A stretch of DNA of 60,000 bases, taken from Mobula hypostoma. Taxonomy: Eukaryota. Under the pieces are notes generated by a model. It ran no database searches, was not told where the DNA came from, and saw only the letters and a program-made list of their open reading frames with translations. Made by a program: the position numbers and the translations under genes. Of this stretch, positions 1 to 60,000 are shown one piece after another. How positions within the stretch are numbered: the first letter of the stretch is position 1; every line of letters begins with the position of its first letter. Where the stretch lies: NCBI RefSeq assembly GCF_963921235.1, contig NC_086107.1, positions 111,602,001 to 111,662,000 of the forward strand, read 5' to 3'.

Positions 1-100
1 CTCTCTTTTCACTGCTGCAATCACATAGAAGGTACAAGAGCCTCAGGACTCGCGCCACCAAGTTCAAGAACGGTTACTACCCGTCCAACCATCAAGCTCT

Positions 101-525
101 TGTCACAACCATGGTTTCGGCAGCTCAAGAGATGCGGCAATTGCTCTTGTGAATTTGCACGTGTCAGCTAATTATTATTTAATTGCGGTAGTATTTAACT
201 CCATACTTGTCGTCGTAGTACTTGTCGAGACTTGGACAGCGCATAGCAACGCTTTGCTGCTGTTTTGCTTTCGGCCTTCCCTAAGATGTTGGACTTTCAA
301 GCCCACTGACACTGAAGACTAGTGATATTCGTTTAATGTCTAGCTGTTTTTTTCAGCCGCAGTGTAGGCTTCGTGTTCCTTTTGAGAGTTTTAGTTAACG
401 GCCTTGTTTGGCCTAGTGTTTATTCTTTATTTTCCCTTTAACACTGTTCTTATTAAAGTCCGAACCATCGACCTGCTTCAGTGTCTCTCACTCCGCACTT
501 GGACCATTTCTGAACCTGGTAAACA
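101..525 (+). mobile_element. Solo LTR (425 bp) inserted into a LINE 3' fragment
   Basis: TGT...ACA ends; exact 5-bp target-site duplication GCTCT at 96-100 and 526-530; internal ATTAAA; host sequence resumes after it. Confidence 0.8.
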
Positions 526-717
526 GCTCTTGAACAAAAGGGGATAACTACACTCGCTTGCCCCATCATTGAGGTGTTCCCACAACTAATGATCTCACAT
601 TAAAGACGCTTTATCTTGTTATCTCACGTTCGCATTATTTATAACTATTTATTTATATTTGCATTTGCACAGTTTGTTGTTTTCTGCACTCTGGTTGATC
701 TTTGATTGACTCTGTTA

Positions 718-1083
718 TAGTCATAGTCATACTTTACTGATCCCGAGGGAAATTGGTTTTCGTTACAGTTGCACCATAAATAATTAAATAGTAATAAAAC
801 CATAAATAATTAAATAGTAATATGTAAATTGTGCCAGGAAATAAGTCCAGGACCAGCCTATTGGCTCAGGGTGTCTGACCCTCCAAGGGAGGAGTTATAA
901 AGTTTGATGGCCACAGGCAGGAATGACTTCCTATGACGCTCTGTGTTGCATCTCGGTGGAATGAGTCTCTGGCTGAATGTACTCCTGTGCCCACCCAGTA
1001 CATTATGTATTGGATGGGAGACATTGTCCAAGATGGCATGCAACCTGGACAGCATCCTCTTTTCAGACACCACCGTCAGAGAG
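718..1083 (-). mobile_element. Rex1/Babar-type LINE 3' fragment
   Basis: C-terminal peptide SHPIH...RLIPPRCNTERHRKSFLPVAIKLYN; (GACTAT)n tail; near-identical to the copies at 12048 and 23228. Confidence 0.8.
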
Positions 1084-1129
1084 TTACTATTCTTTAGATT
1101 TGCTGAGTAATAATATTAATAATATTAGG

Positions 1130-1545
1130 GCAGTGGAGTGATTAGCACAGCATCAAAACTCATAACTTTCTGTAGATGTGTAGTTGAAAGCATGCTAAAA
1201 AGCTGTGTCCCTATGTGGTATAGAAACTGCAGGAAAGCTCTACTACAGGGAATTAAAACTACCCAACGTATCACCAGCAGCTTACTCAACATCAAGAACT
1301 TTTATAAAGAAAGGTGCCAGAAGAAGGCTAGCCATATCATAAATGATTCGACCCATCCCAAGCAGTTCATGGACTCATCGGGGAAGAGGCTACGTAACAT
1401 CCACGCCAGGACCACAAGACTCCAAAACAGTCCCTTTCCTCAAGCAGTAAGGCTGATCAACACCTCCACCCACTAACCCACCTCTACTTTATTATTTCCT
1501 GTCAGTCACTTTATGCGCAACCTAGTGTCACTTTATGGGTATACA
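1130..1545 (+). mobile_element. Decayed Rex1/Babar-type LINE 3' fragment
   Basis: FCRCVVESML...WY...THP...SGKRLRNIHARTTRLQNSPFPQAVRLIN. Confidence 0.7.
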
Positions 1546-1549
1546 ATCA

Positions 1550-2302
1550 GCCGATTAGGAAAAGGGGAGGTGCAATGAGACCTGGGTGTCATTATACACC
1601 AGTCATTGAAAGTGGGCATGCAGGTACAGCAGGCGGTGAAAAAGGCGAATGGTATGCTGGCATTTATAGCGAGAGGATTCGAGTACAGGAGCAGGGAGGT
1701 ACTACTGCAGTTGTACAAGGCCTTGGTGAGACCACACCTGGAGTATTGTGTGCAGTTTTGATCCCCTAATCTGAGGAAAGACATCCTTGCCATAGAGGGA
1801 GTACAAAGAAGGTTCACCAGATTGATTCCTGGGATGGCAGGACTTTCATATGAAGAAAGACTGGATGAACAGGGCTTGTACTCGTTGGAATTTAGAAGAT
1901 TGAGGGGGGATCTGATTGAAATGTATAAAATCCTAAAGGGATTGGACAGGCTAGATGCAGGAAGATTGTTCCCGAAGTTGGGGAAGTCCAAAACGAGGGG
2001 CCACAGTTTGAGGATAGAGGGGAAGCCTTTTAGGACCGAGATGAGGAAAAACTTCTTCACACAGAGAGTGGTGAATCTGTGGAATTCTCTGCCACAGGAA
2101 ACAGTTGAGGCCAGTTCATTGGCTATATTTAAGAGGGAGTTAGATATGGCCCTTGTGGCTACGGGGGTCAGGGGGTATGGAGGGAAGGCTGGGGCGGGGT
2201 TCTGAGTTGGATGATCAGCCATGATCATAATAAATGGTGGTGCAGGCTCGAAGGGCTGAATGGCCTACTCCTGCACCTATTTTCTATGTTTCTATGTTTC
2301 TA
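1550..2302 (+). mobile_element. CR1 LINE, 5'-truncated
   Basis: LYKALVRPHLEYCVQF...GLYSLEFRRLRGDLIE...FFTQRVVNLWNSLP; (TTTCTATG)n tail. Confidence 0.9.
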
Positions 2303-3261
2303 TATTTCTATAAGCTATCTTATGTACTTATAATTAGCGTGTGCTTTTTATTGCATTTTTTAATGCTGTATCGGATTTGGAGTAACAATCATTTCATTCT
2401 CCTTTCCACTTGTGCACTGTTAATGACAATAAACAATCTCAAATCTTGAAGGTTGAATCTTTTCCTCAAAGCCCTATCATTCCCCCTCAAGTTCACATGC
2501 AATTTCTGTTGAAAGAGTCTGCCTCCAGGCAATGTAAAGCAGATTTTAACCATTAGGTGCAGAGGAAAGTTTTTCTTCAAGTTGCATATGGTTTTTGTTA
2601 GATCTGAACATATATAGAAGATGGAGGTTGATTTCTTCCTTTAGAACATTATGTTTTCAATCTTGCTGAGTGAAAATGCACTCAAATAAAATGGCTACTG
2701 CCAAGGACCAAAACACTGGCAATAGATAAACCCTCAAAATCACCATAACCCCTGCTGGTTTACAGAACAACTAACAACTATGTACACATTTTTTTTTGTG
2801 TACAAATTATATACATGACTACAGTTCTTTAATCAATCTCTTCCATTTTCTTGCCTTTGTTTCTTGCCCAGTCTCCTCTACTCTGGTCCAGAGTTCGAAA
2901 TAACTTCAGAATCATCAGGTTTAATATCACCGGCATATGTTGTGAAATTTGTTGTCTTCGCTGCAGCAGCACAATGTGTTACATAATAAGTAAGATGATA
3001 TATATTAAATAGTTAAATTAAGTAAGTAAGGTCGGAGGCTTGAAGTTTTCGGACGACTCAGAGTCGGACTGTGGTCGGGCATGGCAGGGAGAGTTTTCTT
3101 TCTTCTCCCGTGAGGCACCTTCAATTACTCTTCAATCCTCTCGACACTCACTGTGGAGGTCGTATTGTACAGCAAATAAAAGCCTTTCAGTATTTTACCA
3201 AACCTCAGTCTTTTGGAGTAATTGAAGGTGCTTCAATTTTATTCGCTGTACATTTTAAAAC

Positions 3262-4345
3262 ATGGAACAGGCCCTGAGACCAGAAAAATTAGACCTCGAT
3301 CCGCAAACGCCTGACGCTGGAAATACTTTCGAACTCTGGCTGGCCTGCTTCAAAGCGTATCTAGAGGAGATTAAAGCGACCGACCCCGTAGCGAAGTGCA
3401 GAGTTCTACTCTCCAGGGTCAGTCCACGGGTTTATTCGCTGATCAGAGACCAGCCGAATTACGACAGCGCAATGAACGCACCCAAAAGACAATACCTGCG
3501 ACCAATAAACAGCGTCTATGCTCGGCACCGTTTAGCGACACAGCAACAACGGTCCGGGGAATCGAGTGCTGAGTTTGTCCGGGCCCTACAGACACTCGTG
3601 CGGGCCTGCAATTGCCAGGAGCTGACGGCGGTGCAGCATGCAGAACTGCTAGTGAGAGATACCTTCGTTACGGGGACCAGGTCAGTGTACGTGCGCCAGC
3701 GGCTGCTGGAAAAAGCCGATCTTACCCTAGATTCGGCGATGGAGCTGGCTGATACGTTGGAGGCCGCTCTGCATAACTCCGAGGCTCTCCAGGCACGCGA
3801 TCCCCCGATGGCTTCATGGGCGCCGCAGACCCTGCAACCCGCCGGCGAATCGACCTCGGCTGCAGCCAGTCGTGAGTCCGCGGACTGGAGAAGCACCCCC
3901 GGAAACGCTGCGCGGCCCGACAATCTACCTGTTCCAGCTGCGGAAAGGAGGGCCACTTCGCCAAGGTCTGTAAGTCAAAACCGCGAGCGGGATCGAGCAG
4001 TGCCGCGTGCGAGACGTGGGGGGTCGCCATCTTCCCTGCACACTGCCACCACGTGCGAGACATGGGGGCGGCCATCTTCCCTGCACACTGCCACCACGTG
4101 CGAGACATGGGGGCGGCCATCTTGGTCGGCGCCACCTCCCACCGCCTACGACCAACGGGTGCTCACAGGGCACCCCACCACGCCGGACCAAGACAGCGAC
4201 CCCACCCTGGCTTCCGTAACCCTCGACCAAAGCGCTCCCCACCAGCTCGCAAGGTCAATGATGGACATCCTGGTGGAGGGGCACAGGACAAGCTGCCTGT
4301 TTGACACAGGCAGCACGGAGAGTTTTATCCACCCAGCCACGGTAC
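3262..4345 (+). pseudogene. Gypsy gag plus aspartic protease N-terminus, with compensating frameshifts
   Basis: LRPEKLDLDP gag start; CSSCGKEGHFAKVC zinc knuckle in a shifted frame (~3930-3971); CLFDTGSTESFI protease motif. Confidence 0.8.
4006..4121 (+). repeat. 45-bp tandem repeat, ~2.5 copies, within gag
   Basis: CGTGCGAGAC units start at 4006, 4052 and 4097; encodes CETWGRPSSLHTATT. Confidence 0.85.
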
Positions 4346-4929
4346 AGCGAATAAAACTGAAGCACCTTCAATTACTCCAAAAGACAGGTTTGGTAAAATA
4401 CTGAAAGGCTTTTATTCGCTGTACAATACGACCTCCACAGTGAGTGTCTGCCCCCGGACTGAGGGGGAGGGGCAAGGCAAACACCTTTATACAGGACTCT
4501 GTGGGAGGAGCCACAGGGGCAGTCAGCAGAGGGGTGTGTCCAGACAGGTAACCCAGTTACAACATATATACATGGTTTACCACATTCCGTCTGCGTGAGA
4601 TGTGGGACCTTCGAGAGACTTTGAACTTTATTTACCGTGCCCATGGCCTGTTCTTCATCAAGTTATGGTATTGCTTGCACTGCTGTAACTATCTGTTATA
4701 ATTATATGGTTTTTGTCAGTTTTTCAGTCTTGGTCTGTCCTGTGTTTCTGTGATATCACACTGGAGGAAATATTGTATCATTTCCTAATGCATGCATTAC
4801 TGAATGACAATAAAAGAGGACTGCGTGTCCTCATAATCTAAAAAAAAATTTAAAAATGAAAGTAGTGCAAAAATAAGAATGAAAAAGTAGTGACGTAGTG
4901 TCCATGGGTTCAACACCCAAAAGACCAGA

Positions 4930-5475
4930 GGATCATAGACACAAGAGCAGAATAGGCCATTCAGCCCATCAAGTCTGCCTCACTATTTCACCACGGCTGA
5001 TCCATTTTCCTCTCAGCCCCAATCTTCTGCCTTTCAATCCCCCCTTCTCCCCACTGTATCCCTTCATGCCCTGACCAATCAAGAATCTATCACCCTCTGC
5101 CTTAAACGTACGTAAAAATCTGGCTTCCACTGCAGCCTGTGGCAGTGAATTTCACAGATTCACCACACCCTGGCTAAAGAAATTCCCCTGTTCTAAAAAT
5201 ACGCCCCTCTATTCTGAAGCTGTGTCCTCTGGTCTTAGACTCCTCCACCATAGGAAACTTCATCTTCACACCCACTCTATCACATCCTTTCATCATTTGA
5301 TGGGTTTCAATGAGGTCACCCCTCATTCTTCTGAATTCTAGTGAATACAGGCCCAGAGCCATCAAACACTTTTCATATGAGAAGCCATTCAAGCCTGGAA
5401 GTATTTTTGTGAAACTCCTTTGAATCCTGTCCAGTTTCAGCACATCTAAGATAAGGAGCCGAAAACTACTCAACA
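4930..5475 (-). mobile_element. 3' end of an older CR1 LINE that continues at 8757
   Basis: GLYSLEFRRMRGDLIE...TRGHSFRIEG on the minus strand. Confidence 0.8.
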
Positions 5476-8400
5476 ATCCTGGACAGTGAGAATAGAGAAC
5501 TTGGTAGGAAGTTGAAAAGCAGGACCTCAAGGGTGGTTACCTCAGGATTGCTACCTGTGCTAGGTGCCAGTGAGGGTAGGAATAGGATGCTCTGGAGGAT
5601 GAACAAGTGCTGAGGAACTGGTGTAGGGGGCAGGATTTCAGATTTCAGGATCATTGGGACCTCTTCTGGGGCAGGTGGGACCTGTACAAGAGAGACGGGT
5701 TACACTTGAACCACAGGGGGACCAATATCCTTTCAGGGAGGTTTGTTAGTGCTATTGGGGAGGCTTTAAACTAGATTTGCAGGGGGATGGGAACCAGAGT
5801 GCCAGAGCTGACAGTGTGGCTGGGGTGAAAATAAATGATGTTGAAAGTTCAAGCAAATCCGCTAATAGAAAGGTTGTGAGTGGTGGTAAAAATCTTCTGA
5901 GGTGTATATACTTCAATGCTAGGAGTATTGCAGGAAAGGCGGATGAGTTGAGGGCGTGGATTGACACGTGGAATTATGATGTTGTAGCAATTAGTGAAAC
6001 TTGGCTACAGGAGGGGCAGGACTGGCAGCTTAATATTCCAGGGTTCCGATGTTTCAGATGTGATCGAGGCAGAAGAATGAAAGGTGGGGGAGTAGCATTG
6101 CTTGTTAGGGAAAATATTACAGCAGTGCTCAGGCAGGACAGATTAAAGGGCTTGTCTACTGAGTCCTTATGGGTGGAGCTGAGAAACAGGAAAGGTATGG
6201 CCACATTAGTGGGATTGTATTACAGACCACCCAATAGTCAACGAGACTTGGAAGAGCAAATCTGCAGAGAGATAGCAGGCAACTGCAGGAAACATAAAGT
6301 TGTGGTGGTAGGGGATTTTAATTTTCCATACATTGATTGGGACTCCCATACTGTTAGGGGTCTAGATGGTTTAGAGTTTGTAAAATGTGTTCAGGAAAGT
6401 TTTCTAAATCAATATATAGAGGGACCAACTAGAGGGGATGCAATATTGGATCTCCTGTTAGGAAACGAGTTAGGGCAAGTGACAGAAGTCTGTGTGGGGG
6501 AGCACTTTGGTTCCAGTGATCATAACACCATTAGTTTCAATTTGATCATGGACAAGGATAGATCTGGTCCCAGGGTTGAGGTTCTGAACTGGAAGAAGGC
6601 CAAATTTGAAGAAATGAGGAAGGATCTAAAAAGCGTGGATTGGGACAGGTCGTTCTCTGGCAAAGATGTGATTGGTAGGTGGGAAGCCTTCAAAGGGGAA
6701 ATTTTGAGAGTGCAGAGTTTGTATGTTCCTGTCAGGATTAAAGGCAAATTGAATAGGAATAAGGAACCTTGGTTCTCAAGGGATATTGCAACTCTGATAA
6801 AGAAGAAGAGGGAGTTGTATGAAATGTGTAGGAAACAGGGGGTAAATCAGGTGCTTGAGGAGTATAAGAAGTGCAAGAAAATACTTAAGAAAGAAATCAG
6901 GAGGGCTAAAAGAAGACATGAGGTTGCCTTGGCAGTCAAAGTGAAGGATAATCCAAAGAGCTTTTACGAATATATTAAGAGCAAAAGGATTGTAAGGGAT
7001 AAAATTGGTCCTCTTGAAGATCAGAGTGGTCGGCTTTGTGCGGAACCAAAGGAAATGGGGGAGATCTTAAATAGGTTTTTTGCGTCTGTATTTACTAAGG
7101 AGGCTGGCATGAAATCTATGGAATTGAGGGAATCAAGTAGTGAGACCATGGAAACTGTACAGATTGAAAAGGAGGAGGTGCTTGCTGTCTTGAGGAAGAT
7201 TAAAGTGGATAAATCCCTGGGACCTGACAGAGTGTTCCCTCGGACCTTGAAGGAGACTAGTATTGAAATTGCGGGGGCCCTGGCAGAAATATTTAAAATG
7301 TCGCTGTCTACGGGTGAAGGGTCGGAGGATTGGAGAGTGGCTCATGTTGTTCCGTTGTTTAAAAAAGGATCGAAAAGTAATCCGGGAAATTATAGGCCGG
7401 TGAGTTTAACGTCAGTAGTAGGTAAGTTATTGGAGGGAGTACTAAGAGACAGGATCTACAAGCATTTGGATAGACAGGGGCTTATTAGGGAGAGTCACCA
7501 TGGCTTTGTGCGTGGTAGGTCATGTTTGACCAATCTGTTGGAGTTTTTCGAGGAGGTTACCAGGAAAATGGATGAAGGGAAGGCAGTGGATATTGTCTAC
7601 ATGGACTTCAGTAAGGCCTTTGACAAGGTCCCGCATGGGAGGTTAGTTAGGAAAATTCAGTCGCTAGGTATACATGGAGAGGTGGTAAATTGGATTAGAC
7701 ATTAGCTCGATGGAAGAAGCCAGAGAGTGGTGGTAGAGAATTGCTTCTCTGAGTGGAGGCCTGTGACTAGTGGTGTGCCACAGGGATCAGTGCTGGGTCC
7801 ATTGTTATTTGTCATCTATATCAATGATCTGGATGCAAGTTTGCTGATGATACAAAGACTGGAGGTGTAGTAGACAGTGAGGAAGGTTTTCAGAGCCTGC
7901 AGAGGGACTTGGACCAGCTGGAAAAATGGGCTGAAAAATGGCAGATGGAGTTTAATACTGACAAGTGTGAGGTATTGCACGTTGAAAGGACAAACCAACG
8001 TAGAACATACAGGGTTAATGGTAAGGCACTGAGGAGTGCAATGGAACAGAGGAATCTGGGAATACAGATACAAAATTCCCTAAAAGTGTCGTCACAGATA
8101 GATAGGGTCGTAAAGAGAGCTTTTGGTACATTGGCCTTTATTAATCGAAGTATTGAGTATAAGAGCTGGAATGTTATGATGAGGTTGTATAAGGCATTGG
8201 TGAGGCCGAATCTGGAGTATTGTGTTCAGTTTTGGTCACCAAATTACAGGAAGGATACAAATAAGGTTGAAAGAGTGCAGAGAAGGTTTACAAGGATGTT
8301 GCCGGGACTTGAGAAACTCAGTTACAGAGAAAGGTTGAATAGGTTAGGACTTTATTCCCTGGATCATAGAAGAATGAGGTGAGATTTGATAGAGGTATAT

Positions 8401-8756
8401 AAAATTATGATGGGTATAGATAGAGTGAATGCAAGCAGGCTTTTTCCACTGAGGCAAGGGGAGAAAAAAACCAGAGGACATGGGTTAAGGGTGAGGGGGG
8501 AAAAGTTTAAAGGGAACATTAGGGGGGCTTCTTCACACAGAGAGTGGTGGGAGTATGGAATGAGCTGCCAGACGAGGTGGTAAATGCGGGTTCTTTTTTA
8601 ACATTTAAGAATAAATTGGACAGATACATGGATGGGAGGTGTATGGAGGGATATGGTCCGTGTGCAGGTCAGTGGGACTAGGCAGAAAATGTTTCGGCAC
8701 AGCCAAGAAGGGCCAAAGGGCTTGTTTCTGTGCTGTAGTTTCTATGGTTCTATGGT
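5476..8756 (+). mobile_element. CR1 LINE: ORF1 3' end plus disrupted ORF2 (APE endonuclease and RT)
   Basis: YFNARS, ISETWL, GDFN, SDH endonuclease motifs; [32 protein letters not shown] motifs; stops at 7703 and 8380; (TCTATGGT)n tail. Confidence 0.95.
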
Positions 8757-10690
8757 AATACACCAAGTGAAGCCTCACCAGTGTTTTATAAAGTTTCAAC
8801 ATTCCATCCTTGAGTTTATATTCTAGTCTTCTTGAAATGAATGCTAATATCACATTTGCCTTCCTTACCACGACTCAACCTGCAAATTAACCTTTAAGGA
8901 ATCCTGCACAAGCACTCCCAAGTCCCTTTACGCCTCAGTTTTTTGGTATCTCCTCTCCATTTAGAAAATAGTCAACCCTTTCATTTCTTCTACCGAAGTG
9001 CATGACCATACACTTCCTGACAATGTATTCCATCTGCCACTTCTTTGCCCATTATCCTAATCCGTCTAAGTCCTTCTGTAGCTTCTCTACATCCTCAAAC
9101 TACTTGCCCCTCCACTTATCTTTGTATCGTCCGCAAACTTTGCAACAGAGTCATTCAATTCCATCATCCAAATCATTAACATATAATATAAAAAGAATTG
9201 GTCCCAACACAGACACTTGTGGAACACCACTAGTCTCTGGCAGCCAACCAGAAAAGGCTTCCTTTATTCTCACTCTGCCCCCTGAGGTGTACACCATCTG
9301 GTCCAGGTGACGTATCTACCTTCAGACCTTTCAGTTTCTCAAGAACCTTCTCCCTAGTAATGGCAAATTCACACACTTCATGACCCCTCACACTTGGAAA
9401 TTCCACCATACTGTTAGTGTCTTCCACAGTGAAGACCATATAACCATATAACAATTACAGCACGGAAACAGGCCATCTCGGCCCTTCTAGTCCGTGCCGA
9501 ACTCTTACTCTCACAAGACTGATGCAAATTACTTATTCAGTTCATCATGCAATTTCCTTGTCCTCCATTAGTACCCTTCCAACATTGTTTTTCACTGTGG
9601 CCTCTCTTTTTCACTTTATGTGTCTGAAGAAACATTTGGCATCCTCTTTCATATTATTGGCTAGCTTGCTTCTGTATTCGTTCTTTATCTTCTTAATGAC
9701 TTTTTAGTTGCCTTCTGTTGGTACTTGAAAGTTTCCCAATCCTCTACCTTCCCACCAATTTTTGCTCAATTATATGCCCTCACTTTGCCTTTTATGTTGG
9801 CCTTCGCTGCTGTTGTTAGCCACGGCTGTGTTATCTTGCCTTTAGAATACTTCCTCATCTTTGCTTCCAAATACTTCCTCATCTGGCCTTCCAAGTTGTT
9901 TCCAGAAATTCCAGCCGTTGCTGCTCTGCCTGTGTTGTTTTCAGGTCAATTCTAGGCAACTCTCTTTCATGCCTCTGTAATTCCCTTTATTCCACTGTGC
10001 TAATGATACACTTGATTTTAGCTTCACCTTCCCAAATTTCAGGGTGAATTTGATCATATTATGATCACTTTCTCCTAAAGGTTCTTTTACCCTAAGCTCT
10101 CTAATCAATTCTGGTTCATTTCACAATGCCCAAACCAGAATAGCTGATCCTCGAGTGGGCTCAACCACGAGCTGCTCCAAAAGCCATCTCGTAGGCATTC
10201 TAGAAATCTCCCCTCTTGGAATCCAGCACCAACCTGATTTTCCCAATCTACCTGCATATTGAAATCCCCCATGACTATTGTAACATTGTGCTTTTGACAT
10301 GCATTTTCTTGCAGACTTACAACTGTTTGGGGGTCTGCATATAACTCCCATCAATGTCTTTTTACCTTTGCAGTTCCTGAGCTCTCTCCACAATGATGCA
10401 ACACCTTCCAACCCTGTGTCACCTCTTTCTAATGACTTGATTTCAGTTTTCACCAACAGAGCAAAGCCACCCCCTCTACCTCCCTGTCTGTGCTATCGAT
10501 ACAATATGTACAGCTACAATCTTCTTTCAGCCATGATTCAGAGATGCCTGCAACATCACACAGTTACAATCTGTAACTATGCTACAACTTCATCTGCCTT
10601 ATTCCATTTTCTGCGCACATTCAAATATAATATCTTCAGTCCTGCATTCACCCTTTTTGATTTTGTTCACCTTTTATGTTACAACTCATC
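8757..10690 (-). mobile_element. Decayed CR1 ORF2 fragments
   Basis: Frameshifted [42 protein letters not shown]. Confidence 0.75.
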
Positions 10691-11915
10691 CTGTTGACTC
10701 CATCTCTGGAGACAGACTGTCCACTGACATCTTCTACAAGCCCACTGACTCTCATAACTACCTCGACTATACCCCTTCCCACCCCGCCACATGCAAAAAT
10801 GCCATTCCCTATTCCCAGCTCCTCCATCTCCGCCGCACCTGCTCCGAGGATGAGGTTTTCCATTCCAGGACATCTCAAATGTCCTCTTTCTTTAAGGATC
10901 GTGGTTTCCCTTCTACTGTCATCAATGATGCCCTCACCAGCATCTCCTCCACTTCCCGCACTTCAGCTCTCGCCCCATCCTCCCGCCACCACAACAGGGA
11001 CAGAGTTCCCCTTTTCCTCACCTACCACCCCACCAGCCTCCAGATCCTGCACATTATCCTCTGCAACTTCTGCCACCTTCAACAGGACCCCACCACTAAG
11101 CACATCTTTCCCTCTCCACCCCTCTCCGCCTTCCGCAGGGATTGGTCCCTCCGCGACTCCCTGATCCACACGTCCCTCCCCACTGATCTCCCACCCGGCA
11201 CTTATCCCTGTAAGCGTAAGTGCTACACCTGTCCCTACACCTCCTCTCTTGCCACCATTCAGGGCCCTAAACAGTCCTTCCAGATGAGACAACACTTCAC
11301 TTGTGAGTCTGTTGGGGTCATCTATTGCATCCGGTGCTCCCGGTGTGGCCTCCTCTACATCGGTGAAACCCGACGCAGATTGGGGGACCGCTTCGTCGAG
11401 CACCTCCACTCCGTCCACCACAACAGACAGATCTCCCGGTAGCCACCCACTTCAACTCTGCTTCCCATTCCCGTTCAGATATGTCCATACATGGCCTCCT
11501 CTACTGCCATGATGAGGCTGAACTCAGGTTGGAGGAGCAACACCTCATATATTGTCTAGGTAGTCTCCAGCCCCTTGGTATGAACATAGAATTCTCCAAC
11601 TTTCGGTAATTCCCTCCCCCTCCCTTCCTCTATCTCTATTTCACTCTACCCCCTCCCCCAGTTTCCTCATGGTTCCGCCTCCTTCTTCTACCACCCATTG
11701 TTTCCAGGGCTATGACGTTAATGCTTCCTCTCCCCCACCCCTTTGATTTTCCAAATTACTGGTCTTTCAACTGACGCTACAAGCATTCTTCAAATCCTTC
11801 CCTATCTTTCATTCTTCAGTCCTGACGAAGGGTTCCGGCCCGAAACATCAACTCATCATTTCTGACTGATGCTGCCCGACCTGCTGAGTTCATCCAGCGT
11901 ACTGAAGTGTTGCTG
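10690..11915 (+). mobile_element. Penelope-like element: RT C-terminus, GIY-YIG endonuclease and terminal repeat
   Basis: TDIFYKPTDSHNYLDYTPSHP; GVIYCIRCSRCGLLYIGETRRRLGDRFVEH; premature stop at 11440. Confidence 0.9.
11817..11853 (+). ncRNA. Minimal type I hammerhead ribozyme motif (partly decayed)
   Basis: CAGTC-CTGACGA-a-GGG ttccgg CCC-GAAAC-ATC-AACT, in the Penelope terminal repeat. Confidence 0.65.
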
Positions 11916-12047
11916 TTGACTGCAACTTTGCCCTATCAATAGTCTCTCCTTGCTAGGAGTCTCACTACACATTGCCTGTTTGTAAACCAAGTACCTCATC
12001 TTCAGCACCATCACTCCAGTTTCCATCCCCCTGCCAAATTAGTTTAA

Positions 12048-12655
12048 GTCATAGTCATAGTCATACTTTATTGATCCCGGGGGAAATTGGTTTTCGTTAC
12101 AGTTGCACTATAAATAATAAATAGTAATAGAACCATAAATAGTTAAATAGTAATATGTAAATTATGCCAGTAAATTATGGAATAAGTCCAGGACCAGCCT
12201 ATCGGCTCAGGGTGTCTAACCCTCCAAGGGAGGAGTTGTAAAGTTTGATGGCCACAGGCAGGAATGACTTCCTATGATGCTCTGTGCTGCATCTCGGTGG
12301 AATGAGTCTCTGGCTGAATGTACTCCTGTGCCCAACCAGAACATTATGTAGTGGATGGGAGACATTGACCAAGATGGCATGCAACTTAGACAGCATCCTC
12401 TTTTCAGACACCACCGTGAGAGAGTCCAGTTCCATTTCCACAACATCACTGGCCTTACGAATGAGTTTGTTGATTCTGTTGGTGTCTGCTACCCTCAGTC
12501 TGCTGCCCCAGCACACAACAGCAAACATGATCGCACTGGCCACCACAGACTCGTAGAACATCCTCAGCATCGTCCGGCAGATGTTAAAGGACCTCAGTCT
12601 CCTCAGGAAGTAGAGACGGCTCTGACCCTTCTTGTAGACAGCCTCAGTGTTCAGT
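12048..12655 (-). mobile_element. Rex1/Babar-type LINE 3' fragment
   Basis: KKGQSRLYFLRRLRSFN...FYESVVASAIMFAVVCWG; (GACTAT)n tail. Confidence 0.85.
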
Positions 12656-12719
12656 GTAAACCTTGTGTAAACCCACCTGAACAAGTCTAGCCAATCAGCT
12701 CGCAAGGATAGTGGACCCA

Positions 12720-13380
12720 CTTGAGTTCATTTTTGACCCATCCCTTTTGTACAGGTCATATCTTCCTCAGAAGAGACTGCAATGATCCAGAAATCTGAAC
12801 CCCTGCCCCCTGCACAAGTTCCTCAGCAATGTATCCAACTTGCAAGTCATTCTATTCTTACCGTCACTGACACTGGCAGCAATCCAGAGATCACCGCCCT
12901 TGAGGCCTGCTTCTCAGCTTTCTAACTTGCTCTGGAAAATCTCTCTTTAGGACCTCCTCACCTTGTCTACCTATGTCATTGGTGCTAATACCACCAAGAC
13001 TTCTGGCTGCTTACCCTTGACCTTGGGAATGCCATGAATCCACTCCAAGACCTCCCTGATCCTGGCAACCGGGGAGGCAACATACCATCCGAATGTCTCC
13101 ATTGCACACACAGAACGTTGCCTCTGTTCCTCTGACTAAGGAACCTCCTATCAACACTGCAGTCCTCTTCACCCCTCTGCTCTTCTGAGCCACAACACAA
13201 GATGCCGTGCCAGAGACCCGGTTACTGTGGTGCCCCCGGTAGGTTATCCCCCTCAATAGTATCTACTTATATACTGTACTTACAGATTATATACTAATCT
13301 AATAGTATAATTATTATTGAGGGGAACGGCTACAGGTGTACTCTGCACTGGCTATGCATATCCCCCTCCTTCTGGCAGTC
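12720..13380 (-). mobile_element. CR1 ORF1 (GDSL-esterase-like) fragment
   Basis: AVLIGGSLVRGTE...RMVCCLPG. Confidence 0.65.
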
Positions 13381-13409
13381 CATTCTGAAATCAGATGGGA
13401 AAGGAGAAT

Positions 13410-13684
13410 CGTCATCGTCATGACTATCCCTCGAGGTCGAGGATGATGGTCTTCATTCTGAAGAAGTGGCCCACAGAGCGAAGACGCCTGTGCGTGTATT
13501 TGTTTAACGTGTACTTGATGTTGCACTCCAAGAAGCACACCATACTTCACAAATCAACCAACTGATTCCAATGGCGTGGAAACTACGACGATTGGAGCTG
13601 ATGGATTTGTTGCAGCCTTCATCCGCCTTCACAGCCATTGAGTTCCAAGTAACTTCGTCTGCCTGTTCCACCGTTGAGGTCTTG
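13410..13684 (-). mobile_element. Short non-autonomous retroelement with an RTE-like 3' end
   Basis: 8-bp TSD AGGAGAAT (13402-13409, 13685-13692); (ATGACG)n tail on the minus strand. Confidence 0.6.
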
Positions 13685-13692
13685 AGGAGAAT

Positions 13693-14240
13693 GAGCTGTT
13701 CCCGAATTATTGAGTGTATGCCTTCAGGCTTCTATACCTCCTTTGTGATGGTCGCAATGAGAAGAGGGCATCACCCGAGTGAGGGGGGTCCTTAATAACG
13801 GACGCTGCCTTTTTCAGGCATCGCTCCTTGAAGATGTCCTGCATACTACAGAGGTCAATGCCCGTGATGGAGCTGAGTAAGTTCACAACTTTCTGCAGCT
13901 TCTTTTGACACTGTGCGGTGACACCACCCACCTGCCCACACCAGACAATGATGCAGCCAGTTAGAATGCTCTCCATGCTACATCTGCAGAAATTTATGAG
14001 GCCTTTGGTGGCATGCCAAATCTCCTCAAACTAAAAATGAAATACAGCCGCTGTCCTGCTTTCTTTATGGCAGCATCAATACGTTTGGCACAGGACAGAT
14101 CCTCAGAGTTGTTGATGCCCAGGAACTTGAAATTGCGCACTCTTTCCACTTCTGATCCCTCTATGAGGACTGGTGTGTGTTCCCTTGTCTTACCCTTTCT
14201 GAAGTCCACAATCAGTTCTCTGATCTTATTGACGTCAAAT
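13693..14240 (-). mobile_element. Decayed Rex1/Babar-type LINE fragment
   Basis: DFRK...IEGSEVERVRNFKFLG; ESILTGCIIVW; KKAASVIKDPPH. Confidence 0.75.
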
Positions 14241-14607
14241 CCACTTACAATCTCCTCTTTTCCAAGAACAAATGCAGTTTTTCCAGCCCATTCCCATAAC
14301 TAGTCCCTCATTCCCGGAATCATTGCTTTAAAGCTCACAAAGCCTTCATAACTTTCCTGAAGTTTGGCATGGAACTGAACACAAAACCTTGTAAGCAGTG
14401 CTATATAAGAGATAAAAGTCCCATTATAGTCTATGCCTCTATTCAGAAAGATCAGGATCCCACATGCTTTTTAAACTGCTTCTCAATTTGCTCTTCAACT
14501 TTTGTAATGCACATAAGATGATAAGATGATAAGTCATAGGAGCATAAACAGCCATTTGGTCCATCAAGTCTGCTCCGCCATTCAATCAAGGCTAATATAC
14601 ACATGTA

Positions 14608-14765
14608 AACAACAGGAATTCTGCAGATGCTGGAAATTCAAGCAACATACATCAAAGTTGCTGGTGAACGCAGCAGGCCAAGCAGCATCTATAGGAAGAG
14701 GCGCCTCTTCCTATAGATGCTGCTTGGCCTGCTGCGTTCACCAGCAACTTTGATGTATGTTGCTT
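14608..14765. repeat. Penelope-terminus insertion containing a perfect 126-bp palindrome
   Basis: Arms 14640-14702 and 14703-14765; direct repeat TAATATACACATGTA at 14593-14607 and 14765-14779. Confidence 0.9.
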
Positions 14766-15059
14766 AATATACACATGTACTCTATCCGGTGCCTTTTAGA
14801 ATTGCGCTCACTTGTTTAGTTAGCTTCTCCTCCCAATCAAAAAGGATATTTCATACTTTTGTCTGTGATATTTCATGAACCTGATTTCTGCCCATTTCAT
14901 CAGCCCGAGTAGACTGTCTTAAGATCTATGTCTGTCTATCTTTCAGTTCACTACTCCTCCAAATTTTGTTGCTGCAAATTCATAACCAGTGCCTTGCACA
15001 CCTGTCCTTTTCTTAATCTACAGCATGACAAGCAGTGGCACTTGTATGGGCTCCTAAAG

Positions 15060-15450
15060 AGTACAGAGAAAATTTACAAGGAAGTTGCCGGGACTTGAGG
15101 ATCTGAATTATAGGGAGAGGTTAAGTAGGTTATTCCCTTGCGGCATAGTAGATTGAGGGGAGTTTTGATACAAAATTATGAGGATATAGATATAGGATAA
15201 ATGCAAGCAGCATTTTTCCACTGAGGTCAGGTGACACCAGAACTAGAGGTCATGGGTTAAGGGTGAAAGGTAAAATATTTAAGGGGGAATTTCTTCACTC
15301 AGAGGGAGGTAAGAGTAGGGAGTGGGCTTCCAGCGGAAGTGTTGCATGCAGGTTTGATTTCAACATTTAAGAGAAGTTTAGAGAAGTGCCTAGATGCGGA
15401 GGGGTGTGGAGGGCTATGATCTGGGCACAGGTGGATGTAACTAGGCAGAA
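15060..15450 (+). mobile_element. Decayed CR1 3' fragment
   Basis: RVQRKFTRKLPGL...TRGHGLRVKG similarity. Confidence 0.7.
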
Positions 15451-15454
15451 TAAC

Positions 15455-16310
15455 CACCCCATCAGCCTCTGCATCCAATGCGATATCCTTTGCAACTTGG
15501 GCCATCTCCGAAGGGGTTGAACCACTAAACATATGTTTACCTCCCCCCCACCACCCCTCCGATTTCCCCAGCGGTCTCTCTTTCTGGGATTCCCTTTTCC
15601 ATTCGTCCCTCCCCACTAGTCTCCCTCCCGGCACTTATCCCTGCAAGTGGCCTAAGTGCTACACCTGTCCATTCACCTCCTCCCTCACCTCCATTCAGGG
15701 CCCAAATAGTTCTTCCAGGTGAGGCAACACCCCACCTGTGAATCTGCTGGGGTCGTGTATTGTGTCCGCTGCTCCCCATGCAGCCTCCTCTACACTGATG
15801 AGACCTGTCGTAAATGGGGGGGGGGCTGCTCTGAGCACCTCAGCTCCATCTGCCGCAAGCCGAACTTCCCAATGGCCAAACGTTTTAATTCCCGTTCCAG
15901 TTCCAACTTATTGATTTCTTCTTCCGGTAAAAAATGTTTCCCTCCCCCAGCTTCATCTTCTGTTCCCCACTCTGGTCTCTTACCTCGTCTCACCTGTCTA
16001 TCACCTCCCCCTGGGTCCCCTCCTCCTTCCCTTTCTCCTATGGTCCACTCTCCTCCCCTATCAGATTCCTTCTTCCCAGCCTTTGACCTTCCCCACCCAC
16101 CTGGCTTCACCTATCACCTTCCAGCTAGCCTCCTTATCCTCCCCACCAGCTTCTTATTCTGACATCTTTCCCCTTCCTTCTCAGTCCTGCTGAAGGGTCT
16201 CAGCCCAAAACATTAACGGTTTATTCCCCTCCATAGATGCTGCCTGACCTGCTGAGTCCCTCCGGCATTTTGTGGATGTTGCTCTGGATTTGCAGACTTT
16301 CTCGTGTTTA
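15455..16310 (+). mobile_element. Decayed Penelope-like element
   Basis: TCESAGVVYCVRCSPCSLLYTDET; terminal repeat with a degenerate hammerhead near 16182-16220. Confidence 0.75.
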
Positions 16311-18105
16311 GACGTAGGTAGAATAATAATTCAGCATGGATTGAATGGGCTGAAGATCCTGTTTCTGTAACGTGGTGCTCTATAACTTTGCGTCTCTAAG
16401 ACCACTGTACACTTCCCTCCAGTCTGACAAACAACTGTTCACTGCTACTCTCTCTAAGTTAAATTCACTTCATGGTGCTCTTGCCCCGTTTATTTCATGG
16501 GCTGCAATCACAAGGAGTAGTGTTTTACTAAACACCTTTACAATGTCCATGTATGACACATAATTAAATTTTCTTCAATAGCTCCATTTAATATCAGAGA
16601 ATGTATATGATATTATACAACCTGAGATTCTTGTTCCTTGCAGACATCCACAAAAACAGAAGAATTCCAAAGAATGAGTGTCAGTCAAAGCGTTCAAACC
16701 CCAATGCCTCCCCACTCCCCCCTCCCTCCTCCCACGCACAAGCAGCAGCAAAGCATTGACTCTCCCCCTCCCCCTCTTATTTCAGCAAAAAGCATCAGCA
16801 CCCTCCGCCCTCCAAGCAAGCAATAGCAAAGCCCCCAAGAAAGGAGAAGTCGGATCTCGGGCAGAAGGGATTTGATTTTGATGCTCGTACAACTGGCCCG
16901 GGTGCCGAGCTGATTTTGAAGAGCTAGAGAGCAGCTTCAAGCTGGGTGACAAAACCTCTGCCTGGAGCGAGTTGCTGGGTGGCGTGATCTAGGCCTGGGG
17001 CCTTTCACAGCAGCGGTACCTGGGTCCTAGTGCGAGGTACAATGGGCTGTTTAGACAGTTTAAACGCCGGCCCAGATCGGAGGCGAGGGCTGATTTCACT
17101 CACTCTCCACGATCTTCACTCCTCTCTCCAGGGTGCCAAAGACTTTCACTGTTCCGTTGTTCGGTCAATTTATACCCTGGCCCAAGTAGACTGAAAAGAT
17201 AGGGTGTCGGTATGGACAAGAGCCGATTTCGCTCGTTATCTGCGATAGTCATCTCCATAGCACTGAGGTTACGAAGACTGTCCTGGCTGCTGTGCTCCAT
17301 GCTCACTAATATGACGAACTGATAAGTGAGGCTTTAGGCCTACTCCGGGCTGTTTTCGGTTTCGGATCTGAGGACTCAATTTTGGTTCAGAATGTTATTC
17401 GCTTCAATTGTTTGCATGACCTGTATTTTTTTTCTTTCTCTTGCACGTCGGGCTTTGCTCTCTTATTTATTCTTTTTTTAAACTTTTTTTTCTTTAAATT
17501 GGGTTCCTTGCTTTGCGGCCACCCGTGAGTAAGTAAGGCTGTATAATTTGTACATTCTTTGATAATAAATGTACTTGAAACTTGAATCTTGAAGACCATG
17601 AACTGCAGTACTACAAAAACTAATTGCTCACACGACAATTCAACATACCACAGGCTCTCCCTAAAGGGACAGAGAGGTGTCACACGGCGAGAGGGGAGAC
17701 TAACAGGACCAAAAGAAAAGACACTTGCTGCTTTATGAGATGCTTAATTGGTTGAGAAGTGGTATACAAAGGCAGTGAGGGTATGCTAGAGATACAGACA
17801 TCACTTGTCTGACAAGAAGTTGAGAGCTGGTCAGCACGTTGCAGAAAACTGCAACAGCACTGGACAGGATGCAGAAGTGGTTGTAAGGCTAAGGACACCA
17901 ATAGGATCTAAACAAATGTATTTCCTGAGAGAATTTTCTCACTCCAGAACTCCTTCCTATTGTTTACCCCTGGAGAGTTTGAGAAGGCTTTACCTACCAT
18001 GAACCAATTGACGGTTGGAATATAGTTGCAATCTACACTTTGACCTCAGTCAGGTGGCCTTGCGACATGTTCAGAGAGCAAGTCACAATGCAAGATTTGA
18101 AGTTT

Positions 18106-18400
18106 CTTTTTTTTTTGGCGTGTGCCTGCGTGTGTGTGTGTCCGTGCGTGCGTCCGTGATGATGGATTTTTCATGGCTTTTTACAAGACGCAGAGCGAGC
18201 GAGAGAGAGACTGTGGCTCGCCATTCCTCACACAGACATTTTTGCCGTATTTTCCCTTTGTTTTACGAGGTCGAGTTGCGATCTCGACACTCAACCCAGC
18301 ATGGATGGAAAGCGTGCTTGGGGGCGGACCCGACCGGTTTCGAACCCGGGAACCTCCGCTCCCAGGTCCAGCACTGATGTCATTGCGCCACCAGCCGGCC
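18106..18400 (-). mobile_element. tRNA-derived SINE with poly(A) tail
   Basis: A box TGGCGCAATG and B box GGTTCGAAAC on minus; 15-bp TSD CAAG(A/G)TTTGAAGTTT at 18091-18105 and 18401-18415. Confidence 0.8.
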
Positions 18401-19029
18401 CAAGGTTTGAAGTTTTTTGCGGTTTTTGGTAGGGTGGGTATGAAATGAATTTTAACTTTTGGTAGACTGCTGTGGTCAAATGTGAATGAATCAGAATTTC
18501 CCTCAGTCTAATGGCAGACAACTGGAGAATGTCATGCTCCTCTTCACTGCCCTCTATGGTACAGAAATCAAATTAAAATTTAGCTTCCCAGAGCATAGAA
18601 CAGTGGGATACAGGGTCAGACCTTTTGGCCACAATGCCAGGTAGGTCTTCATGCCAATTTTAAACTAAACTTCATGGTTATGAAACACAATCACATGAGC
18701 TTCTCTGTATTGTATTGTAATGACTGAAATTGTGCTCAATATTTCAAGTAAAAACTACTAATCATCCCCTTCCTTCTTATTCTGGCTTCTTCCCAAATCT
18801 GTTCCAGTCCCAATGGAAAGGATCTTGCCTTGAAACGTCAGCTGTTTATTCCACTCCACTGATGCTGCCTGACCTGCTGAGTTCCTCCAATACTTTGCCT
18901 GTGTGTTGCTTTCCCTCCCTGCTTTTCAATTATATATCCCAGTGCAAATACAGAGGTTTATTTTGATAATACTCCAACAGAACTGGACTCACAACTGAAA
19001 TGAACTTGATGCCAGTATAAAGAATGACT

Positions 19030-20130
19030 CCTCCGCTCCATCTGCAAAAGCGGAACTTCCCAGTGGCCAAACACTTCAGTTCCCATTCCCATTCCCATTT
19101 CGATGTGTCAGTCCATGGTCTCCTCTTGTGCCAAGGTGAAGCCGTCCTCGGGGTGGATGAGCGACACCTCATGTTCCGCCCCCCACTCCCCTCTGTGGCC
19201 TCTTACTTCTTCTCACCTGCCTATCACCTTGCCAGTCCTCTCCTCATTCCCTTTCTCCACTCTCCTCTCCAGCCCTTTACCTTTACTACTTCCGTGCTTC
19301 AGCTATCATCCACTTCCCCTCACCCCACCTTTCCATTCTGTCATCTCCCCTCCTTCCAGCGAACGGTATGCTGGCATTCATAGCGAGAGGACTCGAGTAC
19401 AGGAGCAGGGAGGTACTACTGCGGTTGTACAAGGCCTTGGTGAGACCACACCTGGAGTATTGTGTGCAGTTTTGGTCCCCTAATCTGAGGAAAGGCATCC
19501 TTGCCATAGAGGGAGTACAAAGAAGGTTCACCAGATTGATTCCTGGGATGGGCGGGACTTTCATATGATGGAAGACTGGATCGACTAGGCTTATACTCAC
19601 CGGAATTTAGAAGATTGAGGGGGGATCTTATTGAAACGTATAAAATCCTAAAGGGATTGGACAGGCTAGATGCAGGAAGATTGTTCCCGATGTTGGGGAA
19701 GTCCAGAACGAGGGGCCACAGTTTGAGGATAAAGGGGAAGCCTTTTAGGACCGAGATTAGGAAAAACTTCTTCACACAGAGAGTGGTGGATCTGTGGAAT
19801 TCTCTGCCACAGGAAACAGTTGGGGCCAGTTCATTGGCTATATTTAAGAGGGAGTTAGATAAGGCCCTTGTGGCTAAAGGGATCAGGGGGTATGGAGGGA
19901 AGGCTGGTACAGGGTTCTGAGTTGGATGATCAGCCATGATCATACTGAATGGTGGTGCAGGCTCAAAGGGCCGAATGGCCTACTCCTGCACCTATTTTCT
20001 ATGTTTCTGTTTCTATGTTTCCTTTCCAGGACTGAAGAAGGATCTCAGCCGGAAACGTCAACTGTTCATTCCTCTCCATAGATGCTGCTGGTCCTGCTGT
20101 GTTCCTCCAGCATTTCATGGGTGTTGCTAA
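19030..20130 (+). mobile_element. Penelope-like 3' fragment split by a CR1 insertion
   Basis: PVAKHFSSHSHS similarity; terminal repeat resumes at ~20020 with CTGAAGA...GAAACGTC. Confidence 0.65.
19358..20020 (+). mobile_element. CR1 LINE, 5'-truncated
   Basis: Near-identical to 1550-2302. Confidence 0.9.
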
Positions 20131-21964
20131 GGAGAACTTGTTCTCTTTCTGATAATTCTTTCTTCCCAGACATCTGTTAATACATGCTCATGAAAGATGC
20201 TTAGAGTGTAAATAAGTTACAAAGAGGTCTTGCACAACTTATTATTTTGATGGATGATCTTTCCAATGAAAGACTGCCTAATTAATCTCTCTGAAAGGAA
20301 AACAACCAACCAAACCTCCTGATTTGTTCCACCTGCAAAAGAAATAAATGGATTCTTTGATTAATTTCCTGGCACACGTCCAAGGCTCAGCTCTGTCTTT
20401 GAGCCAACACCCTTTGCTGTTGAATCACAATTAATTTGAAGTAGTCTTCTTGGTTTTCTTTCCGTAAAATTTTGCATCAGACTGGATCAGTTCATGACAC
20501 TTAATGCTTAAAACCGTGAAAGGATGCGACAGTGGTACGCAGGAGACGATCTCCAAATGCTCAACATGTCGAACTTTGAAGTGAATGTTCTACAGCAGCA
20601 GAAGATCATGAACATGAACTCAGTGGCCACTTTATTAAGTACAGGAAGTAGGCTGAGGCTGTGGAATTCAGTAGTTGAATCAACAGCAACCCCATTGATT
20701 TAACATTGAACTAGATTGATGCTTGAAAAAAAATAGTGGGGAGAATAGTCTCAGGCTGCAGAAAGATTTTGATTGGCTCTAAACTGGGAAGAGCGAACAA
20801 GGGTGGAATCCAGCCTTGATGTGTGTGGGGAGAGGTCAATCTGAGCCTGAGGGAATATTGAGGAACTGAGGGACCTTGGTGTACATCTCCAAAGATTCCT
20901 GAAGGTGGCAGCACGTGCAGGTAGGATAGGAATGTGAAACATGGGAGATCAAAGACTCAAATCTTCAAAGTACATTTATTATCAAAGTATGTATATATTG
21001 TATAACCTCCAGATTTGTATCCTAAAAACAGAAACCCAGAAAAAAAATCGTCAAACACCTGATGTGCATAGAGAGAAAAAAAAATCATGCAAACAATAAA
21101 GGCAAGCATATAGCGTTCTGAACTGAAGTCCACAAAGAGAGTCCATCCTCAGACTCTTAGTTCAGCGCAAATTAGAGCAGTGAGCTGAACTGGTCTGTCC
21201 TTCACCTTGGGCCCCGACAATCTGGTGTTTTCAACCTGGCCCAGTGTTTAACTCATCGTTCGCACCTTGGATTCAACTGCTTCCATGCACTCCAGGCCTG
21301 GATCCTGCTGACTCAGTTCAGCCTGTATCTGACCTTTCCGATTTGACCCGGTGCTTAGACTGTCTTCCAAACATCGGGTTCAGTTGCTTTTGTACATTCT
21401 AGGGTCTGGGCCATGCCATCTCGATTCGGCCTGTACCCGGCCTTTCAGATTCAGTCCGGCGCTTAAATCAATCGAACCTCGGATCTTCCTCACTCTCGGT
21501 GATGGGTCCACTCTCCTCGCCCCGCCTCGGTAATACCACATCGAATTGCTTCCAAGCCCAAAGGGAAGTTACGGACCACTGCTTGCGATGACCGTTTGTC
21601 AGAAAAAGACTGACTTCATTCGCCAATGCTGAGATTCACCCGCACCTTCTTAAACTGGAAGGAATCTGCAGGTGCTGGAAATGCGGGGAAACGCACACAC
21701 AGTGCTGGAGGAACTCAGCAGGTCGGGCAGAATGTTGGCCTTCATTAGCTGGGGCATAGAATATAATGGCAGGAAAGTTATAGTATAACTTTATAAAACA
21801 TGGTGATGCCACACAGGGAATAGGGTGTACAGTGTGGTTTTTGTTTTGTGTTCCATCCAGACAATGCCATATATAAAGGATCAGGGTTCAGCTTTACTCG
21901 GCATTTCGTGTGACAGAAATTTGCTGTTTTGTGTTGGTCAGGGGGCAACATTCAATAAAAATCG

Positions 21965-22540
21965 ACATCACAGCCTGGTATGGAAACACCAATGCCCTTG
22001 AACGGCAAATCCTACGAAGAGTAGTGGATACGGCCCAGTCCATCACGGAGAAAGTTCTCCCCACCACTGAGCACGTCTGCAAGGAGCACTGTTGCAGGAA
22101 AGCAGCGTCAAGGACCCTCACCGCTCAAGTCGTGCTCCCTTCTCGCTGCAGCCATCAGGAAAAAGGGAACGGAGCCTCAAGACTCACATCACCACGTTCA
22201 GGAACGGTTATTAACCCTCAACCATCAGACTCTTGAACCAGAAGGTATAACTTCCCTCACCCCATCACTGAACTGTTCCCACAACTTATGAACACTTCAT
22301 CTCATGCTCTGGATATTTATTGCTTATTTATTTATTATTAATATTTCTTCTGTATTTGCATAGTTTGCTCTTTTGCACATTGACTGTTTGTCTATCCAGT
22401 TGGGTGCGGTCTTTCATTGATTCTGTTGTGGTTCATGGATTTACTGAGCAAACCCGCAAGGAAACAGATCTCAAGAGTTGTATACGGTGACAAATATGTA
22501 CTTTGATAATAAATTTACTTTGAACATTGAATTTTGAATT
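21965..22540 (+). mobile_element. Decayed Rex1/Babar-type 3' fragment
   Basis: ITAWYGNTNALERQILRRVVDTAQSIT. Confidence 0.7.
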
Positions 22541-22759
22541 ATAAATAATTACATTAAAATAAAGTTAGAGGCTTAAGGATGTGGAATAAATACATGAATA
22601 CATAAATACCAGCATGTATTTACAATATAAACAGGATTCTAAATAGTGGTTTAAAATGTTTACAGAACAGTGCAGTGATGGGGTAATAGACGGAGGGGGC
22701 GTGGGGGCTAACTAGAATGGTTGATCAGATTAGCTGTAACAAGGAAGAAACTTTTAAGA

Positions 22760-24110
22760 CAGCATGAAGTTTTTTGTTATAATAGCCCTTCAGTGCTTTC
22801 AGAAGGGAGCTTTTGGAAAAGCTGTTTGCAGAGTGCATAGGGTCGGAAATAATTTTTCTGCCTGCCCCTTTGTCCTGGACACACCCGGGTCCTGCGATGA
22901 TGGTAGGCTGCAGCCATTGACCTCTTCTGCTGACCTGACAGTTCACTGTAAGTTTTGTGTATGGTGAGAGGATGCTGCACCGAACCAGAATGTGACGGCT
23001 GATGTGAGGATGCTCGCTATGATGTCAGTGGAGAATTGCACCAGTATGTGCTGGGGAAGGTGGAATTTTACCAACCGCCACAAGAAGGGAAACACAGTGA
23101 CTTTCATTAGGACATAAGTGTGGCTATTGTTAGGATGGGAAATAGCTTCTTCCCCCAGGCTGGGAGATTCCCTGCCACCACCCTGATTTCATTCTGTATA
23201 CAGCACCAGTAGTGTTTACTTTTTAACAGACACTGACAGAATCAACAAACTCATTCGTAAGGCCAGTGATGTTGTGGGGATGGAACTGGACTCTCTCACG
23301 GTGGTGTCTGAAAAGAGGATGCTGTCCAAGTTGCATGCCATCTTGGACAATGTCTCCCATCCACTACATAATGGACTGGTTGGGCACAGGAGTACATTCA
23401 GCCAGAGACTCATTCCACCGAGATGCAACACAGAGCGTCATAGGAAGTCATTCCTGCCTGTGGCCATCAAACTTTACAACTCCTCCCTTGGAGGGTCAGA
23501 CACCCTGAGCCAATAGGCTGGTCCTAGACTTATTTCATAATTTACTGGCATCATTTACATATTACTATTTAACTATTTATGGTTCTATTACTATTTATTA
23601 TTTATGGTGCAACTGTAACGAAAACCAATTTCCCCCAGGATCAGTAAAGTATGACTATGATTACGACTACGTCATAAATGCACCTTATTATTTTGTAAAC
23701 TTACTGGGGGTAATATTACTTTATGTGTTGTGTATGTGAGTTATAGTGTCACTTGGTCTGGAGGAACATTGTTTCGTTTAGCTGTATACACGTGTACGGC
23801 TGAATAACAATAAACTTCAACTTGAATTTGAAGTATGTCCTCTGCCGAGCCCTTTTCTCATGGAAGGAGATACGGTTCTCCCACATGAGGTCCTGTGAAA
23901 TCATGCCACCCGTGAACCTGAATGTAAAAACAGTGCTAACTGTAGAGTTCTTGATGATGAGTGGATGGAGAGGAGACACCATTTCTCCTGGAGTCAATCT
24001 GCATCCCTACGGATTTGAGGGTGTTCTGCTCCAAGTTGTTGTGATTGCACCAGGACTTCCAGCTTGTCCACTTCCTGGTGGCTCTCGGATTTGTTGCCTC
24101 ATTGAGATGG
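22760..24110 (-). mobile_element. Old Rex1/Babar-type RT remnant interrupted by younger insertions
   Basis: Minus-strand SWCNHNNLEQNTLK...ISQDLMWEN (23870-24070) and FHLPQHILVQF...ILTSAVTFWFG (22950-23085). Confidence 0.6.
23228..23672 (+). mobile_element. Young Rex1/Babar-type 3' fragment
   Basis: Same family as 718-1083. Confidence 0.8.
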
Positions 24111-24924
24111 TGAGAAAGGTTTGCTTAATCTCTTACTTCATGATCCAATGCACCAAATCCAGGCAGGGGTTTCAGTGCCCGACTACGGCCATGCTTTCAA
24201 GTTGCGGATGATGCAAAGTTATGACGGAATGTAGGTATAAATAAACGATAGTATGTCCTGACCTTTTACAAATCAATCTGCATCTCTTATTAGCTCAGGA
24301 GTCTGCTGGTTCGATCTAAGGAAACTATACTTAGATTAAAACATAGGCACAGTTTTTACACCCTGTGGGTGACTTGGTTCCTCACTGATTTCGCCAGTAT
24401 GGGAGACTGAAACATCGGGACGGCAGGTGGTGTGCGTTGCTGTCGGACGAAGATGCCTGTAGACATTCTCTCTCTCTCCCCCCCCCCACCCTTCTCCCTC
24501 TCTCTCTCCTTCTCCCTCTCTCCTTTATTTGTCACATGCAATCAAAACAAGCAGTGAATTCTGTCATTTTGCGTCAGTAGCCAACACAGGCCGAGGATTG
24601 TGCTGTGTGCAATCCACAAGTGTTGCCAAGCTTCTGTCGCTGACATAGCATGCCCGCAACTCACTACCCCTCACCTGTCTGTCTTTGGAAACCAGAGAAA
24701 ACCCGCAGAGTCATGAGGAGTACACGCAAACTCCTTACAGACAGCGGTGGAATTGAATCCCAATCTGTGATCGCTCGCTCTGGAAAGTGATCGTTCTGAC
24801 CACTATGCTACCATGCTGCTGCCCGCCTTCTTAGAATTAGATGTCAAAGAGATTACTTTTTCACAAAGTCTATTTTAAGGTTTATTTCTTTGAACAGAAA
24901 CACATATGTACATCCTTTACAATA

Positions 24925-25475
24925 CAATCATGAGAAAGTCTGCAGTTGTTGGAAATCCTGAGCAACGCAGACAAAATACAGGTCAGGCAGCAGCTATGGA
25001 AATGAATAGATGGTCATCATTTTGGGCCGACACCCTTCTTCAGGACTGACGAGGAAGGGGGAAGATCCCAAAATATAAAGATGGGGGGGACTCTAGGTAC
25101 CCTCCAACCTAATGGTATGAATACCGATTTCACCTTTTGGTGAACAAATTTCCTCCCTCCCCTTCCTCTATTCCCCACTCTGACGTTTTATTTCTTCTCA
25201 GCTGCCTATCTCTTCCACCTGGATCCCCTTCCTCCTTCCCTTCTCCTATGCTCTACTCTCCCCTCCTATCAGATTCCTTCTTCTCTATCCCTTTACCCTT
25301 CCCACCTACCTGGCTCCATCTATCTCCTTCCCATCTGCCTACCTTTTTATTCTGGTGTCTTGCCCCCCTTCCTTCTCAGTCCTGATGAAGGGTCTCGGCC
25401 TGAAACGTCGACTGTTTATTCTTTTCCATAGATGCTGCCTGACCTGCTAAGTTCCTCCAGCATTTTGTGTGTGTC
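24925..25475. mobile_element. Penelope-like fragment with inverted terminal repeats
   Basis: Minus-strand terminal repeat at 24925-25090 back-to-back with a plus-strand copy at 25091-25475. Confidence 0.75.
25377..25414 (+). ncRNA. Minimal type I hammerhead ribozyme motif with intact core
   Basis: Stem I CAGTC/GACTG; CTGATGA; short stem II; GAAAC-GTC; predicted cleavage after C25409. Confidence 0.75.
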
Positions 25476-25934
25476 GTTTTACAGTACAAGGCCCATTCCA
25501 TAGTTCACAAATCATTATAGGTTTAAGTAATGTTTACACCAATAGACTCGCCTGTACAGTTTTGGAGTAAGTATTCAAAAAAGAAGCATACTACATTGGC
25601 AAGTAAGTTTGCAACAGCACAATTACATCAAGAAAATAGGACATTAAATTGCTGTCATTCCCCAAATCCCTCTTGTGACAGTGACACCAAGCTCACTCCT
25701 TTTGTGCTGAACAAATAATTTTTTATTGAAATGCTCAAGATCAAAAGACCCATTCCTCAGAAAACTTCTCCATATTTAGACAAGTTGTCAGGGTGACATG
25801 ATGAAATACGTCAGACCATGGTAATTAGTGCACCATTAAAAACAAGTCAAATTATTATTTGATTCCCTTAGGAGAATTCTAAGGCTTGTAATTCAACAAA
25901 TGTTAATCAAAAGGTTTATGGGACAATGAATGCA

Positions 25935-26650
25935 TGGGAGGATGGGTAAGCTGGGAGAACATGCAGTAGTTCTCATCGAGGGGGCCTCTGTAGAAAGGAT
26001 GAGCAGCTTCAAGTTCCTGGTGTCAACATCTCTGGGGATCTATCCTGGGCCCAACATATTGATGCAATTACAAAGACAGCACGGGAGCAGCTATATTTCA
26101 TTAGGACTTAAGGAGATTTGGTACGCCACCAAAGATTTCAGCCAATTTTTTTCTTCCATCGAAGACTCTGACAAATTTCTCCAGATGTACTGCGGAGAGC
26201 ATTCTGACTGGCTGTGTCATCGTCTGGTATGAAGGCACCAATTCACAGCGGCGAATAAGGCAGCAGAATGTTGTAAACTCAACCAGCTTCATCATGGGCA
26301 CCAGCCTCCTTATCATCAAGGGCATCTTCAAAAGGTGATGTCTCAAGAAGGCGGCTTTTCTCATTAAGGACTCTCACCATCCAGTTCATGCCCCTTTTCT
26401 CATTAATACCATTAGAGAGGAGGCTTAGGGGCCTGGAGACATACACCTAACATGTTAGGAACAGCTTCTTCCCCTCAGCCATCAGATTTCTGAACGGTCC
26501 ATGAAATCTTGAACTCACTAGTTTGCTGTCTTTTTGTATCTATTTATCTTAGAATATATATATTCTTATTATTTGCTAATTGAAATTTGTAGTGATCTTC
26601 ACAACGAGTTTCACAACATATGATGGTGATAATAAACCTGATTTGATGTC
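25935..26650 (+). mobile_element. Decayed Rex1/Babar-type fragment
   Basis: VLIEGASVERMSSFKFL and downstream similarity to other copies. Confidence 0.65.
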
Positions 26651-27643
26651 CATGGCAAATGACAATTATCAGGATTATCTCCACATCCCAGTTTTTAGCT
26701 TTAAATCCTGTAGGTCACCAAACATTAAGTCCTCATTCAGGTAGTTAAACAAGAGGAGGTTTCTGCCATTACTTTCAGACTGCAAGTGTTAGAACCCCAC
26801 TATATTCCCGATGAAAATAAAACTATTCTTAACTTCCTTCTTAGCCTGAAATATACAATCACAGGTGCTGCCTTACCTGCTGACCTCCCCAGCTTCCAGG
26901 ACATCTGCAAGGAGCAATGCCACAAAAAAAAGGCAGCATCCATCGTTAAGGACCCCATCACCCATGACGTGCCCTCTTCTCATTGTAACCATCAGGAAGG
27001 AAGTACAGAAGCCTGAAGACACACACTCAACGATTCAGGAACAGCTTCTGCCCCTCCGCCGTCAGATTTCTGAATGGACAATCAAACTATTCCAAAATAT
27101 GCATTCCAAACTATTGGTCCTTTGGTTCTGATCCTGGATTTCAACCTGAAACATCGCTATGCATCCTTTGCCTCCACGGATGTTGCTTGATCCACTGAGA
27201 TTATCCAGCTCTTTAGTTTTCATTTCCAGTTCCAGCATCTGCAGTCTCTTTCACCTTTCTTCACCACAGCTGGGTCTCAATTCCGAAATTGGCTAGTCAC
27301 AAGGGTAGTACCTTAAACCTTGGAATCAAGCAAGATGGAGCACAAGTCTAGGTGTTGCCTCATACAGTTCTGGTATGGCGGTTCTGGTTTTAATGTTGCA
27401 GTCAGTAAGGAAAACAAATAATAAATCTTGTATTTCCATTGAACTTCAAAGGCAAACAGGTGCTTCCAAATGCAGCTGTTTCTCCAATCTTCTCATTTAC
27501 AGTATGTAGGCCCTTTCCAGGATATGAATGTGTCTGACTTATGGACACCCATGCATTGATAGAGATCTCATAAATATTTTATTTTCAAACAAGAACTAAA
27601 TTTGGAAATGAAAACCTGTTTGCGTATAACTTTCACTCAATTA

Positions 27644-28379
27644 CACTGGACAACAATTTTTTTTCATAAACGTTGCTTCCTCAGAATCCTTTTTTTTTGT
27701 TTGTGATAGACTTCTTGAAGCTGAACACAAATATACTTTCAGATTACTTGTATCACGCAGGAATTTGGAGAAACAAGAAATTAACTTTTATTAAATATAA
27801 TGTGTTTAATTGCATAACAGAGCTGACGTCTTGCAATGGTCAAACTAAGCTAAAAATGTTTTGTTGATGATTTATATTTGTACTCAGTGTCTGAGCCTTG
27901 TCGTTGAAGTGACCAACAATAATCAGCCAACATTGATGGATTTCCAGTTGCCCGGATATCGTTTCTCCATGACCGCAATGTCCTGGTGAAACCTTTCACC
28001 ATGATCGTCACTGACAGCGCGAGGATTTGCAGGAAAGAAGTCTAAATGGGAATGCAGAAAATGAATCTTTAGGGACATGTTGCGCTTCATGGTTTTGAAT
28101 GCTTGAAGCATGTTGTCAACCAGCTGCTCATAAGTTGGTGCTCTGTAGTTGCCAAGAAAATTTTCAACAACATCCTTGTATGCCTTCCATGCGATTCTCT
28201 CTGATTCCACTAGAAGTTCTTTGAATTGCCTGTCACTGAATTATGAATTGAAATTGAAATAACGAATATAGGCAATTTCTAATAAAATGGTACATGATAG
28301 GGAAATTTCATGATGAGTTTCATGATTAGCAGGGTAAAATCCATAAGTATTCAGGAAGCAATATCTTTGTTGTCCAGTG
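27644..28379 (-). mobile_element. Internally deleted Chapaev3 DNA transposon
   Basis: Perfect 13-bp TIRs CACTGGACAACAA; 3-bp TTA TSD; transposase C-terminus NFLGN...MSLKIHFLHSHLDFFP...SDDHGERFHQDI (27923-28210). Confidence 0.85.
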
Positions 28380-30740
28380 TTATTATATACCATTGCCTCT
28401 TAAGAACACAAATTGCCAGTTTCATCATGGGAGGCTACTTAAGAGGGTTGCTTTCGAAACTGACAAACAATCACTCTTATTAATACTTGTTCAACAATAC
28501 CCTCTTAAACCATATAACATCCACTGATAATTCAAGTCCATCAAAGCCAGCAATTGAGTGTGAGACATCATGATCCTGTATCATTGTAACTAGGTAGAAG
28601 GGACAATAAATAAATATTCATGTAAATTGGCCCTCATCAACACCATTCATTCCAATGCTGTAAAGGTATGGTTACTGTATTGTGATTTTGAGAACAAAAT
28701 CAACTTCCTGAGAAAATTTGACTTGTAGATTCCTCTAAAGATGGAACTCGTTTATTATCCAAGGATGGCCTCTATTTCTTTGTCCCTCTACCTTCTCAGA
28801 CTTATTATCTCACTTGCTTTCCTGAGTGAAATACTTTTCTTCCACTCTGTTTTCTCTTTGCAGCCCAGAGCTTGCTTCCTCATTGCTAATCTATGCCAAA
28901 TTTTTGTGGTATCTCACAACTTCTGCATTTTGACAAACTCTTTGCAGGGAGAAGCTCGTTTTGTCTTAATTTGGATGTAACTTCAGAGTTTACTTTGAAC
29001 TAGTTTTAGGTAAAATCAGACACTTACAGTTACTAAAATGAAACACTCAATAGACTTTGTCAGTATAAAATATTGAAATCTGAACTATAGCTAAGCCCAA
29101 ATTGTACTTTAATTATATCTGTAAGATCTTTTATTTTATGATTGCATACCTATTCTTTATTACTCTTTTCTCCTAAACTATTCACTCTGGTCACACAACT
29201 CATCAAATCAGTTTGGGTTAGATATCTGCAATGTTATGAAAGCTAACTGTGGTATCTAAACCAAAATATGTATTCTGAACATTTAAAATTTATTGCCAAC
29301 AGATAAGAAAAAGAAACTGTTTTCCTTGCAAAACTTTGGATCCACCTTCCCTTGATCATAAAGACTTTACTTTTTCATGGGGCTTTTTCTCCAAATAGCA
29401 TGTCCAACTATAAGCGTACTGTATAATGTGCTATCCTCTAAACTTCAGGGAATTTATATTCTTTCCAACACTGAAATTAGGTTCATTGGCTTGTAATTAC
29501 CTAGTCTGTTGCCTTCCTGTGGAAATGATGGTGCAAAGGTTGCAAATCTAATCTTTTGCCATTGGCAGTGGTTGTGATAAAGTCAATGCACATCTTCCCC
29601 TTCTTACCATGGAAGAGCCCTGAGAGTCGATGCACCTTCCTTTGGCTGAATCCATGGCAACATCTTTAGCCAGAGGGGAATCTGTGGAATTCATTGCCAC
29701 AGACGACTGTGGAGGCCAAGTTATCGGGTATATTTAAAGCAGAGGTTGATAGGTTTTCTTGATCAGTCAGGGCGCCAAAGGTGACGAGGAGAAGGCCAGA
29801 GAATGCAGTTGAGAGAGATAGTAAGTCAGCCATGATGGAATATTGAAGACTAGATGGGCTGAATGGCCTAAATCTGCTCCTATGTCATATGAGTTATGGG
29901 CTCTGCTGCTGGTTTTTTATAATTAGGAAATACTAGTTGCCTTGACAATGACGGCGATAAGTCTCTTAGGATATTTTCCCCAAATTCTTTCATTTACAAG
30001 AAAGATGCTAATACTTTGTATTGATCTATTGTGCTCATGTTCTCAATCTTCATTTCAAATTTGATCATGTTTTACTTAACTGATTATTATTCATAACTCT
30101 TTGGTCCTCTTCCCACTTGCCCCATCTTCAGAAGCATCTGAACATTTTATGGAGACCAATCATTACATTGCTAAAGCACTTGCATACTTTCTTCATGTCT
30201 ATGTTAATAGCTCCAGGCAACTTTTTTCATTGTGGGCATTGCTGGTAAGACAATTACTCCCCATCTCTATTTTCTGCTGCATTCAGTGATTTGTTAGACC
30301 ACCTGGCAGCTGTCGGACTGCAGCTCTGTTTATAAGTTCCAATAGGATGTCCTCCATTTTGTGTTTAATGCAAGGGCTGGAGATGGAGAATTTTTCCATA
30401 CAAGGTGGCTTCCAGGAAGTTTGATATATTCCAGGTTTCTCCTGTATTTCATGCACCCTTGACTTCCTCCAATTGCAAAGCAGGCAGAAGATTTTCCAAG
30501 ACAATCCATCCTGACTGGCTCTCAGATTTGCTTCAATCTGACTTTTAACAATAACAAAAATATGGAAACTTAGACTATCCATTCCTTTCATTTTTCTATT
30601 GCATGAGAGAGACAAAATTGTATTCTCTTTCTGGCATATTTAGTTTTTTTTTAAAAATCAGACATCTATTCCACCACAGTAAATCAAAGAGTTGATAAAA
30701 TATGGAGGCATTCTGCTTCTCAAGCTTTGGGGCACATTTT

Positions 30741-31045
30741 GGGCGCCACGTTAGCGAGGCGGTTAGGGCGATGCTATTACAGCTCGGGCCGTCGGAGTTC
30801 AGAGTTCAGTCCTGGCGTACTCTGTAAGGAGTCTCTGTACGTCCTCCCCGTGAAATGTGTGGGTTTTCACTGGGTCCGCTGGTTTCTTCCCACAGTCCAA
30901 AGACGTACCGGGTAAGTTAATTAGTCATTGTAAATTTGTCCCGTGATTAACTTAGGGTTAAATCAGGGTTTTCGGGGGTTTGCTGGGCAGTGCGTTCGAA
31001 GGGACAGAAGGGCCTGTTCCAAGCTGTATCTCAGAATAAATAAAT
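30741..31045 (+). mobile_element. HE1/V-type tRNA-derived SINE
   Basis: tRNA-like head; V-domain CTCCCCGTG...TGGGTTT...CCCACAGTCCAAAGAC; CR1-like tail ending (AATA)n. Confidence 0.8.
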
Positions 31046-31909
31046 TTACAGCAGCTTTATTGCTCCAAAGAATGTCCCGTCACCATTTAATGCAATCTGT
31101 GCCTGTATCCGCGGTATTACAAGTTCAAGTTCATCTCCTACTTCAAGCTGTGCGATGCCAGCAGTGAAACAGGAGTTGTTTGGACAGCAGGCAGACATGT
31201 TCTGAATGCACCGAAACAAAATCACCGAGTGCGGCTCGTTGCCAACAATATTGGCCTTGTATCTTTTTATAAAGTGCCCCATCGTAAACGTATTATCCTT
31301 GTACCACACTTGGCTGTACACCAGAAAGTAACCAGCTTCTATCACAGAGATCTTATTACCTTTCTTGTCGAGAGCCCTTCCTTTTTTCAAGCTCAGAATC
31401 CAGGGGACGGAGGTGGCTTCCATTTGGTTTTGATTCCCATCGGCTCTCCGTTCAACTCGACAGGATTGCTGTGGTCTTCCCGGGATGCATTTTTGGCAAT
31501 TGCTCACTCTTACGGTGCGCTTTGGGACATTGGAAGCAATCAGTTGTACACAGGCCTGCTGTGCCTGTTCAGGGAGTGACCTGTGTATTCTAAGCTTCAT
31601 CCCATCTCTTGATTTAGCCTCGTGGTACAGTTGCTCCTCAAAAACCTCATCAAGCTGGTTCACTGAAATGCTCCAGTTGGCCGCTTGGGCCTTATTTAAT
31701 TTTGTCAGGGCTTCCAGGTGGAGTTTGTACGTGTCCAGTTCCTCTCTCATCGAAGAGATTTCTCCTTTCAGTGCAAGGACGTGGTGTAAAGCGACCACTG
31801 CCACATAGGTCGACATCAGAGCTACTGAAATTAAGATGCAGGCAGAGTAGATCAAATGTCTGTGCTGAATATCGTAGCCAGTCTTTTCTTGTTCTGTGCT
31901 CATTTTCAT
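31046..31909 (-). CDS. tnfsf13b: BAFF (TNFSF13B)-like type II membrane TNF-superfamily ligand, intronless, 287 aa
   Basis: First ATG at 31909 (the track start is GTG); TM helix LIYSACILISVALMSTYVAVVAL; stalk VLALKGEISSMREEL; RIHR site; TNF domain CVQLIA...VPWILSLKKG...LFRCIQNM...NNSCFTAGIAQLEVGDELELVIPR...TFFGAIKLL, collinear with BAFF; orthologue versus paralogue unresolved. Confidence 0.92.
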   Translation of the reverse strand: MKMSTEQEKTGYDIQHRHLIYSACILISVALMSTYVAVVALHHVLALKGEISSMREELDTYKLHLEALTKLNKAQAANWSISVNQLDEVFEEQLYHEAKSRDGMKLRIHRSLPEQAQQACVQLIASNVPKRTVRVSNCQKCIPGRPQQSCRVERRADGNQNQMEATSVPWILSLKKGRALDKKGNKISVIEAGYFLVYSQVWYKDNTFTMGHFIKRYKANIVGNEPHSVILFRCIQNMSACCPNNSCFTAGIAQLEVGDELELVIPRIQAQIALNGDGTFFGAIKLL

Positions 31910-32254
31910 TACAAATTCCCCCTTGTTGCGGAACTGCTGCAACAACTCATCCAAAACACAAGTGCCGTTTCCTGTCAGCTGGTATTTGCAGAACACTTCA
32001 CTATATCTGCTTCTGTTTTGTAATCTGGCAGGTTTTACAGTCTGCGGATGAAAGCAACAATTCACATTCTAAAACTAAACATCTACAAACGAGGAGAGTT
32101 GAGCTGGTATCTTCTTTTGCATTCCTGATGTTATCAGATTAACTGTTCCTAAGATAGGAAATGTAACTATAATAGGCTTTTTCATCTGATCTCAGGAGAG
32201 CAATTGGGATTTGGAATTCAATGCCCAATAGATTCACTTCTTTCTTCACTTATG

Positions 32255-32505
32255 TCCGTCACACCTCCCAGGGCATAAACCACTGACAGCAGCTCGCCAG
32301 AATCCTCTGTCCTGGTTCAGCCTTTCGAGTTGTTCCCCATTTTCAACGATCCTTTCTCTTCCAGGGATGAGGCCTTTGGAGGTTCTTTTGGTGATTCTCT
32401 GGCTCTGGGTTTACACCGGATGGGGTTGCTAGCCCCATGCCCGATAGCTTCACCTTTTGCAGCGGGCTCAGGACTGGCCTCTGGCAGAGTTGCCCAATAC
32501 GGTAA
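32255..32505 (-). mobile_element. RTE-derived non-autonomous fragment
   Basis: 3' end encodes QDRGFWRAAVSGLCP; GGGGCTAGCAACCCC motif. Confidence 0.55.
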
Positions 32506-32523
32506 AGAGCCATTATCTTTCCC

Positions 32524-33420
32524 AAAGACCTCGCTTGCTCTCTTTGTCAAGCACCCGGATCACTAAGGCACGTTTTAACAGGACGCACCACGAACCTCAC
32601 CCAGGGGCGTTACACTTGGTGGCATAACCAAGTTCTCAGACAGCTAGCATCAATCTTGGAACAGAGGCGAATCATCACAAATGCTCTCCCACAAACATCG
32701 GCAGGAAATGTCCACATCACACGATTTGTACCAGCAGGCCAACTTCCAGAGCACCATATAACATCAAAAGATGTAAGCATTCTGCAGGTTGCTCAGGATT
32801 GGAAAATGGACATGGACTTGGAAAAAAAGCTTGTGTTTCCCCCAGACATTGCAGCTACAACACTCCGGCCAGACATGGTCCTGTGGTCCACAACAGCCAA
32901 GCTGGCGTATGTTGTGGAATTGACAGTACCATGGGAAGATGGTGTCAAAGAAGCTTATGAGAGGAAAAAGACCAAGTACTCTGAACTGGCAACTGAAGCT
33001 GCCCAGAATGGCTGGAAGACCAAGATTTTCCCTGTAGAAGTGGGACGCAGGGGATTCGTTGCTACATCTACCACCAGTCTATTGAAGAAGATGGGTGTGA
33101 GGGGTCACTCCCTCCAACAAGCAATCAAGTCCTTGTCAAATGCAGCAGAAGAAAGCAGCAATTGGATTTGAATTAAAAGGAAAGACAACAACTGGGCTGC
33201 AAGATGAAGACGGGAGGGTATGGAACTGAGGGGGGTGTATCTGGGACGCCAGGTCACACCGTTGAGCCCTCTGGAGACGTTGTGGGCTTATCAACGAAAC
33301 GTCAAAGAAGGAGGGTGCCCACCTGATGACCCCGATGACGTACCTACCCTCCCTCCTTGTCACCTCTCCAAACCCACTGCCAATATCGAGAGTGCCAACT
33401 TACCATAGGGATTGAAACAC
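32524..33420 (+). mobile_element. 5'-truncated HERO-like non-LTR retrotransposon (zinc knuckle plus restriction-like endonuclease)
   Basis: CSLC...HVLTG, RYTWWHNQVL, RPDMVLWS...ELTVPWE...AYERKKTKY...PVEVG; W-to-stop at 33169. Confidence 0.8.
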
Positions 33421-34049
33421 CAGGTCCTAATAGCTCTACTACCAAATATACCCAGATGATCACTAAAGAGCCGCAGGCTGCAGGGGCAATGGGCAGGGTT
33501 AGAGAATGGAATAAAAACAAAGCCCACTTTGGTGATGGGTGGAATAAATTCTTCTTGTACCATATGCATAAGATTCTTCACAATTTGATAATGCATTTAT
33601 TACAATGCATGTTCCTGCTTCAGATTCAGCCTTTCTTGGGTTATAGTCTTTACAGACAGAAGGTCTCATACAGTGATTAATTATGAAATGGGCTGAATAT
33701 TTTGTTGGTGAGCATGTACACCAGATAAAATTAACAGTTACTACTGGTGTAAGAATTCTGGTTCTCTCAATCCCCCATAATCAGCATCCCACATCAGCAG
33801 GTGGAAGTAGAAACTTAACTGGATAAATTCTGTGTTTATGAGAAAAGCTCTGACTCCAGGGGGATCTGCACTGAATGTCTCACTAGAGGCCATGCTCTCT
33901 ACCTGCTTCTGCCAATGGGAATGAGGTACAGGAGCCACACCACCGGTTATTACCCCTCAACCATCAGGCTCCTGAACCTGTATGGATGCCTTCACTCACC
34001 TCAACAATGAACTGATTCCACAACTTACAGACTCACTTTCAAGGACTCT

Positions 34050-34460
34050 ACAATGGCATGCAAGAGAATTCCTAGAAGCAAGGTTTTCCAAAAACAATTC
34101 CATAAATAGGCACGTAGACTTTGTGGGCAGGATTCCAGACAGCGCACAGAGTTCTCCACGCCACCAATCAGTGACGAGACCCCCTCCCTATATCACAATT
34201 GAGTTTCCATAATGACAACCAATCAACTGATTGATAAGTATATAAAGGTCAATCATTCAGAGGACACACCACAAGGTGGCGGTAATGCACCATTAAGCTG
34301 GGTGCCAACCACTGTAAAACAAGAAGAAGAAGAGGACGCACCACAAGGGAACAGTGCACTGATGATGTCCCCTTGTACAGTGACAGAACATTTGCAAATA
34401 GATTGCCAAGATTGGAGATCTCGACCCAACCGCTCTACAACTCACGCTCCCAGTATTATT
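34050..34460 (+). mobile_element. Second Penelope-like family, 3' fragment
   Basis: AREFLEARFSKNNSINRHVD (end of a GIY-YIG domain); hammerhead-like motif at 34355-34396. Confidence 0.65.
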
Positions 34461-35029
34461 TATTTATTTATCGATCTATCTACCTATCTGTTTATTGATT
34501 TGCTTGTTTGCTCAGTTTGTTTTCTTTTGCATATTTGTGGCTTGTCCGTCTTTCAGTGTTGCTTTTCATTGATTCCAATTGTATTTCTCTGTTCGACTGT
34601 GAATACCTGCAAGATAATGAATCTCGAGGTATATGGTGTATGGTGATATATGGTATATGGTATAGTATATATCACTATAGTATATGGTGATATATAAACA
34701 TTTTGATAATAAACTTACTTTGAATTTTGAATTTTGAACCAATTTCCATTATCTTGACATCACAGAAGTGGACACTGGAATAATCTCCAGTTGCTTAGCT
34801 GACAACAGCTCCAACTACTCTGAAGGTTAATGAACCAGGACAATGAAGCCTGTTTGACTGCTACCAGAGCCACCATACAAAACATCTTCTCCCCCATCCA
34901 CTGATACAGCAAACCAACTACAGCAATGTGGGCCACTAACAAGATGCATTATATAGATATCACCTCCTAAATCATGCAAATAGTAATAATGAGTAAATAA
35001 CTATTACAGGTACTGAATTGTAGCGTCCT

Positions 35030-35453
35030 TCCTCCAAGAGGACCTTAACCTTGTCAGGGGGTGTGGAGGCTTGTGTACCTCAATGACCCGGAGAGCTGTG
35101 TTGGCTGGAGTCAGGGCTTTAGGCTTTGACCCTTGGTAGAGTTACCCATGCCAAACAGGTCAAAGGGTAGAGGCCAGACTAAGAGTGGTCCACCAGTCCT
35201 CCAGGTTCGGGGGTTCAACTCAGGGCTAACAACCCTGACTGGTAAAAAAAAAACTGTTAAGGAAACATCAATGAGGAATCCTTCTACATCTGAGTGTGAC
35301 TGTGTTCCTGAGTCTCCACCTGGACCGTACATGACTGACAGTAGTGAAAACTGAGCTATAGACATGATGAAGGAAGCCCCGAATAAAGCCAGAGATGGAG
35401 GACCTTTAGTCGCTGCCCCAAATGCCAGTGGCGTAACGAGCAGTACTGTAGCA
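35030..35453 (+). mobile_element. Bipartite RTE-derived non-autonomous element
   Basis: RTE-type 5' UTR (GGACC..CCTTGTC...GACTAAGAGTGGTCC) joined to an RTE 3' end; probable TSD GTAG(C/A)GTCCT. Confidence 0.7.
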
Positions 35454-35849
35454 GTAGAGTCCTCCATTGATTCCACAACCTATAGAAACACAAACAAGAG
35501 AAAATCTGCAGATGCTGGAAATCCAGACCGAATTTCGGACTGAAATATCAACTGTACTCTTCTTCATAGATGTTGCCTGGCCTGCTGAGTTCCTCCAGCA
35601 TTTTGTGTGGGGTTTTGGCCCAAGCCGTCGACTGTACCCTTTTCCATAGATGCTGCCTGGAAATCCTTTTGTAGGAATTTCCATTCAAGGGCATTGGTGT
35701 TTCCATACCAGGCTGTGATGCAGTCAGTCAATATAGTCTCCACTACACATCTATAGAAGTCTGTCAAAGTTTTAGATGTCATACCAAATCTCCACGGCAG
35801 ACTCCTGTACAAAGGTGTTTTCTCTACCACTCGGAAAATTTCTTTCCTT

Positions 35850-36395
35850 TAGTTTTGGTCCCCTAATCTGAGGAAAGACATTCTTGCCATAAAGGGAGTA
35901 CAAAGAAGGTTCACCAGATTGATTCCTGGGATGGCAGGACTTTCATATGATGAAAGACTGGATCGACTAGGCTTATACTCTCTGGAATTTAGAAGATTGA
36001 GGGGGGATCTGATTGAAACGTATAAAATTCTAAAGGGATTGGACAGGCTAGATGCAGGAAGATTGTTCCCAATGTTGAGGAAGTCCAGAACGAGGGGTCA
36101 CAGTTTGAGGATAAAGGGGAAGGCTTTTAGGACCAAGATGAGGAAAAACTTCTTCACACAGAGAGTGGTGAATCTGTGGAATTCTCTGCCACAGGAAACA
36201 GTTGAGGCCAGTTCATTGGCTATATTTAAGAGGGAGTTAGATATGGCCCTTGTGGCTAAAGGGATCAGGGGGTATGGAGAGAAGGCAGGTACAGGGTTCT
36301 GAGTTGGATGATCAGCCATGATCGTAATGAATGGCAGTGCAGGCTTGAAGGGCCGAAAGGCCTACTCCTGCACCCATTTTCTATGTTTCTATGTT
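35850..36395 (+). mobile_element. CR1 LINE, 5'-truncated
   Basis: Near-identical to 1550-2302. Confidence 0.9.
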
Positions 36396-36424
36396 TATAC
36401 AGAAACAGCATTCTGTCATGTAAG

Positions 36425-36876
36425 GATCATAGGGGTCTCCCTACCATCCTTCGGGGACACTTATCAGAAGCGCTGCATATGCAGGGTCCTTAGTGTTATC
36501 AAGGATCCCACCCATCCATCCAGCATTCTTTTTGACTTTCTACCATCAGGCAGGAGACTCCGATGCACAAAGACAAGAACGGTCAGGATGGGAAACAGTT
36601 TCTTCCCTCAGGCCATTGGGCTTCTGAATTCCCTAACGCATTTGAAGTGTCACTGATTAATCTGTTCTGTACCCTACAATATTTAATTGATGCACTTTCG
36701 TTTGTTATTTATGCATTTAATCTGTAGATTTCATTCTTACTTTGATAAGTTATTGTCTATTAAATGTATGTTATGTGTACTACTGTGCTTTACACCCTGG
36801 TTCAGAGAAACTTCTCATTTGGCGGTATACATGTATATAGTTAAATGAAAATAAACTTGACTTGACTTGACTTGAC
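36425..36876 (+). mobile_element. Rex1/Babar-type 3' fragment
   Basis: IKDPTHP...LPSGRRLR...NSFFPQAI; (GACTT)n tail. Confidence 0.75.
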
Positions 36877-37140
36877 AAATCCTCCTGTCACAGGTGAGTT
36901 AGGAAAGGATAGAATTAATTTTACTTGTCAAATACACTACATTTATTTGTATTAGGAATTTGCCATGGTGTGTTGGTCAGGACACGACATGCAACTGTGA
37001 ACAACCAACATTCAACAATTATGAAGAAAATAGAACTCTATAAAATAAAGAATTATATATAAATATAAAAGCTAATAAAGTTCAAATTTAAAGGTATTTT
37101 GACTTTCACACTGTTACAGTAAACAAGCTGTAGTTAAAAC

Positions 37141-37757
37141 GGGAGGAGAAGATGGCGCCACACCGTGCGTGCGCAGCCCTCCGGTGAAAAATGATATCGT
37201 ATCTGTTAAATAGGGGCCGTGGACAATTCTAATTTGATAGAGACAGACATGAAAGCACAGAGGAACATCTGGAGAAATTTCTGAAACGCCGGTCACTGCT
37301 GTCATTACTGTGTGGTCGGGAATCTTTCGGAGGGTAGGCCTCAAAATCCCCGGCCTTGCCTGCTTTTGGCGATTGAGAAGGAGGTCGAATCATTCGGACA
37401 GAGATGGCACTCAGTACTCGGTGTCAGAGAGCTGATCGGAGCTCGAAGTTTTCGGATGACTCAGAGTCAGATTGTGGTCGGCATGGCAGGGAGAGTTTTT
37501 CTTCCCTCTCCCGTCTGCATGAGATGTGGGACATTTGAGAAACTTTGAACTTTACTGTGCTCACAGACTTTCTTCATCAAGTTATGGTATTGTTGCACTG
37601 TTTGTAACTATATGTTATAATTATGTGGTTTTGTCAGTTTTTTCAGTCTTGGTCTGCCCTGTGTTTTGTGATATCACACGGGAGGAAATAATGTATCATT
37701 TCTTAATGCATGCGTTACTAAATGACAATAAAAGAGGACTACGTGTCTTCATAATTT
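37141..37757 (+). repeat. Family X dispersed repeat, full-length copy
   Basis: Starts GGGAGGAGAAGATGGCG, ends AATGACAATAAAAGAGGAC; four copies in the window. Confidence 0.8.
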
Positions 37758-38176
37758 AAAGCTGCTAACTACTACTACAGTAATGGATGTAAAACAATAC
37801 TAGTTGCAGATGTAACAAAGTGTCAATATATTAACAATATAAAATCTACTTCCCCATTTCCTGCAAGGGCCTCTCAAAGTCTAACCCTACTTCCCAGACG
37901 TGAGAGTGGAAACGGGTAAGGCTGGCCAACAGGACTCTGGTGAAGCTCTGTAAGCCAATCCCCCGTACAGCGGACACAATGGATTACAGAAACATTGATA
38001 AACTCCAGCCGTATCATCGACTTCATGAGGACGAGGGAGATGGGGGGTCATCGATGGCCCATGCTCCACTGGGAGCTGAGGGCCCAGGATGAAGAAGACT
38101 TCCTGCAAGGAAAAGCAGACGCTTAAGAGATCTGTCAGGAAACATTAATCAGAGCTAGGCTCAGAGTCCTAAACAG

Positions 38177-39005
38177 TGTGACAAAATACCAAGTTATCAG
38201 AAGATTGAGGCCGATAAGAAAGACAATGGGGGAACATTCAGAAATGTTAATGAGAGACGAGAGAGATTACCGAAAAGAGACACAGTTCCGAGTATTGTCA
38301 GACACCGGTTGCTTTGAAGCTGAACTGATTGAAGTTTGATGGACAGGCGATACCCCAGCAGGGGGATAAAAGGAACAGGTTCGCTAAGGCAAGCAGACAC
38401 CACGACACCACGAGATAACGAGACCCTGGAAAAGTGGTGTGCCCCCACAAGTTGGTGGGAGTTTTGGAAGTCTGGTCGCGGGACCAACCATAGACGCACA
38501 GGGTGAGAAGGTACGATCGGCGGGAACCTGGTGTGTGTGTCCGCCCTTGCCTGGGTGCCGGGTTCACCACAGAAGACCGATTGTATCCGGAACGGAGGGG
38601 TCACAGTCGGTGACCTCAGAAGACATTACAAAGGGCTCGCCCGAAAGCTAACTGCGAGGAATAGCAAAGGTCTGTTGAATCCGATTTGAATATCATCATT
38701 TGCTCTCTCTCTCTCCCCCCAACGGCACAACAGCGATTACTGCGAACTGAACTGAACTGAACTGAACTCTGAGTCACTTGAGACTGATCATTTTACCCCT
38801 AGACTTCGATAGAGCTTGATTGATCCTATTATCCTAGTTCTGTGTACATGTGTGTTTTATCATTGCTAACCTGTTGCATTTATATCCTTATAATTAGAGT
38901 ACCGTGTTACTTATTTAATAAAACTTTCTTAGTTTCAGTAATCCAGACACCAACTAAGTGGTCCATTTCTGCTGGTTTGGCAACCCAGTTACGGGGTACG
39001 TAACA
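38177..39005 (+). mobile_element. Solo LTR (829 bp)
   Basis: TGTGAC...GTAACA ends; 4-bp TSD ACAG (38173-38176, 39006-39009); GATAAAA at 38365; AATAAA at 38917. Confidence 0.8.
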
Positions 39006-39639
39006 ACAGCAAGTTTTAACAAAGGATCTGTTGCTCAACTGAGTGACCGTCAACAGTACCATGTGATATCCATCACTTTCATCAAATCTGCTTATGATTT
39101 ACCATTCTCTGCACCTCCTTTGCTGTTTCTGGTGTAAATCACTTGTTCATCAGTGATATTCCCTCTGAAACCAAAGGGTCAGTGTTGTGACAGGAAGGTG
39201 TATTGGTGACTGAGGTCAAAATGGAGGTTGCTTCATCATCTCAAAGTCTTGACCAATGAAACACAGGGTTTGAACTTGTCATCACCTAATCCAGAGGTGA
39301 ATGAATGAAGCCAGATCATGTGACATTGGTCCGGCTAATGACCAACATAAAAGGCAAACGAACTATGGGACGGGAGAGGGGTACTTAGCTGTAGTATAGT
39401 GTGCACGGCCCAGTGAATAACTGTAGCAGATTCAACATTGATCTGCAAGAGGCAATCAATAAATACCCGAAAGAGAAAGAATTGCAAAGAAAGCAGATCA
39501 CAGGGCAAAACTGGAATACTGCTTCAAAGAGTAAGCACAAGAACAGGACCACATTTCATCTTTCTGTTCTGTATGATTACATCTATGTTGAGTGAAATGG
39601 GTCAAGCGCATCACTGTTTTGAGAAGGTCAAAAAATTCT

Positions 39640-40200
39640 TCATTGCATGCTGGGTTGGGTTGTTCTCTGATCTTGGTAATTTACAGTATTTGCAAACGTT
39701 TTGTCACCATGTGAGGAGACATTGTCAGTGAGCTGTTGATTGTGGTGTGTCCTCCAACTGGCTGTTAAGCAGCGGAACCAACTCTCCCTGGTCTCTACCC
39801 ATGAAGATAGAGAGGGGCACAAATTCAGTTGGGCATCAGAGAAAGTCGTGGCGCAACCGGACACATGGCATGCAAGACAGTTCAGCGAAAAATTCTGTAA
39901 ACAAACATGTAGGCCCCGATCCTATTTATCAACCAATGTGGGCAAAATTCCAGACCACAACACACGAAGTTCACCACACAGTCAATCAGTGAAGAGATTT
40001 CCTCCCCACAGCAGAAATGAGTTTCCAAAATGACGTCCAATCAGCGGATTGAAAAGTATATGAAGGCCAAGCATTTGGAGGGCACACCACAACCAATATC
40101 GCACCGACGATGTCTCTTCGCGTGGTGACGAAACATTTGCAAGTAAATTGCCAAGATTGGAGAACAACTCAACCCAACCATCAATCACCTGAGCTATGGA
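39640..40200. mobile_element. Second-family Penelope-like fragment with inverted termini
   Basis: 39642-39745 is the reverse complement of ~40085-40200; each arm carries a hammerhead-like motif. Confidence 0.65.
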
Positions 40201-41774
40201 ATTGTTTTCAATTCGCCATGGAATCCAACAAGAACTGAGGTTGAATTTTACCATGTGGCATTCCACTTGAACGCACCCCAGAGTAGTGAGATGTACCACT
40301 ACGCTATATACTATGAAAGCCCATTTTAGAAAAAATACAAAATCAATAATATTTGACCTACTGTTGCGATATTTTGGATGTAAAGCTAGAACAACTACCA
40401 TTGGGGAGAAGATACAGGAGCCTGAAGACACACAATGAAAGTTCAAAGCAAATTTATTACTGAAGTACATACTACATGCCACCATATACAACCCTGAGAT
40501 ACATTTTCTTGTGGGCATTCACAGTAAGTACAAGAAACACAATTGGATTAGTGAAAACTGCACCCAACAGGAAGGACAACAACCAATGTACAAATATATA
40601 AAGAAATAATAATAATAATAATAAATAAGCAATAATATTGTTACTTCATCATCATGGGCGCTAGTCTCCGTAGTATCCAGAACATCTTCAAGGAGTGATG
40701 ACTCAAAAAGGTGAATATCTATCATTAAGGACCCCCATCACCCAGATCATGCCCTGTTCTCATTGCTACCATCAGGAAGGAGGTACAGAAGCATGAAGAC
40801 ACACACTCAGTGATTCAGGAACAGCTTCTTCCCCTCTGCCATCTGATTTCTGAATGGACATCGAACCCACGAACACTACTACACTAATTTTGCTCTTTTT
40901 GTACTGCTTATTAAATTGAATTTATGTAGTACTGTAATTTATAGTTTTTTATAGATTACACTATACTGCTGCCACAAAACAACAAATTTCGTGTCCGCTG
41001 TCAGTGAGTCTGAGCGAGATTCTGATTCTTAAATATATACAGGAGCTGCAATTTTCTATATTATACACAGCAGCTGCTTTTCTCCCAATGAGACACAAGG
41101 ATTTATATTTCCTGTAATAAGTACACAAACTATTACTCTCCATAACATACTATGCTGTTATCGTGAAGACAGAAGATGACATCGCTAACATACACATGCA
41201 TTGCTGATCCCCTGATTGTACAGGTGGACTGCCATTCCCTGTGAAAGAGATGTACTGTCGAGAGCACTCTAACTGGCTGCATCACCGTCTAGCATGAGGG
41301 GTGGGGTGGGGGGCTACTGCACAGGATCGAAGTAAGCTGCAGAGAATTGTAAAATGAGCCAGCTCCATCACGAACTCTAGCCTCCGTAGTATCCAGCACA
41401 TCTTCAAGGAGCGATGGCTCAAAAAGGCAGCGTCCACCATTAAGAACCCCCATCACCCAGGTCATGCACTGTTCTCATTGCTACCATCAGGAAGGAGATA
41501 CAGAAGCCTGAAGGCACACACTCAGTGATTCAGGAACAGCTTCTTCCCCTCTGCCATCCCATTTCTGAAAGGACATTGAACCCATGAACACTACCTCAGT
41601 ATTTTGCACTGCTTTTTTATATCTTTTATTTCTTATATAACATGTAATAAGTTTTATGCCTTGCACTGTGCTGCTGGTGAAAAACAACCAATTACATGAC
41701 ATACTTTAAGTAAATGATAATAAACCTGATTCTGATTCTGACAGAGAGATTAACCTGGGAGGTCTATTCTTTCC

Positions 41775-42168
41775 CCTCCAAGAGGATCACAACCTTGTTG
41801 AGGGGTTTGGGGGCTTGCATACCTAAATGACCTGGCGAGCTACATTGGTTGGAGTCAGGGGTTTATGATTTGGCTCTTGGTAAGGTCACCCATGCCAAAC
41901 AGGTCAAAGGGTAGAGGCCAGACTAAGAGCAGTTCACTGGTCCTCAGTGAAGGGTTGACAGCCCTGGACTGGTCAAACAAAACGGCAATGAGGAATCCTT
42001 CTGCATCTGAGTGCGATGGTATTCCTGAGTCTCTGCCTGACAATTACATGACTGACGGTTGTGAAAATTGAGAGGAAGCCACGGGCATGATGAAGAAAGC
42101 CCTGAACACCATCAGAGGTGGAGGACATCTGTTGCTACTCCAAACGCCAGCGGCGTAACGGGAAGTAA
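41775..42168 (+). mobile_element. Bipartite RTE-derived element, second copy
   Basis: Collinear with 35030-35453. Confidence 0.7.
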
Positions 42169-42977
42169 CATAACTATACTTCCTATGTTTATCCCTCCAT
42201 GCTGAGTCTTTCATTCCTTGTGAAGAATTTGAATTATATTCCTTGTTGTGAGATGCTGGGGCCATTTGTGTACAGCAGAATGCCCATGAGTTAAAGGCCT
42301 GTTCTTTCCACTAGCTCAATTCATTAAAGGGCTTTGATAGTGAAACTTGCTAATGACTACTTTGATATTTTCTCTAATTATCCTCTATGTTCAGTGGGGT
42401 CTGTTGATGAGCCACTGGTGGTTATACAGTGTTATCAAAGCTGACGTAATTTTTTGTTTTGACTTCCATGGGCATGTTTTCACAGATCGTGTGCAAACAA
42501 TAATTTTAAGCATATCCTTTTTCTTCCCAATTCACAATAAATCATCAAATAGTCCCGTGTCAGAAACTCAACTTGGGACACCTGCATGAGTTTCTGATAG
42601 CAAGGGGATCATTATTTCCCAGCTGAGGTTTAATCGGTTCGAGAGGTCACAAGTCTATTTGGAACTTGGGACTTGGCATAAAGTGACCACCATTATTTCT
42701 TATAGACCAGTTGAGAGTTATGAAATGAGATACAATATAGAATATAAAAGGCGAAATCCATCATTAAGAACTCCCCATCGCTGAGGTCATACCCTCTTCT
42801 CATTGTTACGAACTGGGAGGAGGTACAGGAGCCTGAAGACACACACTTAATATTTCAGGAACAGCTTCTTCCCTTCCACCATTAGATTTCTAAATGGGCA
42901 CTACCTCAGCATTCTCCCTCTATTTTTGCACTGCTTATTCAAGATAATTTTCTTTTATTTATTTGTCTGTTTCTTTC

Positions 42978-43267
42978 TTTATTTATTTATTGAGACGCAG
43001 CACAGAATAGGCCATTCCACCCCTTTGAGCCGGGCTGCTCAGCAATTCTTCAAGTTAATCTGAGCCTAATCACGGGACAATTTACTACGACCAATTAACC
43101 TACCAACAGGTATATTTTTGCACTGTGGGAAGAAACCAGAGCACCTGGAGGAAACCCCTGCAATCTTGGGGAAAACGTACAAACTCCTTACAAGCAGCGG
43201 CGGGTATCGAACCTGGGTCACCCGTACTGTAAGGCGTTGTGCTAACCACCATGCTACTGTGCAGCCC
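42978..43267 (-). mobile_element. HE1/V-type SINE
   Basis: Reverse-complement similarity to 30741-31045. Confidence 0.7.
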
Positions 43268-43971
43268 ATGTATTTTATATGTGCTTGCTGCAATTTATAG
43301 TTTTTATTATGATGTATTGCAATGTACCGCTGCCACAAAACAACAAATTTAACAACTTACTGTATGCCAGAGATATTAATCCTGATTATGCATTTTGACA
43401 GCTAGGCAGGGATGTTTGATGCCTCTCAGGGAATGGTTGTAAATCATGGTTTCTACCCTGCCTTGAGGCAGCACGAAAGCGTAGCAGTTAGTGCAACCAC
43501 TTTGCAGCACCAGCGATTACCAATCGGAGTTGAGGTCCCACCAGTGTTTGTAAGGGATTTTTTTCACATTCTAAAAGTGACTGTGTGGGATTCTTCCAGG
43601 CGCTCCCAGTTTCTCCCACATCCCAAAGATGCACGGTTAGAGTTACGGTTCAATCGTTCAATGGTTCCATTTAATCTTAGAGAGTGCATACGGTATATAA
43701 CCTGAAATTCTTACTCTTCACAGACATCCATGAAACAAGGAACACCAAAGAACGAATGACAGGAAAATGTTAGAACCCCAAAGCCCTCTCTCCCCTTCCC
43801 ACGCACAAACAGCAGTAAAACATCAACCCTCCCCCTCCCCCTGACTTATTTCAGCAGGAAGCATCAGTACCCACTACCCACCAAGCAAGAAACAGCAAAG
43901 CCCCCAAAGAGAGACCACGATCGGCAGTCCAACAAAAACTAGTTGTTCACCCAGCAATTCGACATACCACC

Positions 43972-43972
<1 letters not shown>

Positions 43973-44048
<76 letters not shown>
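43973..44048. repeat. (TC)38 microsatellite
   Basis: Read directly from the sequence. Confidence 0.98.
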
Positions 44049-44051
<3 letters not shown>

Positions 44052-44533
44052 AACAAGGGACAGGGAGGTGTTGCCCCTTTTCCACAGCAAGAGGGAGACC
44101 AACAAAGCAAAAAATCTTGCAGGTTATGATGGTACAGTCTGCCGTGTCGCTTTTATTCTGGGTTCTCTGACTCGAAAATCCTCCCCCCCCCACCATCGAG
44201 AGAGAAAGAGAGAGAGTGATCAGCCAAGTACAGGGGCCTCCGACAGCCGATCTGCTGTTCGTGATGTTCTGGTTAGCGAATTGCGAGCATTCTATGCTGG
44301 AACCGGAAGCATGGTGATGCTTGTGCGCTGCCTCTAGCACAACCCCCACACTGCGTTATCACTGACACAAAGCGACGCATTTCACTGTTTGTTTTGACGT
44401 GTCGCCGTACATCTGACAATAAAGCGAATCTTTCCTTCTTTAAATTGGATGCAGCATGGTCAGCTTACCCGTTGGAGTTGAGAATTTCTTTACTGTAATT
44501 AACTGAATTGTAGTTTTTTGACTCTCTCCACAG

Positions 44534-44671
44534 TCTTCATAACTTGTGACCCGGGTGAATCACATTGCTGAGTTCATCTGGAAGCAGTCACACGAGGAAC
44601 GGGAGCACGCCGAGAAACTGATGAAATTCCAGAATCTGTGTGGAGGCTGGATCTTGCAGCAGGACATTAAA
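44534..44671 (+). pseudogene. Ferritin (H/M-type) exon 2 relic
   Basis: [29 protein letters not shown]; flanked by polypyrimidine-CAG and GT; in-frame TAA at codon 3. Confidence 0.85.
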
Positions 44672-44960
44672 GTTGGGCTCAACAATGTCCTGTTCCATCA
44701 AAGACTTTGACTAACTCTGTCTGCAGCAAATGATAATACTTGACAACTTTATTTTGGTTTATACAGTCTTAGACCGTAGGAGGAAACCAGAGCACTCAGA
44801 GGAAACCCACACATTCACGGGAAGGATGTGCAAACTTTTTACGGCGTTGGAACTGAACTCCAAACTCTGACGCTCTGAGCACTCACTGCTACACTGTTAG
44901 GGCACCCTATTTAGTTTATTTAATTTACTTTTTAAATATTTCTTATTGTAATTTAGAATA

Positions 44961-45632
44961 GATTATGAGAACACTCAGTCCTCTTTTATTGTCCTTTAGA
45001 AATGCATACATGCATTAAGAAATGATACAATGTTTCTCCGGAGTGATATCACAGAAAACAGGACAGACCAAAGACCAACACTGACAAAAACCACATAATT
45101 ATAACATATGGTTACAGCAGTGCAAAGCAATACCATAATTTGATGAAGAACAAACCATGGGCAGGGTAAAAATAGTCTCAAAGTCTCCGAGTCGATGGAC
45201 CCCTGAGTCCCCAATAGCAGGCGGCAAAAGGGAGACACTCCCTGCCATAAACTTCTGGGCACCGTCAACTTGCCGATACCTTGGAAGCAGCCGACCACAG
45301 CTGACACTGAGTCCAACCGTCCAAAAACTTCGAGCTTCCGATCAGCCTCTCCGATACAGCCTCCTGAGCGCCATCCTCTGCCGAGCACCTTCGACCTCGC
45401 CCCGGCCGCTGAAACACGCAAAGCCGAGGGTTTCGGGGCCTTCAGCTCCAGAGATTCCGGTTACCACACAGTAGCAGCGGCAGCGAAGCGGGCATCTCAG
45501 AAGTTTTCCAGATGTTCCTCCATACTCTCAGGTCTGTCTCCATCAAATCAGAATTGCGCACGGTCCCCTACTTGACAGATTACAGATATCACCACCGAAG
45601 TGGCCGCGCGCACTGCCATCTTCTCCTCCTCC
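44961..45632 (-). repeat. Family X-related dispersed repeat
   Basis: Same termini as 37141-37757, divergent middle. Confidence 0.7.
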
Positions 45633-46423
45633 TGATCTATCATTTGTTTTTATGTAATTCACAGTACGGGTGCTGCAAAAATAATAAATTTCACAATGCA
45701 TGCCAGTGATATTAAACCTGATTCTGATTCGGATTTCTCAACAGGGAAGAGGCTTATCCCACCTCTGTTTCGTCCCCCCACCCCCCCACTCCCATTTGCC
45801 TCACCGTATTAGCACCAAAACAACCACCTACTCAGCTTTTGATTTTGCAGGGCTGTGACCCAGTTGATCATCTGCCTCTTGGGGCTTAACATCAATGAGT
45901 TTCAACTTCTTCTTTAGCATATTTTTCACCCAGCTGATAGGTTTTCAGGTAGCTGGGTGGAGATACGTCTCTACCAAAGGCGGTGTAAGGCGCTCCTTCC
46001 CTCTGCTGGCTTGCAGGTCAGCTTGGGCAAGGTGTAGCACCTGCTTAGGCCCCACCCAGGGTCATTTGAAACCATGGGAGCAGGTGGTGGATGGTCATTT
46101 GAGCGGCTGGTGCACATCACAAGTCCTGGCTTATGCAACCATGGACAATCTCTGAGAGCATTGATAATGGCTGGTTTTATATTGATAAAGACACTGGTAA
46201 AGACAGTGCCCAGAAGAAGCCGATGGCAAACCACTTCTGTAGAAAAATTTGCTAAGAACAATCATCTCCCTTTTGAAAGATCATTTGAAACCAAGCCACT
46301 GCTGCATTGGGTTAGACCATAAGACATAGAAGCAGAATTAGGCCATTCAACCCATCGAGTCTTCTCTGTCATTCCACCATGGCTGATTTATTATGCCTCT
46401 CAACCCGCTTCTTTCCCATAAGT

Positions 46424-46691
46424 GGAGGCATGGTAGCGTAGCGGTTGGCACAATGCTTCACCGTGCCAGAAACCCGGGTTCAATCCCACTGCGGCATGTA
46501 AGAAGTTTATACGTTCTCCCGATGACCGCATGGATTTCCTCCGGATGCTTCAGTTTCCTCACGTGGGAGGTTAATTGGTTATAGTAAGTTGTCCCGTGAT
46601 TAGGATAGGGTTAAAATTGGGGGATAACTGGGTGGCATGCCCTGAAGGGCAGGAAAAGCCTATTCCACGCTGTATCTGAATAAATAAATAA
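46424..46691 (+). mobile_element. HE1/V-type SINE
   Basis: A/B boxes, V-domain, (AATA)n tail. Confidence 0.7.
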
Positions 46692-47892
46692 CCTTTGGCG
46701 CCCTGACTAATCAAGAATCTATTATGCCGCAAACCATTTTACTAATAGAGTTGCTACTTTCTACTAATATTTATGCCTCATCTGGAAAACAATGATCCAC
46801 TTGCAATCAGACACTCATGCAGGTGTCCAAGTTGCCTTCTGACATGGGAGCTTTTGGTAACTTATTGTGAAGAAAGAAGAGGCTTTGAAGCATTTTTTTT
46901 ACACGTTGCCCACGAAAGCAGGATCACAGAAGTCAAAACAAAAAGGAGGATCATTCTCAAGCTTAGATAACTCAGTGTAAATACCTGTGGCTCAAGGCAG
47001 ATGTCAATTAGAGAGTCTCATTTGCAAACACTGCTAACCAGAAGCAAGTCTCACTTTCTAAACTCTTCAATGCATTACAACGAGACTACTTAGCTCTGTT
47101 CTTCTTCAAACACTTTTCCATTTATGCCCATGGTGTGCTTTCTCTGCAATTGCTCTCCCCTTCTAGCTTTTTGGTAAATTGTGCCCTCCACAAAACTTTC
47201 GTTTCTGCTCCCAGCATCTTTCTGGCACAGCATTCCAGAATTTTCTGCCTTAAAAATAAATTCCCCTCTCCTGTCCACTCCCAAGCTTTGCCTTTCACCA
47301 TTCTCAGCTCGCATCCGATTTCCGGCCACTCTCTCCTGGATTAAGTGATGGCAGGATCCATCATCAAGATTCAAGATTACTTAATGTCGTTTCCTGTACA
47401 CAAGTGCAAAGAGGATGAAATAATTGTTACTCCGAATCTGATACAGCACCAAAAAAACCCCACAAAAGATAAAGGACACAATAACAAAAACACACCCACA
47501 TTAAATACAAATACAGAAGATAGCTTACATACATTGATTGATTGTGCATCCATTAAGTGACACTGGGCTGTACATAAGACGACTGACGGGAAATAATAAA
47601 GTAGTGGTGGAGTTAGTGGGTGGAGGTGTTGATCAATCTTACTGCTTGGGGAAAGGAACTGTTTTTGAGTCTGGTGGTCCAGGTGTGAATGCTAAGTAGC
47701 CTCCTCCCTGATAGCAGTGGTAGGAACAGTCATGAGCAGGGTGGGTGAGATCCTTTAGGATATTACTGGCCCTTTTCCGACATCTTTCTGTATACTTGTC
47801 CTAATGGCGGCTAGGCTGGTGCTAGTGATGGTTTGGGCAGTTCTGACTACCCATTGTAGAGCCTCCCTTTCCGTCCATTTCTGGCGTGAAGG

Positions 47893-47943
47893 GAATCTTC
47901 TGATTCACCCTATCCACAAAATCTCAGAAATGAGTATCATTCC
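47893..47943 (-). pseudogene. Decayed homologue of the 51-nt exons
   Basis: NDTHF*DFVDRVNQKI versus RDIQFRDLLERVDIKL; shares the upstream GCTCAACTA motif. Confidence 0.5.
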
Positions 47944-48166
47944 TTGCAGTGATAAGGCAGGTAGTTGAGCAGAGATGATCCTTTACTGATGAAACTGCCA
48001 TCATTTCTTCTTTTCTCTTGAGGCACAGTTTTACAAGGCTGTTCCCCAAAGTGGGCAGTGGACTTAGAGGTCAGGCTAATTAGGCACGAGCTAGGGTGTT
48101 CAGAATTCAAAGGACTTTTGCTGGGAGTCAAAGACATTGTATATTTTCAGCTGGATGTTTTTTCTT

Positions 48167-48785
48167 GATTATGAAGACACGCAGTCCTCTTTTATTGTCA
48201 TTTAGTAATACATGCATTAAGAAATAATACAGTATTTCCTCTGGTGTGATATCACAAAACACAGGACAGACCAAGACCGAAAAAACTGACAAAGCCACAT
48301 AATTATAACATATAGTTACAACAGTGCAACAATACCATAACTTGATGAAGAAGTCCATGAGCACAGTAAAAAGTTTGAAGTCTCTCAAATGTCCCACATC
48401 TCACGCAGACGGGAGAAGGAAGAAAAACTCTCCCTGCCATGCCCGACCATAATCCATCTCTGAGTCATCCGAAAACTTCGAGCCTCCGAATCAGCTCTCC
48501 GACACCAAATACTGAGCGCCATCTCTGTCCAAACGATTCGACCTCAATCTCGGTTGCCAACAGCAGGCAAAGCCGGGGATTTTGAGGCCTTCCCTCCGGA
48601 AGATTCCCAACCACGCAGTAACGACAGCAGCGAATGAGCGTTTCAGAAATTTCTCCAGATGTTCCTCTGTGCTTTCACGTCCGTCTCCTTCAAATCAGAA
48701 TTGTCCTCGGCCCCTATTTAACGGATACGATATTATTTTTCACCGGAGGGCTGCGCACGCGCGGCGCGCTGATCTCTCTCCTCCC
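48167..48785 (-). repeat. Family X dispersed repeat, full-length copy
   Basis: Reverse complement of 37141-37757. Confidence 0.8.
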
Positions 48786-48879
48786 GCCGTATGTCGGGAG
48801 AACCTAAGATTAAATTTTTCTGTTTAAAAGTGGGTCACCAATTTTAGACAGAGGTAAAATTGTCGCTAAGTGCTAGAAT

Positions 48880-49620
48880 CCCTGTACACCTCCTCCCTCA
48901 CTTCCATTCGGGGCCCCAAACAGCCCTTCCAGGTGAGGCAACATTTCACCTGCAAATCTGCTAGGGTCATCTATTGTGTCGGTGCTCCTAATATGGCCTC
49001 CTCTACTTTGGTGAGATCTGTTGTAAATCTTTGTCAAGCAGCTCCACTCCATCTGCATAAAGTAGAACTTCCCGGCAGTCAAATGCTTTAATTCCTATTC
49101 CCATTCCGTTCCAACATGTCAGGCCATGGTCTCCTCTTGTATCAAAAAGAGGCCACCCTCAGGGTGGAGGAGCAACATCTTATATTCTGTCTGGGTAACC
49201 TCCAGCCTGATGGCATGAATACTGATTTCTCCTTCAACGTTCTGGTAAAAAAAAATTCCTCATCCACTATTTCTTACTCTGGCCTTTTCGACATGTCAGT
49301 CCATGGCCTCCTCTTGTAGCAAGAAGAGTCCACCCTCAGTTTCTCCAGCTACCCTCCTCTCTCTTTTTCTCCTACGGTCCACTCTCCTCTCCTATCAGAT
49401 TCCTTCATCGCCAGTCTTTGACCTTTCCCACCCACTTGACTTCACCTATCACCTTCCAGCTAGCCTCTTCCCCCTCCCTCCCACCATTTTATTCTGGCAT
49501 CTTCCACCCTTCTTTCTCAGTCCTGAAGAAGGGGCTTGGCTCAAAACGTCGACTGTTTATTCATTTCCATAGATGTCGCCTGACCTGCTGTGCTCCTCCG
49601 GAATTTTGTGCATTTTGCTT
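48880..49620 (+). mobile_element. Decayed Penelope-like element
   Basis: GPKQPFQVRQHFTCKSARVIYC; degenerate hammerhead at ~49518-49555. Confidence 0.7.
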
Positions 49621-50190
49621 TGTTTCATTTGTGTTTGGAGCACTTTGTACGACCCTCTGACTATTCTGCACTCAGAGTTATAGAGCACTACAGCATACAG
49701 AAACAGGCCCTTTGGCCCATCTACTCTGTGCCATACTGTTACTCTGCTGAGTCACATTGACCCACATGTATGGCCCTCCATACCCTTCCCATCCTTACCT
49801 CTCCAAATTCCCCTTAAATGTTGAATCGAACCCACATCCTGCACTTCCACTGGCAGTTTGTTCCATACTCTCAGCACCCTCTGAGTGAAGAAGTTCCCCC
49901 TCAGGTTACTCTTAAGTATTTCACCTTTCACCTTTAACCCTTAACCCCTGGTCCTTTTTTTTCCAGCACAGAGGTCGATCCCTTCTCAGAGAAATGCAAC
50001 GCATGAAGACAATATTCAAAGTTAGGTTTGGATGCATTTTCCCGTGCATCAATATGCAAGCTCAAGTATTATAAAGTTCTTGTCAAAGAAAATTATACGT
50101 GTAGATGCTTATTCAGTTTATTCTCCTCCCTGCCCTTTTGCATGCCTTTGGTGGAATCTCTGATGGCTGTTCAGTCTGGCCAACCCTCAC

Positions 50191-50241
50191 CCAACTTAAT
50201 TTCAACCTTTTCCACAAGATCCTTGAACTGAATCTCTCTCC
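50191..50241 (-). CDS. Candidate 51-nt internal exon B (phase 1-1), GREIQFKDLVEKVEIKL
   Basis: ctcatttgctacAG acceptor, GTgagg donor; paralogous to 50449-50499. Confidence 0.55.
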
Positions 50242-50448
50242 CTGTAGCAAATGAGGAGGTAGATAGTTGAGCAAGGCTCAAATCTAGATGCTTGCCTTCG
50301 AGAGCAGAGATTTGATAGCGACTGCCAGGCTATGATCTGCTAGGGTTAAGGATGTAAGTAGGCTTTACTTAGAATGCGTTAAAGCTACCTTCTATGCATT
50401 TCTTGGGTGGAAACTCCTTGATGGTTGCTCAGTTTGGGAAATCTTTAC

Positions 50449-50499
50449 CCAGCTTAATGTCAACCCTTTCCAGAAGGTCTCTGAACTGAATATCTCTCC
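50449..50499 (-). CDS. Candidate 51-nt internal exon A (phase 1-1), GRDIQFRDLLERVDIKL
   Basis: tacttgttgcAG acceptor, GTaaag donor; only conservative or silent differences from exon B. Confidence 0.55.
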
Positions 50500-51224
50500 C
50501 TGCAACAAGTACGGAGGAAGATGGTTGAAGAAAGTTCAAGTCTAATTATAAATACAAGAGATTCTGCAGATGCTGGAAATCTCACACACAATATGCTGGA
50601 GGAGCTCAGCAAATCAGGCAGCATCAATGGAGAGGAATAAACAGTTGATGTTTCAAGCCCAGATGAAGGGTCTCAGGCTGAAACATCACTCACCTCCACA
50701 GATGCTGCCTGACTTGCTGAGGTCTTCCAGCATTTTGCGCGTGTTGCTCAAGTCTAGTCAATTACTTTTGAGTATGCAAAATTGGTAATGGACGCCAGGA
50801 TATAATCTACAGTGCATCCAGAGTTTAACGCAGAAGATGACAAAAAATTTTTACAATAAAAATGTGTTAAAGCTTTTAGATACAGGGGTTGACTTGCTCA
50901 GCTCTGGCACCTCGTTCCAAGCAACAATCAGCAGTTTTAGAAGTTGTCACCAACTGTATACCACAACTGTGCTGTTAGCAGTTCATACTACATGTTCACC
51001 ACAAATCTCCGTCTCAATAAATCCCAGTTTCAAAGAGAATACACCCTGCTGGCTGTAGAACGAAATACAACTGCCACTCAGCCCAGAAATGAAAACAAAC
51101 TTTAAAGTCAAAAAACATACATCAAAGTTGCTGGTGAACGCAGCAGGCCAAGCAGCATCTATAGGAAGAGGTGCAGTCGACGTTTACTTTATTTGTCACA
51201 TGTGCATCGAAACATACGGTGAAA

Positions 51225-52040
51225 TGCAACACACACAAAATGCTGGAGGAACTCAGCAGGTCAGCCATGACTGGAAAAGAGTAAACAGTCCATGCTTTGG
51301 ACTGAGTTCTTTCTTCAGGACTGAGAGGGAAGTGGGGGGAGATGTCGGAATTAAAAGTTGGGGCAAGGGGAAAGAGGCTAGCTAGAGGGTGATAGGTGAA
51401 ACCAGGTGGATCAAGGGCTGAAAAAGAAATAATCTGATAGGAGAGTAGAGTGGACAATAGAAGAAAGGGAAGGAACAGACAGATGAGAAGAAGTGAAGGG
51501 TCAGAGTGGGGAATAGAGGAAGCGGGAGGTGGGTTTTATTTCACTGGAACAAAAATTTTTTTTTCTTCTTAGCCAAGAACGCCAGGCTCAGTGCCAGAGA
51601 CCCGGTCACCATGGGCGTCCCCTGTAGGTCATCCCCCTCAACAGCATCTAGCCCTAATTATGACTGTCTCACCAATGTAGAGGAGACCGCAATGGGAGCG
51701 CCAGATGCAGTGGACAACCCCAGCAGATTCGTAGGTAAATACCGCCTCACCTGGAAGGACTGAATGAAGGTGAGGGAGGAGCAGCTGCAGTACTTAAGCC
51801 ACCTGCAGGGGTAAGTGCCTGGTTGGATATTAGTGGGGAGGGTCAAATGGACAAGGGAAATGGAGGGGGATGAGGTACAGATATTTTTAGAGATAGGGTC
51901 AGCTTGGAGATGGCAGAAGATGAGGAGGATGATGTGTGGATGCGGATGCTGATGGGGTGGTAGGTAAGGACAAGACGGACTCTCTCACTATTTTGGTGGT
52001 GAGGAGTTCCTCCAGCGTTTTGTGTGTTTTGCTTTGGATT
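51225..52040 (-). mobile_element. Decayed Penelope-like element
   Basis: PGTYPC...SFQVR on minus; terminal repeat at 51225-51400. Confidence 0.65.
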
Positions 52041-52045
52041 ACTAG

Positions 52046-55000
52046 TGTTGTAATGTCAGCATTATTTAAAGTAAGTTAATACTAATTAGGATGATGGGGG
52101 GTTTTACTTCCGTTCTTTTTACTTCCGGTGTGCTTTGTATATAGTGAAAGCCTCTGTATATACATAATGGCTTTGAAATTCGAGATAAAGTTGTTTCTTG
52201 GGCATGAAGTTGTCAAGTGTGCCTTTTTCAAAGTAGAAGTTACTACATATTTTTGGCGACGAGGTGAACTGGTTTTGTGAACGCATCGGCACGTTTTTCA
52301 AACGGGAGCTTCGCGTTTCAGATGGCTACATTTGGAACTATCGGTGAATTTCTGGAAGGAAACGAGACTAGACGTTATTGAGCCCGTCCAGTTTTCAAGG
52401 TGGGCGACTCCCATTGTTCCAGTTCTGAAGGCAGACAAAATGGTGAGGATATGTGGGGATTATAAGCTTACGGTGAATCAGGTCTCTAAGCTGGAGGAGT
52501 ACCCATTGCCACAGGTGGATGACCTGTTTGCGACCATGACAGGGGGTAAGCTGTTCACAAAGCTGGACATGAGCCACGCCTACCAACAGCCGCTGCTCGA
52601 CGAGAATTCAAAGGAGTACGTCACAATTAATATGCACAAGGGATTATTCAAGTACAATCGCCTGGTGTTTGGAGTGGCGTCCAGCTCTGCCATTTTCCAA
52701 AGGACAATGGACACTTTGCTGCAAGGGATTCCGCAAGTAGCAGTGTACCTTGATGATATTTTGATCACGGGGACTATGGAGGTGGAGCATCTGGCTAATT
52801 TAGAACGGGTGCAGAAGAGGCTCTCAGACGCAGGGCTGCGGTTGAAACGTGGAAAATGTGTTCCTGGCATCGACTGTGACTTTCCTGGGACACAAGATCA
52901 CAACTGAGGGGCTTTTCCCAGTGGAGGACAAAGTGAGAGCTATAAAGGAGGCCCCAAGCCCTAAGACCGTCACGGAACTCAGAACATTTTTGGGCATGGT
53001 GAATTATTATGGCAAGTTTCTTCCTGACCTCTCAAGGGCTTTGACCCCACTGTATAAGCTGCTTCACAATGACACTAAGTGGCAGTGGGGTGAAGAGCAG
53101 GAGAAAGCTTTCAAGGAAGTGAAAGAACTCCTCCACTCAGCGAAGCGGCTTGTTCACTATGACCCAGACAAGGAGATCACCCTTGCATGCAATGCCTCGC
53201 CCTATGGAGTCGGGGCAGTTCTCTCACATGTAATGAAAGACTGTTCAGAGAAGCCTATTGGTTTTGCTTCATGTACCCTGACAGCTGCTGAGAAGGGATA
53301 TTCACAGCTAGACAAAGAAGGTCTGGCCATTGTTTTTGCGGTCAAACGCTTTCATCAGTACCTTTATGACGTGTATTCACAATTTATATGGACCATAAAC
53401 CACTGATGAGCCCGTTCAGCGAGACTAGATGCATCCCACTGCTGGCCTCAGCCAGGATACAGCGTTAGGCTCTTGCATTGTCAGCCTACCAGTACACCAT
53501 AGTGTACAGAGCGGGTGGGAATAATGCAAGTGCTGATGCACTGAGCCGACTACCATTACCTGAGACACCTGTTGCTACATATAGAACATAGAATATAGAA
53601 TAGTACAGCACAGTACAGGCCCTTCGGCCCACAATGTTGTGCTGACCCTCAAACCCTGCCTCCCATATAAGCCCCTACCTTAAATTCCTCCATATACCTG
53701 TCCAGTAGTCTCTTAAACTTCACTAGTGTATCTGCCTCCACCACTGACTCTGGCAGTGCATTCCACACACCAACCACTCTCTGAGTAAAAAACCTTCCTC
53801 TAATATCCCCCTTGAACTTCCCACCCCTTACCTTAAAGCCATGTCCGCTTGTATTGAGTAGTGGTGCCCTGGGGAAGAGGCGCTGGCTATCCACTCTATC
53901 TATTCTTCTTATTAAATTGTACACCTCTATCATGTCTCCTCTCATCCTCCTTCTCTCCAAAGAGTAAAGCCCTAGCTCCCTTAATCTCTGATCATAATGC
54001 ATACTCTCTAAACCAGGCAGCATCCTGGTAAATCTCCTCTGTACCCTTTCCAATGCTTCCACATCCTTCCTATAGTGAGGTGACCAGAACTGAACACAGT
54101 ACTCCAAGTGTGGCCTAACCAGAGGTTTATAGAGCAGCATCATTACATTGCAACTCTTAAACTCTATCCCTCGACTTATGAAAGCTAACACCCCATAAGC
54201 TTTCTTAACTACCCTATCCACCTGTGAGGCAACTTTCAGGGATCTGTGGACATGTACCCCCAGATCCCTCTGCTCCTCCACACTACCAAGTATCCTGCCA
54301 TTTACTTTGTACTCTGCCTTGAAGTTTGTCCTTCCAAAGTGTACCACCTCACACTTCTCCGGGTTGAACTCCATCTGCCACTTCTCAGCCCACTTCTGCA
54401 TCCTATCAATGTCTCTCTGCAATCTTTCACAATCCTCTACACTATCTACAACACCACCAACCTTTGTGTCGTCTGCAAACTTGCCAACCCACCCTTCTAC
54501 CCCCATATCCAGGTCATTAATAAAAATCACGAAAAGTAGAGGTCCCAGAACAGATCCTTGTGGGACACCACTAGTCACAATCCTCCAATCTGAATGTACG
54601 CCCTCCACCACCACCCTCTGCCTTCTGCAGGCAAGCCAATTCTGAATCCACCTGGCCAAACTTCCCTGGATCCCATGCCTTCTAACTTTCTGAATAAGCC
54701 TACCGTGTGGAACCTTGTCAAATGCCTTACTAAAATCCACATAGATCACATCCACTGCACTACCCTCATCTATATGCCTGGTCACCTCCTCAAAGAACTC
54801 TATCAGGCTTGTTAGACACCATCTGCCCTTCACAAAGCCATGCTGACTGTCCCTGATCAGACCATGATTCTCTAAATGCCCAGAGATCCTATCTCTAAGA
54901 ATCTTTTCCAACAGCTTTCCCACCACAGACGTAAGGCTCACTGGTCTATAATTACCCAGACTATCCCTACTACCTTTTTTGAACAAGGGGACAGCATTCG

Positions 55001-57661
55001 CCTCCCTCTAATCCTCCGGTACCATCCCAGTGGACAACAAAGACATAAAGATCCTTGGCAGAGGCTCAGCAATCTCCTCTCTCGCCTCGTGGAGCAGCCT
55101 GGGGAATATTCTGTCAGGCCCCGGGGACTTATCTGTCCTAATGTATTTTAACAACTCCAACACCTCCTCTCCCTTAATGTCAACATGCTCCAGAACATCA
55201 ACCTCACTCATATTGTCGTCACCATCATCAAGTTCCCTCACATTGGTGAATACCGAAGAGAAGTATTCATTGAGGACCTCGTTCACTTCCACAGCCTCCA
55301 GGCACATCTTCCCACCTTTATCTCTAATCGGTCCCACCTTCACTCCTGTCATCCTTTTTTCCTTCACATAATTGAAGAATGCCTTGGGGTTTTCCTTTAC
55401 CCTACTCGCCAAGGCCTTCTCATGCCCCCTTCTTGCTCTTCTCAGCCCCTTCTTAAGCTCCTTTCTTGCTTCCCTATAATCCTCAATAGACTCATCTGAT
55501 CCTTGCTTCCCAAACCTCATGTATGCTGCCTTCTTCCACCTGACTAGATTTTCCACTTCACTTGTCACCCATGGTTCCTTCACCCTACCATTCTTTATCT
55601 TCCTCACCGGGACAAATTTATCCCTAACATCCCGCAAGAGATCTCTAAACATCGACCACATGTCCATAGTACATTTCCCTGCAAAAACATCATCCCAATT
55701 CACACCCGCAAGTTCTAGCCTTATAGCCTCATAATTTACCCTTCTCCAATTAAAAATTTTCCTGTCCTCTCTAATTCTATCCTTTTCCATGATAATGCTA
55801 AAGGCCAGGGAGCGGTGGTCACTGTCCCCCAGATGCTCCAGAGACTGTGTTTTCATTGGAGAGGCTGTCAGAGACACCTGTAAAGGTGATCCAGATCAGG
55901 CAATGGACAGAGAGGGACCCAGTCTGGTCCCAAGTCAAGACTTTTCTTTTACTAGGCTGGCCCAGAGTAGTGGAAGGGGAGGAACTGAGGCCCTTATGCC
56001 AAATTCAAGACAGAACTCAGTCTGCAGGATGGCTGCATTTTCTGGGGGACGACGGTCATCGTGCCTCCCCCGGCCATTCACAGATTGTGGAGGAAATTCA
56101 TGAGACTCACCCAGGAGTGTCTCGAATGAAAAGCCTTGCAAGATTCTACATTTGGTGGCCAAGAATGGATCACGATCTGGAGAACAAGGTAAAATCATGC
56201 ACGTAATGTCAGACTAATCAGAATGTGCCACCACCAGCTCCTTTGCGCCAATGGGAGTGGCCAGACCACCCCTGGTCTAGGCTACAATTGGACTTTGCTG
56301 GCCCTTTTATGGGGCAGATGTTTCTTGTAATGGTAGATGTGCATTCTAAATGGATTGAAGCTCACACCATGAGCAACATCACAGCCCCCTCAACCATAGA
56401 CAAACTCAGGCAAATGTTTGAAGTCCACGGGTTGCCTGTCACTCTGGTCACTGATAATGGCCCAGCGTTCGCCAGTGAACTGTTCAGTGAGTTCATGCAG
56501 CAGAATGGCATTCATCACACTCGGACGGCCCCTTTCCACCCAGCCTCCAACGGTTTGGCTGAGTGGGTTGTTCAGAAAATGAAGGAAGACCTGAAGCGGA
56601 TGACAGAGACTCTCTTAGCATGGGGCTTTCACATTTCCTGTTTAAATACCGCCTTACACCACAGACTATGACTGCCCACACTCCAGCAGAGATGCTGATG
56701 AGGCATAGGCCCAAGTCAAGATTGGACCTACTGCGCCCGGACATGAAGGCAAAAGTGGAGAGAAAGCAGGAAAAGCAGAAGGAGGGACATGATCAACATG
56801 CGCGAGAGAGACAGTTAAAACCGGATGACAATGTCTTTGTGAGAAACAATCAGCAATGGCTGCCTGGGGTTATTCTTCAGCAGAGTGGTCCCGTCTCCTA
56901 TGTTGTTAAGCTGACTGATGGGCGTGTTTTCCGCAGACATCAGGACCATGTGCACCTGCATCATGATACCGGCTCAGAGGCAGACAGTTCCACGGAGTTT
57001 CCATTTGTGAGTCAGACTACGGTGGAAGCATGCCCACCAGTGACTTTGCCAGAGGGCGAGACGCTGGCAGAGGCGTCAGGGTCCCCTGAGGAGGACGGAC
57101 ATCCTCATGCAGACACACAGACTCCTCTCATGCCCCCAACACCAGATCCACCCAAAACACCCTCACCAGCAGTGCCTGCTGGGTCACCGGGGGTAGTGCG
57201 CAGATCACAACACACTCGTAAACCTCCTGACAGACTGAATCTTTGATGGGACAGTTCTTTTTTGTTGTTGTTAGATTGAATGTTGAATCTGTCACATTTT
57301 CCAGATGTTTTGTATTGATAAGCTGTTGCTGAGATACTAGTATAAGTTATTAGGAGTACGCAAGTTAACAACACCACTGTTTTTATTTCCTAGTTTTTTA
57401 CATTGGGGAGGTTGAATTTTAAAGGAGGAGAAGTGTCATAATGTGAGCATTATTTAAAGTAAGTTAATACTAATTAGGATAATGGGGGGTTTTAGTTCTG
57501 TTCTTTTTACTTCCGGTGTGCTTTGGTATATAGTGTTCCTGCCATGTCGTGCGGGTTGTGAAAGCCTCTGTATATGCATAACAGTTTTGAAGTTGGAGAT
57601 AAAGTTGTTCCTTGGGCATGAAGTTGTCGAGTGTGCCTTTTTCAAAGTAGAAGTTACTACA
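52046..57661 (+). mobile_element. Gypsy (Mag-like) LTR retrotransposon, internally deleted and inactivated
   Basis: LTRs 52046-52247 and 57434-57661; PBS TGGCGACGAGG at 52254; PPT 57421-57433; TSD ACTAG/ACCAG; RT (RICGDYK, YLDD), RNase H (ASPYGVGAVL), integrase (HETHPG, LDFAGP, TDNGP). Confidence 0.92.
53580..55838 (-). mobile_element. Young 5'-truncated CR1 LINE inserted in the Gypsy pol
   Basis: ORF2 open except for one TAG at 55008-55010; [20 protein letters not shown]-type tail at 53580-53600. Confidence 0.95.
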
Positions 57662-57931
57662 ACCAGCATCTGCAATTTCTCGTGTTTGTGATATAGTGAA
57701 ATGGATTGCTTGTGTCAAATCAGATCAGTGAGAATGTGCTGGGGGAGCTGTCTTCCGGCACCAACACTCCATGCCCACAACTTAATAACCAGAAACTACG
57801 TCACTGTGAATATTAATAACCCTAAACTTAACTTAACATCTCAATGACCCCAAACCGTGCGTCTTTGAAACTTCCTTTGGAATGAGGGAGGAAACTGGGA
57901 GCAATCACAAACGATTATGGTGAGAATGGTT

Positions 57932-58218
57932 CGGGCGGTGCAGTGGCATAGTGGTTAGCATAACCCTTTAGAATACTGGCGACCCGGAATTCCCACCGCT
58001 GCCTGCAGGAATTTATATATCTCCCCATGACCACGTGGGTTTCCTCTGGCTGCTCCAGTTTCCTCTCACAGTCTAAAGACGTGCCAGTTGGTAGGTTAAT
58101 TGGTCATTGTAAATTGTTCTATGGTTAGGCTGGGATTAGATTGGGGGATTGCTGGGCAGTGTGGCTTGAAGGGCTGGAAGAGCCTGTTTTGCACTGGATC
58201 TCAATAAATAAATAAATA
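57932..58218 (+). mobile_element. HE1/V-type SINE
   Basis: Same architecture as 30741-31045. Confidence 0.7.
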
Positions 58219-58437
58219 TACAAACGGACAGCAGTGAGAATTGAAACCTGATCAATTGGCGCTGTAAAGTGAATGTAACTAACTGCCACACTACTGAGCC
58301 ACCCAAATGGCCACCAAGACAAAACATAAGTACACTGTTGAAGCTCATTTTCAGTTCACGTCACATTCCAAAATCTCTGTACAAGCGACAAGTGAGAATT
58401 CACATAAATATTTCATAATTCTGACAGGTTGCAATAT

Positions 58438-58560
58438 TCAAGTCCATCTGTTCCCTTTCAGGGAGAGCTTGTCAAACAGATACTCTCCCAGGCCATACTC
58501 AGGGGCTCCCAGTCTCCTCAGGCTGGTGATCTGATCTCCAAGCTTCTTGATCGTCTTCAT
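58438..58560 (-). pseudogene. Ferritin exon 4, 3' part
   Basis: [40 protein letters not shown]; the 5' part is replaced by repeat sequence. Confidence 0.85.
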
Positions 58561-58774
58561 TTCAAAGGTCAGAAGTTCAAAGGTGAAAGTCGCATTTATT
58601 ATCAGAGTACCTACATGTCACCGCACACGACCCTGAGAGTCTTTTTCTGCAGGCCTGCTCAGCAAATCTATAGAATTGTAACCGTAAATAGGATCAATAA
58701 AAGAGCAAGAACATTGAAGACAACAAACTGTGCAAGTACAACTATAAATAAATAGCAATAACTAACGAGAGCAT

Positions 58775-60000
58775 GGATTGCCTACGGAGTCTCTGTGGGT
58801 GCAAATTAGGAACAGGAAGGGGTCAATAACTCTACTGGGTGTTTTTTATAGACCACCCAATAGTAACAGGGACATCGAGAAGCAGATAGAGAGACCTTTC
58901 TGGAAAGGTGTAATAATAACAGGGTTGTTGTGGTGGGAGATTTTAATTTCCCAAATATCGATCGGCACCTCTCTAGAGCAAGGGGTTTAGATGGGGTGGA
59001 GTTTGTTGGCTGTGTTCAGGAAGGTTTCTTGACACAATATGTAAATAAGCCTACAAGAGGAGAGGCTGTACTTGATCTGGTATTGGGGAATGAACCTGGT
59101 CAGGTGTCAGGTCTCTCAGCGGGAGAGCACCTTGGAGATGGTGATCACAATGAAAATGAAAAAATGAAATATCTTAATTGTCACTGCATTGTACAATTTG
59201 TCACACACCAATACAGAGAAAATGAGTTTGCAACTCTCATACTCAATGCTATAAAACAACAAATAAAATAAATAAACAATAAATAAAATCAAGTAACCAG
59301 CCAGAACAAGCGATGTCCAGCAGTACAACAACGCAACTCAGATGCATGACATCCATAAAACCATATTAAAGTGGCAATATAACAAATTTATGGATGATGC
59401 TTGATCGATTGGTTCAGAGCAATTATAGCTCTGGGGAAAAAGCTATTTTTCAGTCTGGAAGTGGGGGCATAGAAAATCTTATAACGTCTGCCAGATGAAA
59501 GAAGTTCAAACAGATGATTGCATGGGTGTGTATTGTCCTTACAGATGCTTGTAGCTTTCCTTAGGCAGCGAGAGCTGTAGGTGTCCTCCAGGGCTGGGAG
59601 CTGTGTCCCCATGATCTTCTGTGCGCTAGAGACGACCTGCTGAAGGGCTTTCTTATCAGCTGCTGTACAACTGAGATATCACACAGAGATGCAGTACGTT
59701 AAGATGCTCTCTATGGTACAGCTTGGCGAACTACTTCACCATAGCATTGGGGAAGGATAGGAACAGACAAGTTAGGAAAGTGTTTAAATGGAGTAAGGGG
59801 AAATATGAGGCTATCAGGCAGGAACTTGGAAGCATAAATTGGGAACATATGTTCTCGGGAAATGTACCGAAGAAATGTGGCAAATATTCAGGGCATATTT
59901 GCGTGATGTTCTATATAGGTACGTTCCAATGAGACAGGGAAAGGATGGCAGGGTACAGGAACCGTGGTGTACAAAGGCTGTTGTAAATCCAGTCAAGAAG
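58775..60000 (+). mobile_element. CR1 ORF2 endonuclease fragment interrupted by a minus-strand Rex1/Babar-type fragment (~59150-59722)
   Basis: ESLWVQIRN...YRPPNS, GDFNFP, LDLVLGNE; resumes at ~59733. Confidence 0.8.

Follow-up and report, generated by a model that had tools for sequence, protein, structure and literature searches.

The window analysed here, a stretch of 60 kb from a ray genome, is transposon-rich vertebrate DNA, 43% of which is self-repeated, and contains fragments of LINEs and LTR elements. A short LTR-type element with a 109-nt inverted terminal match (96%), a gag/protease-like frame and a 45-nt tandem repeat lies at 3143-4448 (+), a long LINE remnant with endonuclease and RT domains and a 651-codon open frame at 5750-8382 (+), and a broken Gypsy-type pol (RT, integrase), split by a minus-strand LINE fragment at ~53650-55900, at 52248-57431. 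An intact intronless TNF-family (BAFF-like) frame, with a Pfam TNF match above cutoff, is found at 31046-32068 (-), 5.6 kb from position 25377. A ferritin-like exon (~44530-44672 (+); Pfam Ferritin E 8.9e-6) has an acceptor-like pyrimidine tract, a GT after it and an in-frame stop near its start, and is probably a piece of an unprocessed ferritin pseudogene. Further Pfam matches in non-repeat frames are weak or of repeat type only.

The feature under study is a minimal hammerhead motif at 25377-25414 (+), and the letters and layout previously claimed for it match the sequence. Helix I is composed of a 5' strand (25377-81) and a 3' strand (25410-14) that form 5/5 bp. The C3-A9 box CUGAUGA (25382-88) is followed by an unpaired A at 25389, then by helix II (25390-93/25398-401, 4/4 bp including two G-U pairs, with a 4-nt loop), by G12-A15.1 (GAAA, 25402-05), by C15.2 and G16.2, and finally by U16.1 (25408) and C17 (25409); the predicted cut falls after C25409. 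All the 12 core letters (C3 U4 G5 A6 N G8 A9 / G12 A13 A14 A15.1 / U16.1 H17) are present, the topology is of type I with a helix I of 4-5 bp plus helix II, and there is no loop III, positions 15.2-16.2 being palindromic as is characteristic of minimal hammerheads (min-HHRs). In this copy a G10.1-U11.1 wobble, ascribed to CpG decay, replaces the canonical G-C pair; the G10.1-C11.1 pair is present in the inferred family ancestor and absent from 25377 (copies are named here by motif position).

The full structural descriptor has one match in the 60 kb, which is 25377, and 0/300 dinucleotide shuffles give any. The loose pattern CTGATGA-N10-30-GAAAC is weak alone, because it is near chance in shuffles: it has 2 matches in the window, and 5/100 shuffles reach 2. 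One of these loose matches, at 39125-39153 (-), fails the full descriptor and was rejected. A second motif family was also sought with a relaxed descriptor allowing 1 core mismatch, which gave, besides 25377 and 49518, only two weak matches (C3 at 40104 (+) and 12770 (-)), presumed to be chance occurrences. The Rfam covariance-model scan of the window gave 8 matches at E up to 5, none of them to a hammerhead family, a miss that would be expected for a motif without helix III. The coordinates of the motif-bearing and related termini are collected in Table 1.

Table 1. Penelope-like remnants, termini and hammerhead motifs in the 60-kb window.
Position	Strand	Feature	Details
10699..11905	+	Longest of the Penelope-like remnants; retains thumb region, CX3CX2C linker and GIY-YIG	Frameshift at about 11430; no ORF similarity past ~11600
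11817-11854	+	Motif of the 10699 remnant	Core intact, palindrome lost, helix I 3/5
14620..14765	both	Young inverted pair, sister subfamily termini	Arms identical over ~60 nt; tail on minus arm only; starts downstream of motif
15453..16279	+	Penelope-like remnant, GIY-YIG part and 3' repeat	Motif 16182-16219 dead (A6C, G12A)
18768..18912	+	3' terminal fragment	Motif 18805-18844, CUGA box disrupted
20005..20124	+	3' terminal fragment	Motif 20027-20064: core intact, helix I 3/5, helix II 2/4
24940..25085	-	5'-truncated arm, inverted, extended at its 3' end by a tail-like stretch	81% identical to plus arm; left boundary approximate
25091..25475	+	5'-truncated Penelope-like 3' fragment	Last ORF codons, pyrimidine-rich 3' repeat, hammerhead, 3' end without tail at 25471-25475
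25405..25408	+	ACGT palindrome (A15.1-U16.1), loop-less helix III	Could pair only with a second copy
35485..35659	+	Inverted tail, then two head-to-tail truncated termini (35532, 35610)	Both motifs dead; left boundary approximate
48867..49613	+	Penelope-like remnant, GIY-YIG part and 3' repeat	Motif 49518-49555 dead (G12A)
50555..50744	both	Head-to-head pair	Tailed minus arm starts ~50663, inside helix II
50654-50691	+	Motif of the plus arm of the 50555..50744 pair	Broken: U4A, helix I broken
51229..52025	-	Penelope-like remnant, GIY-YIG part and 3' repeat	Motif 51323-51286 dead (G12A, A15.1G, G at 17)

The flagged motif is part of an insertion at 24940-25475 made of two arms in opposite orientation. 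The last ORF codons of the plus arm, at ~25093-25131 (LGTLQPNGMNTDF), are identical at 11/13 positions to a C-terminal stretch of the protein P0002, and 3' ends of the family lie at 25471-74 in DNA runs. The motif of the minus arm (25048-25011) is dead owing to G12A and U16.1A. No target-site duplication was found around 24940-25475, the only 7-mer being internal to the repeat. The 3' junction of the insertion is common to a second, close species (contigs over 25450-25800, with 6 substitutions and 4 gaps). The unique 3' flank (25447/25450-25800) is covered by single contigs in two presumed-RNA runs from two species, a coverage that implies neither transcription nor strand, and one presumed-RNA run contains 0.57 of the words of 24000-26500.

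The assignment of the motif to Penelope-like 3' termini, as proposed by the earlier note, is borne out by the coding remnants. Penelope-type ORF sequence lies upstream of the motif and on the same strand in 4 remnants (10699, 15453 and 48867 (+), 52025 (-)), which places the motif in the pseudo-LTR of a Penelope-like element. Compared with proteins, the longest remnant (10699) gave 49 matches out of 1390 candidates, to RT-GIY-YIG proteins; the best is a stingray protein model (79%), followed by sharks, and in one RT-GIY-YIG protein of 899 aa it is the C-terminal third (residues 600-842) that the remnant matches. Its Pfam GIY-YIG match is weak (E 0.002, under the curated cutoff), and the RT core itself is missing from all the Penelope remnants in the window. 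The CX3CX2C linker reads CKRKCYTC in the 10537 frame and fits the pattern CX2-5CxxC, which is described as typical of Neptune and Nematis and absent in Penelope and Poseidon (PMC8557442). We propose that the element is an EN+ Penelope-like element, probably Neptune-like, the clade being assigned by this linker motif and not by a tree. The zebra-shark Penelope protein model P0003 ends in the translated motif frame (LMKGLRPKRQ), which suggests motif retention across elasmobranch lineages. We also observed that public gene models absorb the element, the best match (P0001) being named as a kinase-domain isoform yet consisting of Penelope ORF sequence.

The anatomy of the copies is of the same kind. 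We found 5' truncation, an inverted 5' arm, an optional tail of 30-40 bp and partial tandems; inverted 5' arms, one-sided tails and partial tandems are given as Penelope hallmarks in PMC8557442, and inverted-arm anatomy has been explained by two internal reverse-transcription starts (PMC11167929). Inverted arms with a one-sided tail, or a lone inverted tail, also occur at 14.7, 35.5 and 50.6 kb. The inverted termini at 14620-14765 form a perfect hairpin, a possible source of dsRNA or small RNA; Rfam miRNA-precursor matches at 14659-14746, below the gathering score, correspond to these Penelope arms and were discarded. At 35485-35659, two head-to-tail termini 78 nt apart have a retrozyme-like arrangement in which neither motif is alive.

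All the 8 further copies listed by the earlier note were found, each at the place given or within 4 nt of it: 11817, 16182, 18805, 20027, 49518 and 50654/5 on the plus strand, 25048-25011 and 51323-51286 on the minus strand. An nhmmer profile built from 8 seeds gave 19 family matches in the window, many of them truncated within or after the motif. The proposed density of about one motif per 7 kb holds for full-length copies (9 in 60 kb, that is 1 per 6.7 kb) and fails for complete motifs (1 per 60 kb): 1/9 copies is structurally complete, and we should therefore speak of a remnant every 7 kb and of a complete motif every 60 kb. Among the 9 full-length copies, only 25377 passes the full descriptor, the other 8 being broken in core or helices; the 12-letter core is intact in only 3 (25377, 20027 and 11817) and ACGT is retained in only 4. 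G12A affects 4/8 of the full-length copies other than 25377, and the unpaired A between A9 and 10.1 is found in 9/9. Far more divergent terminal remnants at 27110-27215 (+) and 26823-26888 (+), of which the 27123 copy is 60% identical to the majority sequence, probably represent older subfamilies.

Matching against DNA runs agrees with the very high copy number that had been suggested, family contigs being of the order of 10^5. With 25250-25800 as query at 80% likeness, the matched contigs numbered 146,765 (of 25.0 million records) in one DNA run; for a second species, whose DNA run has 23.0 million records, they numbered 142,953. Summed depth in DNA runs is ~12 in the unique flank and reaches 4-5 million across the motif, a figure that is not a copy number. 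These data indicate a Penelope family of the order of 10^5 remnants. Among the variants listed within the motif are N7 (54%) and the CpG positions 11.1 (30% C), 15.2 (12%), 16.2 (14%) and 17 (11%), and the levels at 15.2, 16.2 and 17 are similar (8-15%) in two presumed-RNA runs; such shares in matched contigs favour look-alikes of the reference copy. A large class of contigs clipped at 25425 carries G12A in its consensus, and contigs end at the repeat in DNA and presumed-RNA runs alike. Metagenome and viral contigs contained no match to a 22-nt tail pattern.

Excess conservation of the core, a test set beforehand by the earlier note, was not detected, a result that speaks against constraint with low power. 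In 12 aligned copies, 8/102 non-CpG core cells differ from the majority, vs 52/485 in the non-ribozyme tail (p=0.47) and 24/190 in the non-CpG stems (core vs stems p=0.24); the point estimate is slightly lower for the core (7.8%) than for the tail (10.7%) and the stems (12.6%). At CpG sites 34/91 cells differ from the majority. The per-column test takes in 12/13 copies, the divergent 27123 copy being left out there and kept in the CpG tallies, and 6 short matches of the 19 stay outside the alignment. The C11.1/G12 CpG provides an internal control, given that its decay to TG leaves a wobble and its decay to CA kills G12, the general base of the reaction (PMC6155905): 13 copies show 6 TG vs 5 CA (p=1.0). 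C11.1 is kept in 6/12 copies, and both C11.1 and G12 in only 1/13. The family majority sequence has every core letter. The search for helix covariation in 9 copies gave 1 double change, with 302-316/500 shuffles reaching the paired fraction, and has little power in one decayed family; the published covariation of min-HHRs is across families and genomes (PMC4209133). RNAalifold, given 9 copies, failed to return a hammerhead fold. The picture is one of dispersed copies decaying neutrally, at the low power that 12-13 copies afford.

The flagged copy is the best kept of the family in the alignment, where it agrees with the majority at 95/98 positions of motif and terminus, compared with 80-88% identity for the other 11 copies. 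Its private changes amount to 3/95 in motif and terminus vs 26/219 upstream (nominal p=0.018, 4 copies compared), and the three further long copies show this contrast less clearly (6/95 vs 9/219, 8/95 vs 28/219 and 7/95 vs 22/219). This better-kept terminus is a weak hint only, because 25377 was selected for being the best of 9 copies and the sequence upstream is of low complexity.

We conclude that 25377 is very probably a minimal hammerhead of type I that belongs to a Neptune-like Penelope element, in whose 3' pseudo-LTR it lies; the element has been hugely amplified, and this copy is now a passenger that decays neutrally, its lone monomer being likely inactive. Following PMC4209133 and the review PMC6765202, from which these steps are derived, two motifs on one transcript of an active, partially tandem element would swap their helix I strands and pair ACGU with ACGU into a double hammerhead, which, probably aided by the protein of the element itself, would cut after C17. 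Judging from copy anatomy, reverse transcription would start ~60-100 nt 3' of the motif; with ends only ~60-100 nt past it, very short 5'-truncated insertions may therefore still carry the motif. The dispersed copies, among them 25377 as the least damaged, would be passengers of this process.

Consistent with a lone monomer that is likely inactive, the minimum free energy fold of 25377 (-10.8 kcal/mol) buries the core, and the open form has p=0.019. Two monomers (-21.6) and a mispaired duplex (-29.9) are both favoured over the double hammerhead (-14.7) by nearest-neighbour energies, which ignore tertiary contacts of the core and help from protein. For published min-HHRs, PMC4209133 reports an activity that is not detectable for the monomer and low for the dimer. 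According to PMC11167929, the anole motif cleaves only with protein, with rescue by C3G/G8C, insertion in vitro proceeds without it, and the cut coincides with neither the start nor the end of any RNA-seq read. On the same strand, the closest copies whose core is intact are 20027 at 5.3 kb, with broken helices, and 11817 at 13.5 kb, which has lost the palindrome; since these partners are distant and structurally broken, the lone 25377 copy is expected to be inactive. No insertion starting at the cut site was seen among the 24 listed of 1146 loose ends, where clipping tracks mismatches to 25377, and position 25410 in the matched contigs is neither a place of many ends nor a depth step.

The suggestion that the motif acts on host intronic transcripts finds no support in the window, where 8/9 copies are broken, 25377 has no intact same-strand partner and no host exon pair was found to flank it. 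The Pfam scan, which covered 178/178 non-repeat frames of at least 48 codons, gave no host exon pair around 25377; the window could lie inside one very long intron. That many intact copies in transcribed regions nevertheless burden the genome by cutting pre-mRNAs or lncRNAs of the host, whether as dimers formed in cis by neighbouring copies, as dimers in trans or with the aid of protein, seems to us very unlikely. The family is huge, as the contig counts of both DNA runs attest, most of the matched depth, though biased to look-alikes, keeps the reference letter at 15.2, 16.2 and 17, and the retrozymes of Xenopus, a related class, are depleted in introns, which would fit a cost of cleavage (bioRxiv 10.64898/2026.07.22.740005). 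This reading is however at odds with the single complete copy out of 9, which leaves no cis partner in the window, with an adjacent arm that is dead and on the opposite strand, with the lack of excess core conservation, with the lack of flanking exons in the scanned frames and with a dimer fold disfavoured by energy. Domestication at this locus, by which selection would have kept 25377 intact so that it serves a local transcript as a regulatory fold or cleavage site, is highly improbable in its turn. It could draw on the terminus being better preserved than the upstream part, on a contrast that is weaker in the other 3 long copies, on the 3' junction common to the second species and on the domesticated intronic hammerheads known in amniotes (PMC6155905). 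The best-of-9 choice, however, inflates the p-value about ninefold, the upstream part is variable between subfamilies as well as of low complexity, and gene conversion or chance among ~10^5 copies explains the preservation equally well; moreover, the preserved stretch takes in the non-ribozyme tail, the G10.1-C11.1 pair is lost, and the full helix III and tertiary contacts of known domesticated motifs are lacking in 25377.

We give least credence, and very little of it, to a motif that does not cleave even in the active element and is a vestige kept for a fold involved in protein binding or in the start of reverse transcription. The short helix II (4 bp), the disfavoured double-hammerhead fold, the dispensability of cleavage for anole insertion in vitro (PMC11167929) and the success of Naiad elements, which thrive without the motif (PMC8557442), would all suit such a vestige; the family majority sequence with all its core letters, the end of P0003 in the motif frame and the protein-dependent, C3G/G8C-rescued cleavage of the anole motif (PMC11167929) argue against it. 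A neutrally decaying passenger remains our preferred reading of 25377. It is unlikely that selection has retained 25377, or a minority of intact solo copies like it across the genome, and that such copies cleave host transcripts in vivo as trans dimers or with the element protein; were it so, the Penelope load would amount to an RNA-cleavage system dispersed over the genome and to a living reservoir of domesticated hammerheads.

As to significance, the present work extends a class described in 2014 to a ray genome, where it is very abundant, and otherwise adds little beyond annotation. The size of the family and the built-in C11.1/G12 CpG control would allow a clean genome-wide test of in vivo cleavage by Penelope minimal hammerheads, which would reveal itself by a shortage of intact copies on intronic sense strands or by insertions that begin at the cut site. 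Should intact solo copies cut host RNA, this would be a new genome-wide cost, or a regulatory use, of retroelement fossils.

The ray motif belongs to a known class, the minimal hammerheads of Penelope pseudo-LTRs, and is not a retrozyme array. Like the min-HHRs of metazoan Penelope-like elements (Cervera and De la Pena 2014, PMC4209133), it is of type I, without loop III and with palindromic 15.2-16.2, has an unpaired base between A9 and 10.1 and a helix I of 4-5 bp, and is located in the pseudo-LTR; in both cases the copies are mostly dispersed, single and truncated, with opposite-strand pairs 100-700 bp apart. Helix II has 4 bp in the ray family, unlike the 7-8 bp of the S. mansoni min-HHR, and the flagged copy has G-U where G10.1-C11.1 is highly conserved among the min-HHRs of that paper. 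The order of 10^5 copies in the ray, relics included, seems well above the ~4,000 intact motifs of the coelacanth and the ~9,000 of Xenopus, counts that are not like for like. The same source reports min-HHRs in Xena, Poseidon and Neptune elements of fishes, and names no cartilaginous fish in the text and supplements covered; its supplement file 1 may list some. Our literature search listed no publication devoted to Penelope minimal hammerheads in sharks or rays, although the supplements of bioRxiv 10.64898/2026.07.22.740005 may list cartilaginous fish.

Among better-studied relatives, Poseidon PAc of Anolis (Frangieh et al. 2024, PMC11167929) has, like the ray element, a pseudo-LTR hammerhead shortly upstream of two 3' ends, tailed and untailed. 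The ray element is of another clade than Poseidon PAc, as its cysteine linker of Neptune type indicates; it has no full-length active copy in the window, and is known from sequence alone. The non-LTR retrozymes of animals (bioRxiv 10.64898/2026.07.22.740005; PMC7229834) are likewise non-autonomous, Penelope-derived and endowed with type I hammerheads, and the former source found them in the one chondrichthyan sampled. Retrozymes, however, are tandem arrays with at least 2 complete motifs, and TRF detected no such array in the window; the ray copies are dispersed termini, and their sole tandem pair (35532/35610) is dead. Finally, the domesticated intronic hammerheads of amniotes (RECK and others, PMC6155905) have in common with the ray motif a type I core and a retroelement origin; these are single-locus, canonical ribozymes conserved across species, whereas 25377 is one copy of a minimal motif present in high copy number.

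Follow-up and report, generated by a model that had tools for sequence, protein, structure and literature searches.

A probable functional BAFF retrogene, intronless in the devil ray Mobula hypostoma and with relatives across sharks and rays

The window analysed here is a stretch of 60,000 nucleotides from the genome of Mobula hypostoma (C45:111602001-111662000, in an assembly of 3.48 Gb). Its minus strand carries, at positions 31046..31909, a single ATG-to-TAA reading frame of 864 nt that comprises 287 codons and a stop, with the TAA at 31046-31048. We identify this frame as the single-exon coding sequence of a BAFF (TNFSF13B) paralogue. A preliminary sequence-only reading, which left the strand unstated, had described an intact frame encoding a tail, a transmembrane helix, a stalk and a full TNF domain, and all of these parts are found on the strand assigned here. 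The strongest relative of the predicted protein matches with an E value of 1.6e-162, and for a frame of this kind to be open fortuitously would be far beyond chance. The exact 287-residue protein is present in NCBI/UniRef (P0053), in the same 90% cluster as 'uncharacterized protein LOC134354111 isoform X2 [Mobula hypostoma]'. For this locus NCBI also lists predicted models that include spliced isoforms.

Only one stretch of the protein rises above a Kyte-Doolittle mean of 1.6, in 19-residue windows starting at residues 18-29 and with a peak of 2.38. This sole hydrophobic stretch corresponds to a membrane helix at about residues 19-47 (31769..31855, minus strand), which has the form of a type II signal anchor and lies within a modelled helix covering residues 6-77. 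The predicted orientation is that of a type II protein, with a tail, one helix and a C-terminal ectodomain. Further along the stalk, the motif R-I-H-R at residues 107-110 (31580..31591, minus strand) is followed by serine and occupies the position of the BAFF processing site. It is a minimal furin-type R-x-x-R rather than R-x-K/R-R, and R107, R110 and S111 are nearly invariant across 29 aligned BAFFs. Cleavage would be expected after R-I-H-R, immediately before this serine. Residues 135-163 (31421..31507, minus strand) align with a Cys-rich insert that is encoded by coding exon 4 of the parental gene described below. The whole protein includes three N-x-S/T sequons and nine cysteines.

The TNF homology domain occupies residues 164-287 (31049..31420, minus strand). 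It is recognized by the Pfam TNF model (PF00229; 32.3 bits against a cut-off of 23), and human BAFF chains from the PDB align with residues 165-287 ungapped, with an E value of 2e-45. APRIL (TNFSF13) and BALM belong to the same TNFSF13 family and share the fold of the window protein, but among PDB sequences APRIL is a weaker match than BAFF (4e-20) and leaves a 6-residue gap in the D-E loop, which is of BAFF length here. EDA matches at 1e-4. Cys234 and Cys247, which are invariant across the 29 sequences, form what we take to be the intrachain disulfide pair of BAFF. An AlphaFold model built on 29 aligned relatives (mean pLDDT 64.7) has a long N-terminal helix at residues 6-77, a low-confidence stalk and a beta-sandwich with strands between residues 166 and 285; pLDDT falls below 50 at residues 74-137, 143-146 and 148-163. 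The top fold matches of this model are BAFF, APRIL and other TNF ligands. The best of them is human BAFF 6fxn, with a target TM of 0.82, an rmsd of 1.5 A over 126 columns and 60% identity.

A six-frame search of the genome yields six matches, consisting of the window gene, four pieces of a gene on contig C21 and one exon on contig C40, and no further BAFF copies were found by this search. The C21 gene corresponds to a protein of 313 residues (P0024), which was mapped onto 110 kb of the contig. Seven coding exons with GT-AG type borders encode residues 7-313 and span 84 kb. A 357-codon ORF lies on the same strand, 12 kb upstream of the first mapped exon, and 'protein ABHD13' is the atlas cluster closest to it (score 0.99, 246/256 features). 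Supplementary file 2 of Marin 2020 (PMC7674686) gives the order ABHD13-TNFSF13B for human, coelacanth, gar, elephant shark and whale shark, and the order LIG4-ABHD13-TNFSF13B is listed there as well. Because the C21 gene shows the ABHD13-TNFSF13B order that Marin 2020 lists, it is the canonical orthologue, and the multi-exon parent presumed by the sequence-only reading does exist. The window gene lies outside the conserved neighbourhood (LIG4-ABHD13-TNFSF13B-MYO16), and ABHD13 adjoins the C21 gene. Since the window gene is found instead on C45 near SOCS1, it is a paralogue and not the orthologue.

All six exon junctions of the parental gene fall within continuous, well-aligned coding sequence of the window gene, and none is accompanied by a change in length. 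They correspond to window residues 85/86, 115/116, 134/135, 163/164, 201/202 and 251/252, where the first bases after each junction are 31654, 31564, 31507, 31420, 31306 and 31156, respectively. The span from 31156 to 31654 (minus strand) thus contains all six parental intron positions without interruption. Colinearity over the six junctions, together with location on a separate contig, agrees with the earlier description of a retroposed paralogue as opposed to the syntenic BAFF gene. Both elasmobranch gene types, the window ORF included, carry the Cys-rich insert of parental exon 4, and it is absent from all six bony-vertebrate BAFFs aligned. This distribution implies that the copy was made after the extra exon arose. 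A 'unique extra exon' appears in the title of Li et al. 2012, a paper cited here from reference lists.

Other features of the canonical gene and its relatives were observed in passing. About 33 kb of tandem repeats (C21:97010251-97043821, L012-L015) fill the large intron between canonical BAFF coding exons 2 and 3. These repeats contain long open frames in several phases, with repeating motifs such as HQGELPLLSSGRVTITIIRESYHY. Among the zebra shark canonical BAFF isoforms (P0020, P0025, P0027), X2 and X3 are without the segments that match C21 exon 3 and exons 3+4. Because they lack exactly these segments, exon-skipping forms of the canonical gene are annotated in a shark. The exon on C40 (C40:111898402-111898599, L003) is a third, more distant BAFF-like sequence, with 55% identity to window residues 194-251, and it stops at the same ...CFTAG exon border. 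This exon may well belong to BALM or APRIL.

Phylogenetic relationships were inferred from 30 rows, comprising the window ORF and 29 of 52 protein-search matches. The 23 matches left out were two truncated ray models, two exon-skipping zebra-shark isoforms and 19 bony-vertebrate BAFFs, and the rows of the tree are without BALM, APRIL or chimaera sequences. The 24 elasmobranch BAFFs are monophyletic relative to six bony vertebrates (100/99). Origin of the window gene as a whole-genome-duplication paralogue was considered and rejected, on the grounds of this grouping and of the common extra exon. Within the elasmobranchs, the window ORF falls in a clade of 14 full-length sequences (clade A, 98/100). 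Its other members come from sawfish, little skate and 11 sharks of the orders Hexanchiformes, Pristiophoriformes, Heterodontiformes, Orectolobiformes, Lamniformes and Carcharhiniformes. The remaining ten elasmobranch rows, including the C21 gene and the spiny dogfish BAFF (P0012), form an unresolved grade of canonical-type sequences, so the order of events is not fixed by the tree.

Both gene types are present in eight of the species in the tree. Because clade A holds sharks as well as rays, and because these eight species carry both types, the duplication predates the shark-ray split, which is dated to about 250-300 million years ago. The paralogue is therefore old, as first proposed. No chimaera BAFF occurs among the 52 matches of the protein search. 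Marin 2020 (PMC7674686) counts two TNFSF13B genes in whale shark (Rhincodon) and one in elephant shark (Callorhinchus), in line with the suspicion of the sequence-only reading that extra BAFF-like genes might already be on record for cartilaginous fishes. These counts hint at an origin of the copy after the chimaera split, or at its loss in chimaeras.

The surroundings of the window gene also appear to be shared between sharks and rays. An SH2 scan identified, about 250 kb from the window ORF, a single-exon SOCS1-like ORF of 197 codons that matches SOCS1 in the PDB at 2.7e-33 and SOCS2 at 5e-21. For the whale shark, the Marin 2020 supplement (PMC7674686) gives the order 'WBP2 - TIMM88 - TNFSF13B-2 - SOCS1' and describes the gene as a 'potential transposed duplicate'. 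Clade A includes the whale-shark protein P0005, which resembles, by eye, the TNFSF13B-2 alignment rows of that supplement. Since this protein groups with the window ORF and SOCS1 lies near both genes, position and sequence are common to shark and ray, and whale-shark TNFSF13B-2 (XM_020528564.1) is the orthologue of the window gene. In two other scans, the nearest Tim10-family match on C45 is about 15 Mb from the window gene, and none of 33 SOCS_box matches is on C45. In those parts of Marin 2020 (PMC7674686) that were available, TNFSF13B-2 is only counted and marked as a possible transposed duplicate, 'retro' occurs 0 times in the text and 'intron' 0 times in the supplement. The pan-elasmobranch spread of the gene, its intronlessness and selection on it are not addressed in those parts.

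Comparison of the window gene with its parent by the Nei-Gojobori method over 286 codons gives a pN of 0.233, a pS of 0.676 and an omega of about 0.16. Constraint is strongest in the TNF domain (pN 0.077, pS 0.70, omega about 0.04) and omega is about 0.30 for residues 1-163; all of these omega values are rough because synonymous sites are saturated (pS about 0.7). The ninefold deficit of amino-acid changes that has been kept is incompatible with neutral drift for so long. Judged by these substitution counts, the window gene is under purifying selection, and dN/dS is far from the value of 1 that would argue against the earlier claim that selection has maintained the copy.

The window protein and its sawfish orthologue are identical at 101 of 104 positions over residues 184-287 and at 97 of 119 over residues 1-119. 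Within clade A, TNF domains have an average pairwise identity of 0.82, compared with 0.88 among canonical genes and 0.80 between the types. Seven alignment columns split the two types (clade A/canonical): C24/F, V25/I, A76/S, R134/K, S136/N, E164/Q and I221/S. The last of these diagnostic columns sits in the D-E loop.

Sequences bordering the gene were searched for traces of its insertion. The sequence-only reading had seen no clear poly(A) remnant or target-site duplication, and likewise none was found around the window ORF in this analysis, where only short A-runs occur downstream. The window flanks have no similarity to the 5' or 3' flanks of the parent (best E values 0.86 and 2.6). With the poly(A) tract, target-site duplication and UTR similarity all gone, it is the absence of introns, on its own, that makes the case for retroposition. 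The missing poly(A) tract and target-site duplication weigh little, because synonymous divergence is saturated and such traces are expected to have been erased. The gene is surrounded mostly by transposon ORFs, which fits its initial description as lying amid decayed repeats.

One interspersed repeat (30740..31045) directly touches the stop codon. Elsewhere in the window there are four diverged copies with 71-76% identity, two of which reach the last base, 31045, and summed contig depth over this interval is 2,298-11,343. ARAGORN called no tRNA gene in it, and the label 'SINE-like' is our own reading. Since the repeat ends at the base before the stop codon, the present 3' UTR of the gene begins within antisense repeat sequence.

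A leader that lacks ATG but is open for 53 codons lies directly 5' of the start codon (31910..32068, minus strand). Its last 29 or so codons align with N-terminal extensions of the models from skate (P0002) and sevengill shark (P0003), and this alignment is about as good as that of the coding part. Such conservation is unusual for a 5' leader. The segment could be a regulatory element, or it could be coding in some species.

Evidence that bears on transcription comes from assembled sequencing runs. Contigs spanning the whole ORF are present in three of the four runs compared, which derive from two studies and two organisms (A and B) and are only guessed to be RNA. Among these presumed RNA runs, the organism A contig has no differences from the ORF, and the organism B contig has eight differences and no gaps over 1,025 bases. 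None of the sequencing records that contain this stretch is listed as RNA. The runs comprise 85-241 million contig letters, compared with a 3.48-Gb genome, a size that seems to fit transcriptomes better than whole-genome data. A transcript start at 31909-31915 was considered, as cover upstream is approximately zero in four runs, but it was set aside because there was no DNA run for comparison. On the receptor side, the genome contains one TACI-CRD2 match and one BCMA-type match, and a scan for the BAFF-R binding domain gave 12 weak partial matches only (E 0.017-0.09).

Most annotated models of this locus in related rays do not contain the complete ORF. In the searched protein collection, six of the seven distinct models from four myliobatiform species exit the ORF after residue 183, namely M. 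hypostoma isoform X2, one model from M. birostris, three Hypanus sabinus isoforms and one model from Hemitrygon akajei. The sole full-length model of the seven is the one from the present genome, and the collection contains none for Mobula birostris, Hypanus sabinus or Hemitrygon akajei. The truncated NCBI models use an internal splice donor, AAAG/GTAATAAG (31352..31363, minus strand), whose last exon base, 31360, is the first base of codon 184. When this donor is joined to an alternative last coding exon of 39 codons and TGA (27923..28041, minus strand; acceptor ...tttag at 28043-28042), the tail of the 222-residue isoform P0055 is reproduced. This exon lies inside a high-copy repeat, with a summed contig depth of 365-12,687 as opposed to 4-40 in the flanks, and the tail exon of the stingray models is homologous to it (73% identity over 33 residues). 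The 15 joints listed do not include 31360 -> 28041, and another 32 joints exist beyond them. The repeat that donates the exon (window 27900-28260) resembles the C-terminal region of a protein of transposase type (…KIHFLHSHLDFFPANPRAVSDDHGERFHQDIAVMEKRY…). The truncated models may represent regulated isoforms, by-products or a sign of damage to the part encoding the TNF domain. Residues 184-287 are almost perfectly conserved along the lineage to this genome, which speaks for the full-length product as the one under selection here.

These observations make it very probable that the window ORF is a functional BAFF retrogene, with an intronless structure that was read in this genome only. In a stem elasmobranch, a spliced BAFF mRNA already carrying the extra exon typical of cartilaginous fish would have been reverse-transcribed and inserted on another chromosome near SOCS1. 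The retrocopy would then have gained transcription of its own, and purifying selection, evident from the substitution counts, has kept it in sharks and rays. Its product is predicted to be a type II membrane protein that forms trimers via the TNF domain and may be shed at the R-I-H-R site. It would act as a second BAFF beside the ABHD13-linked gene, with signalling to B cells through TACI/BCMA/BAFF-R-type receptors. A retrocopy leaves the parental promoter behind, so the difference between the two genes most likely lies chiefly in the place and time of their expression. The gene would then have the function of a B-cell survival ligand that the sequence-only reading assigned to it.

The main alternative for the origin of the gene is transposed duplication of BAFF at the DNA level, followed by loss of all six introns, perhaps through recombination between the gene and its own cDNA. 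The loss of the poly(A) tract and target-site duplication is compatible with such a history, and Marin 2020 (PMC7674686) says only 'potential transposed duplicate' of the whale-shark copy. The conservation of about 29 leader codons in clade-A genes also implies that upstream sequence travelled along or was gained early, but the same leader is equally well explained as parental 5' UTR carried on an mRNA. That all six introns are precisely missing, with unchanged junction lengths, is what one event of reverse transcription is expected to leave and would otherwise take many steps, and no similarity of the flanks to the parent locus was found. A DNA-level duplicate is therefore very improbable. 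A processed pseudogene or neutral relic that is open by chance, or a contaminant of assembly or cDNA origin, is hardly credible at all. The decayed transposons all around the gene would suit such a relic, but a TNF domain with a pN of 0.077 against a pS of 0.70 would not. Intact full-length relatives occur in 13 other species from independent assemblies, the SOCS1 neighbourhood is conserved, and the ORF is embedded in a contig of 117 Mb, with repeats flanking it on either side. For practical purposes, the tree and the selection counts refute relic and contaminant alike.

A different type of alternative concerns the product rather than the origin of the gene. Devil rays and stingrays might mainly make a membrane protein without a TNF domain, consisting of residues 1-183 and a transposon tail, with the full-length form minor or fading in these animals. 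The same donor after residue 183 in six of seven models from four myliobatiform species favours this proposal, as does a repeat-derived tail exon common to this genome and the stingray models (73% over 33 residues). However, gene models are predictions, the joint 31360 -> 28041 is absent among the 15 joints listed, and the organism B contig passes over the ORF ungapped. Moreover, the part that would be skipped is the best conserved, since residues 184-287 agree with sawfish at 101 of 104 positions, which implies that the full-length product has stayed under selection in the lineage leading to this genome. We consider a predominantly TNF-less product very improbable and prefer a retrogene whose full-length protein remains the functional one.

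The two elasmobranch BAFF genes encode proteins of similar design. Canonical BAFF (P0024 from C21 and P0012 from dogfish) has the same tail, helix, stalk, R-x-x-R motif, extra-exon insert and TNF domain as the window protein. The TNF domains of the two types average 80% identity and share the fold of human BAFF. Where the genes differ is in structure and location: canonical BAFF has seven coding exons near ABHD13, whereas the window gene has one coding exon near SOCS1 on another chromosome.

The truncated ray models invite comparison with Delta-BAFF, an exon-skipping regulatory isoform of mammalian BAFF. Like Delta-BAFF, these predicted proteins would keep the membrane anchor and stalk and be without an intact TNF domain. 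Unlike Delta-BAFF, they arise through an internal donor and a transposon-derived terminal exon, not through exon skipping.

Intronless interferon genes, which arose by retroposition, are another instance of intronless cytokine genes that exist beside intron-containing relatives. They belong to a different cytokine family, in contrast to the window gene, and the BAFF parent is retained in all eight species in which both types were found. Type I interferon genes are described as intronless in amniotes and amphibians in two reports (PMC7016992, PMC6640115).

BAFF is the master B-cell survival signal, and no lineage with antibody-based immunity is older than the cartilaginous fish. To our knowledge, shark work in print has treated BAFF as one gene, represented by dogfish and catshark cDNAs. 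An intronless or retroposed BAFF in cartilaginous fish is undescribed in the open literature searched, where the whale-shark count and remark in Marin 2020 are the sole mention; the work of Li et al. (2012, 2015) on BAFF of dogfish and catshark may bear on this point. The sequence itself is already catalogued, often as 'TNFSF13B-like' or 'uncharacterized protein', so that the gain is one of interpretation and not of new sequence. If a retrogene BAFF has been kept under strong constraint throughout shark and ray history, then studies of BAFF expression and function in sharks must separate the two genes. The pair would also constitute a clean natural case of a cytokine retrogene retained long-term beside its parent.

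A broader scenario can be outlined, although we regard it as unlikely in full. Two BAFF ligands may have run B-cell homeostasis in elasmobranchs since before the shark-ray split, the second retroposed and under its own regulation. In stingrays and devil rays, the retrogene might then have captured a transposon-derived terminal exon to yield a conserved membrane isoform that lacks the TNF domain and modulates the ligand, an independently evolved counterpart of Delta-BAFF.

The rest of the window is notable for its long retroelement ORFs, located at 5750-8382, 52281-53406, 53649-55895 and 56207-57246. Their translations, which were judged by eye, include LINE-type endonuclease and reverse transcriptase as well as LTR-type reverse transcriptase and integrase. 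Swings in GC skew coincide with these ORFs, reaching +0.39 at 6-8 kb, -0.40 at 10-12 kb and -0.36 at 54-56 kb.
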